Shown: positions 1 to 64,000 of the stretch, piece after piece | How the letters are laid out: each line of letters opens with the position of its first letter | Numbering within the stretch: the first letter of the stretch is position 1 | Assembly (NCBI GenBank): GCA_027493955.1 | Contig: JAOSJT010000001.1 | Location: 4,138,552 to 4,202,551 of the forward strand | Origin: Bacteroidia bacterium | GTDB lineage: Bacteria; Bacteroidota; Ignavibacteria; SZUA-365 | Length of the DNA stretch: 64,000 nt | Direction: 5' to 3' | Position numbers and translations under genes: made by a program | Notes under the pieces: model-generated | What the model saw: the letters and a program-made list of their open reading frames with translations, nothing else | Told to the model about the DNA's origin: nothing | The model's database searches: none

Positions 1-633
1 GCCCAGATACTGTGCCATGGTCGGGCGATTGAAATTATTGATGTCCCAGATGCCAAGGAAGGATGGGACGTTGAAACCCGCCATTTCGATGCCGTTGTGT
101 GGTGTGGCGAAGGTAAAGACCTTGTCCACCATCGCTTTGCTCTCTTTGCTTCCGATGGTGGGATTCTGCAGAAACGCGCGGCAAATCAAGCCGCCCATCG
201 AATGCGCCACCAGATATACACGAAAATCCTTCAGCGCCTGCGCGTCGTCGCCGCACACCTGCTCGCGGGTTTTGAGGATGAGGGCATGCAGTCCCTCCGC
301 CGCCTTGACGATGGAAGGCGGATCACCGCCGCCGAAATCCTGATCGGCCTCCTCATAGTAGCGGTAAATGAGAATGCTCCTCGCGGGGAGCTGGTCTGTT
401 ATTTCTCTGCCGCCGCGATACATGTCCTGATAGCCATGATCCTTCATCAGGCGGATCAAGGGTGATTCAAAGATGTGACGCAGTACACGGCCGTCCCAGG
501 CCTGCCGTACCTTGGTAGAGCCGAGATTGAAGCCCATATACGGCGTCGCGACGGTGGCGTCTATTTCGGCCTGCGTCATGGCGTAGCCGCGGATGTAGAT
601 AATGGGATAATACGGTCGCTGTATGAGGGCCAT
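1..633 (-). CDS. alpha/beta-hydrolase fold protein, lipase/esterase-like (N-terminal part only; gene runs off window start)
   Basis: Minus-strand ORF absent from the supplied track because it is truncated by the window edge. Translation begins MALIQRPYYPIIYIRGYAMTQAEID... and contains LVAHSMGGLICRAFL, a GxSxG nucleophile elbow. Start ATG = complement of 631-633; an in-frame stop lies ~40 codons upstream. Confidence 0.6.
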   Translation of the reverse strand, partial: MALIQRPYYPIIYIRGYAMTQAEIDATVATPYMGFNLGSTKVRQAWDGRVLRHIFESPLIRLMKDHGYQDMYRGGREITDQLPARSILIYRYYEEADQDFGGGDPPSIVKAAEGLHALILKTREQVCGDDAQALKDFRVYLVAHSMGGLICRAFLQNPTIGSKESKAMVDKVFTFATPHNGIEMAGFNVPSFLGIWDINNFNRPTMAQYLG

Positions 634-949
634 GGCGGATTCTCCGGACGGTGAACAGGCGTGGCAGTATGGCCGCTCTTTCCAGATTCGGAACGAAAAA
701 TGGGGTCGGTGCTGCCTGATGACAGCGTTTCCCGCCCTGTACGGGCATCGTTCGGCGGAAATGGAAAAACGGTTGAATGTCGATTACGGATACAAAATAT
801 GCTGTTTCGGGTGAAATGCAAACAGTGCGGCAGTACCGGTTTTCAGCGCTGTGCGCATCCGTCGTTTCGTGCGCGGACGGTACAGGAGTTGTGTCCCGCT
901 GGTATATTCCCTTTCCCGATACGTAATTTAGAGGAGTACCTTGGAGCAC

Positions 950-1912
950 ATGGTGAACAACGCATCCGAAAAAGCCACCCAACACCTGCACACCGTTCTC
1001 GATCGCTGCCGTGACGCCGGTTGTGAAACGGATGCAGTCACATCCAAAGCATGGAATGTTGAAGCGGATGTCCGCTCCGGCAAAGACACAGTCAAGGTGC
1101 TGATCTATTTCAACGCCAAGGGCGTGCTGACGCCGCGGGTACAGGGGAAGTCTTCGGCATTGAAGGAGCTTGTGGAATTGCAATTGCACGGCGACGAGCC
1201 TTTGCGCAGCGCATTTTTGCCTGATGATGTGGCACAGTGGATTGGTGTGGATGAGAGCGGGAAGGGAGACTACTTTGGTCCGCTCGTCGCAGCGGCGGTG
1301 TTGGTCACTCCGGACAGTCTGCTTCGCCTGAAGCCTGTCATGTTGCGCGACAGCAAGGAGCTTCATGCTGCGGTGATCAGCAAGGCGGCGGCACAGATCC
1401 GTGAGATTTGCGCGGAGCATTTCACCATAGTGACCGTGTTGCCGGAGCGGTATAACGACTTCATGAGCGGCAACAGCTTCGGGAAAAATTCACAGCGCAT
1501 CCTGGCCTGGATGCATGCGCGTTGTATTGAAAACCTTCTCGAAAAACATCACGGTGTGCACCATGCTGTGTGCGACAAATTCGCCGATACGTCGGTGGTC
1601 GGCCGGGCGTTGATGACACAGGGCAGGACGATCACCGTCCATCAGCACGTGCGTGCCGAGGCCGATCCCGCGGTGGCGGCGGCGGCCATACTCGCACGTG
1701 ACGAGTTCGTGCGGCGTATGAAGCAGCTCGAGGACAGGGCCGGCTGCCGGCTGCCGCTCGGCGCATCGGATGAACGGGGAATCATCGCTGCGGGAGGACA
1801 TATCATGAGCCACGAAGGGAAGGAAGCGTTGGGACGTTACGCCAAGCTGCACTTCCGCACCACACAGCAGGTATTGCGCCGTTGGTCCACCCGGGACGCG
1901 TTCGATGCGTAG
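950..1912 (+). CDS. rnhC: ribonuclease HIII
   Basis: The GVDESGKGDYFGPLVAAAV catalytic motif follows a ~90-aa N-terminal domain, and the ~320-aa length fits RNase HIII. AGGAG lies 13 nt upstream of ATG 950 (the track start at 941 is a TTG 4 nt after the SD). Confidence 0.75.
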   Translation: MVNNASEKATQHLHTVLDRCRDAGCETDAVTSKAWNVEADVRSGKDTVKVLIYFNAKGVLTPRVQGKSSALKELVELQLHGDEPLRSAFLPDDVAQWIGVDESGKGDYFGPLVAAAVLVTPDSLLRLKPVMLRDSKELHAAVISKAAAQIREICAEHFTIVTVLPERYNDFMSGNSFGKNSQRILAWMHARCIENLLEKHHGVHHAVCDKFADTSVVGRALMTQGRTITVHQHVRAEADPAVAAAAILARDEFVRRMKQLEDRAGCRLPLGASDERGIIAAGGHIMSHEGKEALGRYAKLHFRTTQQVLRRWSTRDAFDA

Positions 1913-1960
1913 TTCAGCGGGGCATGGCCAATCATTTCGGAATACACATCGGGAATTCGA

Positions 1961-2281
1961 ATGAAAGTCTTTCTCATTCTCATCACTTTGTTCCTGCTCG
2001 CCTGCAGCGGCGACGAAGGAACGGCACCCGCCACAACGTTTGCCGTAGCCATAGACAATCGCGTCGCGACGAGCTACGACGTGTATCACGCCACCGCACA
2101 GGAGGGCCCCTGGAAGAAAATCGGCCACGCCCTCTCCGGCATGACCTATTGGATACGCGGGCTGGACACCGGCGTGACTCATTATTTGCGTTTGGTACCA
2201 CCGGGGAGCGCTGCGGATCAATTCCACTTCGAGCGCAGCGCGACATCCACCGGGGCGGATGTTGTGTGGGTGGTGCGGTAA
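1961..2281 (+). CDS. small secreted/lipoprotein, hypothetical
   Basis: 106-aa ORF with signal peptide MKVFLILITLFLLACSGDEG (lipobox-like LLAC|S). No recognisable family. Confidence 0.4.
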   Translation: MKVFLILITLFLLACSGDEGTAPATTFAVAIDNRVATSYDVYHATAQEGPWKKIGHALSGMTYWIRGLDTGVTHYLRLVPPGSAADQFHFERSATSTGADVVWVVR

Positions 2282-2640
2282 AGTGCACATCCTGACGGAA
2301 GGGTGGGAGGATTGGAATCACATTGCGTGAGGGTGGGCGATTCATGTAACGCCACGCGTGCTGACACTCGAACGTGGCAATCTCTCAATGCATCACTGCC
2401 TACACATCGGATTATTTCGCGAAATACTCTCTCCCTCAATGCAGAGAGCGGCTCGGGTACTTAGAAGACAAGTCCGGCTCTGGCCTTGTTGCAGGCAATA
2501 CCCGTCGGCGCATCTCTGATATGTATTTGTCTGGAGGCAAAGGGACCGTGCTCGGTCGCAAAACTCTCCCTTTTTCCGTCAATGGCTTTTACGCTATCTT
2601 TCCAAGTTGCATCTCGTTCACACTGGCGCAGGAGAGAGTC

Positions 2641-5600
2641 ATGACAGCAGTTTTTCGCACCATGGCCGCAGTAGTGTTGTTCACTGCCGGCGCGTCGGGA
2701 TTGCTTGCCCAGGGCAGCTGGGTGCAGGTGCCGACCGCGCTGCAGTCCAATCCGAATACGCATGTACAGATAGGAGGCCTCTGGGGGATAGCCATGGCCG
2801 ATTCAGGTACGGGATTCGCTGCGGGCTATGCCTCGGTGGCAGGCGGTTTTTCGGGTGTGTTGCGAAAAACACCCGGTAATCCCACCTGGTTCGTTCTCCC
2901 GGCGTCCAGCTTCACGCTGCTCCCGGCAAACCATAGTCTGTGGTCAGCTGTCACCGTGGTGGGAACGCATGTCTGGGTGTGCGGTTCCAATGGACGATTG
3001 TACAAAAGCACAGACAACGGCAATAACTGGTTCTCTTCCGCCAACGGGATCGCAGGCACGAATACGCTGTTTGATATCCATTTCCGTACGCCCGATGAAG
3101 GCATGGTCGTCGGCAGCAGCGGAACGATATACTTCACCACCGACGGCGGCGCAAACTGGGTGCCGCAAACGCTGCCCGCCACCGTACCGGGAAATACCGA
3201 TCTGTACGGCGTGGACGACGCCGGCTCCGGCATGGGTTACTGGTACGTCACTGGAGGAACGCATACGCTGATCAGAGGCGTACCGCGTTCGTCGGCGACA
3301 AGCTGGGTCGATCTGAGTGCGAATGTGCCTTCAAATATCGGTATCATCGAGGGCTTGCAATTCTACAACGATAACATCGGAACTATCGCGGGCGTCATTG
3401 CAACCGGATCGCCGATACACCGGACCGTCAATGCGGGCGCCAGTTTCACCAGCATCGGCGCCAGTCTTCCATCCGGCACGTACAACGGCTTGCATTTCTT
3501 CGATCAGACCACAGGCTGGGTGGGAAGTGCCTCACCGGCTCTGTACTATACCTCGAACACCGGTACAAGCTGGACGCAAGCGACGATCACTCCGTTACCG
3601 TCGCAAAACATCACCAACTGGCTCACTCGCATCACCTTCGTTGGGACGGACGCCGGATATGCCTCCGGAGGCGCTCCGGGGACTTCCTCGACAGGCTGGA
3701 TACTCAAGTACGTGCCCGCTCAGGCACCGGATATCTCTTCCACCCCCACCTCGCTGGATTTCGGGACGTTTTCCTGCGGGACGTTCATCGAAAAACAGTT
3801 CACCATTTCCAACATCGGGGCGGGTCCGCTCAATATCAACGCGATCAATTTTTCGCATCCCGAATTTGCCTTGCTCGCGCCCTTACCGACGCCTGTTCCT
3901 CCCCTCGGCGGAGCGACATTCTCCGTTCGGTGGACGCCCACACAGCCGGGGCCAGTTCCTTCCGGCGCACGCATGACCATTCTGACCAACGATCCGGTGA
4001 ATCCTGCGTGGGACGTGGATCTCGCCGGCATTTTCAACAGCGGCACGGTAACGATTCCGAGCCCAGCCACCGCACCGGTCGCCTGCGTGAATGATTCTGT
4101 GGACATTGTCGTGAACGCCACGCTCACAGGGAACATCCAGCCGCAGCTTATCAACTTCGAACATATCAGTGGTTCGACGGGGGTGCGTCTTGTCTCTCCG
4201 CCCGTTGGGAGTAATCTGAGCGGCTCTCCCACGCTTACGTTCCGTTACGCGGCAGCTTCTCCCGGCACATGGTCCGGCACCTACAGAATCCTTTATGGCG
4301 ACCCTCTTTGTCCGAAAATTGCGGTGATCGTATTTGAGGGTACAGCAAATTCGTCCACACTGACCGCATCTCCGTCGCTCGTGGACTTCGGTGAAGTCTG
4401 CATCGGGCAGTTCAAGGACATGCTGATCACGCTCACCAACACCGGCACGGTGGACGCCGTAGTGTCGTCACGCACGCTCATCGGCGGAACGGATGCTTTC
4501 CCGAATCAGCACTTCTCGCCTTTCGGTCCCATCCCACCCAGCGGGAACAGACAATACACTGTACGTTTCGCACCCGGCAGCGGCGATTTGGGGCTTGTGG
4601 AAGGAACGTTCAAGTTACGCATCGATCCCTGCGGCGATAGCGTCATTATCGTGTTGCGCGGCACCGGCGTCAAACCCGCCATCACATTTACCCCGACGAA
4701 TCTCCTGGCACTCGGACCCGTCCCCATCGGACAGACGACCGACGAACAGGTGACCATTACGAACAGCGGAACAGGAAGTATTTCCATCGACGCCATTGCT
4801 CTCAAGCCGACGCACCCGCGCCTGACGCTCACAGGACTTCCTGCATTGCCGGCGCAGCTCGGCCCCTCTCAAAGCATTATTGTTACTGCGCGTTTTTCTC
4901 CCGACCGCATCGAAACGATTGTAAGCGAGCTGTCGGTGCGCTACAGCGGACCTTGCTCGGACAGCGCCCGTCTGCCGGTGATTGCTTCCAGCGCGAGTGC
5001 CCCGACAATCCTTGTGCAGTCCACGCTCGACATGGGGGAGAATGCCTGTCCCGATCCGCTCATCGACACACTGTACGTCAAAAATCTCGGTCCGGGAGTG
5101 CTCACCATGTCGCGTTTCACCATTGGTGGCCGCGATGCTTCGCATTTCCGTGTGCTCGCTCCGGGGACCCCGGCGTTTGTTGCTGTGGGTGATTCCACAC
5201 CGATCTATATATCCTGCGATGCCCCTGCGCCGGGCGTGAGTGAAGGAACGCTCACGATAGAACACGACGACCCCAAGACCTTCAATTCCTCTGTCGTTCA
5301 ACTGCGCTCTGAACGGATTCTCATCGGATGGCGTGTGGAAGGAGACAGCGTCAGCGTCATGACAAGCTGCGCGCATGTGGGAGTGAACAGGACCTTCGAC
5401 CTTCGCAATACCGGATTGCGGACGCGCACCATCAAAATGCTCAGAATGCTGAGTGGCGGAGAGGTTTTTCACATTGCGAGCAATCCCCTCCCCATGGATG
5501 TCCCCCCGGGCTCTGCGCGCCCTTTCGAGGTGACGTTCACGCCATCGGGGCAGGGTAATTTCAGCGGCATCCTCGAAGTCGTAATCGGACCGTGCAACGA

Positions 5601-8600
5601 AACCATGTTGTTGACACTACGCGGGAGCGGCAGTGAATCCGAGCTTACGCTCGCGCCGACGCCTGTGGACTTTGGTTCGGTCAATGTTGGTGCCGACGTC
5701 ATGCGTTCTGTGCGGCTCAGTAATCCCGGCGCTTCCGTCGCGACAGTGACAGAAATACTATTCCGACCTCCAATGCCTGTCGGATCCGAGCACTTTACGC
5801 TCTCACCACCACCGTCATTGCCCTTCGCGCTGAATTCGGGAGCCAGCCGCGATCTGGACCTTCGTTTTTCACCACAAGCGATGGCATCGTACAGTGGGGA
5901 GCTCTGCATCATCGTCAGTACTCCGTGCCCGGATACCATCTGTGTGACGCTTTCGGGCCGTGGTACGTCGTCGGGACTCGGCGTGAGTCGCACTCGCCTG
6001 GATTACACACTCGATCCATGTACGCTTCTCGAAAAATGCGACACAGTGGAGGTGATCAACAACGGATCATCCCCGGTGCGCCTCACCGGTGCGGCCTTCG
6101 ATGATGCGGGTTGGTTTCAGCTCACCTTCCCGACCACATTTCCTCTGGATGTATTGCCCGGTTCACGGTTGATGTTTGTGGTCTGTGCGCAATCCGGATT
6201 CAGCGGAACGAGGAGCAGCTTTCTCCGGATAGGCACAAACGACGCCACGACACCGGAACTCCGCGTTATCGTGACGGCGGTGCGGGATTCTTCAGGATTC
6301 GCGACCTCCGAGCGCAGCTTCGACTTCGGCGCCATCGCTTCTTGCCAGATCGGTATGACGAGAACGCTGTCTTTGAGCAACACCGGTCTGATGATGGAAA
6401 TCATTGATACACTGGAAAACAACGCACCCTTCTTTGTGGAAGATGCCCTTCCCATAGTCCTGCAGCCGGGACAGCAGAAAACAGTGACGGTGCGCTTCTC
6501 GCCCGCGAGTTTCGGTGTTTTTCGCGACACACTCTTCTTCACCAACTCCCGCTGCGGGAAACGCATCGCGCTGGAGCTGCGAGGTGAATATCGCGCGGAC
6601 AACATCAGCGTCACGCCGGATCCGCTGCTGTTCAGCAATGTCCCCGTGGGATCATCCTCCATACGCAACATCACCTTCGGCAATGTTCATCTCGCACAGG
6701 TGCGCGTCGCCGACGTGCGTATTCAGCCGTCGGGAAGTTTCGCGTCCTCGGGAGCGTATCCCCGTACGGTGAGCCGTGGCGACACCATCGCCCTGCCGAT
6801 TCAGTTCGCTCCGCAAAGCGCCGGTCAGCACTCCGCGACCGCCTGCATCATCATAGATCAGCCCTGTGCGGACACCTTGTGCGTTACGCTGCAGGGGAGC
6901 ACCAGCGACGGAGAACTTCTTGCCCGTCCAGCGGTGCTCCATTTCGGTACCGTCGCGCAATGTGCGCAGACCATTCTTCAGGACACCATACGGAACATCA
7001 GCAGCGCGGACATACGGCTGCTGAGTTCTCGTATCGAAGGAAGCGGGGCCGCATTTTTCGAAATCCTGGATCCTGTCACTGCGGAAGAACTCCTGCCGCC
7101 GTCGGGCGAGCGGATTTTCACCATTCGCATCCTTCCTGCCGCGGCGGCGGATGGAAGTATGGACGCGCAGCTCGTGATCGAGAACACCGGAAGTCCCACC
7201 CTTTTCGCGATACCGCTTGCAGCGCAGCGTGTCACACTCATTGCAGCTGCCGGCGGGACTGTCGATTTCGGTTCTCTGTTCACCGGGGCTACCGAAAGCC
7301 GTCGTGTCACTCTGCGGAACAACGGCACTGCGCCTCTTCGCTATAGTACGCTGAATGCAACCCCGGGAGCGAGCATTGTACCGCAACCACCGTTCAGCAT
7401 CGCCCCGGGTGATTCTCTGGAGGTGGAGTTGTTACTCACACCTTCCATGAGTGGACAGTACCTGGGGAGTTTGCGACTTGATGCCACATCACCCTGCGCC
7501 GACTCCACGGTGTTCCTTCTCACGGCGGACGTTGCCGATGGTCTTGCCGCCGGAGCTCTTGATTTGGGGACGCGGCCAAGCTGTCTCCCGGCACAGGGGA
7601 GCGTGCTTGTCAGGAATACGCAAACCGTCGCTGCTGAGATCAGACAGCTGACCTTCACCGGATCGGATGCCGCCGCATTTCACGTGCTCGCTCCGTTATC
7701 GCTGCCGCTCACGCTTGCGCCCGGAGATTCGATCGAGGTGCTGATAGAATTTGCAGCCATCGGGGGTGAACGCGGGTACGGCGCGAACCTTGCCGTGCTG
7801 TTCCGAACCGGTTCTACCGATCTCATCGCCAATGCCGCCGTTTCGGCCGTCGCACACAGCGGTCGTTTATCGGGTCCGACAGTCGGGGATTTCGCCTCTG
7901 TCGAAATCAGTGCCGGAGGCGAATCGAGGAACTTCCTCTTCACGAACAACGCACCATTTGCTGTGCGCATTGCGAGCGCGACGGCTTCCGGGTCTGTGTT
8001 TACTCTCCTGTCCTCGACACCGCCCTTGCCAGCGACAGTGCAACCAGGCGCTACGGTGGAGTTCGCACTGCGCTTCGCTCCCGCTGCAACGGTCAGCTAT
8101 ACCGGGCAGCTCTCACTTACCTATGAATCGCCCTGTCCTCTTGTACAGGACATCCCGCTACGCGGAGACGGCATAGACACACGCCGACCGGTGGTACTGC
8201 GGCTGGCAAGCCTCGAAGGTGCCCCGGATGATGTGGTGGAAATACCGCTTTCCATTGACCGCGATCTCGGTGGACTCGTTACGGAATGGAGCGGCGAGAT
8301 CAGTCTCAATGCGAGCATGCTGTATCCGATGGAGGTAACTCTTGCCGGCACCCTGAGCGCGGATATGCAAGCGCAATTCAGCTACGATCAGACGAGCGGG
8401 ATAATCCGCGTCGCCGCCGCCGGCGCACCGCTGCGGAGCGGCAGCGGAGTGATCGCTATCGTGCGATGCCTTGTGCTGATAGGCGACGATACGACCTCGC
8501 CGTTACGCATCGAGCCTGAATTTTCTTTCGGCAGAGGAGCGCGCGTGGAGAGACGCGACGACGGCGAATTCACCCTGGTTGATTTTTGTGATGCCGACGG

Positions 8601-8886
8601 TCTGCGTCTCGTGCGCGACAGGGCAGGGCTGCGCATCGTATCTTCGTCACCCAGTCCCTTCACTGAAGCGCTGACGATAACCTTCGACATCGACAGCGAC
8701 GGGCCGGTGGATCTGCGCCTCTACGACGCGGCGGGTCGGGAAAGCGCAGTGCTCCTTGAGCGTGGCATGGAAGCGGGCAGGCACAGCATCACCCGCAGGA
8801 CACCCGACATAGGAGCAGGCACCTATTTCTGTGTTCTTCGCCACAATGGTCGTGCGGTCGCTACCCGCATCATCAGAGCGCGATGA
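2641..8886 (+). CDS. giant T9SS-secreted cell-surface protein (BNR/Ycf48-like beta-propeller plus ~12 tandem Ig-like 'choice-of-anchor/ASH'-type repeats, T9SS C-terminal sorting domain)
   Basis: Signal peptide MTAVFRTMAAVVLFTAGASGLLAQG at 2641 (the track ORF begins in the upstream leader at 2374). N-terminal WVCGSNGRLYKSTDNGNNW and YFTTDGGANW are BNR-like repeats. A ~105-aa module recurs about 12 times (LDFGxVxxGxxxxxxxTIxNxGxxxL...PCxDxxxxxLxGxG). The C-terminus ...PSPFTEALTITFDIDSDGPVDLRLYDAAGRESAVLLERGMEAGRHSITRRTPDIGAGTYFCVLRHNG matches the T9SS sorting domain pattern. Confidence 0.85.
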   Translation: MTAVFRTMAAVVLFTAGASGLLAQGSWVQVPTALQSNPNTHVQIGGLWGIAMADSGTGFAAGYASVAGGFSGVLRKTPGNPTWFVLPASSFTLLPANHSLWSAVTVVGTHVWVCGSNGRLYKSTDNGNNWFSSANGIAGTNTLFDIHFRTPDEGMVVGSSGTIYFTTDGGANWVPQTLPATVPGNTDLYGVDDAGSGMGYWYVTGGTHTLIRGVPRSSATSWVDLSANVPSNIGIIEGLQFYNDNIGTIAGVIATGSPIHRTVNAGASFTSIGASLPSGTYNGLHFFDQTTGWVGSASPALYYTSNTGTSWTQATITPLPSQNITNWLTRITFVGTDAGYASGGAPGTSSTGWILKYVPAQAPDISSTPTSLDFGTFSCGTFIEKQFTISNIGAGPLNINAINFSHPEFALLAPLPTPVPPLGGATFSVRWTPTQPGPVPSGARMTILTNDPVNPAWDVDLAGIFNSGTVTIPSPATAPVACVNDSVDIVVNATLTGNIQPQLINFEHISGSTGVRLVSPPVGSNLSGSPTLTFRYAAASPGTWSGTYRILYGDPLCPKIAVIVFEGTANSSTLTASPSLVDFGEVCIGQFKDMLITLTNTGTVDAVVSSRTLIGGTDAFPNQHFSPFGPIPPSGNRQYTVRFAPGSGDLGLVEGTFKLRIDPCGDSVIIVLRGTGVKPAITFTPTNLLALGPVPIGQTTDEQVTITNSGTGSISIDAIALKPTHPRLTLTGLPALPAQLGPSQSIIVTARFSPDRIETIVSELSVRYSGPCSDSARLPVIASSASAPTILVQSTLDMGENACPDPLIDTLYVKNLGPGVLTMSRFTIGGRDASHFRVLAPGTPAFVAVGDSTPIYISCDAPAPGVSEGTLTIEHDDPKTFNSSVVQLRSERILIGWRVEGDSVSVMTSCAHVGVNRTFDLRNTGLRTRTIKMLRMLSGGEVFHIASNPLPMDVPPGSARPFEVTFTPSGQGNFSGILEVVIGPCNETMLLTLRGSGSESELTLAPTPVDFGSVNVGADVMRSVRLSNPGASVATVTEILFRPPMPVGSEHFTLSPPPSLPFALNSGASRDLDLRFSPQAMASYSGELCIIVSTPCPDTICVTLSGRGTSSGLGVSRTRLDYTLDPCTLLEKCDTVEVINNGSSPVRLTGAAFDDAGWFQLTFPTTFPLDVLPGSRLMFVVCAQSGFSGTRSSFLRIGTNDATTPELRVIVTAVRDSSGFATSERSFDFGAIASCQIGMTRTLSLSNTGLMMEIIDTLENNAPFFVEDALPIVLQPGQQKTVTVRFSPASFGVFRDTLFFTNSRCGKRIALELRGEYRADNISVTPDPLLFSNVPVGSSSIRNITFGNVHLAQVRVADVRIQPSGSFASSGAYPRTVSRGDTIALPIQFAPQSAGQHSATACIIIDQPCADTLCVTLQGSTSDGELLARPAVLHFGTVAQCAQTILQDTIRNISSADIRLLSSRIEGSGAAFFEILDPVTAEELLPPSGERIFTIRILPAAAADGSMDAQLVIENTGSPTLFAIPLAAQRVTLIAAAGGTVDFGSLFTGATESRRVTLRNNGTAPLRYSTLNATPGASIVPQPPFSIAPGDSLEVELLLTPSMSGQYLGSLRLDATSPCADSTVFLLTADVADGLAAGALDLGTRPSCLPAQGSVLVRNTQTVAAEIRQLTFTGSDAAAFHVLAPLSLPLTLAPGDSIEVLIEFAAIGGERGYGANLAVLFRTGSTDLIANAAVSAVAHSGRLSGPTVGDFASVEISAGGESRNFLFTNNAPFAVRIASATASGSVFTLLSSTPPLPATVQPGATVEFALRFAPAATVSYTGQLSLTYESPCPLVQDIPLRGDGIDTRRPVVLRLASLEGAPDDVVEIPLSIDRDLGGLVTEWSGEISLNASMLYPMEVTLAGTLSADMQAQFSYDQTSGIIRVAAAGAPLRSGSGVIAIVRCLVLIGDDTTSPLRIEPEFSFGRGARVERRDDGEFTLVDFCDADGLRLVRDRAGLRIVSSSPSPFTEALTITFDIDSDGPVDLRLYDAAGRESAVLLERGMEAGRHSITRRTPDIGAGTYFCVLRHNGRAVATRIIRAR

Positions 8887-9053
8887 GGAAGTGTCCCGGG
8901 AAATTCACGCACGGGTTTCGGCATAGTTCGCTGATGCATCGGTGCGACGCATACGGCCTTCATCCTCGCGCGCTATCGGCACAGTGAAGTTTGAGCACTT
9001 GGTAAATGAAAAATAATCCTTACATTAGGCTTTTCCATCTCTTTTTCTCGCCT

Positions 9054-11079
9054 ATGAAATGCAAAATACTCCTCCCCGGCTTCTTCGTCCTCTGCACACT
9101 CCCGATGATGCTTCAGGGACAAACCGACAATCCCGGCCCACGCGACGTCGTTCGTTTCGGCCTGTTCGGTGGGCTGCAGTTCAACATGCATAGTGGAACA
9201 TACGAAGCGCTGGACAACAACGCCGTATGTGGTATCTGCGAGTTTGAGAACGGTGAAAAAACCGGCCTCCGGCTCGAAGGACTCTTCGAGTATCCGCTTT
9301 CACGTACGTTCCTGTTCAGCGGCCGCATCGGATACCAGGATTTCTCGGGTGCATTTGACCGGGACAAGTATCGTGTCGGTCCTGTGGCGCAACCGTCAGG
9401 GCCGCCGGTGGACATGATCGTGGATCAAACCTTCGACAACGCACTGTCGTATCTCACGGTCACACCCGGCATCCTGTATTTTCCGATCGATCAGGAACTG
9501 CACCTGAATCTCGGGCTTGGTTTCGCGTTTCCGCTGTCGAAGGATTACACGCTGCGCGAAGTGCTCGTTTCGCCCTCCGATAAAACCTTTGCGGATGGGA
9601 CAACCGATCACATCATTCGCGATGAGGAAATTCAGGAAGTCAATGGTCTTCGGCTCGCTCTCGAGCTTGGCGCCGGCTACGACATTCCTTTGACCCGGAA
9701 TCTGTTGCTCACGCCCGAGGTCGCCTACTCGCTTCCGCTCACGAAGGTGACGGGTCGCGGCGATTGGACAGCCGCCGCGTTTGCCGGTGGTCTTGGGCTT
9801 CGCTACGCAATGATTCCCCCGCCGAAGGAGCTACCGCCGCCGCCGCCTCCCGCCCCCGCCGCCGCCCCCGCCACCGAGGTTATTCCGCCCCCCGGCTGCG
9901 GACTTGGTGGTACGCGGAATCGATGCCGATGGGAAAGAAACGGATGCGAGTACGATTGTGGTGGAAGAGTTGCGCACCATCGAACGCTATCCGCTGCTGA
10001 CCTATGTGTTCTTCGCAGACGGCGACGGCAAGACGCCGCTGCGTCAAAACCTATTAGGGAACGAAGAAGCCAAAAGCTTTTTCATCGAAGATGCCAAAGG
10101 TCAGGAACTTGAAATTTATCGCAATATGCTCAATGTCATTGGCCGCAGAATGCTTGAGCGCCCAAATGCGAAGATTACTCTGACCGGTACCAATTCCGGC
10201 GCCGGCGCGGAGCGCAACAACACCACGCTTTCAAAACAGCGTGCCGAAACGGTCCGCGATTATTTCGTGAATACCTGGGGCATCGAATCCAGACGTATCA
10301 CTGTTCGCTCACGCAATCTCCCGGTGGACCCCTCCGCTGTGGACGATCCCAGAGGACAGGAAGAAAATCGTCGCGTTGAAATCACATCCGCTACCGAGGA
10401 AATCATTGCCCCGATCCGGCGAGATGAGATCGCCTACTCGACGTCCCTCGATGCCTTACTGCTCAAGCCCTCGGTGGACGCTCCGAATGGCGTCGAACGC
10501 TGGCTGCTGCAGGTCTCACAGGGTCCGCGCTCGTTGTTCTCCCAAAGTGGCACAGGCAGCGCGCCGGCGGCAAGCTATCGCTGGGATTTCGAAGGTGAAG
10601 CACTCGTTCGCAGCGGTGAAGCGCTGAAGGTGGAGCTCCTCGTGCGCGACCGACGTGCGCAGGAGGAAGATGTGCCGGTGAATATCGCTCTCAACACACT
10701 CACCCTCGAGCGCAAGCAGGAAGAGCGCATCGGAGACGTCCGCGTCAATCGTATCAAGCTGATTCTCTTCGACTATGACAAAGCTACGGTGTCGAAGCGC
10801 AATCTCGATATCATTGATGAGGTGACGGAAAGTATCACACCCACATCGCGTGTAGCCATCAATGGTTATACCGACGCCCTGGGCGATGCGGAATACAACA
10901 TGGGTCTGTCGCAGCAGCGCGCCGAAGCGGTGAAAGCGTCGTTTGGCGCAAAACTCGCGAACGTGGAAGTGACGACCAAGGGTCTCGGCAGCACACCGCT
11001 GCTCTTCCCGAACGATACACCCGAAGGCCGTTTCTACTGTCGTATGGTGCAGGTCATCATAGAAACACCCGTGCAATAG
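9054..11079 (+). CDS. OmpA-family outer membrane protein (N-terminal beta-barrel, poly-Pro linker, two OmpA-like C-terminal domains) with an apparent frameshift at ~9815-9900
   Basis: Frame 0 (9054 onward) gives signal peptide MKCKILLPGFFVLCTLPMMLQGQ, then a beta-barrel-like domain, then the linker PPPKELPPPPPPAPAAAP, then junk up to 10112. Frame +1 is open from 9814 (PPPPPPPPPRLFRPPAADLVVRGIDADGKE...) and continues into two OmpA-like domains (TLTGTNSGAGAERNNTTLSKQRAETV...; INGYTDALGDAEYNMGLSQQRAEAVKA) ending at 11079. The tract contains several C5 runs. Confidence 0.6.
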
Positions 11080-11328
11080 TATTGACGTGATGAGCCACGG
11101 GCGCTGTCTCCGTGTGCCCACGCCGCTGAAAATACCTGAGGGGGTCCGATACGTCGGGCCCCCTCTGTCATTGTGCACATATCGGTTGCCGCACTGTCCC
11201 GGCCATACTCTCCTTCGAACAGGACGCACTGATCGCACCGCGTCGGAGCGGCGGGTACCGCGAAGCCGACAGGGTGTTTACTGCTCCCCGCGTCGTCGTC
11301 GTCGTGCCAGCCTGCAGGGTGATATGTC

Positions 11329-11503
11329 CGCAATCCGCAATCACGCAGGCGGCCAGACGTGTCTCAACCGTGTTTCCGGATTATCGAATCCCTCCGCCTC
11401 AGACGAGCCGATTCCCGATTCCCGATTTCCGATTATCGATTCCCGATTCCCGATTATCGATTCCCGATTCCCAATTCCCGATTCCCGATTATCGATTCCC
11501 GAT
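11329..11503. repeat. partial copy of the dispersed repeat element (CGCAATC motif plus a 13-unit CGATTCC/CGATTAT heptanucleotide array)
   Basis: ccgcaatccgcaatcacgcaggcgg is followed by a period-7 array gattccc/gatttcc/gattatc (11410-11503). The same motifs occur at 26145-26506 and 28564-28725. Sits between convergent genes. The supplied ORFs 11087..11642 are repeat artefacts (IPDSRFPIIDSRFP...). Confidence 0.8.
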
Positions 11504-11538
11504 GAAATTCCGAGATGCATGCGCTCCGCTCTCCGCGC

Positions 11539-12384
11539 TCAAAACGAGTACACGAAGCTCACGGCGGGTCGGCCGTCAGCGATGCCGACGCCGAATGAAT
11601 CCAGAAAGGTGGGCGCGCCATTGTGAATGGCGGCATAGGTGAGATGGGAAATGAGTACACCGACGGCCGCACCAGTCATGACGTCACCGAGGTAATGTTT
11701 GTTGTCGCGTATGCGTGAATAGCCGACATAGCTGGCCCAACCGTAGGTGGATGCTGCCGCGGCAACTCGCAGGGCGTCACGCAAGAGAGGCCTCTCCCCA
11801 AGTGACTCCGACGCCATGATCGCATCATCCAATTCCATCTGCAGCCAGGAACAGGTCGCGAAGGCGACCGAGGTGTGACCACTGAAAAAACTCTTATCAT
11901 CACTCCCGTCAGGACGCATCCGATGTACGAGTGACTTCACCGTCTGTGTGGCGACCTGCGTGTACATCACACTGCGGTAGAGGCCGAAGGCGTGACGCAT
12001 TTCTTCCTCCGCGTCACCCTCTTCGCTCAGCAGCTCGATTGCGAGAATCTGAATCGTGCGCGCGCCGAGAATGGCGTGCGGCAATGCGAACGGATCCAGA
12101 CTGCCGAAGGACTCGGAGCCGCGCACGCCGAATTCTGTTGCAACTTCGCGTTCCAAACCGGTCGCGTGTATCAGGACGGGTTTACCAGCGGATTGAAGCG
12201 CCTCGTAACGGTTCACGAAATAAAAAAAGAACACCGGTGCGTCATACCAGGCGAATACGTCCCCCGCCGCATTCATCGAATGGGAGAGGAATCGGTTGAC
12301 GCGGTTCTCGTCACGATATTGTGCATGGGATATTGCTGGACCCAGAAGCCAGATCAGCAGGAGGGTGTGGAGTGTCGTCTTCAT
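11539..12384 (-). CDS. PAP2-superfamily phosphatase (secreted)
   Basis: Signal peptide MKTTLHTLLLIWLLGPAISHAQ. PAP2 motifs KSFFSGHTS (motif 2) and SRIRDNKHYLGDV (motif 3). Confidence 0.75.
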   Translation of the reverse strand: MKTTLHTLLLIWLLGPAISHAQYRDENRVNRFLSHSMNAAGDVFAWYDAPVFFFYFVNRYEALQSAGKPVLIHATGLEREVATEFGVRGSESFGSLDPFALPHAILGARTIQILAIELLSEEGDAEEEMRHAFGLYRSVMYTQVATQTVKSLVHRMRPDGSDDKSFFSGHTSVAFATCSWLQMELDDAIMASESLGERPLLRDALRVAAAASTYGWASYVGYSRIRDNKHYLGDVMTGAAVGVLISHLTYAAIHNGAPTFLDSFGVGIADGRPAVSFVYSF

Positions 12385-12402
12385 CGGCGAATCGTCAGCT
12401 GT

Positions 12403-13533
12403 TCATCGTGTCGTGAGTGTGTCTATGCTTCGCAGGAAAAAGTCTCGCCGCTCTATAAGATGCCGCCGGAGTGCGGCGGATTCGGCTTGCAGCGAAAAGC
12501 CCGCCAGGCCGAGCTTGGGATCGAGCGCCCACGCCGCGGCGATGGCCGCCTGGTACACCTCGAGCTGCGGGAAAAGTTGCCCCGGCACAATGACGGAGGC
12601 CAGCATATTCTTCGCCTCTCGCTTGTATATCGCGACGCAACTGTCGTTACGCAGTAAGGCTCGAATGATGTCGTTGTCTCCCGTCAGCCCCACATCTGCG
12701 TCCTCCGCCAGCAACTTGTCGAAATCCCACGGTATGATCTGATAGGGCGAAATGGGAGTGGGTTTGTAGAAGAGCATGTTGTTCGCGAAGCCATCTATAT
12801 GATTTAGTATGGACGCCGCGGCATGATAGCGCAGATAATTCGTAATGTCCAGATGACGGCCGACGACCTCGGGTATGCGGTCCGGCGGAGCGGTATCGAG
12901 AGCTTCGATCATTTCGCCGAGGGAATTCAGATTTCCGGATTCCGGAATGTCGAGAGAAAAATATTTGTCGAGATGCATGTTTTCCGAGAAGCTGAAGCGC
13001 GCACCGAAGCTCGCCTTGATCAGTTCATACACCATCATACCACGTTTGCGAAAAAATTCTTCTTCCACGCGCTCCACTTGCAGCAGCAGTCCTTTGTCCG
13101 TTCCGTTGATGCGCAGAAACACATGCGCGGTATTGAATGACGGAAAGCCGAGCCCTTCGAATATCATAGTCGCGAGCTTGCTTCGCAGCATGGTACGGTC
13201 GAACACCTGTGCGCTGAGATTGCAGGTGTTCATGCCATTGATCTGCTGCCCCGCATCGAGCTGCAGCTTGTACGACCAGCGCGCGTGGTAGCGTGAACCG
13301 GCGCCCTGCGGCTCGAAAGTGCCGCTGTACGATGTCTCGCCAACGAAAATGCGGGCCGGGGCCTTCTCGTTGCTCCACCGGTTCGAAAGCAGTGAACTGT
13401 AATACTCCTGTGGGATCCACACGTCGAGAACCGCAACCTCCCCCGTGTCGGGGAGATACGTGGAGTTGTCTGCGGTTTCACAAGCGCAAAACGTGAATAT
13501 GGAAAGGAGCGCTATGGATGCAAGTGCTTTCAA
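12403..13533 (-). CDS. CotH-family (spore coat protein H-like atypical kinase) secreted/lipoprotein
   Basis: Signal/lipobox-like N-terminus MKALASIALLSIFTFCAC. Length and conserved blocks (..GMNTCNLSAQVFDRTMLRSKLA.., ..NMLFYKPTPISPYQIIPWDFDKLL..) match the CotH Pfam pattern, including the WD(F/L)D block. 4-nt overlap with the upstream porin gene. Confidence 0.6.
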   Translation of the reverse strand: MKALASIALLSIFTFCACETADNSTYLPDTGEVAVLDVWIPQEYYSSLLSNRWSNEKAPARIFVGETSYSGTFEPQGAGSRYHARWSYKLQLDAGQQINGMNTCNLSAQVFDRTMLRSKLATMIFEGLGFPSFNTAHVFLRINGTDKGLLLQVERVEEEFFRKRGMMVYELIKASFGARFSFSENMHLDKYFSLDIPESGNLNSLGEMIEALDTAPPDRIPEVVGRHLDITNYLRYHAAASILNHIDGFANNMLFYKPTPISPYQIIPWDFDKLLAEDADVGLTGDNDIIRALLRNDSCVAIYKREAKNMLASVIVPGQLFPQLEVYQAAIAAAWALDPKLGLAGFSLQAESAALRRHLIERRDFFLRSIDTLTTR

Positions 13534-14537
13534 TAACGGAAAAAGGTCTCGATTGTTACGCTGGAACCCTCGGTGGAATAGGTGTCTGATCTGCCGTCCC
13601 GCGTTAGCAGCGCATCGAGCGAGAGGCGCAAACGGACGTCATCGTCTACAAACACATTCGCACCCGTCATTATTTCCAAGCGATGCGTTCCCATTTCCTC
13701 GAAGTCGGGAACAAACCAGGCGAGCATGAGATAAGGCTCAAGTACTTTCAGGAATGTACCGCCAAGATCGAAGCGCATTGCTGTCATGGACTTCAGTCCC
13801 GCCGTGTAGACGCGATCCTCACGCGCGAGCAGTCTCCGGCGTATGCCTTCCTCCGGATCCTGGAGAAGAACTGCTTCAAGGCCGCTCTCGAAGAGTGAAT
13901 CCTTGTACCCCGCATCGGCGGAGACGCCGAAGGTGGTAATTGCATTCTCGCGTCCCCGCTGCAATAGGGCGCCTCCGAGCGACGCCGTATATCCGGCGGA
14001 TGAATGCGCTGTGCCGCGCAGATAGGCGCTCGTCACATACGATTGATTCCGGAACACACCGGCGGCATAGGAAAAGGGAAATTCCGGATTTTTCTCTTTG
14101 TAATTGTAATACACCATCAGGCCGACGTTTCTGCCATCGTACCCCAGATCGGAAACCACCCGGTGCATGTAACTGTCGTTTACGGGAATGTACTCGTCCC
14201 GATCGCTGAGTCCTTCGAGGCTGAACGGCTTCTTGATGTTTCCGATCTTGATGCGCGCCTTGTCCATGTGCTTGAATGTGACGGTCGCCTCGCGCAGGAC
14301 TGCGGTCTTACTTTCTGAATGCCCGCGGAAATCCAGCTGTCCCTCTATCTTTTTGGAAAGCTCGATATCGGCCTGCAGCTTCCCCTCGTAATAAAATTCC
14401 TGATTGAATCCTGCGACGGGATTGCGGTCGAAAAAAGCGGCTCCCGTCGCTCCGAATCCGGAAAATGAAACTTTCTGCGCCTGGCTGTGACTCGTAAAGA
14501 ATGAGAGAAGCAGCAGGAGGAAGATATGTTTTTTCAT
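13530..14537 (-). CDS. outer-membrane beta-barrel porin-like protein
   Basis: Signal peptide MKKHIFLLLLLSFFTSHSQAQ, alternating amphipathic beta-strand pattern, C-terminal aromatic ending ...TIETFFRY. First gene of the operon with the CotH and PAP2 genes. Confidence 0.5.
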   Translation of the reverse strand: MKKHIFLLLLLSFFTSHSQAQKVSFSGFGATGAAFFDRNPVAGFNQEFYYEGKLQADIELSKKIEGQLDFRGHSESKTAVLREATVTFKHMDKARIKIGNIKKPFSLEGLSDRDEYIPVNDSYMHRVVSDLGYDGRNVGLMVYYNYKEKNPEFPFSYAAGVFRNQSYVTSAYLRGTAHSSAGYTASLGGALLQRGRENAITTFGVSADAGYKDSLFESGLEAVLLQDPEEGIRRRLLAREDRVYTAGLKSMTAMRFDLGGTFLKVLEPYLMLAWFVPDFEEMGTHRLEIMTGANVFVDDDVRLRLSLDALLTRDGRSDTYSTEGSSVTIETFFRY

Positions 14538-14720
14538 GAACCTGTTTGCAGTGCGTGTTGCTCTCCACGGCTGCGGCCTGCGTCTCAGGTGTCAGCAACG
14601 ACGTGGATGTCGGGGACAGGTGCTGTGTAGCGCGAAGGGAAAACCGCCGGACAACAAAACGGATATGCCCACATTCAGTAAATGTATCGAACCGGATCGG
14701 CCTGGGCAAGGCAGAAGGGA

Positions 14721-14759
14721 ATGTACGATCGACGAGTGACGAAGAGACGCATCGTACAT
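14721..14759 (-). terminator. candidate hairpin downstream of the GH31 gene, followed by a CGTCAAT heptamer array
   Basis: Inverted repeat atgtacgat-N21-atcgtacat at 14721-14759, 30-70 nt past the minus-strand stop at 14790. Followed (14762-14790) by cgtcaatcgtaaatcgtcactcgtcaat. No U-tract. Confidence 0.25.
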
Positions 14760-14789
14760 CCTACTTCGTCAATCGTAAATCGTCACTCG

Positions 14790-17267
14790 TCAATACCCTA
14801 TCGTCACGGTGCTCACGCCAGGAGCGAACGGTACAGTGATCTCGAAGCGACGGTGGGCGGCATCAACCCGTGCATCGGGTGGAACGGTGTTGGCGTCGGT
14901 GTCGAAAATGATGCGGTCGGCGGTCGCGACGCGGCGCGGCGAAGCGTCGGAACCGAAAAGCCGTAAACGTATCGCCTTGATATTCCGCGTTCGCACGCTT
15001 TCGGCGGCGTCAATGGTCAACCGCCAACCCCGCTCTTCCGCACCGAGGGAAAAACGCAGTACTTCGAAATCGCCCCGCTCATAACCATACCCCTCGCCGC
15101 TGTCAAGATACATCGTACCGCTGCCGCCGTCTTGTGGAACGATGTCCAGCACGAGTGTGTCGAGCTGTTTTTCACCGGTAAACTGCGGCGCATTTCTTCG
15201 CGGAATGATGGCTCCCGCTTTGTAGAACAACGGCAAACGACTCACGGGCGCATCGATGATCACGCGTTGACGGCCCTCGTAACTCTGGCCGGTCCAGGGA
15301 TCCAGCCACCGGCCCTCCGGCAGGTACACCTCCTGAAACCGCTGTCCCTCCTGTACCACCGGAGCGACGAGTATGTGATCACCGAACATCCATGTGTGTT
15401 GCCAGCGGCTGTCATATACCGCGGGATCGTTCTGATAGTCGTGCAGCAGCGGCCGCATCATCGGTGTGCCGCTTGTCGAGGCCTCGTGAAAAGCGCTGTA
15501 GATGTAAGGCAGGAACTCATAGCGCAGCGAAATGAAACGCCGGGCCAGCTCCTCCGTTTCCTCGCCGAAGGACCAGGGCTCCTGGTCGCGGGTGTTGATA
15601 TGCGTGTGCGATCGCATCAACGGAGTGAAAACTCCCGCCTGCAGCCACCGTACGTAAAGCTCCGGCGATGGCGAATCCATGAATCCGCCGATGTCCGTAC
15701 CGTTGAACGGCATACCGGACAAACTCAATCCGAGGCACATCCGTATACCCATGCGCAAATCGTCGAAACGTGCGGTATTGTCACCTGTCCAAATAGCCGC
15801 CCAGCGCTGTGTCCCCGCGAAGGCCGCGCGCGTGAGCACGAACGGTCTCTTATCTGGGTGACTTCGCCGCAGGCCATCAAAGGAGGCCTCCGCCATCAGA
15901 TGTCCGTACACATTGTGCATACGTTTGATCGTCGCAGGAGCGCCGTCGTTGTCGAACTGTACGAGATACGGAAATTCCCGGCCCCAGACTGCCGGCTCGT
16001 TCATGTCGTTCCAGAAGCCGTCCACGCCGATGTCCATCATTCGCGCGTATGCGTCTCCCCACCAGCGGCGGGTGTCCGCCCGCGAGAAGTCGGGGAAGTG
16101 ACACCAGCCAGGCCAGACCTGCCCGCTGTACAGCGTCCCGTCCGGGTATTTCAGGAAATGATCGCGGGCGATTCCCTGCTCGTACACGTCATAGCCGCGC
16201 TCGATCTTGATTCCGGGATCGATGATGGGCACGACTTTGAATCCCATCGCTTCCAGGTCGCTCAGCAACATGTGTGGATTCGGAAAGGCGGCGCTGTCCC
16301 ACGTGAATACCTTGTAGTTGTCCATATAACGGATGTCGAGATACAGCACATCGGCGGGAATGCCGCGCTGACGGAAATTTTTCGCAAGATCGCGGACCTC
16401 ATGCTCCGGATAATAACTCCAGCGACATTGCTGAAAACCGAGCGCCCACAGAGGCGGGAGGGGCATGCGTCCCGTGAGACCAGTGTACCGTCGCACAACG
16501 TCCCTCACGGCCGGACCGAATATGAAGTAATAATCCATTTCACCATCCTCGGCGCCGAAGGAATACACGCGGTCGCTGGCGGCTCCCATATTGAAAACAC
16601 TGCGGAAGCTGTTGTCGAAATAGATGCCATAGGCCCCTGCATCGCGCACACCAATGAAAAACGGGATCGAAGCGTACAGGGGATCGCGGTCGTTTCCATA
16701 ACCGGGGACGTCGGAGTTCCACATCACCCACTGACTGCCGCGCTTATTGACATCGCCGGTTTTTTCCCCCAGCCCATAAAAGCGCTCGTCCTGATGCAGG
16801 GTTTTCCAGACGTGAATTTCCTTGCCGTCCCAGGCGTGTCCGAATGCGCGGTCGTCGGAGGCGATCTCGCGCCCCTCGCCGTCGCGGAACACCAGCCGCA
16901 GTGGACGCTTGAGAATGTCTACTCTTCCGCCTGGCATGACCAACACCAGAGCGCTGTCCGTATCGTCGAGGTTCCAGTTCACAGCCGGAATTGCTTCGTG
17001 TCGTACGGCATGGGAGGGGTCGTTCAGCAAGGTGCCGTCGCGGCCTACCTGTATGCGCAGAACGGCCTCTCCGACGATGCTGAGACGCAGGACGTTGTTC
17101 TCCGCCCGAATACTGACACCGGCTGCGTCGCGTTCGTGGGAGACGTAGTCGCCGAGAGAGGTGTACTGATCCGCGTTGGCGGGGAGGGTCATGCGCACGA
17201 GCAGCAGAAGCCAAGGAATGCAGGCATGCCAACGTGCGGCGCGTAATGCGGATACAATGTGTTGCAT
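14790..17267 (-). CDS. glycoside hydrolase family 31 alpha-glucosidase/alpha-xylosidase
   Basis: GH31 catalytic region ...GVDGFWNDMNEP... and ...WTGDNTARFDDL... Signal peptide if started at M 17267 (MQHIVSALRAARWHACIPWLLLLVRMTLPANA). The 12 codons upstream (to 17303) are AT-rich and probably promoter sequence. Confidence 0.85.
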   Translation of the reverse strand: MQHIVSALRAARWHACIPWLLLLVRMTLPANADQYTSLGDYVSHERDAAGVSIRAENNVLRLSIVGEAVLRIQVGRDGTLLNDPSHAVRHEAIPAVNWNLDDTDSALVLVMPGGRVDILKRPLRLVFRDGEGREIASDDRAFGHAWDGKEIHVWKTLHQDERFYGLGEKTGDVNKRGSQWVMWNSDVPGYGNDRDPLYASIPFFIGVRDAGAYGIYFDNSFRSVFNMGAASDRVYSFGAEDGEMDYYFIFGPAVRDVVRRYTGLTGRMPLPPLWALGFQQCRWSYYPEHEVRDLAKNFRQRGIPADVLYLDIRYMDNYKVFTWDSAAFPNPHMLLSDLEAMGFKVVPIIDPGIKIERGYDVYEQGIARDHFLKYPDGTLYSGQVWPGWCHFPDFSRADTRRWWGDAYARMMDIGVDGFWNDMNEPAVWGREFPYLVQFDNDGAPATIKRMHNVYGHLMAEASFDGLRRSHPDKRPFVLTRAAFAGTQRWAAIWTGDNTARFDDLRMGIRMCLGLSLSGMPFNGTDIGGFMDSPSPELYVRWLQAGVFTPLMRSHTHINTRDQEPWSFGEETEELARRFISLRYEFLPYIYSAFHEASTSGTPMMRPLLHDYQNDPAVYDSRWQHTWMFGDHILVAPVVQEGQRFQEVYLPEGRWLDPWTGQSYEGRQRVIIDAPVSRLPLFYKAGAIIPRRNAPQFTGEKQLDTLVLDIVPQDGGSGTMYLDSGEGYGYERGDFEVLRFSLGAEERGWRLTIDAAESVRTRNIKAIRLRLFGSDASPRRVATADRIIFDTDANTVPPDARVDAAHRRFEITVPFAPGVSTVTIGY

Positions 17268-17457
17268 ATACAAAAGAATAATCGTATTTTTATTAAATCT
17301 CATTGTTCACAAGACTCTGGTGATTCGGATCATGAGCTCGATTCTGCTCAATGTAGCCCTGAATACGATGTTCCGCAAGCATGCGGCAGCCCGCTGCAGC
17401 GTGATCCGTTTCCGCGCCGGCAGGCGCCGCTGATACTCCATACCTCGCCCTGATTTC

Positions 17458-17490
17458 CCTGAATATTTCATGATCCAAGCCCGATTCAGG
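17458..17490 (+). promoter_or_regulatory. palindromic TGAAT...ATTCA element upstream of the arg operon (ARG-box-like candidate operator)
   Basis: cctgaatatttcatgatccaagcccgattcagg: TGAATATTTCA core plus inverted cctgaat/attcagg, 17-60 nt upstream of the first gene start. Confidence 0.25.
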
Positions 17491-17506
17491 CGGTCAACCG
17501 CTGTTC

Positions 17507-18244
17507 GTGCATGTTTTCGTTCAATCCGCAAGGAAAACCCTGGAGACCATGGTCACATACATTATTGAAGTTGCCGGCGATACGCACGCTCCATATGCAG
17601 GCAGCATCTGTAAAGCAATCGAAGAAGCCGCCGCCGCCCGCGGGACGGGCATCGCCCGGCGCGATCCGGCCTACATCGAGCAGAAAATGCGCGAAGGAAA
17701 AGCCGTCATCGCCGTCGCACGGGACAGCGAAGCCGGCAGCGAAGAGCTGGCGGGTTTCGTGTATATCGAAACGTGGAGCGATAAACGCTATGTCGCCAAC
17801 TCCGGTCTCATCGTTCTCCCCGCGCATCGTCACGCCGGCCTTGCCCTGCGCATCAAGCGGCGGGTGTTCGAACTGTCTCGTGAGCGCTTCCCCAAGGCCC
17901 GGATTTTCGGCATCACCACCAGCCATGCCGTCATGAAAATCAACACGGTGCTCGGCTATGTACCCGCACCCTTCAGCGAATTGACGGCGGACGACGAATT
18001 TTGGAATGGTTGCCGGAGCTGCCCGAACTACGATATTCTCACACGCACCAACCGCACGATGTGTCTCTGCACGGGGATGCTCTTCGATCCCGAACGGCCG
18101 CATCCCGTTGCCACCATGGATGTGGATGGACGCCTGCGTGAGCGTGTGCATGCCGAGGTGACAGACGCAGCGCATCCCGATCATGCTCCCGGCTCCGGCG
18201 ACACCGCGGGGAGAACCCTGCGGGAGGAGGCGGAGTATGTCTGA
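17507..18244 (+). CDS. GNAT-family N-acetyltransferase, probable N-acetylglutamate synthase (short ArgA-like) heading the arg operon
   Basis: GNAT fold motifs (..GFVYIETWSDKRY.. LIVLPAHRHAGLALRIKR..). First gene of the overlapping arg cluster. Start is GTG 17507 or ATG 17549. Stop overlaps the argG start by 8 nt. Confidence 0.6.
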   Translation: MHVFVQSARKTLETMVTYIIEVAGDTHAPYAGSICKAIEEAAAARGTGIARRDPAYIEQKMREGKAVIAVARDSEAGSEELAGFVYIETWSDKRYVANSGLIVLPAHRHAGLALRIKRRVFELSRERFPKARIFGITTSHAVMKINTVLGYVPAPFSELTADDEFWNGCRSCPNYDILTRTNRTMCLCTGMLFDPERPHPVATMDVDGRLRERVHAEVTDAAHPDHAPGSGDTAGRTLREEAEYV

Positions 18245-19442
18245 AGGAACCCGCGTCGTCCTCGCCTTCAGCGGCGGACTCGACACCACCTACTGCGCCG
18301 TGCATCTGTCCGCCACCATGGATTGCGAACTGCATACAGTGACGGTAAACACGGGCGGCTTTTCTCCGGCGGAATGCACCGCCATCGAAATGCGCGCACT
18401 GTCGCTCGGTGCCGCCGTGCACCGCACCATTGACGCGACACAGGAGTTTTACTCCCGCTGTATCCGTCATCTCGTCTTCGGCAACGTGCTTCGCGGCGGG
18501 TTGTATCCATTATCGGTGAGCGCCGAGCGGGTATTCCAGGCCGAAGCCATCGCGCGCTACGCGAAGGAAATCAACGCGACGCATATCGTCCATGGATCCA
18601 CCGGCGCGGGCAACGATCAGGTGCGCTTCGATACGGTGTTCCACATCCTCGCACCCGGCGTGCGCATACTCACTCCCATCCGCGACAACAAACTCAGCCG
18701 CGACGAGGAAATCGCATATTTGCGTGAGCACGGCGTGGAAGGGAATTGGGAGCGCGCGCCGTATTCGATCAACCAGGGTCTGTGGGGTACGTCTGTCGGC
18801 GGCCGGGAAACACTGACGTCCGATACGCCCCTCCCCGAAGAAGCCTGGCCTGTGCCGGTAAGCAGCAGTGAGCCCAAATCCGCATCGCTGCGCTTCGTGC
18901 GCGGGGAGTTGGTGGATGTTAACAACGCAGGCTGCGCGGACAGCGTGGCGGCGATTCGCCTGCTCGAAAGCATGGCGGCGCCCTTCGGTATCGGACGCGA
19001 CATACACATCGGCGATACCATCATCGGAATGAAGGGGCGCGTGGGCTTCGCCGCCGCCGCACCGCTGGTGATTATCAAGGCGCATCATGCACTGGAAAAA
19101 CACACGCTCACAAAACAGCAGCTTCTGGTGAAGGAGCAGCTCGCCGCGGTGTACGGCGGCATGGTGCACGAGGCGCAGTTCCTCGATCCCGCCGCGCGGG
19201 ACATCGAAGCACTGTTCGAACGTTCGCAGCAATTCGTCACCGGAACGGTGTACGTTACGCTGGCTCCGTACCGCTTTCAGGTGACCGGCGTCGATTCTCC
19301 GCACGACCTTATGTCCCCGCGTTTCGGAGCATACGGCGAAGAAAATCGCGCATGGAGCGGCGACGACGTGCGCGGCTTCTCGCGCATCTATGCCAATCAG
19401 ACGATGATGCATCACGTCGTGAACAACGGAGCGGGCGAATGA
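18237..19442 (+). CDS. argG: argininosuccinate synthase
   Basis: MSEGTRVVLAFSGGLDTTYC (AFSGGLDTS PP-loop), ~400 aa. ATG 18237. Confidence 0.9.
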   Translation: MSEGTRVVLAFSGGLDTTYCAVHLSATMDCELHTVTVNTGGFSPAECTAIEMRALSLGAAVHRTIDATQEFYSRCIRHLVFGNVLRGGLYPLSVSAERVFQAEAIARYAKEINATHIVHGSTGAGNDQVRFDTVFHILAPGVRILTPIRDNKLSRDEEIAYLREHGVEGNWERAPYSINQGLWGTSVGGRETLTSDTPLPEEAWPVPVSSSEPKSASLRFVRGELVDVNNAGCADSVAAIRLLESMAAPFGIGRDIHIGDTIIGMKGRVGFAAAAPLVIIKAHHALEKHTLTKQQLLVKEQLAAVYGGMVHEAQFLDPAARDIEALFERSQQFVTGTVYVTLAPYRFQVTGVDSPHDLMSPRFGAYGEENRAWSGDDVRGFSRIYANQTMMHHVVNNGAGE

Positions 19443-20413
19443 TACGTGCCGGTATAGCGGGCGCATCGGGCTTCGCGGGCGGAGAACTGCTTCGCCTGCT
19501 TCTCGCGCATCCTGCGGTCAAAATCGCCTGGGTATCGTCGGAGCGCCTCGCCGGACAGCCGGTGTCGGTTTCGCATGCCGATCTCGCCGGCGAGACGGAG
19601 CTGCATTTCTCCGCCTCCCCGGATTCGGATGCTGATGTCGTATTCCTCTGCCTCGCTCACGGAGCTTCCGCGGAAGTGCTCGAGCGCCTGAAGTTGCCAC
19701 GCGAAACAACCATCATCGATTTGAGTCAGGACCATCGGCTCGCTGGAGCGTCGGGCTGGATCTACGGACTTCCGGAGCTCAACCGCGAACGCATCCGCGG
19801 AGCGTCCTGCGGCGGAGCGCGCATCGCCAATCCGGGGTGCTTCGCTACGGCGCTGCAAATCGGCATCCTGCCTGTGGCGGCAGCCGGATTGCTTCCCGAT
19901 GAACTGCACAGCAGCGCAGTGACGGGATCAACCGGCGCGGGCGCGGGCATGAGCGACACGCTGCATTTTTCCTGGCGCGCCTCCAACATGCAGGTGTACA
20001 AACCCTTCGATCACCAGCATTTGCCGGAAGTGCGGCAGTCGCTCGTGCAGTTGCAACCCGGCTTCACCGGCGCGCACCGCTTCATACCGTACCGTGGACC
20101 CTTCACGCGCGGCATCATCGCCTCGACATATTTCCGCTGGGACGGCGATGCCGACAGTGCAAAAAAACTGTACGCCGATTTTTACAGCGGACATCCTTTC
20201 GTTTCGATCGCCGATGAGCAGCCGGACCTCAAGCAGGTGGTGAACACCAACCGCTGCATCGTGCATCTTTCGTATGCCGACGGACAAGTACTCGCCGTCA
20301 GTGTGCTGGACAATCTTCTCAAAGGCGCCGCCGGGCAGGCGGTGCAGAATATGAACCTTCTGTGCGGTCGTGACGAGAGCGAAGGGCTTCGCCTCAAGGC
20401 CTCCGCCTACTGA
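19439..20413 (+). CDS. argC: N-acetyl-gamma-glutamyl-phosphate reductase
   Basis: MIRAGIAGASGFAGGELLRLL NAD-binding N-terminus; catalytic Cys region ..ANPGCFATA... ATGA overlap with the argG stop. Confidence 0.9.
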   Translation: MIRAGIAGASGFAGGELLRLLLAHPAVKIAWVSSERLAGQPVSVSHADLAGETELHFSASPDSDADVVFLCLAHGASAEVLERLKLPRETTIIDLSQDHRLAGASGWIYGLPELNRERIRGASCGGARIANPGCFATALQIGILPVAAAGLLPDELHSSAVTGSTGAGAGMSDTLHFSWRASNMQVYKPFDHQHLPEVRQSLVQLQPGFTGAHRFIPYRGPFTRGIIASTYFRWDGDADSAKKLYADFYSGHPFVSIADEQPDLKQVVNTNRCIVHLSYADGQVLAVSVLDNLLKGAAGQAVQNMNLLCGRDESEGLRLKASAY

Positions 20414-20419
20414 GCGACC

Positions 20420-21571
20420 ATGGAATTATTCGACGTCTACCAGCAATACGACATCGCTCCCGTCCGCGGCAGCGGTATGCATGTGTGGGATGAATTCGGC
20501 CGTGCCTACCTGGATTTCTACGGCGGGCATGCGGTGATATCCATCGGACACGGGCATCCGCATTACCTGGAGGCGCTGCGCGAGCAGCTCGACCGCCTCG
20601 TGTTTTATTCCAACGCCGTGCGAAATCCTTTGCAGGAGCGACTCGCCCGCTTGCTGGGTGAGCAATCCGGCTATGCCGATTATCGCCTGTTCCTCTGCAA
20701 TTCCGGAGCCGAGGCAAACGAGAACGCGCTGAAAATCGCCTCCTTCCATGGCGGGAGGAGCGGCGTGATCGCTTTTACCGGCGCCTTTCACGGCAGAACC
20801 TCCGCGGCCGTGCAGATTACCGACAATCCGGGGATACGCGCTCCGCTGAATCACGATATGGATGTCCGTTTTATACATATGAACAGCGCAGAGGCACTGG
20901 AACAGGCGCTGCGCGAGCGTCCCGCGGCAGCCGTGATTGTGGAGGGCATTCAGGGTGTGGAAGGTGTGGTGGAGGCCGGGGACGAATTTCTCCGCGATGC
21001 CCGCGCGCTGTGCGACTGCTTCGCCGCGATGCTCATTCTCGACGAGGTGCAGTCGGGCTACGGCCGCACCGGCGATTTTTTCGCGCATCAGCGCTCGGGC
21101 ATACGTCCGGACCTGATCACCATCGCGAAGGGTATGGGCAACGGATTTCCGGTGGCGGGCGTGTTGATCCATCCCGATATCGCCGCGAAGCGCAATATGC
21201 TGGGAACGACCTTCGGCGGCAGCCATCTGGCATGCGCCGCCGCCATCGCCGTGCTCGAAGTTCTGCGCGACGAAAATCTTGCCGAAAGGGCCGCCGCCAT
21301 GGGCGAAATCCTTCGCAGTGCCGTCGGCTCCTTGCCCGGTGTGCGCGAAGTGCGTGGTCGCGGTTTGATGCTGGGCATCGCTCTCGACCGACCCGCAGCG
21401 CCGCTGCGAAAGGCGCTGCTGCAAACCCACAGCATCTTCACCGGCTCGGCGACGCGTACGGATACCATCCGTCTGCTGCCGCCGCTCGTGCTCACGGAAG
21501 AGCATGCCATGGAATTCGCCGGCGCGTTCGGCTCCGTGCTTTCATCAACCTTTCAGAGTGCAACCGCATGA
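20420..21571 (+). CDS. argD: acetylornithine (or succinylornithine) aminotransferase, class III PLP enzyme
   Basis: Class III aminotransferase blocks (LILDEVQSGYGRTG, TTFGGSHLACAAA), ~383 aa. Confidence 0.9.
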   Translation: MELFDVYQQYDIAPVRGSGMHVWDEFGRAYLDFYGGHAVISIGHGHPHYLEALREQLDRLVFYSNAVRNPLQERLARLLGEQSGYADYRLFLCNSGAEANENALKIASFHGGRSGVIAFTGAFHGRTSAAVQITDNPGIRAPLNHDMDVRFIHMNSAEALEQALRERPAAAVIVEGIQGVEGVVEAGDEFLRDARALCDCFAAMLILDEVQSGYGRTGDFFAHQRSGIRPDLITIAKGMGNGFPVAGVLIHPDIAAKRNMLGTTFGGSHLACAAAIAVLEVLRDENLAERAAAMGEILRSAVGSLPGVREVRGRGLMLGIALDRPAAPLRKALLQTHSIFTGSATRTDTIRLLPPLVLTEEHAMEFAGAFGSVLSSTFQSATA

Positions 21572-22515
21572 AACAGTTTTTATCCGCGAACGACCTGCCC
21601 GATTTCGCGTCCGGTGTGAGCGAGGCCCGTGCATTGAAAGCTTCACCGTTCTCCTTTCAGGATCTGGGGAAGAACAAAACGCTCGGCATGGTGTTCTTCA
21701 ATTCCTCGCTGCGCACGCGTCTGAGCACGCAGGTCGCCGCGCAGAATCTGGGAATGAACGTCATCGTGCTCAACACTGGCCAGGACGCATGGCAACTGGA
21801 ATTCGCCGACGGCACCGTCATGGACGGCGGAAGCGCCGAGCATATCCGCGAAGCGGCCGCGGTGCTGGGCGAGTACTGCGACATCATCGGCGTGCGCGCC
21901 TTCGCCGGACTCAAGGATAAGGCGACCGATCAGCGCGAAGAAGTGCTCACAAGCATGGCCGCGTACAGCGGAATCCCGGTTATCAGTCTCGAAGCCGCGA
22001 CCAGGCACCCGCTGCAGTCCTTCGCCGATCTCATCACCATCGAGGAATGGAAAACCCGGCCCCGTCCGCGCGTGTTGCTCACCTGGGCACCGCATCCGCG
22101 TGCGCTGCCGCAGGCCGTTCCCAACAGCTTCGCCGAGTGGATGCGCCGCGCGGATGTCGACTTCGTCGTGACGCACCCCGAGGGCTACGAACTCGACGAA
22201 GCCTTCGTACCGGCGGAACTGATCGAGTACGACAGGGACAAGGCCTTCGATGGAGCGGATTTTGTATATGCGAAAAACTGGTCCAATTACAAGCAATATG
22301 GCGCCGTAATCTCACAGGACCGCCCCTGGATGGTGACGCAGCGCGACATGGCGCGGACGGCCGGCGCAAAGTTCATGCACTGTCTCCCGGTACGCCGCAA
22401 CGTCATCGTCGAGGATGCCGTGCTCGACAGCGACGCATCCATCGTCATTCCACAGGCGGGCAACCGCGTCTGGTCCGCGCAAACCGTGCTTAAACGCATG
22501 CTGGAGGTGCTGTGA
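21568..22515 (+). CDS. argF': N-acetylornithine/N-succinylornithine carbamoyltransferase (ArgF'-type transcarbamylase)
   Basis: MKQFLSANDL...FFNSSLRTRLS (SxRTR carbamoyl-phosphate motif), HCLP motif, ~315 aa. Lacks the canonical OTCase ornithine-binding signature, consistent with the acylornithine-specific family of Bacteroidota/Xanthomonads. ATGA overlap with argD. Confidence 0.8.
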   Translation: MKQFLSANDLPDFASGVSEARALKASPFSFQDLGKNKTLGMVFFNSSLRTRLSTQVAAQNLGMNVIVLNTGQDAWQLEFADGTVMDGGSAEHIREAAAVLGEYCDIIGVRAFAGLKDKATDQREEVLTSMAAYSGIPVISLEAATRHPLQSFADLITIEEWKTRPRPRVLLTWAPHPRALPQAVPNSFAEWMRRADVDFVVTHPEGYELDEAFVPAELIEYDRDKAFDGADFVYAKNWSNYKQYGAVISQDRPWMVTQRDMARTAGAKFMHCLPVRRNVIVEDAVLDSDASIVIPQAGNRVWSAQTVLKRMLEVL

Positions 22516-23312
22516 TGGATGAACGCTTCGTACTGCATGTGGTGAAAATCGGAGGAAACGCCGTCGACAATCCTTCGACGCTGGCGTCCATACTCGCTGC
22601 CATCGCAAAAATGCAGGAAGGGGTGATACTCGTCCACGGCGGGGGAGGCGAGGCGACGACGCTCGCACGCCGTCTCGGTCTGGAGCCGGTCATGGTGGAG
22701 GGCCGCCGCATCACCGACGCCGCGATGCTGGACGTGGCGGTGATGGTGTATGCCGGCCTGATCAACAAGCGCATCGTCGCGGCCTTCGCCGCGCATGGCG
22801 TCACTGCGATCGGTCTCTCCGGCCCCGATGGAGATCTTATCACAGCAAGCAAGCGGACCAAATCGAAGGTGAAATACGGATACGTCGGCGACATTACCGC
22901 GGTGGATGCCGCATTGCTCGAGTCCCTCCTCGATTCCGGACTTCTGCCGGTGATTGCTCCCATTACGCATGATGGAAAAGGCCAACTGCTGAATACCAAC
23001 GCGGACACCGTAGCCGCCGCGATTGCCTCCGCGTTCGCGCGGGAGTATCGCGTGCTGCTCCATTTATGCTTCGACCAGCCGGGCGTATGTCTGGTCCCGG
23101 GCGACGAAAGCAGCGTGCTGCCAGTGCTCGACGCGGCACGGTTCAGGGAATTGAGCGCGTCGGGCGTCATCACCAGCGGTATGCTGCCGAAACTGGAGAA
23201 CGGTTTCGCGGCGCTCGCCGCCGGAGTGGATAGCGTGCGTTTGCTGCATGCCGATGCATTCGCGTCCTTCGTTACACATGAAAGCGAACCCGGAACGGAA
23301 CTCGTCGAATGA
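22515..23312 (+). CDS. argB: acetylglutamate kinase
   Basis: VVKIGGNAV...VLVHGGG amino-acid-kinase motifs, ~265 aa. TGATG overlap with argF'. Confidence 0.9.
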   Translation: MDERFVLHVVKIGGNAVDNPSTLASILAAIAKMQEGVILVHGGGGEATTLARRLGLEPVMVEGRRITDAAMLDVAVMVYAGLINKRIVAAFAAHGVTAIGLSGPDGDLITASKRTKSKVKYGYVGDITAVDAALLESLLDSGLLPVIAPITHDGKGQLLNTNADTVAAAIASAFAREYRVLLHLCFDQPGVCLVPGDESSVLPVLDAARFRELSASGVITSGMLPKLENGFAALAAGVDSVRLLHADAFASFVTHESEPGTELVE

Positions 23313-24427
23313 GCAACACAACATCCGTCCGGCAGCTTGAAATTATTCCGACACGTTCCGTCGAAATCGAGGAGAGCGAAGCGCTCGCGTTGCTGAGGTT
23401 GTTGATCTCCACACCCTCGCACAGCCGCGAGGAGCACGACAGCGCGGTAGTTCTTGAAAACTATTTTGCTTCCAGCGGATTCACACCGCAGAGGATCGGG
23501 AACAATGTCTGGGTCGAGCATCCCTCCGCAGACGCGTCGGCACCCACCGTGATGCTGCTCTCGCATCACGACACGGTACGGCCCACACAGAGCTGGACGC
23601 TGGAGCCCTACACGGCGATCGAACGCGACGGAAAGCTGTACGGACTCGGCAGCAACGACGCGGGCGCTGCGATGTGCGCCATGGCTGCCGCCTTCGTTGC
23701 GCTGAAAAATGAATCCTTGCCCTTCCGTCTGCTCTGCGTTGCCGCCGCCGAAGAAGAAATCGCCGGCGCCGGTGGCATAGTCGCCGCGCTGCCATTGCTT
23801 GGAGGCGTGGATATGGCCATCGTAGGCGAGCCCACGGGACTCGAAGCCGCGATCGCCGAAAAGGGACTGCTGGTGCTGGACTGCACGGCGCGCGGGGTGC
23901 CCGGGCATGCGGCTCGGAGCACCGGCGTCAACGCCATCGACATCGCAGCGCGCGACATCGCCTGGTTTCATTCCTTCCGCTTCCCTAAGGAATCCGCAAT
24001 GCTCGGTCCCGTAAAAATGACCGTGACGCAGATACAGTCGGGCACGCAGCACAATGTGGTGCCGGATCGCTGCGACTTCGTGGTCGACATACGCGTCACC
24101 GACGCATACACGCATGAGGAAGTGCTCGACCTCGTTCGCGCGAACATCGCGTCGGATGCGCAGCCGCGCTCGATGAATCTGCGACCCTCGGCCATCGACG
24201 AGGCCCATGTGCTCAGACGCGCGACCGCATCGCTGGGCATTCCCTGTGTCGCCTCTCCCACGATGTCCGATCAGGCGCGGCTGCTTATGCCGTCCATAAA
24301 AATCGGTCCGGGGCGCTCCGAGCGTTCGCACACCGCCGACGAATTCGTGTACATCGACGAGGTGCGCCATGGCGTGCGCACCTATCTGGATCTGCTGCAT
24401 GCATTGACAAAGGAAATGCGGACATGA
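23309..24427 (+). CDS. argE: M20-family acetylornithine deacetylase-like hydrolase
   Basis: M20 peptidase metal-binding blocks (LLSHHDTV, GSNDAGAAM, EEE.AGAGG). Position inside the arg operon. ATGA overlap with argB. Confidence 0.75.
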   Translation: MSNTTSVRQLEIIPTRSVEIEESEALALLRLLISTPSHSREEHDSAVVLENYFASSGFTPQRIGNNVWVEHPSADASAPTVMLLSHHDTVRPTQSWTLEPYTAIERDGKLYGLGSNDAGAAMCAMAAAFVALKNESLPFRLLCVAAAEEEIAGAGGIVAALPLLGGVDMAIVGEPTGLEAAIAEKGLLVLDCTARGVPGHAARSTGVNAIDIAARDIAWFHSFRFPKESAMLGPVKMTVTQIQSGTQHNVVPDRCDFVVDIRVTDAYTHEEVLDLVRANIASDAQPRSMNLRPSAIDEAHVLRRATASLGIPCVASPTMSDQARLLMPSIKIGPGRSERSHTADEFVYIDEVRHGVRTYLDLLHALTKEMRT

Positions 24428-25773
24428 AACTCTGGGAAAAAGGACTGCCGCTGGAAAAGGAGATCGAGGATTTCACCGTCGGCAACGACCGCGTGCTCGA
24501 TCTCGAACTTGCGCCCTACGATGTGCTCGGTTCGCTGGCCCACGCGCGCATGCTCGCATCGTGCGGACTGCTCTCGGAGGATGAGCACGCACAGCTTCGG
24601 CAGGGGTTGCTCGCGATCATGGCGGAAATCGAGGCGGGCAGCTTCATCATCGAGGACGATGTGGAGGATGTGCATTCGCAGGTCGAGTTGTCGCTGACGC
24701 GCAGCTTCGGCGAAGCGGGGGAGCGTTTGCACACCGCGCGCTCGCGTAACGACCAGGTGCTGCTGGATATGAAGCTGTATCTGCGCGACCGCATCCGCGC
24801 TGTGGTGGAAGCGTCGGGAGCGCTTGCGGAGCGTCTGCTGGATCTGAGCAAGCTGCACCGCGAGGTGTTCCTCCCCGGCTACACGCATATGCAGATCGCC
24901 ATGCCGTCCAGCTTCGGGCTGTGGTTCGGAGCCTGGGCAGAGAGCCTTACCGACGATCTCGCAGCCTTGCGCGCCGCGTATCGGCTCGCGGACCGCAATC
25001 CCCTCGGCTCGGCTGCGGGCTACGGTTCGTCCTTCCCCATCGACCGCGGGATGACCACCGAACTGCTCGGCTTCGAAGGACTACATGTGAACTCCGTACA
25101 TGCGCAGCTCTCGCGCGGCAAGACCGAGCGCGCAGCCGCGCACGCCATCGGCATGACCGCCGCCACACTGGCCCGCTTCGCCATGGACGTGTGTCAGTTC
25201 ACCTCCGGAAATTTCGCCTTCCTCTCGCTCGATGCCGCGTTCACCACCGGTTCGAGCATCATGCCGCACAAGAAAAATCCCGATGTGTTCGAATTGATCA
25301 GGGCGAAGTGCAACCGCGTACAGGCGCTGGCAAACGATATTACGCTCGTGACTGCCAATCTACCCTCGGGCTATCACCGCGACCTTCAGATCCTCAAGGA
25401 CATGCTTTTTCCCGCATTCGGCGACATGCTCGCGTGTTTGCGCATCGCGGCGCATGCATTGGAGGGCTTGCGCGTCCGCAGGGACATCATCGACGACGCC
25501 CGCTACCGCGACGTATTCAGCGTGGATGCCGTGCATGGAAAGGTGATGGAGGGCATGCCTTTTCGCGCCGCGTACAAGGCCGTCGCCGACGACATCGCCT
25601 CCGGGAGCTACGATGCAGCGCTGCGACTTCAGCACACGCATATCGGCAGCATCGGCAATCCCGGCAGCGATCTCATCCGCGACCGACTGCGGCGGGAGAT
25701 CGCGGAATTTCCGTTCGGGGTATGGGATGACGCACGGAGCAAATTGTTGGCTTCTTCGCCAGGAAGTGACTGA
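24424..25773 (+). CDS. argH: argininosuccinate lyase
   Basis: Fumarate-lyase signature GSSIMPHKKNPD, ~449 aa. ATGA overlap with argE. Confidence 0.9.
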   Translation: MKLWEKGLPLEKEIEDFTVGNDRVLDLELAPYDVLGSLAHARMLASCGLLSEDEHAQLRQGLLAIMAEIEAGSFIIEDDVEDVHSQVELSLTRSFGEAGERLHTARSRNDQVLLDMKLYLRDRIRAVVEASGALAERLLDLSKLHREVFLPGYTHMQIAMPSSFGLWFGAWAESLTDDLAALRAAYRLADRNPLGSAAGYGSSFPIDRGMTTELLGFEGLHVNSVHAQLSRGKTERAAAHAIGMTAATLARFAMDVCQFTSGNFAFLSLDAAFTTGSSIMPHKKNPDVFELIRAKCNRVQALANDITLVTANLPSGYHRDLQILKDMLFPAFGDMLACLRIAAHALEGLRVRRDIIDDARYRDVFSVDAVHGKVMEGMPFRAAYKAVADDIASGSYDAALRLQHTHIGSIGNPGSDLIRDRLRREIAEFPFGVWDDARSKLLASSPGSD

Positions 25774-25924
25774 CCCACATCCGCGACCGGACACGGTCCA
25801 CACCGTACCATAGGCATGTTTTCGCAAAGTTCTGAATTCTGACAGCAGAACGCGGAGAGCAGAGAGCAGAGAGAGCTGAGCGCGTGCATCTCGCCGGCGT
25901 TGTGCGTTGTTGGTTCGAGATGCT

Positions 25925-26506
25925 TTCGCAAGGCGCTACGCCCTCTGCGCTACGTGAGCCTTTCACATCTCATTATTCACATCTCGACGGGAAGTTGCGC
26001 CCTCCGGGCTATTCTTCAAAAAGGGGGCGCATATCCCCTACACTGAAGTGTAGGTCGAAGACTCGCCGCGGCGGGGTTAGAGGAGGTTGCGTCAGCCTCA
26101 GGCTGAGCTTGGGACGCAATCAATTCTCTTCAATACGCAGCAACGCGGGCACGGCCCGCCGTAGGCCTACCGAGATTTCCGATTATCGATCCACAATCCG
26201 CAATTCGCAATCCGCAATCACGCAGGCGGCCCGCTGTGCCCCTACAGGCCCGGATGTAATGATCCGAAATCCGCAATCCCCAATCCGCAATCCACAATCC
26301 GAAATCCGCAATCACGCCGGCGACTCGCCGTGCCCCTACCACGATTTCCGATTATCGAGCCGCAATCCGCAATCCGCAATCCGAAATCCGCAATCACGCA
26401 GGCGCCTCGCCGTGCCCCTACCGGGATTTCATGATTCCGCGATTCCCGATTCCCGATTCCCGATTCCCGATTCCCGATTCCAGATTCCAGATTCCAGATT
26501 CCAGAA
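25925..26506. repeat. dispersed non-coding repeat element, copy A (unique ~250-bp head, GGGCACGG-CCCG-CCGTGCCC hairpin motifs, CGCAATC and CGATTCC/AGATTCC heptamer arrays)
   Basis: The head (gcgctacgccct.tgcgctacg.gagcc ... ttcacatctca ... gcgccct.cgggct ... cttgggacgc ... gcgggcacggcccgcc) aligns with 28366-28590. Three ~75-bp sub-repeats each carry (CGCAATC)n, then (CGATTCC)5(AGATTCC)4. All six reading frames are open, so the supplied ORFs here are artefacts. Confidence 0.8.
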
Positions 26507-26547
26507 AAACAATGTACTTCCTGGAAATTGGACATATCGGGGTTGCA

Positions 26548-28152
26548 TTACCCCAGCCACCGCCACAGCACGGTCAGCGTACTCAGCAGTACAATCGATG
26601 CCGCGATGTTCGCTGCGCGCATGGCGGTGCGCGGCTGATGGCGGTCCGCTGTGTCGGAGAAGGTGAGATTCACGAGACTTCCGGTGGCGGGAGATTCGCT
26701 GGCGAAACTCACACCGATGAGCACCAGCGAGCAGACGACAAACAGAAGTATCGCCACGTGCAGGAAGTTCACCGTTGCGGCCTGTAGCAGCAGCGGGTTC
26801 TCGAAAGGGTTGAGCTTGTGCATGATTTCAAGAATGAAGCGCAGCGCGCCCAGTACCAGACCGGTGAGCAGCGAGGCAAGAGCGCCCTTCGCGTTTACCC
26901 TCCTCCAGAAAATCCCGAACAGAAACACCGCAGCGATAGGCGGTGATATGTAGCCCTGTACGCTCTGGAGGTAGACGTACATGCGCTCGTCGCTCAGCAA
27001 CCCGATGAAAGGAATCCACAGCAGCCCCAGCAGCACCATCGCCGCGGTTACGTACCGGCCCATGCGAACCGTCTGCCGCTCATCCGCGTGCGGGCGCAGC
27101 TTCTGATAGATGTCAATGGTGAAGAGCGTGGACGTGGAGTTGAACATGGCGCTCAGCGAGGACATCAGCGCAGCGAGCAGACCGGCCACGACCAGACCTT
27201 TGATGCCATTCGGCAGCAGCGTTGTCACCATCCATGCATAACTGCGGTCGCCCGTCACTGTGCCGTCGGACAACGCGTAGCCGACGACGCCGGGAAGTAC
27301 GAGAATGAACACCGGGAGGATTTTCAGAAAACCCGCAAACACCGTGCCGGCCTGTGCATGATCGAGGTTACGCGCACTCAGCACCCGTTGCACAATGTAC
27401 TGGTCCGTGCACCAGTACCAGATGCCCAAAATCGGAGCGCCGAACACTATCCCTGTCCACGGAAAATCCGGATCGCTCATCGGCCTGAACATGTGCCAGA
27501 AATCCGGCGGTGTGGCGGCCACCACGGCATCCCAGCCGCCCGCCTTCTCGAGACCCAGCAGGGTGAGCGCGAGCGATCCGACGATCAGAATCACCATCTG
27601 CACGACGTCCGTGTAGATGACGGCGCTCAGGCCACCAAGCACGGTATACAAGCCGGTGACGAGCACGATCACCACCGCCGATGTGTACATGTCCCAGCCC
27701 ACGACCGCATGCAGCAGTATGCCTCCGGCGTACAGCGAGATGGATATCTTTGTCAGCACATAAGCGACGATGGAGATGCTGCTCAAATACCAGCGGGTGG
27801 CGCTGTTGTAGCGGCGCTCGAGAAACTCGGGCATGGTAAACACGCCCGAGCGCAGATAGAATGGCGTGAACACCCATCCGAGCAGCAACACGATGAGACA
27901 GGCCAGCCATTCGAAATGTCCCACGGCCAGTCCCGACTTCGAACCCGTGCCCGCAAGTCCGAGCAGGTGTTCACTGGAGATGTTCGTAGCAAACAGCGAA
28001 GCACCTATCGCTATCCAACCCACCGAGCGTCCCGCGAGAAAATATCCCTCCCGCGTCTTTCCCCTCCGTGTAAAGTACACACCAATGCCGATGACCAGCA
28101 GAATGTACGCAACGACAATGATCAGATCGAGCCTGGAGAATGCTTCGGACAT
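26548..28152 (-). CDS. sodium:solute symporter family (SSF/SGLT-like) transporter
   Basis: 534 aa, ~13-14 TM helices, typical SSF blocks (GRSVGWIAIGASLFATNISSEHLLGLAG..., ...GGLSAVIYTDVVQ...). Confidence 0.85.
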   Translation of the reverse strand: MSEAFSRLDLIIVVAYILLVIGIGVYFTRRGKTREGYFLAGRSVGWIAIGASLFATNISSEHLLGLAGTGSKSGLAVGHFEWLACLIVLLLGWVFTPFYLRSGVFTMPEFLERRYNSATRWYLSSISIVAYVLTKISISLYAGGILLHAVVGWDMYTSAVVIVLVTGLYTVLGGLSAVIYTDVVQMVILIVGSLALTLLGLEKAGGWDAVVAATPPDFWHMFRPMSDPDFPWTGIVFGAPILGIWYWCTDQYIVQRVLSARNLDHAQAGTVFAGFLKILPVFILVLPGVVGYALSDGTVTGDRSYAWMVTTLLPNGIKGLVVAGLLAALMSSLSAMFNSTSTLFTIDIYQKLRPHADERQTVRMGRYVTAAMVLLGLLWIPFIGLLSDERMYVYLQSVQGYISPPIAAVFLFGIFWRRVNAKGALASLLTGLVLGALRFILEIMHKLNPFENPLLLQAATVNFLHVAILLFVVCSLVLIGVSFASESPATGSLVNLTFSDTADRHQPRTAMRAANIAASIVLLSTLTVLWRWLG

Positions 28153-28365
28153 GCCTTCTCTCCGTCATGATGGAATGCGCAAATCTGCGAAATCCGTCGG
28201 CAACATACAATGTGGTCGGCGGAGAGGGGGTGAAGAGGGGGTGAAGGGTAAAGGGTGCAGGGGTGCCTGTCTGCAGTCGAAAAGTAGATAAAAGACCAGA
28301 TAACCCCGAATATAAAAATGCGCTCTGCCTGTGAGACTTCACGCCTGGAGAAATCCGCCTGGGCT

Positions 28366-28725
28366 AAGCGCTACGCCCTTTTGCGCTACGCGAGCCGTTT
28401 ACTCAACCGAAGGCTGACACTTTTCACATCTCACCTGGAGTGGCGCCCTTCGGGCTTGGGAGCTCTTTGCTGGCTGCGTGCCCCCCACACTCACGTGTAG
28501 GGTTTTGGGAAGTGTCGCCCTTCGGGCTTGGGACGCGTATGATTTTCATTTGGATGTGACGACGCGGGCACGGCCCGCCGTGCCCCTACCGCGATTTCCG
28601 AGTATCGATCCGCAATCCTCAATCCGCAATCATGCAGGCGGCTCGCCGTGCCCCTACCGCGTTTCCGTGATTCCTGTTTCTCGATTCCCGATTCCCGATC
28701 CGAAATCGTCAATCGTCAATCGTAA
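28366..28725. repeat. dispersed non-coding repeat element, copy B (same orientation as copy A)
   Basis: Collinear with 25925-26240 (gcgctacgcccttttgcgctacgcgagcc, ttcacatctca, gcgcccttcgggcttggg, gcgggcacggcccgccgtgcccctacc). Ends in CGCAATC / CGATTCC / CGTCAAT heptamer runs abutting the stop of the next gene. Confidence 0.8.
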
Positions 28726-28726
28726 A

Positions 28727-31189
28727 TCAGCTCACCCTCACCACCACCATCGTCATGTCGTCGTGCTGCTCGGCTTTGCCGGCGAAGCGGCGGGTTTCGC
28801 GGTAGAGGCCGTCGAGGATTTGCGCGGCGCTGTCGCCGGCGTGACGCTGCAGGGTGACGGCCAGTCGCTCCTCGCCGAACTCCTCGCGCTTCGTGGTCAT
28901 CGCCTCGGGATAACCGTCTGTGTACAGCACGAATATGTCTCCCGGATGTATGGGCAGCGTCACTTCCTCGATCGTCTGCTCGAATTTCTCACCGCCCTCG
29001 AAACCCAGCGCCATACCGCGCGACTGTATCACATCCACATGGTGATCGGAATCCATGCGCATCACCGGCGTGTGTCCCGCGCGCGCGATGGTGACGCTGT
29101 GCGTCTTCAGATCGAACACGGCGTAAATCATGCTGATGAAATTGCCGCGCTCCACGTTCTCGTAAAACAGGCGGTTCATTTCCACGAGCACGCGCGAGGG
29201 CGAGGTGGAAAAACGTCCCAGCGCTTTGAGAAATCCTTTGGTCAGCGTCATGTAAAACGCGGCCTGCGTGCCCTTGCCGGATACGTCTCCTATGGCGATG
29301 CCGATTTTATCCGGTCCCAGGTCGATGAAGTCGTAGTAATCCCCGCCCACCTCCATCGCCGGCGCACAGCGCGAAGCGATATCCAGGCCGGGGAAATGCG
29401 GATCGTGCTTCGGCAAAAAGCCCATCTGCACATCCCGCGCAATCTCCAGCTCGCGCGACAAACGCTGCCGCTCCGAAATATGCCGCTGGAAGCGGGGCGC
29501 GATCTTTTCGAAATCGCTCACCGTATCGCGTGTGACGAGGGCCAGCACGGCGAACAGCAGCATCGCCAGACCCACAGCCAGCAACAGCATTCCCTCGGAT
29601 TGATACGCGGTGTTCCAGGGCAGAAGCAGCAAACCACCTTTATGGACAATCAGACCCGCACTCAGTCCGCTGATGCCGGCCATGACATCCGCGGATACAA
29701 ACAGCAGTATCACAACGAGCGCAGGAAGCAGAGTAAGCGCTATTCCGCTCCAGAGAGGTTGCAGAGCGAGCGGATTCGGCAGAGCAAGCACCAATGCGCC
29801 CATCGGGAGCAGCAACCAAGGGGTGCGTAGTCGTTGACGGACCAGGGACACAACGAACATCACCGCGAAAGCGAAAGCAAACACACCGCTGTTCAATGAA
29901 TCGCCGAGCACAAAAAGCGCCGGCATACCGGAACTGAACATGTCGAAGGCATTATCCGATTTGTGCACGATACCAATGCCGCCGTCAGGAGCGAACAACC
30001 CGAGCGCGGTCACGCCAATACCCGTCATGAGTAATCCGCCCGACAGACCGCGTAACAGTGCATGCCCGATACGCGAATGAAGGACGTGCCCGCGCGTAAG
30101 CAGATCCACAGTGATGAATTTCTCTTTCCACGTTTCCCGCCCCACCGACTCTCCCACAGCCCAGACGACGAACATTGCGCCGCCGACGAGCAACGGAGCG
30201 AGCAGGAGTGGGAACAGGAGTTCCGGCTCCCAAACCGCCTCCGCGCGGAGCTGGAGGTAAAACCACGTGCCGAACAGCAGCGCCGTGACACCGCTGATAA
30301 GAAGGGCCGTTCGAAAACCGATCTCATACGCCCGCAGTCTCCGGATACCGGTCACAATCAGCAGTATCGAGAGGCCAACGTAAAAGAGCACCTGCAGTAT
30401 CTCTCCCATGTATCCGCCCTCACTCCCGGCCGCTGATGACGTTGCTCTGGGTTCAAGGGAGAAGCGGGTCACGGTACCACCGGCAAGATCCACGCGTACG
30501 TCGATGCTGTCACCTGTCCGGGCATCAAATGCGGCCCAGGAAGCCGAATAGTTTCTTCGCGCAGGTGATTCGTTCCGCGTCCAGCGAACACTGTCGCCGG
30601 GTGCGAAACCGCGCTGTGTGCGTGCAGCGGCATTCAGCCCGAGCGGACCGCGGTACATCGAGTCTGCGTGCGTCCGTATCAGACGCTCCACTGTACCGAG
30701 CGCCTCGTGCGGCGAGAGAGACGGAAGCGAAACCGAATCGGGTACGGGAACGAGCAAGTAGAGCAGTGATCCGTCAGTGTGGAATCGCATCTGAATGTCG
30801 CCCTTGAGAATGCGGTCCACGATGCGTTCTTCGGAATTCGAAATGCGCAGGGAGGTAGCTCCGTCGGGGTCGGCGCGGAATATGCGGACGCGCCAGTGAT
30901 ATGCCGAAGAGGAGAGTGCAGCCGGGACCGCGTCGGTGGGCGGCCCCTTGCGCGCGCCCATCTCCTCAGAAGAGCTCTGACGTAGCCTCGGAAGAATGGT
31001 GAAGCGCACGGAATCGAGATGCAGATCCGCAAGCACAGCTTGCGAGCGGAAGCGGATACTGTCGCTGTTCACAGTGAGACGCATCATGGACCAGGGGTGG
31101 GCGGTGGGATAGAAGTACAGCAGAAGAATCAATCCCGCGACTCCGCCGGCGAGCCAGAGCCAGGTGATAGCGCGTTCGCTCTGTAACAT
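28727..31189 (-). CDS. membrane sensor serine phosphatase: N-terminal TM plus ~250-aa extracytoplasmic domain, multi-pass (7TM-receptor-like) region, C-terminal PP2C/SpoIIE domain
   Basis: The C-terminal ~230 aa (..AMEVGGDYYDFIDL...GDVSGKGTQAAFYM...ARAGHTP...YTDGYPEA...HDDMTMVVVRV) is a SpoIIE/RsbU-type PP2C. The upstream half has ~7 hydrophobic helices. Start assigned to M 31189 (MLQSERAITWLWLAGGVAGLILLLYF). The track ORF extends to 31453 through the divergent promoter region. Confidence 0.8.
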   Translation of the reverse strand: MLQSERAITWLWLAGGVAGLILLLYFYPTAHPWSMMRLTVNSDSIRFRSQAVLADLHLDSVRFTILPRLRQSSSEEMGARKGPPTDAVPAALSSSAYHWRVRIFRADPDGATSLRISNSEERIVDRILKGDIQMRFHTDGSLLYLLVPVPDSVSLPSLSPHEALGTVERLIRTHADSMYRGPLGLNAAARTQRGFAPGDSVRWTRNESPARRNYSASWAAFDARTGDSIDVRVDLAGGTVTRFSLEPRATSSAAGSEGGYMGEILQVLFYVGLSILLIVTGIRRLRAYEIGFRTALLISGVTALLFGTWFYLQLRAEAVWEPELLFPLLLAPLLVGGAMFVVWAVGESVGRETWKEKFITVDLLTRGHVLHSRIGHALLRGLSGGLLMTGIGVTALGLFAPDGGIGIVHKSDNAFDMFSSGMPALFVLGDSLNSGVFAFAFAVMFVVSLVRQRLRTPWLLLPMGALVLALPNPLALQPLWSGIALTLLPALVVILLFVSADVMAGISGLSAGLIVHKGGLLLLPWNTAYQSEGMLLLAVGLAMLLFAVLALVTRDTVSDFEKIAPRFQRHISERQRLSRELEIARDVQMGFLPKHDPHFPGLDIASRCAPAMEVGGDYYDFIDLGPDKIGIAIGDVSGKGTQAAFYMTLTKGFLKALGRFSTSPSRVLVEMNRLFYENVERGNFISMIYAVFDLKTHSVTIARAGHTPVMRMDSDHHVDVIQSRGMALGFEGGEKFEQTIEEVTLPIHPGDIFVLYTDGYPEAMTTKREEFGEERLAVTLQRHAGDSAAQILDGLYRETRRFAGKAEQHDDMTMVVVRVS

Positions 31190-31235
31190 GCAGTCTCCGA
31201 AATGCTGGAAAAACAGGATCAGTCCACGGCTGCGA

Positions 31236-31250
31236 GATGCAACAGTTGCA
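31236..31250. promoter_or_regulatory. palindrome ATGCAAC-A-GTTGCAT in the 262-bp divergent control region between the two PP2C sensor genes
   Basis: atgcaacagttgcat at 31236-31250. Half-site GATGCAAC recurs at 31396-31403. Confidence 0.2.
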
Positions 31251-31451
31251 TGGGGCGTCCGTATACGGATTGTTCGGCATAAGGTTGCTTTCACGAACAG
31301 AATCACGACAGGGCGGCCTGAGAACGAATTCCGCGAATACTGTGTGATTCCTTCGTGTAAAATCGCGATATTATGCGACTGAAAACAACCCGAGCGATGC
31401 AACGCGTCCCGTGAGTTCTCTCTTCTGTACTTCTCACTTTCAGGCGCCGCC

Positions 31452-34244
31452 ATGTCCCGACTGATGGATTCTCTTTCACCGCGTGCGATACGAATTCTCT
31501 ACTCCGTTTTTGCCATTCTCGTCCTGGCTATCGCCGTGTACAATCTCCTGCACATCCTTGTGTGGCGCGTGCCGAGCAATGATCAATGTGAGTGGAGAAT
31601 GGTGTTTTCCGATACAGCGGCCGTGCATCTGGATTGGGATGTGCGCAAGCCGCATGCGTCAATGCTCGGTTTCGAACGGGGAGACCTGGTTCTCGCTGTC
31701 AATGGCATCAGTGCCGACAGTGCGAGCGATGCGATAAAGAACATACTGCGTGCGGCCGGCGGAGATACGGTTCGGGTACTGATTGACAGGGACCGGCGGC
31801 AGCGGACCATCCCGCTCGTGCGCGATCCCGGGTGGAAAGAACTTCCGTTCAAGTTGTACGACAGGCCTGTCGAAACCCTCGTCATAACGAACATCGTTCC
31901 CGGAGGGGTGACGGAGCAGGCCGGCGCACAGGAAGGCGATCTGCTGCTGCGTATCGACAGCGTCAGTACCCGCTATCAACTCGGCGCTCAGAATCTTCTC
32001 AACAGACATCATGCGGGTAGCATCGCCCGCTTTACCATTGAGAGAGATGGAGAGCTGCGCACACTGAACGTTCGTGTGCTCAAGGCCTTTAATTACATGT
32101 ACTTCGGCCTGTTTCTCCTTGGCCTGGGTTTCTTCGTCGTCGGGTACGTGGTCGTGATGGCCAAACCGGAGGGTCGTATCCAACGACGTTTCGGGCGCTA
32201 TGGTATCCTCGCCTTATTCCTGTTCGGAATGCAGAGCGTCGCAGTGGGTCCGGTACTGGATTCGTATTTCAAAGTGTACAGCATGCTATCGCTGGCGCTC
32301 CTTTCGCGTATTATCGCACCTCCGGCCTTCGTGATGTTTTTCTTCCACTTCCCGTATCACAAACGGCGTGTGGATCGCTGGTGGATCATTACCGGTCTTT
32401 ACGGACTCTGCGCTCTCGCCGCTTTCGTGCTCTTTAATTGGTCCTTCCATATTCTCGAATGGAGGGCGGCGCTCTGGATGATCCGTCTCGCCGATCTTTT
32501 GCCCATGTCGCTGCTCTTCGTCGGGCTCCTGGTCTTTGCGCACAGCTACTTTCATGTCGGGGACCGACTGCAACGCAAGCAACTGCGTCCCATTTTGTAC
32601 TCCACCCTCATCGGTGTCGCGGTCTTCATCTACATGACAGTGGTGAGCACGACCTATCCTCTTGCGATTTACCTTCAGCCCTATCTTCTGCTCCCGGCAC
32701 TATTGTTCATCGGCATTCCTCCTGCCTTTGCCTATGCGATTTTCAAGAATCGCCTCATGGACGTGACCGTTATCGTCAAGCGCAGCATCATATATGCGCT
32801 GATTACCGCCACCATCGCGGCGATTTACCTCATGTTCGTGTTCGGTCTTGGGAGTGTGCTCGGGGTAATGCTGGGTGAAACGGACAACACTCTGCTCATA
32901 CTCGTCGCCTTCATCGTCATCGCGCTGGTCTTCGATCCGCTCAAACGAAGATTGCAGGAGTGGGTGGACCGTATATTCTATCAGGAACGCTACAATTACC
33001 AGAAAGCGTTGCTCGAGTTCAGCCGTGAACTCCCGCGGCAAATCAAGATGGAGGAAATTCTTTCTTCCATGGTGTCGCGTATTTCATCCACCATGCATGT
33101 CGAGCGCGTGGCCGTGGGGCTGTGCGATGATACGCATGGCTGTCATGTGCTGAGTAAAAATATTCCGGACCGCTGCTGTGAATTCGGACATGTGGATGGC
33201 GGGCTGTTGCAGGCGCTGAAGGACATGCGTATCCCTCTCTCCGTCGCGCTGGTCAACGAGGATCCGCGCATCGTGGATCCTGAGGACAGACAGCGCATTC
33301 GTGAGGCCGGTATCGTGTTGGTCGTGCCGATGTTTTTGCAGGATCGTCTCATCGGCGCCATCATGGTTGGTTCCAAGATGAGCGGCAAGGTCTACTCGCA
33401 GGAAGACATTGATCTGCTTTCCACCGTCGCGGGACAGGCCGCGATAGCCATCGAAAACGCCCGTCTGCACTCATCGGAACTGGAGAAACAGAAGATCACC
33501 GAACAATTGCAGATCGCACAGCGCATACAGAAAAGTCTGCTCCCGCGCAGCAGTCCCGAACTATCCCAACTCGACATCGCCGGCGTGTCGATTCCCGCGA
33601 TGACGGTCGGTGGTGATTATTATGACTACATACACCTGCCGGACGACCGCCTGCTCGTGGTCGTGGGCGATGTATCCGGGAAAGGCATATCCGCCGCGCT
33701 GTACATGTCCAAGGTGCAGGGTATTCTCCGTTTTGCCGCGTCGGTGTGCGCCACACCGCGCGACATGCTCATCAGCACCAACCGCCATTTGTATGAAGGT
33801 ATGGAGCGGAACACGTTCTTTACCGCGGTACTCGCCTTATTCGACTTCCGGGAGGGGACCGTGACCATGTGCCGCGCCGGACACACGCAACCGCTGGTCG
33901 GTCTGAACGGCGATTTGCACTATATGCACATGGAAGGCATGGGGCTCGGTCTCGAGCCGGGTGCCGTGTTCGACACCTCCCTGCAGGAGGTCACCTGGCC
34001 AATGAAACCCGGTGGGCTGGTACTGCTGTATTCGGACGGACTGACCGAGGCCATGGACGGGGGCATGAATCTATTCGGCGAAGACCGTCTTTTCAGCCTT
34101 TTCCGCAGTGTGCGTCATGAAGACGCCGAAGACATACAGCGGCGCATCTTAGGGGAGGTGGCCTTGCATCGCGGTGCCGCCGAGCAAAACGATGACATCA
34201 CCATGGTGGTCATTCGGATTAAGCAGAAAAAGGTATCTGAATAA
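31452..34244 (+). CDS. membrane sensor serine phosphatase: TM anchor, two PDZ domains, multi-pass TM region, GAF domain, PP2C/SpoIIE domain
   Basis: PDZ-like blocks (GDLVLAVNGIS..., GDLLLRIDSVS...), ~8 hydrophobic helices (res ~230-480), a GAF-like region (..VAVGLCDD...IVLVVPMFLQDRLIGAIMVGSK..), and a C-terminal PP2C paralogous to the previous gene (VGGDYYDYIHL...GDVSGKGISAALYM...RAGHTQ...YSDGLTEA...NDDITMVVIRI). Confidence 0.8.
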   Translation: MSRLMDSLSPRAIRILYSVFAILVLAIAVYNLLHILVWRVPSNDQCEWRMVFSDTAAVHLDWDVRKPHASMLGFERGDLVLAVNGISADSASDAIKNILRAAGGDTVRVLIDRDRRQRTIPLVRDPGWKELPFKLYDRPVETLVITNIVPGGVTEQAGAQEGDLLLRIDSVSTRYQLGAQNLLNRHHAGSIARFTIERDGELRTLNVRVLKAFNYMYFGLFLLGLGFFVVGYVVVMAKPEGRIQRRFGRYGILALFLFGMQSVAVGPVLDSYFKVYSMLSLALLSRIIAPPAFVMFFFHFPYHKRRVDRWWIITGLYGLCALAAFVLFNWSFHILEWRAALWMIRLADLLPMSLLFVGLLVFAHSYFHVGDRLQRKQLRPILYSTLIGVAVFIYMTVVSTTYPLAIYLQPYLLLPALLFIGIPPAFAYAIFKNRLMDVTVIVKRSIIYALITATIAAIYLMFVFGLGSVLGVMLGETDNTLLILVAFIVIALVFDPLKRRLQEWVDRIFYQERYNYQKALLEFSRELPRQIKMEEILSSMVSRISSTMHVERVAVGLCDDTHGCHVLSKNIPDRCCEFGHVDGGLLQALKDMRIPLSVALVNEDPRIVDPEDRQRIREAGIVLVVPMFLQDRLIGAIMVGSKMSGKVYSQEDIDLLSTVAGQAAIAIENARLHSSELEKQKITEQLQIAQRIQKSLLPRSSPELSQLDIAGVSIPAMTVGGDYYDYIHLPDDRLLVVVGDVSGKGISAALYMSKVQGILRFAASVCATPRDMLISTNRHLYEGMERNTFFTAVLALFDFREGTVTMCRAGHTQPLVGLNGDLHYMHMEGMGLGLEPGAVFDTSLQEVTWPMKPGGLVLLYSDGLTEAMDGGMNLFGEDRLFSLFRSVRHEDAEDIQRRILGEVALHRGAAEQNDDITMVVIRIKQKKVSE

Positions 34245-34326
34245 TCCGGCATGCGGGGCCGGCGGACACATTTTTCCCTTCCAGGACTTTTCCCGATGTT
34301 GGAGCATTGACAATACCGGATGCTCC

Positions 34327-36123
34327 ATGACACGTCTCATTTTTTCCACTGCGATCGTACTCCCCCTGCTGCTCACAACGTGCACTACAGACCATCGTAG
34401 TGCCGCCGACCGTCACTTCGAGGAGGTTGCCGCGCACTTCATCGAAGCCTGGCTCGTTTCCCATCCCGAACAGGCGACAGCGCTGGGGGACCGCCGTTTC
34501 GACGACCGACTGAATGATTACTCCCACAATGGGATACAGAACGACATCGCGCTGTATCGTGCATATCTCGACACTTTGCGGGAAATACGCGTCGAGGATC
34601 TTTCGGCAGCACACATGATTGATTACGACATTATGCTGCAAAGTGTCACAGGAAGTCTTTTTACACTCGAAGAATTGCGCGAGTGGGAATGGAACCCCTT
34701 GTCATACAATCCCGGGGAGGCTATCTACGGCCTGATCGCGCGCAATGGAACGACGTTCAGCGCAAGAATGAAGGCCTTGGCCGCGAGACTGCGCGGTGTA
34801 CACGCTCTGCTCGACGCGGCCCGCGCGAATTTGACGAATCCTCCTGCAATTCACACCGAGACCGCGATCATTCAAAACGAAGGCGTCCTTGCACTGCTGA
34901 CCGGCATCGTGCAGGCTTGTATCGACAGCGTGGACAGTCCGCTGCGCGCCGAGCTCTCCACAGCTCGCGATTCCGCATTATTGGCACTCAGGGACTATGG
35001 TGCCTGGTTGTCGGAGGACTTGCTCCCGCGCTCACGACGTGACTTCCGACTTGGCGCGGCGCTGTACGCCAGGAAGTTTCAGTATAAACTCGATACGGAC
35101 ATGAAACCGGAAGATCTGTTGCAGGAGGCCTGGCTCGATCTCGCCCGTACCACAGAGGACATGTATCAGGTCGCACTTCCATTGTATGCGGAGCTGTTCG
35201 ACAGTCGTGACGCCGCGAAACTCGAGCGCGACGCACTCATACGCGCGGTACTCGCCAAGCTCAGCGATCAGCATTCCAACGACGATCGCATCGTTGAGCA
35301 GGCGCGGCGTGACCTCGTGGCGGCCACGGATTTCGTAAAGGCACAGGGCTTGGTGACCGTGCCCGCCGAGCCATTGGAGATCATCGTGATGCCGGAATTT
35401 CAGCGTGGTGTCGCGGTGGCTTACTGCGACAGTCCCGGAGCACTGGAGAAAAACGGAAAAACGTTTTTCGCCATCGCTCCCACTCCGGCATATTGGACCG
35501 ATGCACGCAAGGAGTCGTTCTACCGCGAATATAATGACCACATGCTGCGGAATCTTGTTGTGCACGAAGCGATGCCGGGGCACTATTTGCAGATAGCCGC
35601 ATCGCATAAGGCAGAGGCCCCGACACTCCTGCGTGCGATCACACCCAGCGGTGTGTTTGCCGAAGGGTGGGCGACCTACAGCGAGCAGCTCATGGCTGAC
35701 GCCGGTTTCGGCGGAGCGGCGATGAAGATGCAGCAACTCAAGATGCGTCTCCGTCTGTTGATCAACACCATTCTCGACCAGAGTGTCCACACGATGGGCA
35801 TGAGCGAACGCGATGGCATGGCGCTGATGATGGAGCAGGGATTTCAGGAGGAGAGCGAGGCGGCGGGTAAATGGCGCAGGGCCTGTCTCACCTCGGTGCA
35901 GCTCAGTTCCTACTATTACGGCAACCGGAGAATCAACGACATACGCGCACGCTATCAACAGCAGGCGGGTGAGCGCTTCGACCTGCGGGCGTTTCACGAT
36001 ACCCTGCTTTCCTTCGGCACCATTTCGCCCAAATATCTGCCCGTGTTGCTCAAGCTGCCCTCCGATGCCGCATCGGCACCGTCGGCAGCGGAACGGGAAA
36101 ATTTGGAACGCCGACCAGGTTGA
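34327..36123 (+). CDS. DUF885-family lipoprotein (zinc-metallopeptidase-like HEAMPGH motif)
   Basis: Signal/lipobox MTRLIFSTAIVLPLLLTTC; length ~600 aa; conserved HEAMPGHYLQ block typical of DUF885. Confidence 0.7.
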   Translation: MTRLIFSTAIVLPLLLTTCTTDHRSAADRHFEEVAAHFIEAWLVSHPEQATALGDRRFDDRLNDYSHNGIQNDIALYRAYLDTLREIRVEDLSAAHMIDYDIMLQSVTGSLFTLEELREWEWNPLSYNPGEAIYGLIARNGTTFSARMKALAARLRGVHALLDAARANLTNPPAIHTETAIIQNEGVLALLTGIVQACIDSVDSPLRAELSTARDSALLALRDYGAWLSEDLLPRSRRDFRLGAALYARKFQYKLDTDMKPEDLLQEAWLDLARTTEDMYQVALPLYAELFDSRDAAKLERDALIRAVLAKLSDQHSNDDRIVEQARRDLVAATDFVKAQGLVTVPAEPLEIIVMPEFQRGVAVAYCDSPGALEKNGKTFFAIAPTPAYWTDARKESFYREYNDHMLRNLVVHEAMPGHYLQIAASHKAEAPTLLRAITPSGVFAEGWATYSEQLMADAGFGGAAMKMQQLKMRLRLLINTILDQSVHTMGMSERDGMALMMEQGFQEESEAAGKWRRACLTSVQLSSYYYGNRRINDIRARYQQQAGERFDLRAFHDTLLSFGTISPKYLPVLLKLPSDAASAPSAAERENLERRPG

Positions 36124-37148
36124 TGGAACCTTCGCACGATACCGACGCGCTAGCAGCCCTCGGAACGGAGTTCACCGGCACCGCTCCGAACGCGGTGATC
36201 GCGCTCAAGGGTGACGCTTCCGACCGCAGGATTTACCGGCTTGTGTATTCTTCGCAAAGTCTGATCGGCGTCGTCGGACCCAATGTGGCGGAGAACCGCG
36301 CCTTCATCGGCTTCGCGCGCTCCTTCCGCGCCGCAGGATTGCATGTGCCGGAAGTGTATCGCGTATCGGAACACGAGCAGGCGTATCTGCAGGAGGATCT
36401 CGGAGACGCGCTTTTCAGCGACTGGCAACGGACACATACGACAGCCGAGGGTGTGGATGGCGAGGCCATGGCCCTGTACGGCATCGTATTGCAAGAGCTG
36501 CTGCGTTTTCAGCACGACGCCGCCTCCGCAGTGGATTATTCACTGTGTTATCAGACCCGCGAGTTCTCGACCGAAGCGATGCTTTTCGACATCCGTTATT
36601 TCCGCGACAACTTCCTTGCACGTCTCGCAGAAGTTCCGTGGGACGAGCGGCGTTTCATGGCCGATTGCAACCTGCTGGTCGAAATGCTGTGCCGGGAGCC
36701 GCGCAACGGTTTCCTCTACCGAGATTTTCAATCCCGCAATGTCATGCTGCGCGATGGCACACCCTGGTTCATAGATTTCCAATCCGGCCGAAAGGGCGCT
36801 CCGCAGTATGACCTCGCGTCCATGCTGTACGACTCAAAGGGCGGGCTTACAACCGCGCAGCGCGAGACGCTCATCGATCAGTACATTGCCGGCCTGAGGT
36901 CGCGGTATGATGTCGATGAAGTCGTTTTCCGGCGCCGTTTCGCCGGTTTCGCCGTGTTGCGGCTCATGCAGGCACTCGGCGCTTTCGCCAACCTCGGTCT
37001 GAACAAAGGCAAACCAACGTACCTCGAGTTCATTCCGTCACGTTTGAGCACAATGCGCGAGGTCGTTTCCTCAGCGGTAATTCTCGACGAAGTCCCGTAT
37101 CTGAGGGGTTTGTTGCTGCGGTGCGGTGATGGTGGTGATTCAGAGTGA
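36123..37148 (+). CDS. aminoglycoside-phosphotransferase-fold sugar kinase, AmgK-like (anomeric MurNAc/GlcNAc kinase); LicA-type alternative not excluded
   Basis: APH/ChoK-family catalytic loop YRDFQSRNVML (Brenner motif HxDxxxxN with Y) and IDFQSG metal-binding loop; 341 aa; a nucleotidyltransferase gene follows in the same direction. Starts TGATG-overlapped with the DUF885 stop. Confidence 0.6.
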   Translation: MEPSHDTDALAALGTEFTGTAPNAVIALKGDASDRRIYRLVYSSQSLIGVVGPNVAENRAFIGFARSFRAAGLHVPEVYRVSEHEQAYLQEDLGDALFSDWQRTHTTAEGVDGEAMALYGIVLQELLRFQHDAASAVDYSLCYQTREFSTEAMLFDIRYFRDNFLARLAEVPWDERRFMADCNLLVEMLCREPRNGFLYRDFQSRNVMLRDGTPWFIDFQSGRKGAPQYDLASMLYDSKGGLTTAQRETLIDQYIAGLRSRYDVDEVVFRRRFAGFAVLRLMQALGAFANLGLNKGKPTYLEFIPSRLSTMREVVSSAVILDEVPYLRGLLLRCGDGGDSE

Positions 37149-37149
37149 T

Positions 37150-37705
37150 AAGCGAAGTAAAGAGTGAAGAGTAAAGAGTAAAGAGTGAAGAGCGTCAACC
37201 AAGGAGCTAGCGCTGTAACTGCAGAATATACGAAAACGAACCCCTTTACTCTTTACTCTTTACCCTTCACGAATCCTATGAGTTTATAGATTCACATCCC
37301 ATCATGAGCAGACGTTCTGAAGTTACAGAAATATATGCGTAACAGAACCCCTTTACCCTTTACTCTTTACCCTTCACGAATCCAAGGAGTTTATCGATTC
37401 GCATTCCATCCTGAGCAGACGTTTTGAAGTTACAGAAATATATGCGTAACAGAACCCCTTTACCCTTTACTCTTTACCCTTCACGAATCCTATGAGTTTA
37501 TAGATTCACATCCCATCATGGGCAGACGTTCTGAAGTTACAGAAATATATGCGTAACAGAACCCCTTTACCCTTTACTCTTTACCCTTCACGAATCCTAT
37601 GAGTTTATAGATTCACATCCCATCATGAGCAGACGTTCTGAAGTTACAGAAATATATGCGTAACAGAACCCCTCTACCCTTTACTCTTTACCCTTTACGA
37701 ATTCC
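37150..37705 (+). repeat. 107-bp tandem repeat array (~4.5 copies) preceded by an inverted GTAAAGA/GTGAAGA heptamer block; lower GC than surroundings
   Basis: cagacgttctgaagttacag recurs at 37309, 37416, 37523 and 37630 (period 107). Each unit contains ..cctttaccctttactctttacccttcac.. and atgagcagacgttctgaagttacagaaatatatgcgtaa. The final copy merges into the start of ORF 37706. Confidence 0.85.
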
Positions 37706-38104
37706 ATGAGTCTGTTGATTCACATCGCATCATTCGGATACAGAAAATCCGGTATCCCCGCAGACGAGTCCGGCCATGGCGGCGGGTATGTGTTCGACTG
37801 CCGCGGTTTGCCGAATCCCGGACGCGAAGAGCGCTTTCAGGCGCTGACGGGATTGGACGCGGAGGTGGAACTGTTTCTTGCGGCTGAGGAGGCGGTAGAG
37901 GATTTTCTTGCGCACTGCCTTGCGCTCTGTCTGAGTACGGCGGAGGCGCATCGGCGCAGGGATTTTACGCAGCTGTCCGTAAGCTTCGGCTGCACGGGAG
38001 GTCAGCATCGCTCGGTGTACTGCGCCGAACGGACGGCACAGGCCCTGCGCGATGCGGGGTATGATGTCGTCGTGACGCATAACGAACGGGAGCATTGGCC
38101 ATGA
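37706..38104 (+). CDS. RapZ (YhbJ/YvcJ) C-terminal-domain-like protein lacking the P-loop NTPase half
   Basis: 132 aa; ...VSFGCTGGQHRSVYCAERTAQALRDAGYDV matches, as recalled, the GCTGG(Q/K)HRSV block of the RapZ family C-terminal domain; no Walker A. Stop overlaps the start of the next gene (ATGA). Confidence 0.45.
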   Translation: MSLLIHIASFGYRKSGIPADESGHGGGYVFDCRGLPNPGREERFQALTGLDAEVELFLAAEEAVEDFLAHCLALCLSTAEAHRRRDFTQLSVSFGCTGGQHRSVYCAERTAQALRDAGYDVVVTHNEREHWP

Positions 38105-38808
38105 AGGGCATGATACTTGCCGCGGGGTTCGGGACGCGACTCGGTGCGCTGACGAGCGATATTCCCAAGCCGCTGCTCCCGGTCGCCGGGAAACCCATGA
38201 TAGCGTCAGCGGTCGAAGCGCTCAAACGAGCCGGTTGTACCGATATCATCGTCAACGCGCATCATCATGCCGGTATGATCGTCGCGCACTTCAGGGAAAC
38301 GGATTACGGAGTCCGGATACGCGTGAGCGTCGAGAGCGATATTCTCGGTACCGGAGGAGGGATTGTGCATGCGCGTCCGTTGCTCGGAGATGCTCCCTTT
38401 TTTCTTTTACATAACGCCGACATCGTCACCGGCGCGATTCTTTCCGCGCTGGTGGAGGAGCACCGTCGGCACGCGCCGCTTGCGACGCTGCTTGTGCACC
38501 GCAGGGAAACGAAGCGTGCCGTGCTGTTCGATGAAAGTATGCGCTTTCTCGGCAAGGAAGTGTGGCGCGAAGAAGGCATGGAGTTTCCGGACGATGCACA
38601 GCGCTTCAATTACTGCGGTGTGCAGGTGATATCGCGGGAGTTTTTCGATCTCGCTTTTCCGGATGGTTTTTCAGATCTGTTCGATTGCCACCGCATCGCA
38701 CTCTCGTCCGGGCGGATGATACGGGGGATGGAACATAACGCGTATTGGACGGATCTTGGAACAGAGGAACGGATTCGCGAACATGAGCAACATGAGCATA
38801 TCCGATAG
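38101..38808 (+). CDS. sugar-1-phosphate nucleotidyltransferase, MurU-like (MurNAc-alpha-1-P uridylyltransferase)
   Basis: [34 protein letters not shown] N-terminal NTP-transferase motif, ~235 aa, downstream of the AmgK-like kinase. ATG at 38101 (the track start at 38095 is TTG). Confidence 0.6.
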   Translation: [235 protein letters not shown]

Positions 38809-40783
38809 CATAAGAACATCGCGGCTGGACGTCGCCATGGTGCTTTGGTTGTTCGTTGCGGCGCAGAGCTTGTTCGCACAGGATGCGATAATAGTAGACC
38901 GGGTCGACGCATCGCAGTGGCCGACCCTGCAATTCAGACTTCGCCTCCTGACGGCCGGCACCGATACCATTCTTCCGGATCCGGGACGTCTGGTTTTCTT
39001 CGAAGAGAATCTTCCGCTGACGTATTCGATGCGCTGTGATGCTCCCGCGCCCACGCCGCTCGCCCTCGCACTGGGTCTGGAACTGAGTCTCGACAGCTAT
39101 TTCCCCCAGGCCCGCGATGCCGCGCTGCGGGCGCTTGCGCTCGTTCGGTGCACGGATGCCGCCGACAGAGTATCATTATGGACGTTTGCATCCTCTATAG
39201 GTCACGACCTGCCCCTCACTCACGACAGCGGCCGCGTTGCATCGTTGATTCTCGGAAAGAGCGAAGCGCAGTGGCCTTTCAACGGCACCATGCTGTTCGA
39301 GACCATGTACAGAGCGGTTGAGGAAGCAGGAGCGGCTTCGGAAACGAACAAAGCCGTGCTGTTTGTGACGGATGGAGTCAACAACACGATCTATTCGAAC
39401 CGCGACGCGGCGGACGTCATCAACCGCGCTGTTGGACTCGGCGTGCGCGTACATAGTATCGGCATTCGTCAGGTCGCCGCCGGGCTTGCGGAGTTGCGAT
39501 CCATCGCCGCAGCGACCGGTGGAATATACCACCGTGTGACGGATGCCGGAGTATTCGATTCCCTTGCCCGCGCGCTGCGTGCATCGATCATTCCCGAGCA
39601 CTGGTGCGACATCGAAACGCAATCGCGATTCTGCGCGAACGGAGCGGTACGCCGCATGTTCTGCCGCTATATCACGGAGCAGGGCGATACGCTGTCGACC
39701 TCGGTGAGCTACGTTTCGCCACTATTGCCCGGAGAACTCGACACGCTCGCGCTGTGGAGTTCGCCTCCCCGCATGATGCTCACCGCAAACGACACCGCAG
39801 TCGTTGTGCTTGGTGTGTCGCTGAACAATGGGGTGCAGCCGCCGTCGTTTACGCTGGCGCTACCGTTGCAGGGTATGCGAATTGTCTCCGCACTTCCAGT
39901 GCAATGGCAGGCAACGACACGAACGTCGGGCGACACTCTGTACCTCGATGCCACGCCTCCGGCCTCCGGTCTCACTGCTGGGGACTATTCCGTCCTTCGC
40001 GTGACGCTGACCGCATCCTCGGCAATCTCGCGCGATCTGCAACCGACATTTCAGACGCAAGCATCGTCGTGCATCTTCGCCACGCCCGGGACGGTGAATC
40101 GCGCCGTGTTGATTGCGCTCGACACGATGCGCACCGAGCGCGGTGCTACAGCGGATATGCCTATCCGTATATATGACTCCGGGTTGCCTGAAGGTGTGCA
40201 GGATGTTGTGTTCCGTGTCAGCATCGATACCGCGTATGCCCGATTCAATGCCGCTGCCCCATGGACGGACGAGCCAGGTTGGCAGGGATCGTGGGCCCTC
40301 ATCGATGCGGGTACACTTGTCATGCGGCTTGACCGCCTCACGACCGATGGGACTGTTCCGGCCGGCCGGGCAGGCATCACGACGTTGTATACTTCGCCGC
40401 TTCATATTCCTGTAGCAATCGATCTTTCCGTTGTCAATGCGTTCGGCACACCGCCACAATTCCGGTCCGAAGCAGGCCTGATCGTTCTGAGTGATTCCTG
40501 TCATCCCGGTATCGTCATGCTCAGCGGACTCTCCATATCTCCGCCCCGACCGAATCCGGCGAATTACGAGGTACTCCTTGATGTCGATGTCCTCGGGGAT
40601 ACATCTATCCGACTGCAGTTGCTGGATGCGGGCGGTAAACCAGTGAATGAAAGAACCATGGAGATGAGAAAAGGTCTGTCAACCGTGCGCCTGGGGGTGT
40701 CATCTCTGCCATCGGGCAGCTACAGCATTCTTTGCCAGAGTGTATACGGCATTACGGTACAGCCGCTTCGCATCATTCGGTGA
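38783..40783 (+). CDS. secreted von Willebrand factor A domain protein with T9SS C-terminal sorting domain
   Basis: Signal peptide ..MSISDSIRTSRLDVAMVLWLFVAAQSLFAQ; vWA block ..NKAVLFVTDGVNNT..; C-terminus ..PNPANYEVLLDVDVLGDTSIRLQLLDAGGKPVNERTMEMRKGLSTVRLGVSSLPSGSYSILCQ is T9SS-CTD-like. Start overlaps the MurU-like gene end. Confidence 0.65.
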   Translation: MSNMSISDSIRTSRLDVAMVLWLFVAAQSLFAQDAIIVDRVDASQWPTLQFRLRLLTAGTDTILPDPGRLVFFEENLPLTYSMRCDAPAPTPLALALGLELSLDSYFPQARDAALRALALVRCTDAADRVSLWTFASSIGHDLPLTHDSGRVASLILGKSEAQWPFNGTMLFETMYRAVEEAGAASETNKAVLFVTDGVNNTIYSNRDAADVINRAVGLGVRVHSIGIRQVAAGLAELRSIAAATGGIYHRVTDAGVFDSLARALRASIIPEHWCDIETQSRFCANGAVRRMFCRYITEQGDTLSTSVSYVSPLLPGELDTLALWSSPPRMMLTANDTAVVVLGVSLNNGVQPPSFTLALPLQGMRIVSALPVQWQATTRTSGDTLYLDATPPASGLTAGDYSVLRVTLTASSAISRDLQPTFQTQASSCIFATPGTVNRAVLIALDTMRTERGATADMPIRIYDSGLPEGVQDVVFRVSIDTAYARFNAAAPWTDEPGWQGSWALIDAGTLVMRLDRLTTDGTVPAGRAGITTLYTSPLHIPVAIDLSVVNAFGTPPQFRSEAGLIVLSDSCHPGIVMLSGLSISPPRPNPANYEVLLDVDVLGDTSIRLQLLDAGGKPVNERTMEMRKGLSTVRLGVSSLPSGSYSILCQSVYGITVQPLRIIR

Positions 40784-40919
40784 TCTGTACCTGCCGTTCG
40801 ATCGTAGCACGTTGTGCGCCCCTGTCCAGGGTCTCGAAAATCCTTTCGCGTTCAGAGTGCGGTGAGTATTTTGATACGATTGAATATCGCTCCGGATTTC
40901 CAACAGGTTTGCAAGCATT

Positions 40920-42287
40920 ATGAATTATCTTTCTCTTTGTTCCACACTGCTTCTTCTCCTTGCCTCCACGGTTTGTACAGATCCACTCGCCGCACAGACA
41001 CCCGCACAGAAAGCCGCCGCGTCCGCCTTCGTGGATGCCTTCGCCGCGCGTAACTGGGATGCGTTGCGCGCCATCGCCCATCCGGATTTTCAGCAAAAAG
41101 TGACCGTCGAACAACTCGAGAAATTGCTCGACGATATGGAAAGCCGGGCCGGGAAGTTACAGCGGCACAGCTTCTACAGCGGTGAATTCAATCGCAGCTA
41201 TGCCAACGTCGTGCACCGGCTCCATTTCAAAAAGGATTCCATCGGTCTCCGCATCGTTGTGGATTCGCTGAATTTCGTCGGCGGAATGTGGATTGAGCCG
41301 ATTCAGAAGGTGTATGCTTTCGCCCCACCGCCTTATGCGGACAGTACGCGGTTTTTCGAGGAAACGATCAGCTTCGGAGGAGAGCAGGCGCTTCCGGGTG
41401 TGATCACGGTGCCTAAGGGCAAGGGACCGTTTCCTGCTGTCGTGCTCGTTCACGGATCGGGACCGCAGGACCGGGACCAGACGGTGAATGGAAATAAGAT
41501 GTTTCGCGACCTGGCCTGGGGCCTGGCCTCGAAAGGCATCATGGTATTGCGCTACGACAAGCGTACACGGGTACACGGACCGAAAATGAATCTGCTGAAG
41601 CTCACCGTGCAGGAGGAAAGTATCGACGATGCTGTCGAAGGGCTTCGTCTTCTGCGTGGGCACAGTGCCGCGGATACCAATCGCCTCATTCTGCTGGGAC
41701 ACAGCCTGGGCGCCGCTCTCGCTCCCGAAATCGCGACGCAGTCAGGTGTAACCAAGGGCGTCGTCATGCTTGCGCCCATCGCCCGTCCGCTGGAGGTGGT
41801 GATATCCGATCAGCTTCGCTACATCGCCTCGCAGCAGGATACATTGACCGAGCAGGAATCCGTGAAACTCCATACCGAGCTGCAGAAGGCAGCACAGATA
41901 GCCGACGAGTCGCTGGGCGCGAGCCGTCTTCTGCTCGGTGTGCCCGCGTCCTACTACTACGACATGCACAAGCGCGACCAGAAGGCCTACGCCCGCGCTC
42001 TCGGTGTGCCGATATTCATTGCACGTGGCGAAAAGGACTATCAGGCGCCGCAGATGGAATACGTGCTCTGGCAGGACTATCTGAAAGACATTCCGAAGGT
42101 GACGTTCAAAACCTATCGGAACTGCTACCACCCCTTCATCGAAACCGATGCGAAACCCGGACCATGGAATTACACCATGGAAGGGCATGTCACGGAGGAA
42201 TTGATCAACGACCTTGTCCGCTGGTGTACGTCTTTTTCGCTCGATGCAGCGGACGCGACTCAGGAAAAGGAGTACAGGGTCCGATGA
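40920..42287 (+). CDS. alpha/beta hydrolase (dienelactone-hydrolase/peptidase S9-like) with N-terminal DUF3887-like domain
   Basis: Signal peptide MNYLSLCSTLLLLLASTVCTDPLAAQ; nucleophile elbow LLGHSLGAAL; ..VVLVHGSGPQDRD.. block. Confidence 0.7.
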   Translation: MNYLSLCSTLLLLLASTVCTDPLAAQTPAQKAAASAFVDAFAARNWDALRAIAHPDFQQKVTVEQLEKLLDDMESRAGKLQRHSFYSGEFNRSYANVVHRLHFKKDSIGLRIVVDSLNFVGGMWIEPIQKVYAFAPPPYADSTRFFEETISFGGEQALPGVITVPKGKGPFPAVVLVHGSGPQDRDQTVNGNKMFRDLAWGLASKGIMVLRYDKRTRVHGPKMNLLKLTVQEESIDDAVEGLRLLRGHSAADTNRLILLGHSLGAALAPEIATQSGVTKGVVMLAPIARPLEVVISDQLRYIASQQDTLTEQESVKLHTELQKAAQIADESLGASRLLLGVPASYYYDMHKRDQKAYARALGVPIFIARGEKDYQAPQMEYVLWQDYLKDIPKVTFKTYRNCYHPFIETDAKPGPWNYTMEGHVTEELINDLVRWCTSFSLDAADATQEKEYRVR

Positions 42288-42300
42288 CGACATCCATCAC

Positions 42301-43390
42301 ATGAGCGGCGGTGACAAGGGCGGCAAGATTCACCGCCGTGTGCAGAAGCGCAAGGATATAGAGAAACAGTGGCGTAAAGGTGAGGCGCGCTGGTCCTACG
42401 AGGGGGATGCGGAAGCGGACGAAAACAGTCTTCAGCATGTGCTCGGCGCTCCGCGGCGGCATCACCTTGTGGATACACACGGTGAGCACGAAGCCGTTGT
42501 CGTGCAAACGGGAGGGACGCATACGCTGCTGCAGGATGGGACGGTCATTCTTCGCGCCAAACCCCGCCGTTCCACCACCAGCGAGAACCGCAAAAGCACT
42601 CTCATCGCCATCGGCGACCGCGTCCGCTACCGCCCCGCGAGCGCGGATGAAGCCATCATCACGCACGTGTACGAACGCAATTCCTGGCTGCTTCGCCAGT
42701 CTATCCGTGATGCCGAGTATGCGCAGGTGCTCGTGGCGAATATCGACATGGTGGTGGTCACGACTGCGGCGACCGCCGAATTGCTTCGTCCCGGCCTCAT
42801 CGATCGTTATCTCATCGCAGCCGCCATGGGCGGGATGGACACCTGCGTGGTCGTGAATAAGATTGATTTACCGGACGAAGAAGACCGCGCGTGGGTGGAG
42901 GAAGTGGCCGCCATGTACCGCGACGCCGGGTATGAGGCGGTACTGACGAGCTGCGTGACGGGCGAGGGGATGGAAGAACTCCGGGTCGTACTGAAGGATA
43001 AACTCAGCGCGTTTTCCGGTCACAGTGGTGTTGGTAAAACCAGTATTCTCAACGAACTTCTCCCGGAGCTCCGGGAAAAAACCGCAGATCTGAGCGAGCA
43101 AAGCCAGCGCGGCATGCACACCACCACGCGCAGTACCCTGTACGCACTACCCGGCGGGGGCGCCATCGCCGACACGCCCGGCATACGCGAGTTCGGACTC
43201 TTTTATTTTGACCCCGCAGAGCTGCACAGCTACTACCCGGAGTTTGTTGCTCTCTCGCGCGACTGCCGCTTCCCCCATTGCACCCACACACATGAACCCG
43301 GCTGCGCCGTCCGCGACGCCGTAGACCGCGAAGAAATCCATCCCCTCCGCTATCGCAACTACCTCCAGATACTCGAAAGTCAGCAAGCGT

Positions 43391-43392
<2 letters not shown>
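42301..43392 (+). CDS. rsgA: ribosome small-subunit-dependent GTPase A
   Basis: Circularly permuted GTPase motifs (VVNKIDL ... GHSGVGKTSILN ... DTPGIREFGL) and C-terminal zinc finger CRFPHCTHTHEPGCAV. Carries a ~40-aa Lys/Arg-rich N-terminal extension. Confidence 0.85.
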
Positions 43393-43893
<501 letters not shown>

Positions 43894-43895
<2 letters not shown>

Positions 43896-44265
43896 ATCTT
43901 CTTCGTGACGGATTCCTGGGGATCTGCCTGTGAAACTCCAGAATCATGCGTGATAGTTCGTCGAGTTGTCCAACGAGCGGCATCATACGTTCCTGTGATG
44001 TAAGACCGATCTTTGGAATGGTCAGACACATGTTGGCTGTTTCAAAGGTTGATCGTCGTGCGATGTTCAGGAAATTGCGGAACTCATTGTTCGACAAGCT
44101 GCCGGAGCCTTCCGCGATGTTGTTTGTGATGGACAACGAGGCGGATCGAACCTGCTCAGCGAAACGATACATCCTTTGCTGATCGAGGAAATCAGCAAGG
44201 CGGAATGAACGCACAACCACATCCGTCCCCCGTTGCCAGATATCGAGATTCTGAAATCGAAACAT
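43894..44265 (-). CDS. four-helix-bundle protein (PF05635, '23S rRNA intervening sequence protein'/Avd-like family)
   Basis: 123 aa; ..FAEQVRSASLSITNNIAEGSGSLSNNEFRNFLNIARRSTFE.. matches the family signature (Q..RAa.SI..NIAEG ... iArGS..E). Local GC (~50%) is well below the window average. Confidence 0.7.
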
Positions 44266-44356
44266 GTCATACTCCCAAAGTGAGTGGAATGAAAAAAAAC
44301 ATCAATACCTGTGCGGTATTAACGAAATGCGTAAATCTTTCCTGGATACAAATAGA

Positions 44357-45120
44357 AGAGAGCAGAGAGCAGAGAGCAGAGAGCAGAGAGCAGAGAGCAG
44401 AGAGCACGTCCATAGAAGACCAGGAAATCCGCACAAGATCCTGACTCCGCTTCCTGCACGACCGTCCGACCTGCACGACCATGCTCCCCGCTCTCTGCTC
44501 TCCGCTCCTGCACAAGCGTTCGACTCGCATGGCCGTGCTCTCTGCTCTCCGCTCCTGCACAAGCGTTCGACTCGCATGGCCGTGCTCTCTGCTCTCCGCT
44601 CCTGCACAAGCGTTCGACTCGCATGGCCGTGCTCTCTGCTCTCCGCTCCTGCACAAGCGTTCGACTCGCATGGCCGTGCTCTCTGCTTTCCGCTCCTGCA
44701 CAAGCGTTCGACTCGCATGGCCGTGCTCTCCGCTCTCCGCTCCTGCACAAGCGTTCGACTCGTATGGCCGTGCTCTCTGCTCTCCGCTCCTGCACAAGCG
44801 TTCGACTCGCATGGCCGTGCTCTCTGCTCTCCGCTCCTGCACAAGCGTTCGACTCGCATGGCCGTGCTCTCTGCTCTCCGCTCCTGCACAAGCGTTCGAC
44901 TCGCATGGCCGTGCTCTCTGCTCTCCGCTCCTGCACAAGCGTTCGACTCGCATGGCCGTGCTCTCTGCTCTCCGCTCTCCGCTCCTGCACAAGCGTTCGA
45001 CTCGCATGGCCGTGCTCTCTGCTCTCCGCTCCTGCACCAGCATCCGACTCGCATGGTCGTGCTCTCCGCTCTCTGCTCTCCGCTCCTGCACGACCGGCCG
45101 ACCTGCACGACCGTGCTCCC
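44357..45120. repeat. composite minisatellite, right copy: (GCAGAGA)x7-8, identical 85-bp linker, 47-bp unit x ~12
   Basis: Same orientation and linker (agcacgtccatagaagac.aggaaatccgcacaagatcctgactccgcttcctgcacgaccgtccgacctgcacgaccatgctcc) as the left copy. The heptamer differs by one base (GCAGAGA vs GCGGAGA). Ends at the stop of the next minus-strand gene. Confidence 0.9.
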
Positions 45121-45122
45121 CC

Positions 45123-47144
45123 TCACAGCATCACCTCAACCTGCAGCGTCCCTTTCCCCAGAGCGTCGCCATCGACGGCATCCGCACCGTCACCCATGGA
45201 ACGCACCCCGTCGCGTATGCTGATGCCGTACTTCACGCCGAGGCGCAGCCAGGGCCAAGGACGCCAGTCGGCCACAAGATAGCTCCGCAGTCCTCGTCCG
45301 TACAGCGCAATGTTCTGCATCACGCCCGGAACATCATGCTCGAATTGATACACGCGTCCGTCGTAGCCGCCGCTTTCAATAATAGCGATGCGTCCGGTGA
45401 GAACGAGTTCCGGAGTGAGAGTTGCACGACAGTCGGCGAGCAGGAGCAGTCCGTCGTCACCCTCTTTCCACGCGTCATAGCGCACCATGCTGCGGTCTGC
45501 ACGGAAGCGCAGCCGCACACCGTTCTCCATCTCCGCGATCAGTTCGACGCGCAGGGCAGTGGACTGCCGTCGGGCAAGAGGCCGGATGTCGCGCCCTTGC
45601 GCGTCGATGGCGGCAACGGTGTTGTCTTTCTCCCCGTGGGTGCATCGCATGTTGAGGATGAGAGATTCCGATATCTCCCAACCTGCAGCGAGCAACATTT
45701 CCCCGCCCGAGGTCGGCAAATGCAGTAAATATGTGCGGTTCGGAAACGCGAAAACGTCCACCCATGCATCGATGCGGAGTTCCGGTACGGGACGAACCCG
45801 CAATCCGAGGTACAATCCCTGTTCGTTCTGCAGCTCGCCTCCCCGTTCGCCGAAACCGAAGCCGTGAATGTTGACGAAGCGCTCATTGTAGGATCGCCAT
45901 AGAAGCACTGCCTCGGCCTGTGCATGCAACGGAGCCCGTAAACCCAGCAACGCCGCTCCGCGGTCGAGATGACACAGCGCCATTTCGCCGAACACCTGCG
46001 TACGGCCATAGCTATAAGACGCGTCACCGCCTACAACCCACGCTCTGTCACCGCGAAAACCGAAGGGCGTGTTGGGATCGGACGGCACAGAATACCACGC
46101 ATGCCATGCGGACACTCCCCCACGCATGGCAGTAGCTGTACCAACCTTCTCCCATTGCGCGCGAGCGCCATACAAGTCCTCGCGCACGCTCTGTCTCCTT
46201 TGGCTTTCGCTTGGGGAGCGATGCATTCCGTCTATGCCGAAGGCTCCGGCGGTTCCTGTACTTTCATCGATCGTGGCATCCAGCGCGTTACGGCTCGCGA
46301 ACGTGAGCAGCGATACCGCGCCGAATCCCAACTGCACCGCCGCGCCGCGATAGAACAGGCCCTCCGTCGCCGAAGCGTACGGTGCGAGCATGCGCGTCCC
46401 GCGACGGCCGGCGGCGAGAGCGTCCGAACCTTTGGACAGACCGAAGGACTGCCAGAACACGAGCCCGTTCCCCGCCGCCACCGTGAAGTCTCCGAGCACC
46501 GCCTGATCCACGATGCCCAAAGCCTCCGCGCTGACATAGCCACACAGATGATCGGCAAAATCGCTCTCTCCCGCATCGCGCTCTTGCAACAGACCGGCGC
46601 GTACATGTCCGAGACCCTGTGCGGTGATGCGTTGTTGTATGCGCGCCCGCCCGCCTGGGTAACGTCCGTCCAGAAATCCGGAACGCGGCCTGTCCTCCTG
46701 CTGAACTCTACCGCGGTATTGCAGGACATCAGCCAATGCTGTTGTCTCTTCGCAATCGAGTGACGCGCAGAATCGCAGCAAAGCGTACGCGTCCCGATCC
46801 ATCCCTTGCAGGCGTCGGAGGCTCTTCCAGCCCGGAACGCTGTCAGAGCGCATTGCGCCGTGTATGGCCAGCGCCAGGGTCGGAGAAACCAATGGAATGG
46901 ACTCCAGCTCCTCCAGTGTCGCTGATCGAAGGCATAGCGGATCTTCGGCAAAACGTTCGATTTGTTCGACGAGCAGTGAGGCATCCTCCTCGTCGCTGCG
47001 TTCCAGCAGGCGTTCGAGCGCCCGTTCCACAGCGGCACCGCGCCGGCCATTCTCCTGTCCGCAGAGGGGTGATGGAGCAAGAAACAGAATAAAAGCCACG
47101 AAGGCGAGCGCACCGTGCGCCCGAAATGTGATACATGCTGACAT
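45123..47144 (-). CDS. secreted helix-hairpin-helix domain protein with large beta-rich C-terminal region (hypothetical)
   Basis: Signal peptide MSACITFRAHGALAFVAFILFLAPSPLCGQ from M 47144. HhH-like ..LEELESIPLVSPTLALAIHGAM.. near the N-terminus. C-terminal ~500 aa rich in alternating Gly/aromatic beta-strand-like segments. No confident family assignment. Confidence 0.5.
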   Translation of the reverse strand: MSACITFRAHGALAFVAFILFLAPSPLCGQENGRRGAAVERALERLLERSDEEDASLLVEQIERFAEDPLCLRSATLEELESIPLVSPTLALAIHGAMRSDSVPGWKSLRRLQGMDRDAYALLRFCASLDCEETTALADVLQYRGRVQQEDRPRSGFLDGRYPGGRARIQQRITAQGLGHVRAGLLQERDAGESDFADHLCGYVSAEALGIVDQAVLGDFTVAAGNGLVFWQSFGLSKGSDALAAGRRGTRMLAPYASATEGLFYRGAAVQLGFGAVSLLTFASRNALDATIDESTGTAGAFGIDGMHRSPSESQRRQSVREDLYGARAQWEKVGTATAMRGGVSAWHAWYSVPSDPNTPFGFRGDRAWVVGGDASYSYGRTQVFGEMALCHLDRGAALLGLRAPLHAQAEAVLLWRSYNERFVNIHGFGFGERGGELQNEQGLYLGLRVRPVPELRIDAWVDVFAFPNRTYLLHLPTSGGEMLLAAGWEISESLILNMRCTHGEKDNTVAAIDAQGRDIRPLARRQSTALRVELIAEMENGVRLRFRADRSMVRYDAWKEGDDGLLLLADCRATLTPELVLTGRIAIIESGGYDGRVYQFEHDVPGVMQNIALYGRGLRSYLVADWRPWPWLRLGVKYGISIRDGVRSMGDGADAVDGDALGKGTLQVEVML

Positions 47145-47301
47145 GACAGTACTCCCTGACTGTAATGAAAAATGGTAGTCGTGCTTGTCCCTCGACAAAC
47201 GGATAATCCGTCTGCGCGCAGGCGTACGTTATAATCGGTGCACGGCGGAGCGTGCTGTAGTCTCTATGGTCATGCTGCTCTCCCGTGCAGCCGGTAGTCC
47301 A

Positions 47302-48279
47302 TCAGGACGTGATGGAGTCGAGCGGTATTTCGTCGATGTTGACGTTGAGACGATGCTGGAACACAAACGTCACAACAATCCCCAGTACCACGGCGAACCA
47401 CAGCGTGGCGACCCGGATAATGAAGGTCGAGGCCACGGCCACGTCGCGTGTCGCACCGGCCAGTATGCTCAAACCGGTCAGACTGCCTTCGGTGGTGCCC
47501 AGTCCGCCAGGCAGCATGCTCGCCGCCCCGATGACGGTGGAAAAGGCGTAGATAAACGTTGCTTTCAGCACTGTCGGCGGCGCCTCGAACACATGCAGAA
47601 TGATCCAGAAACCGAAGCATTCAAAAAACCACGCGATGATGCTCAATACCGTCGCTGCGGCCAATGGACGCGGACGCAGCAGCGCATGGATGCTTTCGTA
47701 GGCGTTGTGCCCATGCTGGGCGAAGCGGCGGATTACGGGCATTCGTCCCAGGAAATCAATGACGTACAACGATCCTCTCCGCCAGGCCAGAAGCAGCGTC
47801 ACCGCAAAGAAAAACACTGCGAAGCCCACCACCGCCATTCGGCTGATGTCGAACACGTACGCTCCCACGATAAGCAGCAACACCAGTCCGATAAAATCCG
47901 TCAGGCGCTCCGCCACGACTATCGGCGCCGAGCGGCTTACCGGCGTGCCGTTGACCTGTTTCAGGAGATAGGACTTCAGAACCTCACCGAGTTTCCCCGG
48001 GGTCACCGCCATGGTAAACGCGGAAAAGAAGATGATCAGGTTCTTGCCGCGCCCCGGATGCATGCCGAGTACGCGCGTGTAGTACTCCCATTTCGCGTAC
48101 CGGAATACGTAGTTCAACAGCGTGCAAAGAAGAATGACGGGCGCCCAGGCCCAGTTGAAATCCATGAACGCTGCCACGAGCTTGTCGAAGTCCGCCCATA
48201 TCGTCAGCGCGATGAACACCACCGCGCCGAAGGCCACCGAAAAGAGAAGCTTGCTACGCCAGCTGCCCGTCATCGGCAC
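47302..48279 (-). CDS. lysylphosphatidylglycerol-synthase-TM-region/flippase-like (UPF0104) membrane protein
   Basis: 325 aa, ~8 TM helices, composition and length typical of the TIGR00374 family. Confidence 0.55.
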   Translation of the reverse strand: MPMTGSWRSKLLFSVAFGAVVFIALTIWADFDKLVAAFMDFNWAWAPVILLCTLLNYVFRYAKWEYYTRVLGMHPGRGKNLIIFFSAFTMAVTPGKLGEVLKSYLLKQVNGTPVSRSAPIVVAERLTDFIGLVLLLIVGAYVFDISRMAVVGFAVFFFAVTLLLAWRRGSLYVIDFLGRMPVIRRFAQHGHNAYESIHALLRPRPLAAATVLSIIAWFFECFGFWIILHVFEAPPTVLKATFIYAFSTVIGAASMLPGGLGTTEGSLTGLSILAGATRDVAVASTFIIRVATLWFAVVLGIVVTFVFQHRLNVNIDEIPLDSITS

Positions 48280-48955
48280 CTCCCCGGGGCTTGATGAATT
48301 CCTTGTACGCGCACCAGAAGCTCGACAACGGAAGACCCATCACGTTGTAGAAATCCCCGACGATGCGGCTCACGAACACCGCGCCGAAATCGTCCTGTAT
48401 GCCGTACGCGCCCGCCTTGTCCATGGGACTGCCGGAGCGCACATAGTCCAGTATTTCCTCGTTGCCGAGCTTGCGGAACCACACCTCCGTGCGCTCGAAT
48501 TTCGTCACCGTGCGCAGGCCCGGCATTTCCACCAGCGAATAGCCCGTGTACACTTCATGCCGCTGATCACTGAGCCGATGCAGGATGCGCACGGCGTCGG
48601 CCTCGGATTCCGGCTTGTTGATGATCTCGTCGTCGTGCACAACGATGGTATCCGCCCCGATGACGATGCCCGCAGGTAGTCTGAAAGCCACGTCACGCGC
48701 CTTGCGCTCGGCGAGTATGGTCACATGCTCTTCCGGCGTCACCGCTTCGGTTATCGTTTCATCCACCCCGCTCGGAATGCAGTCGAATATCAGACCGACC
48801 TGCCGGAGCAGATGCTTCCTTCGGGGCGATGCCGATGCGAGGACGAGAAATGACGGTTGCACGCGGGCCTGTAATGATGGTTCGTGGACTCGACACGAAA
48901 CATCCAATATCGCATACGCGCACCAAAGGCGAAAGTCCCTCGCAAATGACCGCAT
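48254..48955 (-). CDS. maf: Maf-family nucleoside triphosphate pyrophosphatase
   Basis: ..LVLASASPRRKHLL.. and ..DKAGAYGIQD.. Maf signatures. The true start is probably internal (GTG/TTG near VQPSFLVLASAS), since the 233-aa ORF is ~35 aa longer than typical. Confidence 0.75.
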   Translation of the reverse strand: MRSFARDFRLWCAYAILDVSCRVHEPSLQARVQPSFLVLASASPRRKHLLRQVGLIFDCIPSGVDETITEAVTPEEHVTILAERKARDVAFRLPAGIVIGADTIVVHDDEIINKPESEADAVRILHRLSDQRHEVYTGYSLVEMPGLRTVTKFERTEVWFRKLGNEEILDYVRSGSPMDKAGAYGIQDDFGAVFVSRIVGDFYNVMGLPLSSFWCAYKEFIKPRGGADDGQLA

Positions 48956-49275
48956 CTCCGAGTGGATCGGTACACATCGATAACATGGTGGCTTGCGTAC
49001 TCGATCGGATGAAAGTGAATGTCCGCGGAAAAGTATTTCCGGAGATGATCACGGCGCTTCCCGTTCCCACGGTGCTTCACGTGCCGCGATAGAGGCTTGT
49101 AGGTGACGCTGTAACCTTCTCCGCATGGTCGAAATGGAAGTACGAACCCAGCGTGTCCGCGTCCATCCCTCCAGGGCCGTGATCAGACACGGACACCGTC
49201 CGCGAAATTCGCTGAAAATTCGTATCATTTATGTCGGATTTGACAGTCACACAACGAATGTATATTGGAGCACAC

Positions 49276-49878
49276 ATGAACACGCAGCGTCTCTACCTCA
49301 TCATCGGTCTCATTCTCGTCGCGGCTGTGGTGGTATTTATATTGGTCCCCGAAGATTCAGGCACGCCGGAGCAGCCCGCTGCCGAGCAAATGCCGCCCGG
49401 ACATCCGGATATCAACGGTATGGAGCAGGGTATGGGCGACGGTCAGCCCAGCGCATCCAATGTACGCGGCGATTTCATGACCGAGTACCGCCGTCTGAAG
49501 GAAAAGGTCGCCGCACAGCCCGCAAGCGATACCAGCGATGTGCTCTCCTTTGCACGCATGCTTCTCGACGCGCACCAAGCCGCGAACGCTCTGCCCTTGC
49601 TTGAGCGCTACCATAAAGCCGCTCCGAAAAACGTCATGGTCATGCTCGATCTCGCGTTGGCGTATTACGACACGCAGAGCATAGACAAAGCGGAATCCAT
49701 TACGAAAAAGGCGCTCTCCATCGAACCGAACAACACCACGGCCATGTACAACCTCGGCGCGATCTATGCCAAAACCGAGCGCAAAGCCGAGGCGAAAAGC
49801 ATGTGGCAAAAACTCATCGCGCAAAGTCCCGATTCGAAAGACGCGCAACGCGCCAAAGAACTCATGAAGGAGCTGTAA
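49276..49878 (+). CDS. membrane-anchored TPR-repeat protein
   Basis: N-terminal TM helix LYLIIGLILVAAVVVFILV, then TPR-like repeats (..LDLALAYYDTQSIDKAESITKKALSIEPNNTTAMYNLGAIYAKT..). Alternative upstream start at 49231. Confidence 0.6.
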   Translation: MNTQRLYLIIGLILVAAVVVFILVPEDSGTPEQPAAEQMPPGHPDINGMEQGMGDGQPSASNVRGDFMTEYRRLKEKVAAQPASDTSDVLSFARMLLDAHQAANALPLLERYHKAAPKNVMVMLDLALAYYDTQSIDKAESITKKALSIEPNNTTAMYNLGAIYAKTERKAEAKSMWQKLIAQSPDSKDAQRAKELMKEL

Positions 49879-49896
49879 GCTGCAGCATCTGATCGT

Positions 49897-50916
49897 ATGA
49901 CGTTCTGCGTATTCAGAACAGACCGCATCGGCGACGTGCTGCTCACGCTGCCCCTCGCGGCGGCACTCAAACGACACGATGCCTCGTCGCGTGTGCTGTT
50001 CTGTGCCCGGGCGTATACGGCCGATTTGCTCCGTCTCAGTTCCGATGTGGATGAGGTGATTGTCGTCTCTGACACCGACGTGTCTCTGTACGCGCCGGGT
50101 TTCGTCACCGAACTGCGGGACCGACGTATCGATGTGACGTTTTTTGCCTACCCACGACCCGGACTGGCGCTCGCGGCGCTACGCGCGGGCATACCCGTGC
50201 GCGTCGGCACCGCATACCGCTGGTTTTCACCCATGTTTACGCACAGACGCCGGGAACATCGTCGCACGGGCATGGCGCATGAAAGCGAGTACAACCTGGC
50301 GCTGCTGAACCCCCTCGGCTTCGAATACACCAAGCCTCCGCCTCCGCGCTTGCGGATCACGGACGCACTCTCTTCAACCGCGCGGGAGCTGCTCGCGGCA
50401 TCGGGTATTCGGGAAGACGAACGTTTCGTCGTGCTGCACCCCGGAAGCGGAGGCAGCGCAAAGGATTGGCCGCCGGAGTACTTCGGCGAATTGGCGGCAC
50501 ATCTGCTCCGGGATGTATACGGATTGCGTGTTCTCGTGACCGGCACGGAAGCCGAAGACGGGCTGAAGCGCAGCGTGCTCTCCATTGCCGGTGCGCGTGC
50601 CGCTGCCTTACCTGCCGATGTTTCTCTGCCCCTCCTCGCCGCCGTGTTCGAACGGGCTGCGCTGGTAGTAGCCAATTCCACCGGACCGCTGCATCTCGCT
50701 TCGGCGGTCGGACGCCCTGTCATCGGCCTGTATCCCTTCCTCCATCAATGCCACCCGAGGCGCTGGGGTCCGCTTGGCGAGGCGGACATTTTCACGCCCG
50801 CGCAGCAATCGGATTGCGAGGACTGTGCGAGGGAGAATTGCGACCGGCATGACGACATGCGGAGGATTTCCGTCGGCGACGTACGGGATGCCGCGATGAA
50901 ACGGCTTGTGCCATGA
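49897..50916 (+). CDS. glycosyltransferase family 9 (LPS heptosyltransferase-like)
   Basis: ..RTDRIGDVLLTLP.. and ..VLHPGSGGSAKDWP.. GT9 motifs. Confidence 0.75.
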   Translation: MTFCVFRTDRIGDVLLTLPLAAALKRHDASSRVLFCARAYTADLLRLSSDVDEVIVVSDTDVSLYAPGFVTELRDRRIDVTFFAYPRPGLALAALRAGIPVRVGTAYRWFSPMFTHRRREHRRTGMAHESEYNLALLNPLGFEYTKPPPPRLRITDALSSTARELLAASGIREDERFVVLHPGSGGSAKDWPPEYFGELAAHLLRDVYGLRVLVTGTEAEDGLKRSVLSIAGARAAALPADVSLPLLAAVFERAALVVANSTGPLHLASAVGRPVIGLYPFLHQCHPRRWGPLGEADIFTPAQQSDCEDCARENCDRHDDMRRISVGDVRDAAMKRLVP

Positions 50917-51053
50917 ATCATCCCTTCGGCAATGCGGTCACGCGCAACTTCCTTGCTTCTCTCGCGAATACTGACGAGTATACATGTTCGATCAATCGAA
51001 AGGAACCCGCGTCAATGGAAGGGCATATAACGGGAACCATCTGGAGAAGCACA

Positions 51054-51881
51054 ATGAAACGCATCCTCGCATATAGTATCGCCGCAGTCCTCTACTCGAC
51101 ACTCGCTTTCCCTTCGCTGCTGGCGCAGAAAACAGCCGATGTGACGCGGGACGGAGCGAAGCCGCCGGTATACCGCACGGTGGAGAACAATGCGTTCGAT
51201 GTGGGCGAAGAGTTGACATTCGACGTCAATTACGGGTTCGTCACCGCCGGAGAGGCGAGAATGTCCATACCGTCGTACTCCTGGCAGAAGGGACGCAAAT
51301 GCTACAATCTGCAGTTCCTGGTGAAGTCCACCTCGTTTTTCGATTCGTTTTACCGTGTGCGCGACCGCTACGAGTCGCATCTCGATGTGGAGGGACTCTT
51401 CCCCTGGCGCTTCATTCAGCAAATTCGCGAAGGCAAGTACAAGCGGGATTTCAGTGCGCGCTTCGATCATGATGCGAAGAAGGCGTATACCACGGAAGGC
51501 GTGTACCCTCTGCCGCCTTTCACCCAGGATGTGCTCTCCGCCTTTTACTACATGCGCACATATGACTACAGCAAGCTGAAACCCGGACAGAAAGTGACGC
51601 TGCAGAATTTCTATAAGGACAGCACCTACACACTCACCGTGGTGTACCACAAGCGTGAGACCATAGAGGTCAAGGCCGGGACATTCAGAACCATCGTGCT
51701 GGAACCCATCATGGAGGAAGGCGGCTTGTTCAAGGCCTCGGGCCGCATCCTCGTCTGGGTAACCGACGACGAGCGCAAAATCCCCATTCAGGTGGATGCC
51801 GAAATACCCATCGGATCCATCACCTCCGAACTCACCGAAATGAAGGGAATCAAAGGACCGGTGCGGGCGCGGGTAAAATAA
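51054..51881 (+). CDS. DUF3108 domain protein (secreted)
   Basis: Signal peptide MKRILAYSIAAVLYSTLAFPSLLAQ; ..FDVNYGFVTAGEARM.. block typical of DUF3108. Confidence 0.55.
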   Translation: MKRILAYSIAAVLYSTLAFPSLLAQKTADVTRDGAKPPVYRTVENNAFDVGEELTFDVNYGFVTAGEARMSIPSYSWQKGRKCYNLQFLVKSTSFFDSFYRVRDRYESHLDVEGLFPWRFIQQIREGKYKRDFSARFDHDAKKAYTTEGVYPLPPFTQDVLSAFYYMRTYDYSKLKPGQKVTLQNFYKDSTYTLTVVYHKRETIEVKAGTFRTIVLEPIMEEGGLFKASGRILVWVTDDERKIPIQVDAEIPIGSITSELTEMKGIKGPVRARVK

Positions 51882-51911
51882 CGTACGATGTACGAATGAC
51901 GAATTGCGATT

Positions 51912-51947
51912 TCCCGTGGTGACGTTGCATGCAACGTGTCTACGGGA
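51912..51947 (+). terminator. long hairpin containing a perfect 16-bp palindrome ACGTTGCATGCAACGT, 30 nt after the DUF3108 gene stop
   Basis: tcccgt-ggtg-acgttgcatgcaacgt-gtct-acggga. Followed by an A-rich stretch and a CTTTTCAC-type repeat block (51995-52075). Confidence 0.3.
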
Positions 51948-52160
51948 AATCGTGTAAAGGAAAAAGGGTAAAAAGCTTGGGATCGAAAGAAATCAGTCCC
52001 TCTTACCTTTTTTCCTTTTCACCCTTTTCCCTTTTCACGATCCACCCCTTTTCACCTTTTCACGATCCCCACCCCTCACACAAGTGCACCGCGCCACAGA
52101 TTTTCGTACCTTACGGCTGATGATGGTCAACGCACGCATCACGTACCGGTCGAGAGCAGC

Positions 52161-53120
52161 ATGTTTCCCCAACTGGATTTTTCGGATATTCGCACGCAGT
52201 CCGTCGCGGAGCGCCGCAGCAAGGTGACGCTCGGGGATTGCGCATCGCCGTTCGACGGAAAAAGCTCGTTCGGAGCTTTTCTCGATACGCTCCCGAATAT
52301 TCTTAAAGCCGCGGAGCTGAAGGATTTCGCCGCAGGCATCGTCAACGCGCACCGGAACGGAGGACAGTGCCTCCTTCTCATGGGGGCGCACGTGATCAAG
52401 ACCGGTCTGGCGCCGATTGTGATTGATTTGATGGAGCGGGGTGTGCTCACACATGTGGCGATGAACAGCGCCTGCGCCATACACGACGCGGAGTCGGCGC
52501 TCTTCGGTGTCACCTCCGAAGATGTGGCGGCCAATCTACAGGATGGGAGTTTCGGCATGTGGCGTGAGACCGGCGACTTCATCAACAACACATTGAAGAC
52601 GGCGTACCTTTCGCAGCCCTGCGGCTTTGCCGAGGCGCTGGGACGAGGGCTCATCGATCAAAACGCTCCGCATCTGCATTACTCCATCATGGCAGCCGGA
52701 GTGCGCAGCGGCGTGCCGGTCAGCGTGCATGCGGCCATCGGAACTGACATCGTGCATCAACAAGCGAGCATGGACGGAGCCGTAACGGGCGAAATGAGTT
52801 TCCGCGATTTCCGCGTGTTGGCGCATTCGGTTTCGCGGCTCGATGAGCACAGCGTGGTGATGAATGTCGGCTCCGCGGTGATCCTACCCGAAGTCTTCCT
52901 GAAGGCGCTCACCGTTGCGCGTAACCTGGGTAATCCGGCACGGGGCTTTCTCGCGGCCAACTTCGACATGATTCAGCATTATCGTCCCAATCAGAATGTC
53001 GTAACCCGCCCGACGATGGGTGCCGGTCGGGGGTATACCTTTACCGGCCACCACGAAATCATGCTGCCTCTGCTTGCGGCAATGGTGCGGCTGGGATTGG
53101 AGGGCAGGGACGATGCGTGA
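52161..53120 (+). CDS. deoxyhypusine-synthase-like (DS family) protein, tentative
   Basis: 319 aa. Central region ..GGQCLLLMGAHVIKTGLAPIVIDLMERGVLTHVAMNSACAIHDAE.. and C-terminal ..VMNVGSAVILPEVFLKAL.. resemble the DHS Rossmann-like blocks. Assignment from memory only. Confidence 0.3.
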   Translation: MFPQLDFSDIRTQSVAERRSKVTLGDCASPFDGKSSFGAFLDTLPNILKAAELKDFAAGIVNAHRNGGQCLLLMGAHVIKTGLAPIVIDLMERGVLTHVAMNSACAIHDAESALFGVTSEDVAANLQDGSFGMWRETGDFINNTLKTAYLSQPCGFAEALGRGLIDQNAPHLHYSIMAAGVRSGVPVSVHAAIGTDIVHQQASMDGAVTGEMSFRDFRVLAHSVSRLDEHSVVMNVGSAVILPEVFLKALTVARNLGNPARGFLAANFDMIQHYRPNQNVVTRPTMGAGRGYTFTGHHEIMLPLLAAMVRLGLEGRDDA

Positions 53121-54123
53121 CATCAACGAACATAGTTCCCCCGAATCCGACCCGCCATTGACCGAATCCCCGGAAACGTCGGGGCATGTTGGAGAGACGA
53201 TGCATGCATCATCTCCACAACATGCATCGTCTGTACAAATCCCAAATTGGACGATACATCCCGTCGGTTTCGGAATCGCGGTGCTGGCCATTGCGTTTGT
53301 GGCGTATCAATTGATCGGCGGACTGATCACCTATTTTCTTTTCGGTGTGGACGTTGCCGGGAATGTCCAATCCATGCGCGTGGTAACGGTGGTCTCGCAG
53401 GTATTATTTCTCGTAGGTCCCGCAGTGGCGCTGCTGTATCTTCAGCCGTGGAACGCGGTGGAGGTGTTTCGATTGCGCGCGCCAGCCCTGGCACCGTTGC
53501 TGCCTGTCGCCGTTGCGATTATCGGGGCGCAGTTTTTCGGGCAGGTGTATCTCGACGTGCAGCAGCACGTCCTGCGCAGCTATCTGCTGCCAGACGGACT
53601 GTTACCGCTGCTCGACAGCTTCGAGGAGATGTTAAGCGAGTTGTACGAGTCGCTGCTTATCATGCGCTCGCCGGCGGAGGCGCTGTTTGTACTCTTCGTC
53701 GTCGGATTCACACCGGCTGTGTGCGAGGAGGCGTTGTTCCGCGGTACGGTGCAGTATTCCTTCGAGCGCGTGTTGCGCATGCGCTGGGTGCTGCTGCTCA
53801 CCGGTTCGATTTTCGCGATGTTTCATCTCAATCCCCTTACATTCGTCCCTTTGACGTTGCTCGGCGCGTGGCTGGGTTTCGTGGTCTGGCGGGGCGGTTC
53901 GATATGGTATGCCGTGATCGGACACGCAATGAACAATAGTCTCGCCGTCTTCTCACTGTATATGCTCGAATCGGATTCTTTTGTCCCGAAGCTTGATCCC
54001 GGCGCCATGCCCGATACCGCAACACTGCTGATCGGCGCGGCGGGTCTGGCGGCATTTCTCTTATCCGTGCTGTGGTTCTGGCGGCTGACCGCCAATCCGC
54101 GGCATGATATCCCTTCATCTTAA
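53113..54123 (+). CDS. CPBP-family intramembrane metalloprotease (CAAX protease-like)
   Basis: Conserved motifs EEALFRG, FAMFH and HAMNN; multi-TM. Start ATG 53113 overlaps the upstream stop. Confidence 0.75.
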   Translation: MRDINEHSSPESDPPLTESPETSGHVGETMHASSPQHASSVQIPNWTIHPVGFGIAVLAIAFVAYQLIGGLITYFLFGVDVAGNVQSMRVVTVVSQVLFLVGPAVALLYLQPWNAVEVFRLRAPALAPLLPVAVAIIGAQFFGQVYLDVQQHVLRSYLLPDGLLPLLDSFEEMLSELYESLLIMRSPAEALFVLFVVGFTPAVCEEALFRGTVQYSFERVLRMRWVLLLTGSIFAMFHLNPLTFVPLTLLGAWLGFVVWRGGSIWYAVIGHAMNNSLAVFSLYMLESDSFVPKLDPGAMPDTATLLIGAAGLAAFLLSVLWFWRLTANPRHDIPSS

Positions 54124-54139
54124 CCTGCAGGAGGACCTT

Positions 54140-54727
54140 ATGTCATACTGTCCGCAATGCCACACGGAATATCAGTCCGGCGTCACCGATTGCGCGGATT
54201 GCAACGTACCACTGGTGGAGGGCACGCCGCGCTTCTGCCCGAACTGCGAAGAATTTGTCACCGAAGCGGACACATTCTGCAATAACTGCGGGATATTACA
54301 GGAAATCATTCCTGCCGAGGATGTTCCGGAATGTGAAAACCACCCTGACGAACCCGCCGTCGGCGGCTGCGTGATCTGCGGCAAGCCGGTATGCGCCGAC
54401 TGTGCGACGGAACAGAACGGCCGCATTTTCTGCGAGCAGGATGAGCACCTCAACGTGCATTCCGGTTTCGTCGTGGCCTACACCACAGCCACCGATTACG
54501 AAGCGGAGATGATCAAGGCGAACCTGGAAGGCGCCGGCATACACGCACTTGTGTTCAATCAGCACGACCATGTGTATTTCACGACCATGGGCATGCTCGC
54601 GCTGGTCAACGTCATGGTGCCGCCGTCGCAGCTCGAGGCCGCTCTGGAAATCATCGGCGCGCTCATGAGCGAACAGCAGGACGAGAACGAGGCGGGCGAC
54701 GAAGAAGAAGGCGGAGCGACCGCGTGA
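54140..54727 (+). CDS. zinc-ribbon protein with C-terminal DUF2007-like domain
   Basis: Repeated CPxC pairs (CPQCHTEY..CADC; CPNCEEF..CNNC; CVICGKPVCADC), then ..FVVAYTTATDYEAEMIKANLEGAGIHAL... AGGAGG SD 6 nt upstream of ATG 54140. Confidence 0.55.
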   Translation: MSYCPQCHTEYQSGVTDCADCNVPLVEGTPRFCPNCEEFVTEADTFCNNCGILQEIIPAEDVPECENHPDEPAVGGCVICGKPVCADCATEQNGRIFCEQDEHLNVHSGFVVAYTTATDYEAEMIKANLEGAGIHALVFNQHDHVYFTTMGMLALVNVMVPPSQLEAALEIIGALMSEQQDENEAGDEEEGGATA

Positions 54728-55653
54728 GCAATACCGGGACGCGCGTTCTCGTCGCGCTGATCGCGATACCGGGTATTCTCGTTCTGGCATGGTTTGGCGG
54801 CTATGCCTGGTTGCTGTTTATCGCCGCTGTGCAAATCGCAGCTCTCATCGAATTCTCCGCACTCGTGCGCGCCAAGGGCGCGGAAGCGCAAACGGGCGTC
54901 ATGATCGCGACATCGCTGCTGCTGCTCCTGGTGTTTCTGCACGAACGGCTCGAACATGATATTGCAGCCATCACCGGAGGGACCACCTGGCCCCTGCAGT
55001 GGCAGTCGCTGCTGTGGATACTGCTGCTGTTCATGCTGCTCGTTCTGCTTGTGGAATTGTTCCGCAACCGACCATCGCCGTTGCTCAATATCGGAGCAAC
55101 GGTGGCAGGTGTGCTGTATGTCGGACTCTTTCTGGCCTGCACGCTCGGCATTCGGGAAATTTTCAGCGTCATCGAATTTCCCGTCGGACGCGTGTTCGGC
55201 ACCGCGGAGTTGTCCGCAGCGCAAGCGGATCAACTGTGGAACTGGGGCGGATGGACTGTGATAGCACTGCTGGGCTCAATATGGATGTGCGACACTGCCG
55301 CGTATTTCGGCGGTCGGTCCATGGGCCGACATAAACTCTTTCCCCGGGTCAGTCCCAACAAGACCTGGGAAGGAGCGCTATGGGGCTTCGCGGCGGCTGT
55401 CGGCAGCATGCTCCTGGCCCGTGCGCTGGTGCTCGATTACCTGAGCATCGCCGATGCTATTACCCTCGGCTGCATAATCGGGGTGCTCGGACAGCTTGGT
55501 GATCTCGCTGAATCGCTTCTCAAACGCGACGCCGGTGTGAAGGATTCCTCGGCGCTTTTACCCGGCCATGGCGGAGTGTTCGACCGTTTTGACAGCTTGA
55601 TATTTGTTTCGCCCGCTGTCTTTCTCTACCTTGATTTCGTTGTGTTCGCATAA
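54724..55653 (+). CDS. cdsA: phosphatidate cytidylyltransferase
   Basis: CDS signature ..SPNKTWEG...GHGGVFDRFDS..; ~8 TM helices. GTG start at 54724 (internal ATG alternatives exist). Confidence 0.8.
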   Translation: MSNTGTRVLVALIAIPGILVLAWFGGYAWLLFIAAVQIAALIEFSALVRAKGAEAQTGVMIATSLLLLLVFLHERLEHDIAAITGGTTWPLQWQSLLWILLLFMLLVLLVELFRNRPSPLLNIGATVAGVLYVGLFLACTLGIREIFSVIEFPVGRVFGTAELSAAQADQLWNWGGWTVIALLGSIWMCDTAAYFGGRSMGRHKLFPRVSPNKTWEGALWGFAAAVGSMLLARALVLDYLSIADAITLGCIIGVLGQLGDLAESLLKRDAGVKDSSALLPGHGGVFDRFDSLIFVSPAVFLYLDFVVFA

Positions 55654-57360
<1,707 letters not shown>

Positions 57361-57399
57361 ACCGATTATGAATCACCGGTAGAATCGGAGGAGTGATCC

Positions 57400-58371
57400 A
57401 TGCGATTTCTTGCTGCTCTTTTCCTCGCCTGCTGTGCGGTGACGACCGTACACGCGCAGGTGGACACGCTGCAATACGACGGCATCACCAACATCTATGA
57501 CGGGAAGCTTCTGGCCGTCACGCGCTTCCCCGGCGAACTGGACGTGTTCTTCAATACACGTTTCTCCCCCGCTGAAAAATGTACCCTCACCACGGTACTC
57601 GTCGGTTTCAGCGTCGTGAAGTTTCAGGCGCTCACGGGCGAAGATACGCTGGTGGTCAAGGTATTCGAGAACAGCGCGGTTCCGCCGAACCTGGTCAACG
57701 TGGTGAAAACGTACAAGGTCAATCTCGGCGATGCCGGCTTCCCGAGCCCGAACATCCGCTTCAACAATCCGCTCGAAGCGGGAGCGAGGGATGTTCTCGC
57801 CGTCAACCTCAATCCACCCGTCATTTTCTCTCCCCGGCGCGATTTCATCGTTGGGGTGAAGTTGGAGGCGAAACAGAAACTTGCGGTGGGCGACGGTCTG
57901 TGGAATGGCCTCACGATGCTGTTCAATCCCGGCGTCACGGAATTTGATCGCTACCGTCGGTATTTCATCGCACCAAACCCCGCTGCGTCACGGAATACTC
58001 TCGCCACCGAAGCAGCCAATATCGGGCTGTTCATGCGCGCCGTCGTGTCGTACAATCCCAATCTCCCCAACGTCGATCTGACGGACGCCACCGGGGCACC
58101 GCAGCCCGCCGCGTTCGCGCTGCGGCAGAATTATCCGAATCCCTTCAATCCATCCACCGTGCTGGAGTACACACTCTCCTCGCGGCAACACGCGACACTG
58201 ACGGTACATGACGCGCTGGGACGCACGGTGTCCGTGCTCGCAGACGGCATGATGGATGCGGGGACGCACAGCACGCGCTTCGACGCCGACGGTTTGCCTG
58301 CCGGCGTCTATGTGGCGCGTCTCACAGTGAACGGTCAAATGCTCACGAGGTCCATGCTGCTCCTGAAATGA
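57400..58371 (+). CDS. secreted protein with T9SS C-terminal sorting domain (hypothetical)
   Basis: Signal peptide MRFLAALFLACCAVTTVHAQ. C-terminus ..LRQNYPNPFNPSTVLEYTLSSRQHATLTVHDALGRTVSVLADGMMDAGTHSTRFDADGLPAGVYVARLTVNGQ is a textbook T9SS CTD. GGAGGA SD upstream. Confidence 0.75.
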   Translation: MRFLAALFLACCAVTTVHAQVDTLQYDGITNIYDGKLLAVTRFPGELDVFFNTRFSPAEKCTLTTVLVGFSVVKFQALTGEDTLVVKVFENSAVPPNLVNVVKTYKVNLGDAGFPSPNIRFNNPLEAGARDVLAVNLNPPVIFSPRRDFIVGVKLEAKQKLAVGDGLWNGLTMLFNPGVTEFDRYRRYFIAPNPAASRNTLATEAANIGLFMRAVVSYNPNLPNVDLTDATGAPQPAAFALRQNYPNPFNPSTVLEYTLSSRQHATLTVHDALGRTVSVLADGMMDAGTHSTRFDADGLPAGVYVARLTVNGQMLTRSMLLLK

Positions 58372-60269
58372 GACTTTCGGAATCGCAGATCCAGCAGGTT
58401 CGCACAGCCGCCGACATCGTGGACGTTGTCGGCGGCTTCGTGCGTTTACGCAAAACAGGCCGCAATTTCACAGGGCTGTGTCCGTTTCACAAGGAGAAGA
58501 CGCCGTCCTTCAACGTCAATCCCGAGCGACAGATCTACAAATGCTTCGGTTGCGGCAAGGGGGGAGACGTGATCAGCTTCATCATGGATATGGAGCATGT
58601 GTCCTTCATGGACGCGGTGGAAGAACTGGCCGAGCGGTACGGAATAGCGCTGCAACACGATGATGGCATCCGTCCCGAGCGCAAGGAAGATATGGAGGCG
58701 CTGTACGCCGCCACGAGGCTCGCCGCGCGCTTTTTCTTCGACAGTCTCAGAGGGGCCTCCGGCGAGGCGGGACGGGAGTACTTCCGGCGTCGCGGATGGT
58801 CGGAAGAAACCATGAAAACCTTCGGCCTCGGTTACGCGCCGGCGGGCTGGAGCAATTTTCTCGACCACGCCCGCGCCGAAGGAATCGACGAGCACATTCT
58901 CGACCTCGCGGGCCTGATCAAGCTGCGCGAGGGCGGCGGGGCCTATGATCGTTTCAGGAATCGCGTCATTTTTCCCATCATTCACGTCACGCGCAAGGTG
59001 CTGGGTTTCGGCGCCAGGGCGCTGTCGCCCGAAGACGAGCCGAAATATCTGAACTCGCCCGAGTCCGCGATTTACAACAAGAGCAAGGTTCTGTACGGAC
59101 TTGCGCAGGCCTCCAACGCCATACGCGAGGCCGAGTCCATTATTGTGGTCGAGGGGTATGCCGACGTGCTGTCGCTGCATCAGGCCGGGATACGCAACGT
59201 GGTATCCACCAGCGGCACGGCCATGACGCCTGATCAGGTGCACGCCATCAGCCGCTACACGCGCAATATTTTCTTTCTCTACGACGCCGACTCCGCCGGG
59301 CTCCGCGCCATGCTGCGCGGCATAGACGTGATACTCGCCGAGGATTGCGACGCGCGCATCGTACAGCTTGCCGCGGGCGAGGATCCGGATTCCTTTGTCA
59401 TGAAATACGGCGTCGAAGCCGTGCGCGAACGCATGGAGCAGGCGGTGTCCTTCGTGGACTTCGTTACCGCGCAACTGCGGGCCGACGGCAAGCTCGACTC
59501 GCCCGAGGGACGCGCACAGGCCGTGCATCAAATCGTGGGCATGCTTTCGAAAATGGACGACGCGCTGCGCAGAGAGTTCTACATTCACCACATCGCGCAG
59601 ACCTACGGCATTTACGAGAATCTGCTGTACCAGGAACTGGCGAAGGTGATGAAGGGGGCGAAGCGCCGCGAGCGCGCCGCCGTCATCGAAGAACACGCAC
59701 CCCCTCCCGCCGACGCTGCCTCCGAAAGCGTGCCGAAGGAGGAGTTCGCGTTCTGCTCGCATCTCTTGCAGGCGCCGCCGGAAATTCAGGCCGAGGCCCT
59801 GCACTCTGTGCGTATCGGGCATTTTCGCAGCGCGCGCATCCGCGACCTGCTGCACATTCTGTTCGAGCAGGAAGAGCACGACGGCGCGGTGGACAGCAAC
59901 GCGCTGTGGAATTACGTGCAGGACGATGCCGGTATGCACACCCTGCTCGCCGACCTGCTGATGCCGAGGGATGAAGTCAGTAGCGGCTGGAGCAGAAGGC
60001 AGAATGTCAATCCCAAGGACCATCGCCGGGTATTGCGCGATTACTACAAAGAGGTGCTGGAGGCGCGCGTCGGGGAACAACTCTCGCGCCTGCAGGAGAG
60101 GCAAAAACAGGCATCGGGTCCAGACGAGGAGAACGAGCTTGCGCGACGTATCATCGCGTTGCAGAAGGCCGTATCGAGCCTGAACGGAGTCTCGCTGATA
60201 GCGAATTTTCCCGATATCGAAGGGGAGGATGAAATGAGCGATGGTACGGAGACGAGTTTCGGGTTTTGA
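58368..60269 (+). CDS. dnaG: DNA primase
   Basis: Zinc-binding CPFHKEKTPSF...CFGCGKGGDV and TOPRIM block IIVVEGYADVLSL. ATGA overlap with the upstream stop. Confidence 0.9.
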   Translation: MRLSESQIQQVRTAADIVDVVGGFVRLRKTGRNFTGLCPFHKEKTPSFNVNPERQIYKCFGCGKGGDVISFIMDMEHVSFMDAVEELAERYGIALQHDDGIRPERKEDMEALYAATRLAARFFFDSLRGASGEAGREYFRRRGWSEETMKTFGLGYAPAGWSNFLDHARAEGIDEHILDLAGLIKLREGGGAYDRFRNRVIFPIIHVTRKVLGFGARALSPEDEPKYLNSPESAIYNKSKVLYGLAQASNAIREAESIIVVEGYADVLSLHQAGIRNVVSTSGTAMTPDQVHAISRYTRNIFFLYDADSAGLRAMLRGIDVILAEDCDARIVQLAAGEDPDSFVMKYGVEAVRERMEQAVSFVDFVTAQLRADGKLDSPEGRAQAVHQIVGMLSKMDDALRREFYIHHIAQTYGIYENLLYQELAKVMKGAKRRERAAVIEEHAPPPADAASESVPKEEFAFCSHLLQAPPEIQAEALHSVRIGHFRSARIRDLLHILFEQEEHDGAVDSNALWNYVQDDAGMHTLLADLLMPRDEVSSGWSRRQNVNPKDHRRVLRDYYKEVLEARVGEQLSRLQERQKQASGPDEENELARRIIALQKAVSSLNGVSLIANFPDIEGEDEMSDGTETSFGF

Positions 60270-60271
60270 TA

Positions 60272-60512
60272 AGACGCAGGGGAGATTTTAACGCAGCCCT
60301 TCGACTTCGCTCAGGGGCCGGCGCAGGGACGCAGAGGAGGGGAATGTAACGCAGCCCTTCGACTTCGCTCAAGGGCCGGCACAGGGACGCAGAGGAGGGG
60401 AATGTAACGCAGCCCTTCGACTTCGCTCAGGGGCCGGCGAAGGGACGCAGAGGAGGGGAATGTAACGCAGCCCTTCGACTTCGCTAAGGGGCCGGCGAAG
60501 AGACGCAGAGGA
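60272..60512. repeat. 58-bp tandem repeat x4 immediately 3' of dnaG
   Basis: Unit taacgcagcccttcgacttcgctcaggggccggcgcagggacgcagaggaggggaatg starts at 60289, 60347, 60405 and 60463 with a few substitutions per copy. No spacers. Confidence 0.85.
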
Positions 60513-60883
60513 ATTTTTTAGGACTTCGAGCTGCCCCATCTCCATTTCACTCTGTGCCCTCCGCGCCCTCAGCGATCTCTGCGATAGAAGGGGCCCCGTA
60601 CAATCTGACCCCCGCTGAGATAACGCATGTCCTCGTTGAGGCTCATCGCCGGGGGCATCGAGGTTAAGCCATCTTAATTAGGATGTCACAGGTATGAAAA
60701 GCGGTTTACGCTTGATTATAAGAGAATTAACCCGTACTATGGCCTGAGAAATCTGAAGCCTGTCTCGATTTATCAGCAGCAACAGTACGGCAACCGCGTG
60801 GGAAGCGCGGAGTACCGTAGCGGATACCAGCGTGAGTTCGGAGAAGTGATGATAGAGGACCCGGACGTTGTAAGGAGTTTCGG

Positions 60884-61879
60884 ATGGAGAAGTTACGAAT
60901 AAAAAAATGTCAATGGAATGAGGGGCATACACGCTTGTTCCCTCGCTGGTTATTGGGGTGCTTGGTTGCTCTTGCAATATTGTTCAGATGGCAGGAATGT
61001 ACAGCGCAGCTACCGATATATTTCAGCGACCAGGAATGCGGAATAGTTGAATATGCCGACGTTCTGATTAAACCACCGTTGTCGACGTTTATGCCGTTAA
61101 ATGTAATGTACTCCTATATAGTGCTTGACAGCATTTGCAAGGTGGGGACCTTACAGGAAGTGCAGTCGAGACTGAACCTCATGTCAAACGACTCGATTCG
61201 GCTTGCGATGCGGTATTACTACGACGTTCTCGACTACGATCCTATTCTCTTCCACAAATATGCGCTGGCTACGATAGGAGATCCCAACTATACATGCAGT
61301 GTACCCGCGTTCATCAGTACACTATTTGATTTGTACGAAAAATCAGCAAATGCCGGACCGAAGGATAACTTGTTGATCTGGACCTCATATATCTATCATA
61401 TACGCGTACGCTCCCAAATTGCGCGAGAGGATAGTAATAAACATACCAAAATGCGAAAATTCTGTGCCAGAGCGGACGTTCTGAACAAAATAAAAGGAAC
61501 GGTGCTGCCTGATCCAAGTCGTATGGAGGATGGAGGAACTGAGCAGATCACTCTCTGGTGGGGAAGAGAGGTCCCAAGCTGGAACAATGGAATATACATC
61601 GTAGACAGTACTGCATATTACAATGCTCGCGAGGGATTCCTACTTCCGGAACGAGAATATATCGTCTTCGTGTTGGCTGAACCAACATATTTGGAAGGTA
61701 CTGTAAATTCGCAAGGGTACTTACTGAGCGGAACTTATGATTCCAATGAATTGGGAACATGGGTTCTGCCGGTTGTTAATGGGATGGTTATTGACGAATT
61801 TGGATATTTTGGCCTAGGGACAGAAATTGAAATGCAGACCTTCAAAGAGTTTGTAAGGTCATGGAGAGAGCACATTTGA
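60884..61879 (+). CDS. hypothetical secreted protein (no recognisable family), low-GC islet gene 1
   Basis: 331-aa ORF with signal-like N-terminus (..RLFPRWLLGCLVALAILFRWQECTAQ). AT-rich codon usage unlike the rest of the window. Confidence 0.5.
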   Translation: MEKLRIKKCQWNEGHTRLFPRWLLGCLVALAILFRWQECTAQLPIYFSDQECGIVEYADVLIKPPLSTFMPLNVMYSYIVLDSICKVGTLQEVQSRLNLMSNDSIRLAMRYYYDVLDYDPILFHKYALATIGDPNYTCSVPAFISTLFDLYEKSANAGPKDNLLIWTSYIYHIRVRSQIAREDSNKHTKMRKFCARADVLNKIKGTVLPDPSRMEDGGTEQITLWWGREVPSWNNGIYIVDSTAYYNAREGFLLPEREYIVFVLAEPTYLEGTVNSQGYLLSGTYDSNELGTWVLPVVNGMVIDEFGYFGLGTEIEMQTFKEFVRSWREHI

Positions 61880-61925
61880 TGATAATTTCGGTCGCTTGTT
61901 AAAGACATTACCCAACAGAATAAAT

Positions 61926-62132
61926 ATGAAGATACTATTGCTCCTGTTATTTGCACTAGCCAATTGCACACTGATGGAAGTTCACGCGCAGGACGGCTGG
62001 GATTGCTACGGTAAGCATTTTGTTTACTTCAAAAAGACTGGAAATGGAATTGTAGCAAAGTGCTCTTCCAGAGAGACGCCCAATCCAGCCGAGGTGACGC
62101 TTGGAATGCCATTTAGAACCATCTTTGGTTGA
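61926..62132 (+). CDS. small secreted cysteine-containing peptide (hypothetical), islet gene 2
   Basis: Signal peptide MKILLLLLFALANCTLMEVHAQ, then a ~47-aa mature peptide with 3 Cys (DGWDCYGKHFVYFKKTGNGIVAKCSS...). The track ORF starts further upstream at 61896. Confidence 0.4.
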   Translation: MKILLLLLFALANCTLMEVHAQDGWDCYGKHFVYFKKTGNGIVAKCSSRETPNPAEVTLGMPFRTIFG

Positions 62133-62220
62133 AGAGAATAGAGTTGATTGTGAAATATTGTTATTCGAATTTGGAAGTGTCGTAGATTCACGGTTGATCC
62201 AGTTTGTAGCGAGTAGCACC

Positions 62221-63018
62221 ATGAAGAAAACATGTGTCAATCTGTTGTTGGTTCTGGTATTACTTTCCGGCTTGGTCTTTGACGTCGTCGCGCAGGGCGA
62301 TGAGTTTGTCAATTACAAGCGCGCATTCGCGACACGTACAACACTGAAGCAGTCGATAGCGCAGCTCAAATCGCGGGATGGAGAGCGCTTTCATGATGTC
62401 GAGAGAGCGAACTCGTTGGTATTCGCCAAAATCACCCAGGCGGTACGCCCTCTGTCGGACGAAACAAGAGCTGCATTGTCGCTTACGAAGAGCATATACG
62501 GTATGGAGAACTTGCTCGACGTGTCGCGCAACGAAGTGGAGGTCGCCTATGGAGATGCAACACTCTGGATGGCGGTCCTCCGTATCAAAAAGCCGATGAT
62601 GCTCAGAGAGACGCAGCCGGATCGAGGCGTCTACCTCATGCTCAGACCGATAGGAAGGAGAGGGGATACACCGATTTTCGTCATCGAATTTTATTGCACT
62701 ATTGAAAATGTGGGTCTACAGCGCGTGTTGCAGGATGCGGTAGAATGCGCTACGAAACTGAACGACTTCACGGAAAGCGAGGATATCATAGAGGAGATCG
62801 GCAGGCATTGGTCTCATACGGGAGATTGGAACGAAGAAAAACACACCGTGGCCCTTTCGTACATCCGGGGTCTTGCCTGCTGGGACATGGGCGACCACGA
62901 GCGCGCGGAGAAGTATCTTGAAGCGGCGGAGCGATACATCAATTCCCGGCCCGATGATGTTCTCTCCTCCGCGATGACCGTCGGACTGGAAACAATGGGC
63001 AGGACGGCACGGAAGTAG
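62221..63018 (+). CDS. hypothetical secreted protein, islet gene 3
   Basis: Signal peptide MKKTCVNLLLVLVLLSGLVFDVVAQ (the track ORF begins at 62101). 265 aa, no recognisable motifs. Confidence 0.5.
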   Translation: MKKTCVNLLLVLVLLSGLVFDVVAQGDEFVNYKRAFATRTTLKQSIAQLKSRDGERFHDVERANSLVFAKITQAVRPLSDETRAALSLTKSIYGMENLLDVSRNEVEVAYGDATLWMAVLRIKKPMMLRETQPDRGVYLMLRPIGRRGDTPIFVIEFYCTIENVGLQRVLQDAVECATKLNDFTESEDIIEEIGRHWSHTGDWNEEKHTVALSYIRGLACWDMGDHERAEKYLEAAERYINSRPDDVLSSAMTVGLETMGRTARK

Positions 63019-63146
63019 AAGCCGCGCCCGCTCATCCAGGTCCCCAGCCATCACAGAAAATCCTCGTTGATGTTTATCGCCGAGGGCACAGACCCGCTAT
63101 CCGTGCTTTGATCCGGAAAAATGTCTCTTGATTCGCCCTTCATATT

Positions 63147-63371
63147 TCATAAATCCCTCGACCGGCTTTCCCGCACTGCGTTCACAATTTCATCCATGGA
63201 GAGATCGAGGTCCACGCCTTCGATGTCGAAAGGCGACTCGCTCTCCGTCACAGGGATGAGCAGGAATACCTGTCCGTCCCGCCTGCGGATACGTACCCGC
63301 CCTTCCTTTCTTGCGCGGTCCAGTAATTCGGCCAGGTTCTGTCGGGCCTCGGAATAGGTGTATGTTGTCAT
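63147..63371 (-). CDS. Phd/YefM-family type II antitoxin
   Basis: MTTYTYSEARQNLAELLDRARKEGRVRIRRRDGQVFLLIPV is a typical Phd/YefM N-terminal fold signature. 74 aa. Confidence 0.75.
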   Translation of the reverse strand: MTTYTYSEARQNLAELLDRARKEGRVRIRRRDGQVFLLIPVTESESPFDIEGVDLDLSMDEIVNAVRESRSRDL

Positions 63372-63766
63372 GGCAGCAACTCCAGAATTGGGATTCCTAA
63401 TTTCCTCGCCACTAATGATAGAGGTTCGTCAAGCGTAAGAAGTGGGGCATGCCAGGCTGTGGCAGCAGCAAGGACGTACGCGTCGGAAGCATACATTCCG
63501 TTTGCGGATGCGATGTTCAATGACGATTCCAGATCGACGTCGATAAGGCGGATTGGAATTTTCTTAAATTCGTTGACCGCGGCGATGGCGCTGTCGAGCG
63601 ACAAGCGACGTCGTTTCATCATTGCCGAGAACGCGTTGCCGATTTCCCAATGCAGCGATGTTGGGGCGAGCAGCTCAGCGCCCCGTGTCGCCTTCGCAAT
63701 CGCATATTTGTGCGGCTCGTTCGTGACGACGGCGATGACAGCTGATGTATCGACAAGTACTCGCAT
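63368..63766 (-). CDS. PIN-domain toxin (VapC-like)
   Basis: MRVLVDTSAVIAVVTNEP... (acidic D in strand 1), ..YASDAYVLAAATAWHAPLLTLD.. C-terminal PIN motif. 4-nt overlap (ATGA) with the downstream antitoxin gene. The track ORF starts at 63799, but the MRVLVDTS start at 63766 is preferred. Confidence 0.75.
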   Translation of the reverse strand: MRVLVDTSAVIAVVTNEPHKYAIAKATRGAELLAPTSLHWEIGNAFSAMMKRRRLSLDSAIAAVNEFKKIPIRLIDVDLESSLNIASANGMYASDAYVLAAATAWHAPLLTLDEPLSLVARKLGIPILELLP

Positions 63767-63935
63767 GGCGCATCCTTCTTGAACAATTGTACAAGACAAT
63801 GTGAGTATTAAGTTTTAGAAAGTCAATACCATTCTCGTGCCTGTCTCCCCCGTGTTGTTTTTGGCCCGCCGTCTGAACCTTAGCGCAATCTGTGATGTTA
63901 CGATGAATCAACAGAGATCATTCTCAGGAGTAATC

Positions 63936-64000
63936 ATGGCAGTACTGACACAGACGGAAATTGAAAAAAAATTGAGTGAATGTACCGGCTGGTCCATCGC
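63936..64000 (+). CDS. pterin-4a-carbinolamine dehydratase-like (PCD/DCoH), 5' fragment only
   Basis: AGGAG SD, then MAVLTQTEIEKKLSECTGWSI..., resembling the PCD N-terminus (L..EI..L..L.GW). Only 21 codons lie in the window. Confidence 0.35.
   Translation, partial: MAVLTQTEIEKKLSECTGWSI

Follow-up and report, generated by a model that had tools for sequence, protein, structure and literature searches.

The window (the whole 64-kb stretch of DNA that was analysed) contains three co-directional genes on the minus strand, which encode in order an outer-membrane porin of 335 residues (13530..14537), a CotH-family atypical kinase of 376 residues with a lipoprotein signal (12403..13533) and a PAP2-superfamily phosphatase of 281 residues (11539..12384). 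At the first junction the TTG start codon of the CotH gene and the porin stop codon share a 4-nt overlap, and a gap of 18 nt separates the CotH and PAP2 genes; the three genes are translationally coupled. All three products are predicted to be exported, the porin to the outer membrane, CotH as a lipid-anchored protein and PAP2 by the Sec pathway. A preliminary description of this DNA had proposed the three families and an operon of co-directional genes with 4-nt and 18-nt junctions, and both are confirmed here. Taken as a whole, that description is partly supported: it holds for the families, the operon, the conservation of the trio and its uncharacterised status, while surface exposure of the lipoprotein CotH and the Sec-exported PAP2, and an action of CotH on proteins, are possibilities only.

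The porin gene is preceded by an intergenic region of 252 bp (14538..14789, minus strand), the presumed promoter site, in which no regulatory motif was recognised. A scan for sigma-70 promoters and terminators between positions 11000 and 15000 gave background levels, with no sigma-70-type match in the intergenic region, and inspection by eye of the regions preceding the porin gene at 42 loci (at most 250 bp each) revealed no recognisable conserved motif or Pho box, these sequences being divergent and AT-rich. Further upstream lies a co-directional gene for a GH31 α-glucosidase (14790..17303, minus strand; Pfam GH31 domains), which we regard as context only and which occupies this position only in the close clade of the window (loci L001, L002 and L005–L009). 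The neighbours of the CotH gene in the window are the porin, PAP2, GH31 and an OmpA-family protein, in a host lineage that is Ignavibacteria/Bacteroidota-like. Pfam scans of ten other proteins of the window, which include arginine biosynthesis, an SSF transporter, SpoIIE-type phosphatases, DUF885 and an APH kinase, identified no phosphate-uptake function and nothing conserved with the trio. A glycan theme was considered from the neighbours and rejected as too sparse, given the restricted distribution of GH31 and the presence of a rhamnosidase-like/CBM6 protein downstream in two loci.

The porin carries an SPI signal peptide (residues 1–20) and is a β-barrel with a C-terminal aromatic residue, as the preliminary description had it; the barrel has 16 strands and a helix-containing L3-like loop (residues 103–135). 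Its best structural match is OprP, also a 16-stranded barrel, at 12% identity. The Porin_O_P profile (PF07396) scores 17.0 bits against a cut-off of 20.9 for the window protein and matches 23 of 40 orthologs at E < 0.01 (best 3e-8). Each of the ten distant relatives tested matches this Pfam family and no other, about half of them below the 20.9-bit cut-off. No porin in the PDB was found by sequence with either the single porin sequence or a 40-sequence profile, and NCBIfam gave a sub-threshold match to the ExtI porin only. On these profile scores the protein is probably a fringe member of the OprO/OprP family; its own family is very small, with 239 representatives among 1.84 billion proteins. 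Compared with OprP and OprO, the phosphate- and pyrophosphate-selective porins of Pseudomonas, it is about 75 residues shorter and has no detectable net-basic lumen. A strand-parity analysis, which is crude and independent of model coordinates, gives a summed charge of about −1 for the conserved lumen-facing residues and of about −2.6 for the L3-like loop and detects neither an arginine ladder nor a lysine cluster of the kind found in strongly basic channels. The near-neutral lumen and acidic loop, unlike the arginine ladder of OprP, speak against a role of this channel in passing phosphate species.

The CotH protein matches PF08757 at 149.3 bits (cut-off 23.8) over profile positions 4–320 of 322, and its residues 47–291 are homologous to the structure of Bacillus cereus CotH (5jd9/5jda; E 7.7e-25). 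An identical protein is named 'CotH kinase family protein' by NCBI; NCBIfam has no match for either CotH or PAP2. The lipoprotein-like signal noted previously is borne out by a lipobox cysteine, Cys18 (...FCAC|ETADN; codon at 13480..13482, minus strand), which is invariant in 22 orthologs and in a divergent clade; a lipobox-like motif is present in 21 of the 22 orthologs and residue +2 is Asp or Glu in 16. The catalytic loop D247-G-F-A-N-N252 (12778..12795, minus strand), with D247, N251 and N252 invariant in both clades, aligns with FDGFVHN of B. cereus CotH, and the metal-binding motif D270-F-D272 (IIPWDFD; 12718..12726, minus strand), likewise invariant in both clades, aligns with VIPWDYD of 5jd9. 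D247 corresponds by spacing and motif, rather than by direct alignment, to D228 of B. subtilis CotH, whose D228Q mutant is inactive (PMC7821199); the 23 residues between D247 and D270 equal the spacing of D228 and D251 in the B. subtilis enzyme. The window CotH keeps every catalytic residue, and with these intact motifs and a profile score that is far from weak the CotH assignment stands.

The likeness to Bacillus CotH, whose substrates are CotB and CotG, extends to the Pfam family, the fold (by sequence homology), the catalytic Asp, the DxD motif and their spacing. The identity is only 22–28%, however, and the window CotH is a lipoprotein of a diderm, non-sporulating lineage with a porin and a phosphatase as partners; it is predicted to be exported, whereas the Bacillus enzyme acts inside the mother cell, where ATP is present. 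No gene for a Ser/Lys/Arg-rich repeat substrate of the CotB/CotG type adjoins the window CotH gene, and the sporulation context and Ser-rich repeat substrates of a Bacillus-type spore-coat module are absent from the window locus.

The PAP2 assignment and signal peptide claimed earlier are likewise upheld, by a PF01569 score of 59.5 bits (cut-off 27.2) and an SPI signal peptide at residues 1–21. The catalytic signature, read in the sequence as K150-x6-R157-P158, S168-G-H170 and S223-R-x5-H230-x3-D234 (11683..11937, minus strand), comprises all of the motifs KX6RP, (P)SGH and SRX5HX3D; nearly all of its residues, namely K150, R157, P158, S168, G169, H170, R224, H230 and D234, show no variation among 39 orthologs, and every catalytic residue is retained. 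The core is all-α. The closest folds are the lipid-phosphate phosphatases LpxE (a lipid A 1-phosphatase), PgpB and LPP1, and the protein is structurally nearer to these enzymes than to the soluble acid phosphatases; its best PDB sequence matches are likewise lipid phosphate phosphatases. It differs from these membrane phosphatases in its cleavable signal peptide, a family-specific N-terminal extension of roughly 80 residues and a C-terminal β-hairpin. No transmembrane-grade helices follow the signal peptide (the maximum 19-residue Kyte–Doolittle mean is 1.3 and the core helices average −0.4 to 1.3), so that the hydropathy does not correspond to a polytopic membrane topology of the LpxE/PgpB type. 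In being Sec-exported, soluble in type and of similar size it resembles the class A non-specific acid phosphatases (PhoN and relatives), which can act as pyrophosphate-dependent phosphotransferases. The C-terminal hairpin (residues 264–281; 11542..11595, minus strand; strands 264–269 and 272–277 in the AF2 model) has alternating hydrophobic and polar residues, with strict hydropathy alternation at the last nine positions, and ends in Phe; the last residue is Phe or Leu in 34 of 39 orthologs. This resembles the β-signal of outer-membrane proteins and suggests an association of PAP2 with the outer membrane, which would be an unusual case of targeting.

The trio is conserved across genomes. The porin gene is followed by CotH at 45 of the 46 orthologous loci, even where identity falls to 30–35%, with junctions of −4 to +2 nt, and PAP2 is adjacent to this pair in about 40, far from the complete lack of synteny that would have spoken against a module. 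These counts rule out chance adjacency of the three genes. Only the porin, CotH and PAP2 form ORF clusters common to more than 40 loci; the flanking genes differ between lineages and the trio is therefore an autonomous module. A second, divergent clade, in which CotH is only about 25% identical, keeps the porin–CotH order and the same three families, and at about 13 of its 22 loci PAP2 lies in convergent or divergent orientation; the adjacency has therefore survived strand switches. PAP2 is absent from six loci (L005, L027, L034, L042, L044 and L069), and the phosphatase is therefore dispensable in some genomes. The porin and CotH genes make up the invariant core of the module, which PAP2 joins often but not in a fixed position. 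The proteome supplement of Melioribacter roseus lists a PAP2-like protein, MROS_2389, between hypothetical proteins, which we take as a candidate ortholog only.

A gene-neighbourhood link to polyphosphate enzymes adds to the earlier account. In one relative (L074) a VTC–DUF4956 polyphosphate polymerase pair forms a tight operon with the module, in the order VTC–DUF4956–porin–CotH (gaps of 6–7 nt and one overlap of 17 nt) and with a divergently oriented PAP2 gene, and in another locus (L072) a PAP2 of the same subfamily adjoins VTC and DUF4956. In six Melioribacteraceae loci ppk1 lies 3–5.5 kb from the trio, whose neighbours in this family also include a SixA-like histidine phosphatase and an SdiA-regulated/phytase-like lipoprotein; this arrangement occurs in one lineage only and could reflect inherited gene order. 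CotH–VTC–DUF4956 clusters have been reported in Streptococci, Clostridia and Bifidobacteria (10.1101/768473; PMC2879425) and are also present in Lachnospiraceae and Sumerlaeota loci. These clusters (with or without DUF4832) resemble the present module in encoding an extracytoplasmic CotH-like protein together with phosphate-polymer machinery, and L074 combines the two; the Firmicute clusters, themselves uncharacterised, contain neither a porin nor PAP2, and conversely the window and 45 of 46 orthologous loci carry no VTC or DUF4956 close by. An iterated HMM search found VTC/DUF4956 in L074, L055, L058, L103, L144 and L146 and not in L001–L046 or L079–L099; they accompany only one of about 68 trio-type loci; VTC, DUF4956 and ppk1 are all absent from the 64-kb window.

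Our preferred reading, held tentatively and falling a little short of even probability, is that the three genes encode a single, self-contained system for phosphoryl transfer in the cell envelope, with CotH as writer, PAP2 as eraser and the porin serving phosphate species. CotH would sit as a lipoprotein at the outer membrane beside its porin and phosphorylate an extracytoplasmic substrate. For this substrate a lipid, a glycan or some other polymer of the envelope is more likely than a protein of the spore-coat type. PAP2 would remove the phosphate added by CotH, either resetting the substrate or releasing Pi, and the porin would pass small anionic phosphate species, either the donor (polyphosphate, pyrophosphate or a nucleotide) or the phosphorylated product. 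Because the periplasm has, to our knowledge, no ATP pool, the donor would most plausibly be an inorganic polyphosphate-type compound or an external nucleotide, which fits the fusion of the module to VTC–DUF4956 in one relative and the proximity of ppk1 in Melioribacteraceae. We know of no protein-kinase-like enzyme that uses polyphosphate as a donor. By analogy, the window CotH may be compared with the secretory-pathway kinases Fam20C and Fam20B, which also act outside the cytosol, and Fam20B shows that this presumably shared fold can phosphorylate glycans; the Golgi lumen imports ATP, however, and nothing comparable is known of the periplasm.

The same proteins could instead serve Pho-type phosphate scavenging, in which an OprP-like porin admits organophosphates, pyrophosphate or polyphosphate, periplasmic PAP2 frees Pi for uptake as a non-specific acid phosphatase and CotH, as an accessory enzyme or a binding protein, captures or processes a phosphorylated nutrient at the membrane. 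We consider this possible if doubtful: it accords with OprP as the best structural match, with Porin_O_P as almost the sole Pfam family matched by the porin family, with a PAP2 that resembles the periplasmic class A enzymes in its cleavable signal and lack of transmembrane-grade helices, and with the ppk1, SixA-like and phytase-like neighbours in Melioribacteraceae. The structural and PDB sequence matches of PAP2 to lipid phosphatases and its β-signal-like C-terminus point elsewhere, to a remodelling of lipid or LPS phosphates in which CotH adds phosphate to lipid A, core sugars or some other lipid of the envelope and PAP2 removes it, so adjusting the surface charge, with the barrel as an outer-membrane platform. 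The protein-kinase-like superfamily of CotH also holds LPS kinases (Kdo/WaaP) and Fam20-related glycan kinases, which counts in the same direction. This explanation is nevertheless unlikely, as no lipid A or LPS genes are conserved beside the trio, the barrel has an L3 constriction loop and the fold of a classical solute porin, not that of an enzyme or lipid-handling barrel, and PAP2 has none of the hydrophobic helices that characterise lipid phosphatases embedded in the membrane.

Fungal CotH proteins have been studied mainly as surface ligands, and the strict order of barrel and then lipoprotein resembles that of barrel/lipoprotein display pairs; CotH might on these grounds be a non-enzymatic adhesin or structural protein, as proposed for the fungal CotH invasins, displayed via its partner barrel and functionally unrelated to PAP2. 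The invariance of the catalytic Asp, the Asn and the DxD motif over both clades argues for retained catalysis and PAP2 stays adjacent despite strand switches, which leaves this explanation very improbable. The most speculative form of our preferred writer/eraser reading, which we rate as quite improbable, dispenses with periplasmic ATP altogether. Polyphosphate or pyrophosphate, exported by VTC–DUF4956 or entering via the OprO/P-like porin, would serve as donor, CotH anchored at the outer membrane would mark a glycan or another envelope or extracellular polymer and the α-helical PAP2, which its β-signal hairpin would attach to the outer membrane or the porin, would erase the mark. If true, the system would be a functional analogue of the plant glucan-water-dikinase/phosphoglucan-phosphatase cycle and would explain CotH domains in cellulosomes and beside exopolysaccharide loci.

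We conclude that the trio is a conserved, uncharacterised cell-envelope module of Ignavibacteria-like bacteria. The literature searched yielded no paper describing a porin–CotH–PAP2 module, CotH together with PAP2, or the function of CotH in Ignavibacteria or other Gram-negative bacteria, in agreement with the novelty claimed for it previously. CotH kinases are widespread beyond spore formers, in cellulosomes, fungal invasins, gut Firmicutes and Bacteroidota-like bacteria, and a substrate is known only for the Bacillus spore-coat enzyme. Here a compact, conserved system encodes a kinase together with the phosphatase that probably opposes it and a dedicated channel of the outer membrane, which turns the substrates of exported CotH kinases and the origin of their phosphoryl donor into questions for experiment. 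Were the donor polyphosphate, or the phosphorylation periplasmic or at the cell surface, this would be new envelope biochemistry for diderm bacteria, and the module may explain the role of 'spore-coat' kinases in bacteria that make no spores.

Three minus-strand open reading frames, identified by ORF calling and by reading the sequence, agree exactly with the genes of the preliminary description. The porin gene (13530..14537) encodes 335 residues, with a signal peptide, MKKHIFLLLLLSFFTSHSQA, cleaved before Gln-Lys and a C-terminal FRY; cotH (12403..13533; 376 residues) starts at a TTG in a 4-nt overlap with the upstream TGA stop (TATTGAAAG); and the PAP2 gene (11539..12384; 281 residues) begins with an ATG 18 nt past the cotH stop. 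These coordinates and junctions confirm the proposed three-gene operon. Two independent assemblies of the source organism, both from short reads, yielded the same three gene calls, and the NCBI record of the identical CotH protein is named "CotH kinase family protein [Bacteroidia bacterium]".

The kinase genuinely belongs to the CotH family. It scores 149 bits against PF08757 (Pfam; cut-off 23.8), covering nearly the full profile, and phmmer matches it to the B. cereus CotH structure 5jd9 (E = 7.7e-25). Asp247, Asn251, Asn252, Asp270 and Asp272 are invariant among 22 orthologs, and still so after the addition of a clade that is ∼25% identical. Asp247 aligns with FDGF and Asp270 with PWDYD of 5jd9, at a spacing (23 residues) equal to that of Asp228 and Asp251 in B. 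subtilis CotH, substitutions of which inactivate the kinase (PMC7821199). The active site is thus intact, and catalytic competence is predicted for CotH. Cys18, likewise invariant, has a lipobox around it in 21 of 22 sequences and Asp or Glu following it in 16 of 22; as judged from its sequence, which is compatible with either membrane face, CotH is a lipoprotein. The protein was assigned to the family but not to a Bacillus-type spore-coat module. One contig (L069) carries a porin–CotH pair without PAP2, together with a second CotH (L069 1-90, minus strand; 635 residues) whose C-terminal tail is of the type IX secretion kind (Por_Secre_tail), so that some of these bacteria have two export routes for CotH.

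The phosphatase proves to be a genuine PAP2 enzyme, with 59.5 bits against PF01569 (Pfam) and an intact set of signatures (K150-x6-RP, SGH170 and SR-x5-H230-x3-D234) that is nearly invariant among 39 orthologs; both enzyme annotations of the preliminary description are thus upheld. The only matches in a PDB sequence search were human lipid phosphate phosphatases. PAP2 is exported by a cleavable signal peptide with a conserved site between Ala and Gln, beyond which every 19-residue hydropathy window is at or below 1.3, which sets it apart from classical polytopic inner-membrane proteins. Placement in the membrane lipid-phosphatase branch did not fit, the transmembrane helices being absent, and neither did placement among the class A acid phosphatases, to which the fold similarity was lower. 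A conserved β-hairpin closes the C-terminus, where the final nine residues alternate between hydrophobic and polar and the last is Phe or Leu in 34 of 39 orthologs. Such an ending matches the β-signal of outer-membrane proteins, here carried by an α-helical enzyme.

The porin is a small, specialized branch outside the bulk of the OprO/P family. Its score against Porin_O_P is 17.0 bits, under the Pfam cut-off of 20.9; this family is matched by 23 of 40 orthologs, with almost no other family matched, and is the only one matched by ten of ten more distant relatives (about half above the cut-off). NCBI names one ortholog "OprO/OprP family phosphate-selective porin". Among 1.84 billion representative proteins, only 239 relatives were picked out by a profile search at E ≤ 1e-3, and a PDB profile search with the porin family gave no sequence match. 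AlphaFold2 predicts, with confidence (pLDDT 91), 16 strands and an L3-like loop bearing a helix. The residues assigned to the lumen by strand parity, a crude criterion, include the invariant groups Glu51/Lys53, Asp69/Arg71 and Arg302/Arg304/Asp308; their charge sums to approximately −1, and the L3-like loop is net acidic; OprP-type phosphate selectivity is therefore not supported, and the window porin is a fringe relative of OprO and OprP without their basic channel.

A pattern scan with one genome per species gave 46 orthologous loci; the relatives are from Ignavibacteria, Melioribacteraceae and unclassified "Bacteroidota" MAGs. By tblastn with the window proteins, the porin lies directly upstream of CotH in 45 of 46 loci, the exception being a contig that begins within cotH, and PAP2 lies directly downstream in ∼40 of 46. 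Most junctions measure −4 to +2 nt, and in ORF clustering only the three trio clusters occur in more than 40 loci (the next commonest in 14). PAP2 is absent from some loci, divergent upstream in one and, in three close relatives (L006, L007 and L009), present as two tandem paralogs after cotH, where the window has one. A second clade, found from contigs of more distant PAP2 matches, has a porin (22–32% identical) followed by CotH (25–27% identical), with PAP2 convergent or divergent. Including ∼20 further loci from a metagenome scan, porin precedes CotH in all second-clade loci with sufficient flank, and PAP2 is adjacent in ∼13 of 22. The genes have therefore stayed adjacent through changes of strand, strong evidence that they are functionally coupled, and porin–CotH is the invariant core of the module. 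The conservation of the trio across genomes is thereby established.

The flanking genes vary between lineages. The window's clade has a SpoIIE phosphatase, an SSF symporter and a GH31 glucosidase there: in L005–L009 a homologous SpoIIE protein and the symporter are found immediately upstream of GH31 and the trio, and in the window an arginine-biosynthesis operon lies in between. The window has two large, divergent SpoIIE-type PP2C phosphatase genes (28727-31453, minus strand; 31452-34244, plus strand), one with PDZ and GAF domains. The Melioribacteraceae neighborhoods (also L014, L020, L025, L029 and others) contain HD-PycTM, a SixA-like histidine phosphatase, PPK1, an 866-residue Omp85-family protein and an SdiA-regulated/phytase-like lipoprotein, none of which is present in the window. 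The PPK1 (polyphosphate kinase) gene is 3–5.5 kb from the porin in six of these loci (L034, L036, L043, L045, L046 and L018). The most informative locus for function is L074, a tight four-gene operon in which the polyphosphate-polymerase pair VTC–DUF4956 precedes porin–CotH, with PAP2 divergent; this pair is carried by only one of ∼68 trio-type loci. Locus L072 has a same-subfamily PAP2 next to VTC and DUF4956 within a polysaccharide-biosynthesis cluster. In an iterated HMM search, VTC and/or DUF4956 adjoined unrelated CotH genes in Lachnospiraceae, Sumerlaeota and metagenome loci. The CotH/polyphosphate-polymerase/DUF4956 set has been reported beside the Pel loci of Streptococci, Clostridia and Bifidobacteria (10.1101/768473) and is also part of a pathogenicity locus of Clostridium perfringens (PMC2879425); in the eukaryotic VTC complex, according to a reference cited in PMC10657179, polyphosphate synthesis is coupled to membrane translocation. 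Circumstantially, exported CotH proteins recur with inorganic polyphosphate machinery and, in this diderm lineage, also with a porin of the phosphate/pyrophosphate-porin family.

Intergenic heptanucleotide arrays, which recall the STRR heptamers of cyanobacteria, occur throughout the window (11408-11503, 26262-26313, 26360-26400, 26433-26502, 37156-37192, 43395-43482 and 44357-44406); one, GAGCGGA ×12.6, has 100% identity. The copy number of the array just 3′ of PAP2 (CCGATTC ×13.7) is unchanged in an independent assembly (L070), and other short repeats occupy this place in a relative with 62% identity (L002). Longer arrays, 93–95% matching, lie at 37238-37733 (107 bp ×4.6), 43567-43879 (47 bp ×6.5), 44490-45078 (47 bp ×12.4, the same unit) and 60289-60512 (58 bp ×3.9). 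A plus-strand ORF of 178–179 residues (11087-11626), called on Logan contigs, overlaps the PAP2 3′ end and crosses the heptamer array, where its translation repeats DSRFPI; it is probably a spurious call. An OmpA-family outer-membrane protein (9006-11079, plus strand) appears in the window as two overlapping ORFs and in two other assemblies as a single 690-residue gene; the versions differ by 1 nt in the C homopolymers of a proline-rich linker near 9875-9905, probably an assembly error, or else a real frameshift. The adjoining gene (2374-8886, plus strand) encodes a giant protein (2170 residues in the window, 2112 in the gene call) with many weak Ig-like/ASH/PapD-like repeat matches, which is probably a large surface protein.

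The trio is most likely an envelope phosphoryl-transfer module. The porin would let through a small anionic phosphate compound, CotH, anchored in the outer membrane, would move phosphate onto an extracytoplasmic substrate, and PAP2 would remove it again. Export of the three products, the intact active sites and the coupling of the genes are shown by the analysis, from which we infer the shared substrate, the outer-membrane location and the phosphoryl donor. No ATP pool is known in the periplasm, and condensed phosphate or an external nucleotide is therefore considered the likeliest donor. Three less likely explanations compete with this one: a Pho-type scavenging unit, lipid A/LPS phosphate remodelling and a non-catalytic surface CotH.

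In a full-text literature search, no paper was found to describe CotH together with PAP2 or a porin, or to assign CotH a function in Ignavibacteria or other Gram-negative bacteria; this bears out the earlier view that such a module is uncharacterized there. The preliminary interpretation is supported in part: the annotations, operon, conservation and uncharacterized status stand, and surface exposure and protein substrates are conjectural. The trio represents a new and conserved architecture, centered on an orphan kinase family and undescribed in the literature searched. The module, the mechanism of which is an inferred one, makes the role of non-spore CotH kinases directly testable.

Follow-up and report, generated by a model that had tools for sequence, protein, structure and literature searches.

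The sodium:solute symporter (SSF) gene described here lies between two direct copies of a non-coding repeat, and the question that this locus raises is whether the gene is mobile cargo or a resident around which repeats have accumulated. The original prediction, made from a 64-kb stretch of DNA (the window), favoured a composite-transposon-like or recombination-prone layout. The two copies, referred to as A and B, are more probably homologous copies of a lineage-specific, non-coding intergenic mosaic than parts of a mobile gene cassette. This mosaic, which is part heptanucleotide array and part REP/BIME-like, would have been formed via slippage, tandem duplication and one local copying event.

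Two homologous non-coding copies flank the symporter gene

Copies A (25928-26506) and B (28363-28725) are collinear and on the same strand, and flank the SSF gene (26548..28152, minus strand), whose product matches the Pfam SSF family at 2e-92. All the motifs originally quoted for the element occur in both copies, while the ends first given to it were slightly shifted, as homology begins at 25928 in A and at 28363 in B. A BLASTN comparison of A with the window recovered B with 63.6% identity over 404 columns (E 9e-32), and the two tails share 78% over 153 nt. The concern that the similarity might be limited to the simple-sequence tails was not borne out. The leaders alone (25928-26142 and 28363-28561) give a local score of 34, which corresponds to z=16.6 against 500 dinucleotide shuffles (mean 9.2, sd 1.5, maximum 18), and the best leader score elsewhere in the window is 15; the similarity thus extends past the tails.

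The repeat is real, direct in orientation and non-coding, as had been proposed. Neither A nor B presents a coding signal or a coding ORF. The statement that no copy contains an ORF needs to be amended, since a 260-aa ORF (25884-26666, +) crosses A. As a protein, this ORF was rejected: a 1-nt indel shifts the frame between the two copies, so that it is not kept in B, and its database matches are translated heptamer arrays only, apart from the window's own copy C. The description of the element as non-coding therefore stands.

Organisation of the copies

Each copy is composed of a hairpin-rich leader of ~200 nt, one type-I unit, a number of type-II units (three in A, one in B) and an array, with a (CGATTCC)n array closing the copy. 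The units measure ~80-90 nt and carry a conserved box, CGCCGTGCCCCTACC, which on the minus strand reads GGTAGGGGCACGG and so joins a GTAG to a GC arm. This box is enclosed by two kinds of heptamer array, (CGCAATC)n and (GATTYCC)n, one on each side. Searches with nhmmer starting from the units found exactly seven of them in the window, all on the + strand and distributed over three loci. The leader is found only twice in these 64 kb.

In copy A, the leader (25928..26142, +) contains the modules M1, M2, M3, M4 and M6. M1 (25928-25960) has the form GCGCTACGCCCT-C-TGCGCTACG-T-GAGCC with a 14-nt period, and M2 (25962-25985) consists of two copies of TTCACATCTC. They are followed by the hairpins M3 (25997-26010; GCCC-TCCG-GGC) and M4 (26034-26054; CCTACACT/AGTGTAGG), and by M6 (26088-26117), in which TCAGCC-TCA-GGCTGA is joined to GCTTGGGACGC. 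The core of the type-I unit (26143..26171, +; ACGCGGGCACGGCCCGCCGTAGGCCTACC) has a mutated 3' arm and has lost its stem. The three type-II units (26172..26432, +), with cores at 26222-26248, 26312-26340 and 26396-26424, share the consensus ACGCAGGCG.CTCGCCGTGCCCCTACC and are each preceded by a (CGCAATC)n array. Successive units in A start ~79-90 nt apart, and GATTTCCGATTATCGA follows units I and IIb. The terminal array (26433..26506, +), of composition (GATTCCC)5(GATTCCA)4, ends 41 nt from the SSF stop codon. The possibility that the flanking arrays form a long hairpin was discarded, as the A tail folds no better than shuffled sequences (z=+1.1).

The leader of copy B (28363..28561, +) contains M1 (28363-28396), M2 (28423-28432), an M3 hairpin with TTGGGA (28439-28461, +; GCCC-TTCG-GGC), M4 (28479-28500) and a second M3-like hairpin with GCTTGGGACGC (28511-28536, +). 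Its type-I unit (28562..28590, +) is the sole intact palindrome, with GGTAG followed by GGGCACGG-CGGG-CCGTGCCC on the minus strand and a predicted energy of -12 kcal/mol as DNA. The hairpin originally attributed to both copies is exact in B (28564-28590), whereas its counterpart in A (26145-26171) carries three changes in the 3' arm and the stem is gone. The remainder of B (28591..28725, +) comprises GCGATTTCCGAGTATCGA, a short (CGCAATC) array, a type-II core at 28631-28659 and then (CGATTCC)- and (CGTCAAT)-type arrays; the stop codon of a SpoIIE-phosphatase gene is 1 nt away from its end.

The predicted tail-only third copy, C, was located by BLASTN and nhmmer at 11327..11503 (+). In it, a degenerate type-II unit (11340-11368) lies between a short (CGCAATC) array and a (CCGATTC/CGATTAT) array of 13.7 repeats, and the copy finishes 35 nt short of the PAP2 stop (gene at 11539-12384, -). 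All three copies have the same orientation and lie 1-41 nt past the stop codon of a minus-strand gene. Copy A is placed between the convergent argH and SSF genes, B between the tandem SpoIIE and SSF genes, and C between the convergent OmpA and PAP2 genes.

The symporter gene in relatives that lack the repeats

In the nearest relative (GCA_029980345.1; loci L033, L034 and L035), the SSF protein is 95-96% identical and the gene is 89% identical at the nucleotide level. There, SSF is convergent with argH and its two spacers measure 65 and 150 bp, compared with 774 and 574 bp in the window. In relatives at 83-84% identity, the order is SpoIIE, 66 bp (L036/L037), SSF and then 15-17 bp. None of the relatives examined carries the repeat mosaic in its orthologous spacers, and the leader was not found in the related-genome loci fetched (about 4-22 kb each). 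As SSF stands beside argH or SpoIIE in relatives without repeats, the gene is a resident whose spacers grew around it. Moreover, the dS to the nearest relative is 0.44 for SSF and 0.47 for the adjoining argH, which points to a common history of the two genes.

Conservation with L033 covers the 60 nt before the SSF start codon, which make up the leader and promoter region of the gene (28153..28212, minus strand). Copy B thus lies upstream of the promoter region, and this segment bounds the expanded spacer on the SSF side. Directly upstream of it is an array of a distinct heptamer family, GGTGAAG/GGTAAAG (28215..28255, +; CCCTTCA/CCCTTTA on the minus strand), while L033 has (CGTCAAT)n at the matching position instead.

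These comparisons bear on the idea that the direct repeats and the SSF gene form a composite transposon, or a recombination cassette that moves the transporter gene. The layout, with direct repeats on either side of one gene, is what such an element would present. Nevertheless, this explanation is extremely improbable: SSF keeps its position relative to argH and SpoIIE in repeat-free relatives, its dS matches that of argH, A and B contain no coding ORFs, and no transposase or RAYT domain was found among the about 45 proteins of the window. The two ends of the element are not linked by an inverted repeat. Perfect identity between A and B extends over no more than 20 nt, which makes the proposed proneness to recombination a weak claim as well. 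With regard to target-site duplications, none is visible; the spacers of the relative, which were compared in order to set insertion ends, proved unalignable, so no target duplication can be read from them. A tandem duplication of B together with SSF, followed by loss of the second SSF, was also rejected, as the DNA to the left of A retains no trace of the SSF leader or promoter. The repeat blocks expanded the spacers of a pre-existing gene, and the transposon reading fails.

Repeat-filled spacers elsewhere in the window

The bracketing of SSF is less special than it first seemed, as most long spacers of the window are filled with repeats. Of the 15 spacers longer than 115 bp, nine contain tandem arrays, as do all seven that exceed 450 bp, and the heptamer families represented include CGCAATC/CGATTCC/CGTCAAT, CTTTACC/CTTCACC and GAGCGGA/AGAGAGC. 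Arrays detected by TRF, all of them in spacers, include 26262-26313 (x7.4), 26360-26400 (x5.7), 26433-26502 (x9.9, 96% matches) and 11408-11503 (x13.7). Direct composite repeats with 96.6% identity also lie on either side of a second gene (43894-44265), and the APH and RapZ_C genes, which abut in relatives, are split by a repeat block in the window. Repeat-filled spacers are thus a habit of this genome.

STRR sequences were reportedly described in cyanobacteria by Mazel et al. in 1990, and long simple-sequence repeats are said to have been treated by Mrazek et al. in 2007. As expected of LSSR/STRR-type sequences, the arrays of the window consist of head-to-tail intergenic 7-nt units and belong to several families spread over many spacers. 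Arrays of TAACTGA and other heptamers have been described in Beggiatoaceae, Cyanobacteria and Bacteroidetes (MacGregor 2015; PMC4679880). In Bacteroidetes, intergenic regions with several heptamer direct repeats have been reported, for which the spacers of close relatives are shorter and repeat-free and in which assemblies break (PMC4679880). The present arrays resemble these in their tandem intergenic units, in the presence of several families per genome, in their absence from the shorter orthologous spacers of close relatives and in their location at synteny break-points and assembly breaks. Furthermore, (AATCCGC/AATCCCC)n and (CGATTCC)n also occur in unrelated contigs, including one from a Moorena cyanobacterium. 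They differ in that a conserved GC box of 27-29 nt regularly breaks the arrays into super-units of ~85 nt, in the non-array leader of ~200 nt that two loci share, and in the heptamers themselves, which are neither TAACTGA nor the classical STRR units.

Relation to REP and MITE families

RAYT/TnpA-REP is believed to mobilise GTAG-tagged REPs and their BIME/REPIN clusters (Di Nocera 2013, Nunvar 2010; PMC3733652, PMC2817692). Copies A and B might belong to a dispersed mobile family of non-autonomous, REP/REPIN- or MITE-like elements whose GTAG hairpin is recognised in trans, for example by a Y1 transposase of the RAYT type, in which case two diverged members would have been inserted independently beside SSF. 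Several features are in line with this explanation. The box abuts GTAG to a GC-rich arm on the minus strand, and in B, unit I does form a true GTAG-tagged stem-loop. Like REPs (PMC3733652), the copies occupy extragenic sites at the 3' ends of convergent or tandem genes, and their units form clusters that are reiterated with flanking DNA. In addition, the third locus carries a tail without a leader, and both SSF sites are empty in relatives. A scan of a genome collection (GTDB representative set) with the box motif revealed a 28-nt palindrome built from the same 14-nt arm in many phyla, with several copies within 8 kb in one genome. No shared gene, such as a RAYT gene, was found beside these cross-phylum palindromes.

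Assembly data point in a similar direction, as in many samples the assembly graph branches within the elements. Independent short-read assemblies of the source organism all stop at 26082 and 28591, inside the elements, and none of the 31-mers at these ends is repeated within the window, so the ends could reflect further copies elsewhere in the genome. GTAG REPs typically number >100 per genome, and the window has seven units at three loci in 64 kb; the indirect hints on copy number, from these assemblies and from the protein-cluster comparison given below, conflict.

Against a mobile family, GGTAGGGGCACGG is kept in five of the seven units, but a good palindrome is found only in unit I of B (-12 kcal/mol, z=-1.4), and none of the seven folds significantly better than shuffled sequences. 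All seven units are on the + strand and head-to-tail rather than in the inverted pairs of GTAG REPs, for which this arrangement is reported as rare or absent. No RAYT or transposase is encoded in the window, and GTAG REPs have not been reported from Bacteroidetes; Bacteroidota, the NCBI label of this organism, is outside the phyla reported for them. The leader is absent from the relative loci, and a search of JGI metagenome contigs with its most conserved motif returned three chance coding matches only. A query for more copies with the spurious minus-strand ORF returned nothing: among 5.8 billion protein clusters, just one has 5-residue words in common with the translated minus strand of B, a result that is weak evidence against a high copy number. 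With regard to MITEs, the copies are likewise short, non-coding and intergenic, and present in one genome while absent from the same site of its relative. Unlike MITEs, they display neither terminal inverted repeats nor a target-site duplication, there are two full copies in the window, and their right end is not sharp because the mosaic fades into heptamer arrays. Taken together, a dispersed mobile family seems rather unlikely. If it were true and a cognate Y1 transposase existed, GTAG-REP systems would be extended to a phylum without any description of them.

Leader hairpins and a possible RNA function

The leaders contain near-identical blocks of 10-28 nt between unalignable linkers, with UNCG-type loops on the + strand, a pattern that hints at constraint rather than neutral decay and counts against the explanation favoured here. 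The leaders could be paralogous structured or cis-acting RNA elements with hairpins under selection. They might serve the minus-strand genes as 3'-UTR stabilisers or in a terminator-like manner, or be small RNAs of the + strand. The hairpin blocks are conserved while the linkers vary, and the + strand loops are C(UUCG)G and C(UCCG)G. At one hairpin position the stem differs between A (TCAGCC-TCA-GGCTGA) and B (GCCC-TTCG-GGC), both placed before GCTTGGGACGC, and pairing of the M4 stem is kept despite a U-A to U-G change on the minus strand. Predicted folding is also better than that of shuffles for the A leader as RNA (z=-3.1) and for the B tail as single-stranded DNA (z=-3.6).

However, only two sequences are available, with 0-1 compensatory pairs, and the predicted global folds of A and B differ. 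The strand hints clash, since the UNCG loops point to the + strand and the G-U pair to the minus strand. No site resembling a promoter or terminator is common to the two copies, the scan for sigma-70 promoters and intrinsic terminators being uninformative. The Rfam search suggested for the element gave no family: with Rfam 15, the window has no match at the gathering score, and the sole match at E<=5 is a chance miRNA inside the SSF gene. ARAGORN found no tRNA or tmRNA. Additionally, the orthologous spacers of the relatives all lack the element, which would be unexpected for a regulatory RNA tied to these genes. A structured-RNA nature of the leaders is thus unlikely.

Formation and significance of the mosaic

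The intergenic mosaic favoured here probably arose through three processes. Replication slippage would lengthen or shorten the heptamer arrays, and within each copy a unit of ~85 nt would have been duplicated in tandem. In addition, SSF would have come to be flanked on each side by an ancestral block of ~300 nt, through either a single local copying event over the 1.6-kb gene or two insertions of related family members. This flanking probably dates from around the split of the lineage from its nearest sequenced relative, as the distance between the A and B leaders (JC 0.40) is close to the dS between the two genomes (0.44-0.47). The mosaic most likely has no specific role. At most, by analogy with what has been proposed for REP sequences, its hairpins could be transcribed in 3'-UTRs and slow exonucleases or insulate neighbouring genes.

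With regard to its significance, the result for SSF prevents a resident transporter gene from being mis-annotated as mobile cargo, and repeat spacers account for the fragmentation of short-read assemblies in this lineage. The locus adds a well-resolved Bacteroidota case to the poorly understood class of heptanucleotide arrays. The empty sites in relatives provide polarity and a rough timing for a roughly ten-fold growth of spacers around intact genes and promoters.

Slippage alone fails to account for the different heptamers in arrays at the same position, which counts against the favoured explanation. Both the heptamers and the GTAGGGGCACGGC arm are found again in unrelated phyla. As this recurrence and the different heptamers at one position hint, the arrays and boxes might, in place of passive slippage, be the work of an active, sequence-specific process shared among phyla that writes or maintains them, and the leader shared by A and B would then be a functional nucleic-acid module of that system; this is regarded as quite improbable.

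A further hint of such a process is a recurrent design in the window, in which a heptamer array X is followed by a linker and then by longer units that each hold the reverse complement of X. One such pair brackets a gene for a 23S-rRNA-IVS/Avd-like four-helix bundle.

Homology and anatomy of the two copies

The two non-coding repeat blocks on either side of the sodium:solute symporter gene SSF (26548-28152, minus strand; Pfam SSF, 2e-92), copy A (25928-26506) and copy B (28363-28725), are collinear and on the same strand, with 63.6% identity over 404 columns when A is searched against the window by BLASTN (E 9e-32). The layout given for this region in the original prediction agrees with the sequence on re-reading, and both copies close with (CGATTCC)n arrays. 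The tails match more strongly, with 78% identity over 153 nt in the same kind of BLASTN search, but the similarity is not confined to these simple-sequence tails. The hairpin-rich leaders aligned on their own (25928-26142 against 28363-28561) gave a local score of 34, compared with 9.2 ± 1.5 and a maximum of 18 for 500 dinucleotide shuffles (z=16.6), and the next-best leader score elsewhere in the window was 15. With a score this far above both the shuffles and the rest of the window, the leaders are truly homologous. The architecture and the relatedness of A and B are plain from the alignments; the repeats are real and make up a new sequence family. Rfam gave no match at gathering score.

In the alignment of A and B, the leader appears as conserved blocks with unalignable linkers between them. 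Both copies carry M1, GCGCTACGCCCT-N(1-2)-TGCGCTACG-N-GAGCC, and M2, TTCACATCTC, of which A has two copies 14 nt apart. Both also carry M3, a small GCCC-TYCG-GGC hairpin, with a second copy in B at a position where A has another stem, TCAGCC-TCA-GGCTGA, the same GCTTGGGACGC following both. A further block, M4, is a hairpin of 7-8 bp (CCTACAC/GTGTAGG).

The leader is followed by box units, of which an nhmmer profile found exactly seven in the window, all on the plus strand: A holds four, B holds two, and a degenerate one lies at 11336-11389 in the tail-only copy C (11327-11503). Each has a core of 27-29 nt, of type I (ACGCGGGCACGGCCCGCCGTGCCCCTACC) or type II (ACGCAGGCG.CTCGCCGTGCCCCTACC), and in most units (CGCAATC)n precedes the core and GATTTCCGATTATCGA or a variant follows it. 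The order is alike in A and B, running from the leader through type I and then type II to the (CGATTCC)n arrays. On the minus strand, the box reads GGTAG and then GGGCACGG. The complementary arm is retained only in unit I of B (-12 kcal/mol), and none of the seven units folds significantly better than its shuffles; conservation in the box lies in one arm's sequence and not in a hairpin. Position and orientation are constant across the three loci, just past minus-strand stop codons, at 41 nt from SSF for A, 1 nt from SpoIIE for B and 35 nt from PAP2 for C.

The SSF locus in related genomes

The neighbours of SSF are argH (Lyase_1; 24424-25773, plus strand) on the side of A and a SpoIIE-type phosphatase gene (28727-31453, minus strand) on the side of B. 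The SSF protein of the window is identical to MCZ7557880.1, and in the nearest relative, GCA_029980345.1 (loci L033-L035), SSF shows 95-96% amino acid and 89% nucleotide identity, with a dS of 0.44, close to the 0.47 of argH. The convergent arrangement of SSF with argH and the arg operon is kept in this relative, where the SSF/argH spacer measures 65 bp against 774 bp in the window and the spacer upstream of SSF 150 bp against 574 bp. The 60 nt 5' of the SSF start codon are conserved between the two, and neither the sequence further upstream nor any part of the downstream spacer could be aligned; the SSF promoter/leader, downstream of B, is intact and conserved. In more distant relatives (SSF 83-84% identical) no arrays were found in the loci L036-L039: L036 and L037 read SpoIIE, 66 bp, SSF, 15 bp and a GH31 gene, and in L038 and L039 the SSF-GH31 gap is 17 bp.

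The orthologous sites of A and B are empty in the relatives. This synteny shows that SpoIIE is the ancestral upstream neighbour of SSF, with a spacer that has grown about nine-fold, that SSF is a resident gene, and that A and B are expansions or insertions found in the window's lineage alone. The composite-transposon reading of the original prediction falls with it: SSF is resident where the repeats are absent, and the transposon-like interpretation of A-SSF-B is refuted.

The SSF region has been repeatedly rearranged in this lineage. In a third genome (L035, SRR24043417), the SSF protein is identical to that of the relative, and argH is followed by a Redoxin gene in place of the remaining arg genes. 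Immediately 5' of the conserved 60-nt SSF leader, L033 carries (CGTAAAT/CGTCAAT)n (1254-1308) and the window (CCCTTCA/CCCTTTA)n (28215-28255). The upstream neighbour gene also differs in L033, so that the arrays coincide with a synteny break-point.

Mobility, age and copy number

No transposase or RAYT domain was found in the ~45 window proteins, which represent an ordinary chromosomal repertoire (RNase HII, the arg operon, RsgA, Maf, CTP synthase, DnaG). Neither terminal inverted repeats nor target duplications can be seen at A or B, where the relative's spacers are unalignable. The region had also been proposed to be recombination-prone. Perfect identity between A and B extends over 20 nt at most, at or below the length efficiently used by RecA-dependent recombination, so that no particular tendency to deletion follows from the layout.

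The leaders of A and B are separated by a JC distance of 0.40 over aligned columns, with gap columns accounting for another 22%. This comes close to the synonymous divergence of the window from its nearest relative, which suggests that A and B parted roughly when the two lineages did, in keeping with the empty sites for both in the relative. They could stem from a single copying event across SSF or from two insertions from a family that had already diverged.

Among independent short-read assemblies of the window's organism, three stop exactly at 26082 and ten at 28591, and no 31-mer at either position is repeated within the window, which hints at further copies. The leader occurs only twice in the 64-kb window, none of the loci fetched from related genomes contains it, and an M1 motif scan of JGI metagenomes returned chance matches only; together with a near-empty protein-word search, this hints against a large family.

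Coding and RNA tests

The copies had been described as free of any ORF. A 260-aa ORF does cross A, but the non-coding assignment stands, as a 1-nt indel in M1 shifts the frame relative to B. Searched against 5.8 billion protein clusters, its translation matched only translated heptamer arrays, with the periodicities RNPQSAI and PIPDSRF, along with copy C of the window itself. B translated on the minus strand had words in common with a single cluster, and nothing scored. A and B have no coding potential.

The signs of a structured RNA are suggestive, yet thin and contradictory. The UNCG-type loops point to the plus strand, while a U-A to U-G change in M4 points to the minus strand. Folded as RNA and compared with shuffles, the leader of A reaches z=-3.1 and that of B z=-1.4, the predicted folds are unlike, and at most one compensatory pair is present. 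In the window, Rfam at E<=5 gave only a chance match within SSF, and an ARAGORN search for tRNA and tmRNA found nothing.

Relation to known intergenic repeats

A and B belong to a known class, the intergenic mosaic repeats in which heptanucleotide arrays are joined to REP/BIME-like hairpin boxes. In their tails, A, B and C represent the same phenomenon as the heptamer arrays described by MacGregor (2015, PMC4679880), where close relatives have shorter, repeat-free spacers in an unchanged gene neighbourhood, repeat-filled intergenic regions are nearly identical in one species, assemblies stop inside the repeats and a link to gene rearrangement was suggested. Heptanucleotides are the commonest long simple-sequence repeats, for which polymerase slippage is the proposed cause (Mrazek et al. 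2007, cited in PMC4679880).

In its tag, its arm and its location, the box resembles the GTAG-tagged REPs of Di Nocera et al. (PMC3733652). Those elements, with a GTAG tag adjoining a 6-13-bp GC stem, are extragenic, mostly downstream of genes and often clustered along with flanking DNA; they are unreported in Bacteroidetes and rarely arranged head-to-tail. The window box differs in its head-to-tail orientation and in having the palindrome in only one of seven units; it is termed REP-like here and not classed as a REP.

In the mechanism proposed here, heptamer arrays would lengthen by slippage and the ~85-nt unit would multiply by tandem duplication, an ancestral leader-I-II-array block having come to both sides of SSF. 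A and B would then be neutral passengers, at most transcribed as 3'-UTR hairpins.

Arrays elsewhere in the window

Tandem arrays are a habit of this genome, occupying 9 of the 15 window spacers that exceed 115 bp and every one of the seven that exceed 450 bp. They comprise at least three heptamer families, two of which adjoin A (25850-25880) and B (28215-28255) as short arrays. Two direct composite blocks, at 43391-43885 and 44350-45120, bracket a second gene and share 96.6% identity over 445 nt. This gene lies at 43894-44265 on the minus strand and encodes a 123-aa protein of the four-helix-bundle family 23S_rRNA_IVP (Pfam, 3e-25), to which the DGR accessory protein Avd also belongs. Both blocks consist of a heptamer array, a ~90-nt linker and a 47-nt unit array (x6.5 and x12.4). 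Their first heptamers differ, (GAGCGGA)12.6 and (AGAGAGC)7, and each is the reverse complement of a motif within the 47-nt unit.

A 557-bp repeat block (37149-37733) separates APH (36120-37148) from RapZ_C (37706-38104), genes that abut or overlap in the relatives L036 and L038. It contains (AGTAAAG/AGTGAAG)n together with a 107-nt unit repeated 4.6 times; in every unit, CCCTTTA-type heptamers, which are complementary, accompany a duplicate of the initial ~30 nt of RapZ_C. After dnaG comes a 58-nt x3.9 tandem array (60289-60512). From 60.9 to 64 kb, G+C falls to 44-52% and the genes have no Pfam match save a PIN-domain protein (63368-63799), and this stretch may be an island.

The box arm and heptamers in unrelated genomes

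In genome contigs, the 14-nt box arm forms part of a perfect or near-perfect 28-nt palindrome, GTAGGGGCACGGCG|CGCCGTGCCCCTAC, at ~25 of 30 loci (L003-L032); the scan pattern covered only the one arm. The loci span at least eight phyla (Chloroflexota, Nitrospirota, Planctomycetota, Cyanobacteria, Desulfobacterota, Betaproteobacteria, Actinobacteriota and Zixibacteria), and no neighbouring gene common to them was found. The Microseira/Phormidiaceae versions have long loops, and the Dehalococcoidia locus L027 has several more weak profile matches inside 8 kb. Arrays of heptamers shared with the window, (AATCCGC/AATCCCC)n of up to ~30 units and (CGATTCC)n, also occur in unrelated contigs of 47-60% GC (P0121-P0128; L046, L047, L049). 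Such arrays are found as well at the start of a gp25-like gene in the cyanobacterium Moorena (P0122), and L049 carries a short inverted (GATTGCG)3 array ~370 nt upstream of its main array.

Follow-up and report, generated by a model that had tools for sequence, protein, structure and literature searches.

STRR-type heptamer repeats have been a puzzle for microbiologists since 1990. A run of seven-base units of this kind lies at positions 28222-28262, beyond the start of a symporter gene, and it raises the question of what this array and the many similar ones around it are, and why they lie where genes end. We address this question for a stretch of 64,000 nucleotides (the window) from an uncultured lineage of the FCB group. 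A first-pass annotation, made from the letters alone, had pointed to period-7 arrays across the window, had likened them to the STRR repeats of heterocystous cyanobacteria and had offered terminators, protein-binding arrays and replication-slippage hot spots as possible functions.

Heptamer arrays in the window

Tandem Repeats Finder detected dozens of period-7 arrays in the window, and together with direct reading it recovered all the array coordinates that had been listed before. Lag-autocorrelation over the whole window gave 11 exact runs at lag 7, comprising 275 bases. Three further runs were at lag 14 and a single one at lag 3, while lags 4-6 and 8-13 were empty; 20 dinucleotide-preserving shuffles gave no exact lag-7 run at all. 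Among tandem periods the enrichment within the window is unique to 7, and the 7-base repeats are real and highly non-random. A mismatch-tolerant scan of the window found 20 arrays (820 bases) in five unit families. No array overlaps coding sequence; every one is intergenic and located at gene ends. An Rfam scan of the whole window at gathering thresholds returned no family and no rRNA. Known classes of bacterial intergenic heptamer repeats (STRR, GGGAATC, TAACTGA) are recognised by several head-to-tail 7-base arrays per genome, and the window arrays, which number at least 20 within 64 kb and fall into 5 unit families, belong to this class. The unit families are:

Family A: CGATTCC/CGATTAT, on the minus strand read as GGGAATC
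Family B: CGCAATC, in the minus sense GATTGCG
Family C: CGTCAAT/CGTAAAT, ACGATTN in the sense of the GH31 gene
Family D: GCGGAGA/GCAGAGA
Family E: GAGTAAA/GGGTGAA

The arrays and associated features are distributed along the window as follows:

11327-11347, minus strand: family B (GATTGCG), 2.9 copies, beside a GC-hairpin module in the convergent gap between OmpA (plus) and PAP2 (minus)
11406-11503, minus: family A (GGGAATC/GATAATC), 13.7 copies, 36 nt from the PAP2 stop, without complementary partner
11521-11540, minus: short GCGGAGA-like family D array overlapping the PAP2 stop, purine-rich in the PAP2 sense
14725-14794, minus: family C hairpin; the arm 14764-14794, with the GH31 stop inside it, pairs with 14725-14744
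25844-25880, plus: family D (GCAGAGA/GCGGAGA, 4-5 copies), 71 nt past the argH stop, purine-rich in the argH sense
26143-26420, minus: three units of about 95 bp, each a GC hairpin module (…GCCGTGCCCCTAC) followed by GATTTCCGATTATCGA and a family B array (26189-26224, 26262-26313 and 26356-26400)
26433-26507, minus: family A (five GGGAATC, then four TGGAATC), 41 nt from the stop of the symporter gene 26548-28152 (minus)
28222-28262, plus: family E (GGGGGTGAAGA/GGGTAAA), the flagged array, G-rich on the plus strand
28562-28660, minus: two GC hairpin modules on either side of a family B array (28608-28631)
28669-28729, minus: family A (28669-28699), then family C (28700-28729) with the SpoIIE stop (28727-28729) inside
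37156-37194, plus: family E purine arm (GAGTAAA/GAGTGAA), 5.3 copies, starting 8 nt past the APH stop
37238-37733, plus: 107-bp unit, 4.6 copies, each with a family E pyrimidine arm (CTTTACC/CTTTACT)
43392-43484, plus: family D purine arm (GCGGAGA), 12.6 copies with 100% matches, beginning at the RsgA stop codon
43485-43566, plus: D-module loop, with a second copy at 44409-44489; conserved in two further loci (L176 and L179)
43559-43890, plus: 47-bp unit, 6.5 copies, with family D pyrimidine heptamers (TGCTCTC CGCTCC); on the minus strand a purine arm after the PF05635 stop
43894-44265, minus: PF05635/TIGR02436 gene, 123 aa, in the loop of a predicted stem of about 50 bp
44352-44408, plus: family D (GCAGAGA), 7.1 perfect copies; on the minus strand a pyrimidine arm upstream of the PF05635 start
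44482-45089, plus: 47-bp unit, 12.4 copies, with family D pyrimidine heptamers; on the minus strand purine-rich, after the stop (45123) of a 691-aa gene
51882-51952, plus: degenerate ACGAWNN heptamers beginning 1 nt past the stop of a DUF3108 gene, followed by a 23-nt perfect-type palindrome at 51907-51952
51949-52068, plus: E-like hairpin with a purine arm (51949-51978) and a pyrimidine arm (52003-52068), ending 93 nt short of the next gene start

The last of these had been listed before as a heptamer array at 52010-52070; an array is indeed present at 52003-52068, but its period is not purely seven, as units of 7 and 8 bases are mixed. By direct reading and Tandem Repeats Finder the CGTCAAT/CGTAAAT array near GH31 spans 14750-14794. 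Families A and B are interleaved with GGGCACGGC…GCCGTGCCC hairpin modules. A search of all fetched loci for the GC-hairpin module GCCGTGCCCCTAC found it in copies of this genome only, and these hairpin modules are specific to this genome.

Placement and polarity relative to genes

The arrays show a clear strand polarity. Eighteen of the 19 stop-proximal arrays have a purine fraction of 0.50-0.85 in the sense of the gene that they follow, the lone exception being the second arm of a hairpin, and all three start-proximal arrays are pyrimidine-rich (purine fraction 0.12-0.16). Since the rule is valid for genes on both strands within one stretch of chromosome, it must be linked to transcription and not to replication. 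The stop codon itself is supplied by an array, or starts one, in RsgA, GH31, SpoIIE, PAP2, the DUF3108 gene and the PF05635 gene. That CGTCAAT arrays abut stop codons of minus-strand genes had already been claimed, and in both cases the TCA triplet is contained within the array (GH31, 14790-14792; SpoIIE, 28727-28729). Among gaps of at least 50 nt, those with arrays are 3 of the 4 convergent, 5 of the 9 co-directional and neither of the 2 divergent ones, although these numbers are small. The flagged array lies 70 nt from the symporter start and is pyrimidine-rich in the symporter sense. It contains five runs of at least three G and would be capable of forming a G-quadruplex; it has no nearby partner arm.

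The bias holds in a wider set of loci, where 96 of 142 arrays lie outside ORFs although ORFs cover 85% of the sequence, and where 59 of 78 boundary arrays are within 10 nt of a stop or start codon. Polarity is weaker in the wider Bacteroidota set (0.58 vs 0.46, p = 0.03). Enrichment of period-7 repeats and their bias towards stop codons had been expected in the first-pass annotation, and a period-7 scan of the window found both. The window arrays share with the known class the preference for non-coding positions near ORF ends as well as the strand polarity relative to genes.

Paired arms, folds and higher-order units

Downstream of the family D and E arrays lie their reverse complements (37241-37699, 43559-43879 and 44482-45089). 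By the repeat tool the arms are complementary over 27 nt (93%), 33 nt (94%), 27 nt (89%) and 20 nt (85%); at the GH31 hairpin of family C the complementarity is 20 nt at 85%, or 15 nt at 93%. Predicted RNA folds of four regions were compared with shuffled sequences, giving z = -6.4 for 37140-37290, -4.0 for 43385-43620, -5.2 for 51875-52085 and -3.8 for the minus strand of 28540-28735, and no shuffled control was as stable as the real sequence. Stems are predicted for families D, E and part of C, while no complementary partner in the window was found for families A and B; in the RNA fold the adjoining family A and family C arrays at 28669-28729 pair at 5 of 7 positions. It was this inverted pairing, the key to the anatomy, that the first-pass annotation had missed while seeing the arrays themselves. 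The higher-order units of 47 and 107 bp, the PF05635 gene and the polarity relative to genes had also escaped it.

Over all loci, 51 of 162 heptamer arrays (about a third) have a complementary partner within 600 nt, compared with 12 of 162 in the control, and the idea that every array is one arm of a hairpin was rejected on this count. Compensatory covariation between arms at the variable unit positions was essentially negative: arms of the same locus matched at 0.73 and arms of different loci at 0.71 (p = 0.05). In other words, there is no clear sign of the compensatory evolution expected for a selected RNA stem. In the metagenome loci the repeat tool found several pairings per locus that are offset by 7 nt, and the near-absence of covariation may be due to slippage-tolerant arms which pair in multiple registers.

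Tandem Repeats Finder placed the two 47-bp arrays at 43567-43879 (6.5 copies) and 44490-45078 (12.4 copies). According to an alignment, each 107-bp unit duplicates one stretch that runs from the end of the loop through the pyrimidine arm into the RapZ_C gene, of which it takes in the first ~35 nt. The copies of the RapZ_C start are decayed, and the last of them leads into the true start at 37706. A relative with 95% identity has one copy of the unit. From the structure of the duplication and the single copy in this relative it follows that the higher-order arrays are secondary amplifications of arm-containing segments. A CRISPR was considered for the 47-bp and 107-bp arrays and dismissed, since they have no spacers and their units are directly tandem and 93-95% identical throughout.

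A PF05635 gene between heptamer arms

PF05635/TIGR02436 is a very large protein family that is uncharacterised outside diversity-generating retroelements. The window gene at 43894-44265 belongs to this family of 23S rRNA intervening-sequence (IVS) proteins, which are Avd-like four-helix bundles, and its product is related to the pentameric four-helix-bundle protein Xcc0516 (PDB 2GSC). The gene sits between the two 47-bp arrays. In the predicted fold of a 641-nt minus-strand RNA the entire ORF occupies the loop of the ~50-bp stem (z = -5.4), which is built from (GCUCUCU)7 and GGAGCGGAGAGCAGAGAGCA arms. Of the roughly eight repeat islands in the window only this one contains a PF05635 gene; all other cassettes are empty. 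A diversity-generating retroelement as the context of this Avd-like gene was rejected, as no reverse-transcriptase domain was found in the scanned ORFs of the window or beside the orthologues. Exact-sequence look-ups of the PF05635 and RsgA proteins of the window gave no match.

The association of this gene family with heptamer arms extends well beyond the window. An alignment of 5 closer sequences served as query to collect 80 metagenome loci encoding PF05635 relatives, 77 of which had usable flanks. Inverted arms with a score of at least 12 bracket the gene in 67 of these 77 independent loci (87%). Shuffled flanks have a mean score of 7.8, and when the best of 10 shuffles is taken for each locus, about 6% of the loci attain 12; among real sequences, the same bracketing is seen for 5 of 83 neighbours of the gene and for 32 of 1083 others (3-6%). 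The arms are heptameric, with a self-identity of 0.6-0.94 at lag 7 as against 0.0-0.4 at lags 5, 6, 8 and 9, in agreement with the repeat tool. Read in the sense of the PF05635 gene, G-rich upstream arms outnumber C-rich ones by 56 loci to 8. Complementary arms bracket all 16 PF05635 ORFs in the window and in a set of 80 Bacteroidota argH loci that had been collected to serve as controls. The arm unit family follows the protein cluster: TAAGTNN accompanies 48 of 50 members of one cluster, and CAGCNNT and GCAATTN occur in separate homogeneous sub-clusters, a correspondence confounded by host phylogeny.

Loci from Prevotellaceae and Bacteroidales are especially dense in heptamer arrays (up to 21 in 21 kb), often in complementary pairs, and the window units GAGTGAA and AAATCGT recur there. 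One Prevotella locus (L077) has three near-identical cassettes in adjacent operon junctions, each filling the spacer between the stop codon and a point about 10 nt ahead of the next start, with the layout (GAGTGAA)4-GAATTTGCTACCGC…GCGGCAGCAAATTC-(TTCACTC)4. One of the three carries a PF05635 gene, and the empty ones have the same loop ends. A single orthologous junction in Prevotellaceae ranges from empty (0-16 nt) to 158 nt; its occupants are short runs in one orientation, hairpins of different unit families and PF05635 cassettes. A tblastn search of plasmids with the window protein returned cyanobacteria only (Nostoc, Calothrix, Anabaena, Aulosira, Stanieria and Geminocystis), and complementary STRR-like arrays bracket 6 of 8 inspected plasmid copies.

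Turnover between relatives

The suggestion that the genome was FCB-group-like agrees with its best named argH homologues, which are from Bacteroidota (~55-61% identity). The close GTDB species representatives number one, at 79%. Syntenic contigs at 95% (L003/L004) and 79% (L006/L008) have heptamer arrays in the same gaps, with different lengths, and this is the result of the comparison with relatives that had been proposed as a check; in a 60% relative (L007) the arrays are absent. Position is thus conserved among relatives while length and sequence vary, as in the known class; the copy numbers of the relatives were read from metagenome assemblies, in which some repeats may have collapsed. All three genomes retain the (AATCGTN)n array at the SpoIIE stop (3.6-6 copies), even where protein identity has fallen to 79%, and arrays orthologous to 28669-28729 are present in L003, L004 and L008. 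The hairpin between APH and RapZ_C has kept its loop, while the number of units in its purine arm differs, at 5.3 here and 16.6 in L003, a metagenome assembly that may be collapsed. Two contigs of the same strain from other samples (L001/L002) differ by one substitution and have equal copy numbers in the covered part.

The 98% and the 95% relatives both have the PF05635 cassette at the same locus; their 47-bp unit has 1-4 copies, with 2-3 heptamers per arm, compared with 12.4 copies here, though these assemblies, too, may have collapsed repeats. In a 68% lineage (L181) the PF05635 orthologue is at a different locus, still between arms of the AGAGCNN family with 10-18 units each. Such changes in copy number between relatives are consistent with the earlier view of the arrays as slippage hot spots.

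Comparison with known repeat systems

Rehm et al. (2015) described the heptamers GGGAATC in Xanthomonas and GGGGAYT in Nostoc and stated their function to be unknown (PMC4692102). About 90% of these arrays are intergenic and near ORF ends, and their units have fixed and variable positions. The G-rich strand is the coding strand downstream of genes and the non-coding strand upstream; arrays are rare between divergent genes and frequent in convergent pairs, and their position is conserved while their length is variable (PMC4692102). Apart from the rarity between divergent genes, for which the window offers two gaps, nearly every one of these properties is common to the window arrays, whose family A has the identical GGGAATC unit, and with the STRR-like arrays flanking PF05635 copies in cyanobacteria the original analogy to STRR repeats is well founded. 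The window differs in having at least 5 unit families in 64 kb, most of them without G runs, in the amplification of arms into 47-bp and 107-bp units, in its uncultured FCB-group host and in the link to PF05635, which is absent from PMC4692102. MacGregor (2015) reported TAACTGA and other heptamer arrays in Beggiatoaceae, cyanobacteria and five Bacteroidetes, and long mixed arrays in some Flavobacteriia (PMC4679880). These are likewise tandem heptamers in intergenic spacers with a patchy distribution across phyla, but TAACTGA is mostly present in 2-6 copies directly upstream of starts and almost never inverted, whereas the window arrays are mainly at 3' ends and often paired. According to Mrazek 2007, as cited in PMC4679880, heptanucleotides are the most abundant long simple-sequence repeats in prokaryotes. 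The novelty that the first-pass annotation implied is not supported, as arrays in Bacteroidetes had been reported (PMC4679880) and Prevotellaceae loci are dense in them; the kind was already known, including in Bacteroidota, and the window is not the first of its sort.

The paired cassettes resemble the IVSs with an S23p ORF in the 23S rRNA genes of Coxiella, Leptospira, Xanthomonas and Brucella, in which a PF05635 ORF is likewise enclosed by an inverted-repeat stem. In the Coxiella IVS studied by Warrier et al., the stem surrounds the S23p (PF05635) ORF, which is preceded by 2-3 strain-variable GACAGAT heptamers, and the first of these is where RNase III cleaves the stem (PMC4990558). The window has the stem and the PF05635 ORF in its loop but lacks the insertion in a 23S rRNA helix: its site is a spacer between protein genes and not helix 25 or 45 of 23S rRNA, its arms are long heptamer arrays and most of its cassettes are empty. 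This Coxiella observation is the only literature that we found on a link between PF05635 and heptamers, and we found no paper that connects the two in general or describes heptamer repeats as arms of IVS-like cassettes; subscription journals were outside our coverage and may contain an earlier description. As far as checked, the polar paired arms, their amplification into 47-bp and 107-bp units and the association with PF05635 across phyla appear to be new.

As abundant intergenic hairpin mosaics, co-transcribed and located at gene 3' ends, the REP/BIME elements of enterobacteria and the Correia elements of Neisseria (PMC2649163) are also similar, and Correia elements are bound or cut by RNase III (PMC2649163). 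They are, however, unit-length palindromes or inverted repeats moved by dedicated transposases and not 7-base tandem arrays, and no RAYT or other transposase was associated with the window arrays. Possible signs of a MITE- or Correia-type element are the inverted arms, the three near-identical copies in Prevotella L077, filled and empty orthologous sites and the relocation in L181. By eye, no target-site duplication was seen to flank the cassettes, nor was a transposase.

A model for the cassettes and its alternatives

We propose, with a probability of roughly 55%, that the arrays are building blocks of IVS-like stem-loop cassettes at the boundaries of protein genes. In such a cassette a purine-rich heptamer array would begin where the upstream gene ends, at its stop codon or only a few bases from it. 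It would be followed by a loop, either empty or with a gene for a PF05635 four-helix-bundle protein, and then by a pyrimidine-rich array of the same unit family preceding the next gene. If the cassette is co-transcribed with the flanking genes and folds in vivo, the two arrays would pair, and because tandem-repeat arms can pair in many registers the stem would survive the gain or loss of units. Any effect on expression would then follow from the stem: it may loop out the spacer and so restore the stop codon of one gene to a place next to the start of the following one, and, by analogy with rRNA IVSs, it would probably be cut by RNase III or block 3'-exonucleases, thus protecting 3' ends and marking transcript boundaries. 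Growth and shrinkage by slippage and unequal recombination could also have given rise to the 47-bp and 107-bp arrays. Partnerless arrays such as families A and B, mostly in convergent gaps, might be solo purine arms at 3' ends, either single arms or remnants.

It might be argued that the arrays are functionless simple-sequence repeats, slippage favouring 7-base units which are tolerated only in non-coding DNA, with pairing and placement as by-products. Replication slippage as the origin of 7-base units goes back to a proposal of Mrazek et al. 2007 (cited in both PMC4679880 and PMC4692102). Fast copy-number change among close relatives (5.3 units versus 16.6, and 12.4 versus 1-4, in assemblies that may be collapsed) is what slippage would produce, as is the variation of the orthologous Prevotellaceae junction from empty to 158 nt, and the missing arm-specific covariation and the many unpaired arrays point the same way. 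We nevertheless consider this explanation unlikely, since it accounts neither for the transcription-linked polarity nor for the start of arrays at stop codons (of 78 boundary arrays, 59 have a stop or start no more than 10 nt away). It also leaves unexplained the retention of (AATCGTN)n at the SpoIIE stop down to 79% protein identity, the association with one gene family at 87% against 3-6% and the recurrence of units in distant phyla (GGGAATC in Xanthomonas, GAGTGAA in Prevotella). The suggestion of intrinsic (Rho-independent) terminators draws on the stable stems just past stop codons, but it is very improbable: the stems have no following U-tract, the Prevotella hairpins separate genes of a single operon and lie about 10 nt ahead of the following start codon, and a consensus scan gave 12 terminator-like sites against 15.5 expected, with no canonical terminator at a heptamer hairpin. 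In the window scan neither intrinsic terminators nor sigma-70 promoters were enriched or coincided with arrays. Equally hard to credit are G-quadruplex or i-motif regulatory elements, as proposed for GGGAATC and GGGGAYT in Xanthomonas and Nostoc. Family A, being GGGAATC, has at least four G3 runs (26433-26507 and 11406-11503), and the flagged array, with its five G runs, upstream placement and G-rich non-coding strand, matches PMC4692102. Families B, C and D and the family E array at 37156, by contrast, have no G runs, nor do most units in other taxa (TAAGTNN, GTTTACA, AGCAATT). As at least four G3 runs are found only in family A and at 28222-28262, G-quadruplexes were rejected as a general explanation.

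The arrays could instead be multivalent protein-binding sites, one heptamer being the footprint of one subunit and inverted arrays being opposed sites and not an RNA stem. Candidate readers, on single or double strands, are the pentameric PF05635 protein, cold-shock proteins and ribosomal protein S1. Cold-shock proteins bind heptamer repeats with one protein per unit (PMC4679880). Units with 4-5 fixed and 2-3 variable positions (also in PMC4692102) would suit such binding, as would arms of typically 3-5 units given that PF05635 proteins are pentameric (PMC4990558, PMC10053308). Unit families follow PF05635 clusters, AGAGCNN staying with the window orthologue even at a different locus, but host phylogeny confounds this link, and the window has at least five unit families in 64 kb with one PF05635 gene. 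While we regard this alternative as quite improbable in itself, the absent arm covariation and the many unpaired arrays fit binding sites better than stems, and they keep it alive. The protein-binding and stem-loop readings are mutually compatible.

More speculatively, and with clear reservations, STRR, GGGAATC, TAACTGA and the window arrays may all belong, as arms or as what is left of them, to a single ancient class of self-looping IVSs that spans phyla. The sole protein cargo of this class would be the PF05635 pentamer, reading the arrays with one subunit per unit, and the 23S rRNA IVSs would be a special case. If true, this would provide a function for the large uncharacterised PF05635 family and for a whole class of bacterial repeats. 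The occurrence of the PF05635-heptamer association in Bacteroidota, cyanobacteria, the FCB lineage and the Coxiella rRNA IVS merges two old questions into one testable hypothesis. There are also practical consequences, as heptamer arrays break short-read assemblies exactly at gene boundaries. Finally, the arrays mark sites of gene gain or loss between relatives; the symporter gene 26548-28152, for example, is missing from the orthologous gap in three relatives.

Gene content at the repeat islands

The gap between argH and the SpoIIE gene carries two repeat islands, one on each side of a sodium:solute symporter gene:

25774-26547, first gap with repeats
26548-28152, sodium:solute symporter gene
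28153-28726, second gap with repeats

In three relatives (L003 and L004 at 95% identity, and L006/L008 at 79%) the orthologous gap lacks the symporter gene and is a single gap of 0.4-1.25 kb full of repeats. This comparison suggests that a repeat island was the site at which the symporter gene was gained or lost. The short-read contigs of the same strain from two other samples (L001, L002) break off exactly inside the repeats flanking the gene.

A small module, GTGTCGCCCTTCGGGCTTGGGA, which forms a GCCC-UUCG-GGGC tetraloop hairpin, was found repeatedly in the repeat islands:

about 25990-26040, GTGTCGCCCTTCGGGCTTGGGA module
28436-28460, GTGTCGCCCTTCGGGCTTGGGA module
28510-28535, GTGTCGCCCTTCGGGCTTGGGA module
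L003 11386-12455, about 13 copies of a 73-bp unit that contains the GTGTCGCCCTTCGGGCTTGGGA module along with CTCTTCA/CCCTTTA heptamers

Tandem-unit hairpins are not strictly bound to a period of 7, since L008 (11684-11774) possesses a hairpin designed like the heptamer ones and composed of 9-base units, (GAGAGTAAG)n opposite (CTCTTTATT)n. L008 (CAYJMN010000022.1), the only close GTDB representative, bears the submitter's label 'uncultured Chromatiales bacterium'. This label is probably wrong: the proteins of L008, like those of the window, are nearest to Bacteroidota, and Por_Secre_tail (type IX secretion) domains are present in relatives.

Genes associated with repeats

One short gene lies at the end of a 107-bp tandem repeat:

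37706-38104, RapZ_C gene (PF22740), 132 aa

Its product consists solely of the C-terminal domain of RapZ, an RNase adapter. The stand-alone gene is kept in a 95% relative (L003, from 21252 on), and its first ~35 nt recur as four decayed copies within the 107-bp repeats upstream.

Genes of the PF05635 family, one member of which lies between heptamer arms in the window, also occur elsewhere:

L181 4001-4429 and L182 4400-4720, PF05635 ORF and cassette in two samples of the 68% lineage
NC_019429.1 44265-44633, PF05635 gene of Anabaena sp. 90 plasmid pANA02 (L169)

The ORF of the 68% lineage overlaps the heptamer array downstream of it by about 19 codons, giving 142 aa versus 123 aa. The gene following the cassette differs between the two samples (TonB receptor versus MacB/FtsX), which may be a scaffolding artefact because L181 contains a run of N. 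In pANA02 the gene lies within a CRISPR-Cas locus, with cas6 on one side and cas4 on the other, and has heptamer arrays, (AGGTGAC)n/(GTCACCT)n, as its flanks.

Other features of the window

60289-60512, 58-bp unit, 3.9 copies, 95% identity
63368-63799, PIN-domain gene
2374-8886, 2170-aa ORF

The 58-bp repeat follows directly on the dnaG stop and shows no heptamer make-up. Beyond it (60.9-64 kb) the G+C content falls to 44-52%, and this region, with its ORFs lacking a Pfam match and the PIN-domain gene, may be an accessory island. BNR-like repeats and Ig-like domains of the HYDIN/ASH/Cep192 type make up the 2170-aa ORF, which probably encodes a giant surface protein and bears no relation to the heptamer repeats.

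Follow-up and report, generated by a model that had tools for sequence, protein, structure and literature searches.

Two divergent genes of an uncultured FCB-group bacterium encode predicted membrane SpoIIE-type phosphatases with unrelated input modules

Results

A divergent pair of membrane phosphatase genes

The window, by which we mean the whole 64-kb stretch of DNA that was analysed, carries two large genes, here called A and B, that are transcribed away from each other. The original prediction of a divergent pair of membrane PP2C/SpoIIE phosphatases separated by 262 bp was confirmed by the open reading frames, the start codons and Pfam. The two genes and their parts are as follows.

28727–31453, minus strand: gene A open reading frame, its likely start being the ATG at 31189
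28727–31189, minus strand: gene A, 820-aa membrane PP2C phosphatase (open reading frame and start choice)
30422–31099, minus strand: A residues 31–256, predicted extracytoplasmic domain, possibly PepSY/YpeB-C-like (DUF4901-like)
29534–30421, minus strand: A residues 257–552, nine-helix membrane block, probable CPBP/Abi-like fold
29417–29494, minus strand: A residues 566–591, linker helix ERQRLSRELEIARDVQ, presumed coiled-coil signalling linker
28733–29314, minus strand: A residues 626–819, SpoIIE/PP2C catalytic domain
31452–34244, plus strand: gene B, 930-aa membrane PP2C phosphatase (open reading frame, Pfam and public-contig gene call)
31629–32081, plus strand: B residues ~60–210, two PDZ domains, predicted periplasmic (Pfam PDZ_2/PDZ_6 in two stretches, PDZ_Tricorn at 75–118)
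32091–32942, plus strand: B residues 214–497, nine predicted TM helices, no Pfam family (hydropathy; Arg/Lys-rich alternate loops)
33048–33452, plus strand: B residues 533–667, cytoplasmic GAF domain (Pfam GAF 1.5e-12, GAF_3, GAF_2)
33639–34220, plus strand: B residues 730–923, SpoIIE/PP2C catalytic domain (Pfam PF07228 2e-44; motifs align with those of A)

The ATG at 31189 is the likely start of A (N-terminus MLQSERAITW...), because it agrees both with the 820-aa gene call of public contigs, where an identical A gene bears the NCBI name 'PP2C family protein-serine/threonine phosphatase', and with the N-termini of orthologues; with this start, the spacer spans 31190–31451. The NCBI name of B is 'SpoIIE family protein phosphatase'.

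As had been predicted, homology between A and B is confined to the C-terminal linker and SpoIIE/PP2C region (A 573–820, B 678–924; 40% identity), and the motifs GGDYYD, GDVSGKG, AGHT, (T/S)DG..EA and DD.TMVV.R are all found in both proteins. PF07228 scored 159.7 bits in A and 152.3 bits in B, the cut-off being 25. The metal-binding aspartates are intact on alignment: D617, D635, D758, D810 and D811 do not vary among 56 A-family members, the metal-binding motifs are aligned in B, and both proteins have the PP2C fold of a SpoIIE/RsbU-type PPM phosphatase. Judged by sequence, A and B are multi-pass membrane RsbU/SpoIIE-type phosphatases with an intact catalytic signature and unrelated input modules, the membrane topology given below being predicted.

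The input module of A

The predicted layout of A is TM1, a periplasmic domain, a nine-TM block, a linker helix and SpoIIE/PP2C. Pfam found the SpoIIE domain (626–819, 1e-46) and no other; residues 1–256 and 257–620 gave zero Pfam matches even at E≤10, and no Pfam or NCBIfam model covers the architecture of the input part. The extracytoplasmic domain proposed originally agrees with the predicted topology (residues 31–256) and may be PepSY/YpeB-C-like. The 7TM-receptor-like region proposed alongside it was not, since the TM-region model has nine helices after the periplasmic domain; 7TMR-DISM (PF07695/PF07696) was rejected, with no Pfam match at E≤10 and a fold that points to a CPBP/Abi-like bundle. 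The membrane block has conserved cytoplasmic motifs (RRLRAYEIGFR and WAVGESvGRETWKEKF) and an invariant R351. The linker, helix H317–341 in the model, is nearly invariant across the A family and aligns with B 678–700.

The fold of the membrane block appears to resemble SpdC and Rce1, a likeness at the level of fold only, and the block is probably a catalytically degenerate CPBP/Abi fold of this type. At the sequence level, A did not match the CPBP family model PF02517 at E≤10, and its TM block gave nothing linking it to CPBP in a profile search of all PDB sequences, in hhalign against the window's own Rce1-like/CPBP protein or in phmmer. The likeness to Rce1 could be taken to mean that the block is an active CPBP/Rce1-type intramembrane protease and A a bifunctional protease-phosphatase, which would also fit the match of a single A-family member out of 56 to Pfam Rce1-like (9.4e-6) and the retention of x-E-x-x-x-R (E/D347 and the invariant R351), all that is left of the CPBP motifs EExxxR, FxxxH and HxxxN/D. 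However, Gly, Ser or Ala stands in place of the first Glu of EExxxR in the family, no His is invariant or near-invariant in the block across 56 or 111 sequences, and the profile searches against CPBP sequences were negative, which makes an active protease extremely improbable. A literature search on CPBP-PP2C fusions found nothing relevant.

The input module of B

B is predicted to consist of TM1, two PDZ domains, nine TM helices, a GAF domain, a linker and SpoIIE/PP2C, with the PDZ pair placed between TM1 (residues 17–37) and the TM block. Both PDZ domains and the GAF domain of the original prediction were recovered by Pfam above threshold (PDZ_2 50.1 bits in two stretches, PDZ_6 45.1, GAF 48.6), whereas its eight membrane helices had to be revised to nine by hydropathy and the positive-inside rule. 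The TM block was blank in Pfam at E≤10, and the best NCBIfam matches for the PDZ region were DegP, DegS and RseP. Residues 143–687 align collinearly with acidobacterial histidine kinases of PDZ-TM-GAF-PAS layout, the membrane region is collinear with that of histidine kinase P0141, and residues 418–680 match PrsK (TIGR02916) at 5.8e-18 and 64.8 bits, under the equivalog cut-off of 300. The PDZ-TM-GAF input is also found on histidine kinases, and B itself has no HisKA/HATPase domain. The different sensory modules expected for the two genes are indeed unrelated.

The common spacer

The elements of the divergent spacer are as follows.

31190–31451: A/B divergent promoter/leader region, 262 bp, common to both genes
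31237–31251: perfect 7-1-7 palindrome ATGCAACAGTTGCAT, 48–62 bp 5' of the A start codon
31259–31268: palindrome CCGTATACGG, the best-conserved spacer element
31396–31403, plus strand: half-site GATGCAAC, 49–56 bp 5' of the B start codon

The palindrome and the second half-site are present as described originally, the half-site being a direct repeat of 31236–31243. ATGCAACAGTTGCAT has a single exact copy in the 64 kb; its counterpart in an orthologue at 80% identity is GTGCAACAGTTGCAC, in which the symmetry is kept through a paired change, and at 65% identity the palindrome is only half conserved. The half-site differs at one position in the 80% orthologue and shows no conservation at 65%. The core CGTATACG of CCGTATACGG is identical in four of five orthologous spacers, and no second exact copy of CCGTATACGG exists in the window. 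We rejected ATGCAACAGTTGCAT as a regulon motif, as sites with up to two mismatches in the window were not significantly above expectation (5 versus 2.7). Scans of 28.4–38.2 kb for sigma-70-type promoters and intrinsic terminators gave fewer sites than shuffled controls and none in the spacer, and Rfam found no RNA family in the whole window.

Conservation of the pair

A and B are divergent neighbours in all 17 related loci in which both genes are visible; the relatives of the window listed for this adjacency are L001, L002, L004, L006, L007 and L010–L020. The outer flank of A varies (an SSF symporter, YjbQ, complex I, CotH/PAP2, DUF7948 or argH), and the A-B junction outlasts rearrangements that alter this flank in at least six genomes. 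The pair is known from related uncultured bacteria of one clade only, and it may be plain inherited synteny because its conservation is limited to that clade. The A-type architecture is itself common across Ignavibacteria, Calditrichia, Gemmatimonadota and groups like them, with at least 125 clusters at 50% identity and more than 500 members in the family. When the 1,252 ORFs of 91 loci were clustered, no neighbour of the wider A family recurred in over 20 of the loci; the commonest neighbours are housekeeping genes (PAP2, KsgA, Sel1, aminotransferase, GT2, ACPS, HAD, DHQase and MerR).

These data bear on whether A and B work together or act independently, in separate pathways on separate substrates, their adjacency being one-clade inherited synteny free of functional coupling. 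Independence would agree with the solitary occurrence of A-family genes (L021–L091) and of the 837-aa one-PDZ relatives of B (L008 and L009) in unrelated contexts outside the clade, with the rapid decay of the spacer motifs with divergence, and with the spacer of the L004 orthologue, in which an IS (rve transposase) is inserted without apparent harm and without the genes having moved further apart. Against it stand the survival of the junction through the changes in the outer flank of A and a locus in a distant phylum, Gemmatimonadota L079, in which an A-type gene is followed by a STAS gene, two HATPase_c_2 (RsbW-type) genes and a GAF-SpoIIE phosphatase gene, so that A-type and GAF-type phosphatases again flank one STAS-RsbW module. 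We regard independence of the two genes as possible, though rather unlikely.

Partner-switching genes and candidate substrates

The original prediction held that no STAS, anti-sigma kinase or sigma factor gene lies nearby, and this was supported throughout: no STAS, HATPase_c_2/RsbW or sigma-70 domain was found by Pfam in the sizeable ORFs of the window, none of the three was found by phmmer or hmmsearch in any of its stop-to-stop ORFs of at least 50 aa, and about 15 related genomes showed no STAS, RsbW or sigma gene in the longer context, some 250 kb surrounding the pair. Contrary to what had been implied, such local absence is not unusual: a STAS gene is linked in only two or three of the roughly 80 A-family loci, among them L079 and an Ignavibacteriales locus (L042) in which a STAS gene lies upstream of the A-type gene at a distance of ~90 bp. 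On iteration, an 'RsbW' HMM drifted to ordinary histidine kinases and was discarded, only the Pfam-verified matches in L079 being retained. A STAS profile was also run against 5.8 billion proteins; among the best 120 of its 7,899 matches there is none from the source contig, a result that is uninformative on presence. In some genomes, such as that of Chlamydia, partner-switching genes are dispersed. A literature search on partner switching in Ignavibacteria found nothing relevant.

Two further features of the window concern the choice of substrate.

34327–38808, plus strand: DUF885 lipoprotein, AmgK-like APH kinase, RapZ_C-only protein and MurU-like nucleotidyltransferase (Pfam, NCBIfam), the syntenic context of B
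12406–13638: CotH kinase gene

The DUF885 protein and the AmgK-like kinase had been put forward as candidate substrates, and neither is credible. The DUF885 protein starts with a lipoprotein-type signal peptide, MTRLIFSTAIVLPLLLTTC; this predicted lipoprotein would be exported, and a PP2C domain in the cytoplasm could not reach it. The kinase with the APH fold is closest to AmgK, a sugar kinase, and the MurU-like nucleotidyltransferase gene comes after it; AmgK (60.6 bits, cut-off 500) and MurU (140.6 bits, cut-off 250) are the best-matching NCBIfam families, both below the equivalog threshold. A literature search on DUF885 function found nothing relevant.

More broadly, the substrates of A and B could be non-STAS proteins, namely targets of Hanks- or CotH-type kinases or nearby envelope or peptidoglycan-recycling enzymes such as the AmgK-like kinase. 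The lack of a nearby STAS or RsbW gene is compatible with this, as are the CotH kinase gene in the window, a CotH kinase gene two genes from A in L007, and the synteny of the block B-DUF885-AmgK-like-RapZ_C-MurU-like throughout the clade (the order downstream of B is the same in L004, L006, L007 and L010). However, this synteny stops at the clade border, the DUF885 protein is predicted to be an exported lipoprotein, the protein with the APH fold looks like a sugar kinase rather than a protein kinase or known phosphoprotein, and STAS linkage does occur in L079 and L042. To our knowledge, every characterised PF07228 enzyme acts on STAS or STAS-like proteins. The catalytic domain of A and B falls in this SpoIIE sub-family, for which PMC11418112 describes STAS or STAS-like substrates. 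We consider non-STAS substrates quite improbable.

Discussion

The reading that we favour, and think probable, is that A and B are membrane sensor phosphatases with different inputs that serve one unlinked phospho-STAS module. In A, the input would be a periplasmic PepSY-like domain resting on a CPBP/Abi-like bundle with degenerate catalytic motifs, and in B it would be two periplasmic PDZ domains, a nine-helix bundle and a cytoplasmic GAF domain; the two inputs would read different signals, outside the membrane or within it. The signal would pass through the conserved helical linker to the cytoplasmic PP2C domain, probably by linker-mediated dimerisation; we infer this step from the coiled-coil linker that was shown to activate RsbU, a mechanism put forward for PPM phosphatases with GAF, HAMP or PAS inputs in general (PMC12143880). 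The substrate would most likely be the phosphorylated form of a STAS-domain protein (anti-anti-sigma-like) whose gene lies elsewhere in the genome. A and B, held together by their common divergent control region, may converge on this one substrate as two inputs to one partner-switching module, as Bacillus RsbU and RsbP do.

Like the RsbU/RsbP/SpoIIE-type phosphatases of Bacillus, and like Rv1364c, Chlamydia RsbU and P. aeruginosa SiaA, A and B have a PF07228 domain with intact metal-binding motifs, arranged as N-terminal sensor, helical linker and PP2C. SiaA, Chlamydia RsbU and SpoIIE are also membrane-anchored, and RsbU and RsbP offer a parallel for one organism having two phosphatases with different sensors. 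Unlike these systems, A and B have different and much larger inputs (ten TM helices each), no linked STAS, RsbW or sigma gene, and an uncultured FCB-group member as host. Signalling proteins of this kind are ordinary in bacteria, both A and B already carry generic annotations, and the locus alone opens no long-standing question. RsbU/SpoIIE sensor phosphatases are nevertheless a major and poorly charted signalling branch outside Firmicutes and Actinobacteria, to which belongs a large unnamed family from Ignavibacteria, Calditrichia, Gemmatimonadota and relatives that would couple a PepSY-like and Abi/CPBP-like membrane module to PP2C.

SpdC/LyrA and Abx1, membrane proteins of the Abi/CPBP type without catalytic activity, modulate histidine kinases (PMC5854430). 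They are separate proteins that act on kinases through TM contacts, whereas the bundle of A, which would resemble them at the level of fold only, is covalently fused to a PP2C output and preceded by a PepSY-like periplasmic domain. If the CPBP-like assignment is true, the signalling role of inactive Abi proteins extends from accessory proteins to a fused receptor. A bolder version, tentative and on balance unlikely, is that A-type proteins form a class of envelope receptor not described before, in which the inactivated CPBP/Abi fold with its PepSY-like cap would act as a ligand- or partner-binding module driving PP2C, and that A forms an obligate pair with B, through a common substrate or heterodimerisation, in a two-input pathway for envelope or peptidoglycan status in FCB-group bacteria that have no linked rsb operon of the classical type.

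The periplasmic PDZ domains that B carries on a membrane signalling protein recall the envelope-stress sensors DegS and RseP; unlike these, B has no protease domain, and its signal would go to a phosphatase rather than a proteolytic cascade. In its collinear input B resembles the multi-TM and GAF kinases of the PrsK type (XrtA/PEP-CTERM), but its output is PP2C instead of HisKA/HATPase and no PEP-CTERM/exosortase context is found at B. The PDZ-multiTM-GAF module is swapped between phosphatase and histidine-kinase outputs, which fits the 'exchangeable toolkit' of PMC12143880.

Gene models of the divergent phosphatase pair

Two long open reading frames (ORFs) are arranged head-to-head in this region, and two palindromes lie in the spacer between the corresponding genes:

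28727-31453, minus strand: long ORF of gene A, divergent from the ORF of gene B
31452-34244, plus strand: long ORF of gene B, divergent from the ORF of gene A
31237-31251, spacer: perfect 7-1-7 palindrome ATGCAACAGTTGCAT, the sole exact copy in the window
31259-31268, spacer: second palindrome CCGTATACGG, the best-conserved spacer element, with a core identical in four of five orthologous spacers

Gene A likely starts at the in-frame ATG at 31189 (MLQSERAITW...), which is also the start called in public metagenome contigs that carry an identical gene of 820 aa. All eight full-length orthologues (8/8) have their N-terminus at the equivalent position, and a GGAG is found 7-10 nt 5' of the start codon. 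With this start, the spacer extends over 31190-31451 and is thus exactly the 262 bp of the original prediction. Public databases name A 'PP2C family protein-serine/threonine phosphatase' and B 'SpoIIE family protein phosphatase', with no more specific annotation for either.

The C-terminal SpoIIE domains were located by Pfam at residues 626-819 of A (1e-46) and 730-923 of B (2e-44). As had been proposed, the two proteins share only this catalytic part: the sole stretch aligned by BLASTP (A 573-820 with B 678-924, 40% identity) comprises the SpoIIE domain and the helix preceding it.

Input modules of A and B

The 7TMR-DISM-like region originally assigned to A was not supported, as residues 1-620 have no Pfam match even at E<=10. 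An exhaustive HMMER search with these residues retrieved 125 representatives (50% clusters) at E<=1e-30, a number that rises to 525 at E<=1e-10; among 3,353 matches in all, the weakest may reflect only the linker and PP2C edge contained in the query. Nearly all of the best 150 relatives are 800-830 aa long, with alignments spanning the entire membrane block. When one genome per species was scanned, the module occurred in Ignavibacteria/-ales, unclassified 'Bacteroidota' MAGs, Calditrichia, KSB1, Gemmatimonadota and Chlorobi. By family size and distribution in these sequence searches, A is therefore a member of a widespread architecture without a name.

A high-confidence model of the A membrane block, built separately from a 111-sequence alignment (pLDDT 94.7, pTM 0.91), predicts nine TM helices and, after them, a long helix running into the PP2C domain. 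In a Foldseek search with this block, Rce1 ranked first without reaching significance (E 0.35, probability 0.6), and one of 56 A relatives has a Pfam Rce1-like match (9e-6). The best-conserved membrane motif of the family, WAV-G-E-S-x-G-R-E-x-W-x-E-K-F, in which R351 is invariant, resembles the CPBP 'EExxxR' motif except that the first Glu is missing. The block has no conserved His among A-family sequences, so the His motifs of CPBP proteases are absent, and sequence-profile tests of the block against CPBP proteins were negative. On this combined evidence, we describe the A block as probably CPBP/Abi-like and catalytically degenerate, and do not assign it to the CPBP family. Signalling roles are known for inactive Abi proteins: SpdC uses its TM helices to bind WalK and other kinases, and CovS is a binding partner of Abx1 (PMC5854430). 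In A, the output enzyme itself would carry a similar fold as a fused part.

For B, the predicted domains were recovered by Pfam, with two PDZ stretches (residues about 60-125 and 141-210) and a GAF domain (533-667). Hydropathy gives a single N-terminal helix (17-37) and then a membrane block (214-497) that matches no Pfam model. The regular alternation of Arg/Lys-rich loops in this block (KPEGRIQRRFGR, HKRRVDR, DRLQRKQLR, KNRLMDVTVIVKR and DPLKRRLQ) indicates nine helices rather than the eight first counted. The predicted topology is N-in/C-in, which would make the PDZ pair periplasmic and the GAF and PP2C domains cytoplasmic. The B family comprises at least 207 clusters at E<=1e-5 and occurs in two-PDZ (roughly 925 aa) and one-PDZ (roughly 837 aa) forms. 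In Acidobacteria proteins (P0138-P0150), the PDZ-TM-GAF module is joined to PAS-HisKA-HATPase outputs, and B 143-687 is collinear with one such histidine kinase (27% identity, E 5e-45). The PrsK kinase model also resembles B residues 418-680, with a score below threshold.

Conservation of the pair and its spacer

A and B are divergent in every related locus in which both genes are visible (L001, L002, L004, L006, L007 and L010-L020), and identity among the A orthologues of this set falls to about 40% over the membrane block. The pairing is absent from remoter members of the A family (L021-L091) and from the one-PDZ relatives of B (L008, L009), and is thus a stable trait of one clade; this is compatible with functional coupling, though no proof of it. 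Gene order is retained on the B side (B, DUF885, AmgK-like kinase, (RapZ_C), MurU-like transferase), and the A-side neighbour varies by genome (SSF symporter, YjbQ, complex I genes, CotH/PAP2, DUF7948 or argH). In the 74%-identical orthologous locus L004 (GCA_029980345.1), an IS element (8434-9660, rve integrase with HTH) lies inside the spacer, widening it to about 1.8 kb.

CotH kinase and PAP2 phosphatase genes adjoin at 11542-13638 of the window. A CotH-PAP2 block is found near gene A in L007 (1268-4168), with one unannotated 347-aa gene between. Among distant A-family genes, the most frequent upstream neighbour is a PAP2 gene (20 of 89 loci).

Both predicted spacer elements are present, namely the palindrome ATGCAACAGTTGCAT and a further half-site, GATGCAAC, which is repeated 49-56 bp 5' of B and poorly conserved. 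A perfect palindrome of this size would be expected by chance in 262 bp with a calculated probability of roughly 0.02. In the 80%-identical orthologue, ATGCAACAGTTGCAT reads GTGCAACAGTTGCAC, a paired change that keeps the symmetry, and at 65% identity just one of its arms is retained. A block about 80 bp 5' of B, AAAATCGCGATATTA, is also conserved and may contain the -10 element of B. These elements and CCGTATACGG are reasonable candidate operators. No regulator gene is evident near the spacer, and relaxed searches of the window for further copies of the palindromes gave nothing significant.

Partners and substrates

In agreement with the original prediction, Pfam detected no domain of a STAS protein, RsbW-type kinase, sigma or anti-sigma factor in about 60 window ORFs, and phmmer/hmmsearch with SpoIIAA, RsbV, SpoIIAB and RsbW as seeds, plus a derived STAS profile, found no STAS or RsbW protein in any window stop-to-stop ORF >=50 aa. 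The flanks of related A-B pairs likewise yielded no such domain. Clustering of all ORFs across 91 loci revealed no neighbour conserved widely in the A family, whose phosphatases are typically 'orphans'.

Two Pfam-verified loci link A-type phosphatases to such partners. In Gemmatimonadota CP070758.1 (L079, 9038-15126), an A-type phosphatase, a STAS protein, two tandem HATPase_c_2 proteins of the RsbW kinase type and a GAF-SpoIIE phosphatase are clustered in this order, with a HAMP-SpoIIE gene 7 kb upstream and no adjacent sigma factor; this is a compact partner-switching locus with several phosphatases, in another phylum. The A-type gene of an Ignavibacteriales MAG (L042) has a STAS gene directly 5' of it. 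So far as is known, every characterised SpoIIE-family enzyme has a STAS or STAS-like substrate, as PMC11418112 also states. Together with the linkage in these two loci, this makes a phospho-STAS protein encoded elsewhere the most likely substrate of A and B. Two downstream products had been offered as candidates. The DUF885 protein carries a lipoprotein-type signal peptide at its N-terminus and is an unlikely substrate; also unlikely is the AmgK-like kinase, an APH-fold protein for which AmgK, a sugar kinase, is the closest match and whose gene precedes that of a MurU-like enzyme.

Proposed signalling mechanism

Starting from a membrane sensor with an intact PP2C domain, we infer the following steps. 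An extracytoplasmic or membrane signal would be read in A by the PepSY-like domain on the Abi-like bundle, and in B by the PDZ pair, membrane bundle and GAF domain. The helix before PP2C (A 566-591; B about 678-700) would then form a crossing coiled-coil, dimerising the protein and switching the phosphatase on, a mode of activation demonstrated for RsbU and predicted for relatives linked to GAF or HAMP domains (PMC12143880). Once active, the phosphatase would remove the phosphate from a STAS protein, freeing it to bind an RsbW-type partner. The 40%-identical catalytic domains and shared control region suggest that A and B are two inputs to one module. RsbU and RsbP of Bacillus are two such inputs to one module and provide a parallel.

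This type of system is already known and both proteins already carry a generic annotation; neither Pfam and NCBIfam nor the searchable literature describes the A input architecture or the conserved pairing. We consider it rather unlikely that the fused receptor of an obligate two-phosphatase envelope-sensing pair is an inactivated Abi/CPBP fold, a reading drawn from fold-level evidence and synteny only.

Other features of the window

The 132-aa protein encoded at 37706-38104 has only the C-terminal domain of RapZ and lacks the P-loop half. Its gene lies between the AmgK-like and MurU-like genes, an arrangement kept in L004 and L007, and the product may serve the MurNAc recycling pair as an accessory that binds sugar phosphates; we know of no description of such a protein. 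The gap between the AmgK-like and RapZ_C-only genes is occupied by a tandem array (37238-37733, and 37156-37192) of 4.6 copies of a 107-bp unit (93% matches), without Rfam match. Every unit includes the first ~30 nt of the RapZ_C gene in degenerate form, the last copy reaching the real start at 37706. Ahead of the array lies (AGTAAAG)x5.3, which is the reverse complement of the unit's CTTTAC-rich part. The corresponding gap in L004 and L007 is only 0-145 bp, indicating that the array is specific to this genome.

A 2,173-aa protein (2365-8883) combines BNR/Sortilin-like N-terminal repeats with many HYDIN/ASH/Cep192-type Ig-like domains; OmpA-family and beta-barrel genes come after its gene. The proteins encoded in the window include type IX secretion sorting domains, which together with the taxonomy of relatives assign the organism to the FCB group, close to Ignavibacteria. 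Just downstream of dnaG, 60001-64000 has a GC content of about 0.50 (about 0.58 elsewhere) and may be foreign or mobile DNA; its ORFs at 60836-61876, 62098-63015 and 63327-63779 have no Pfam match. Finally, a '23S rRNA-intervening sequence protein' family gene (four-helix bundle, PF05635) lies on the minus strand at 43897-44301, away from any rRNA.
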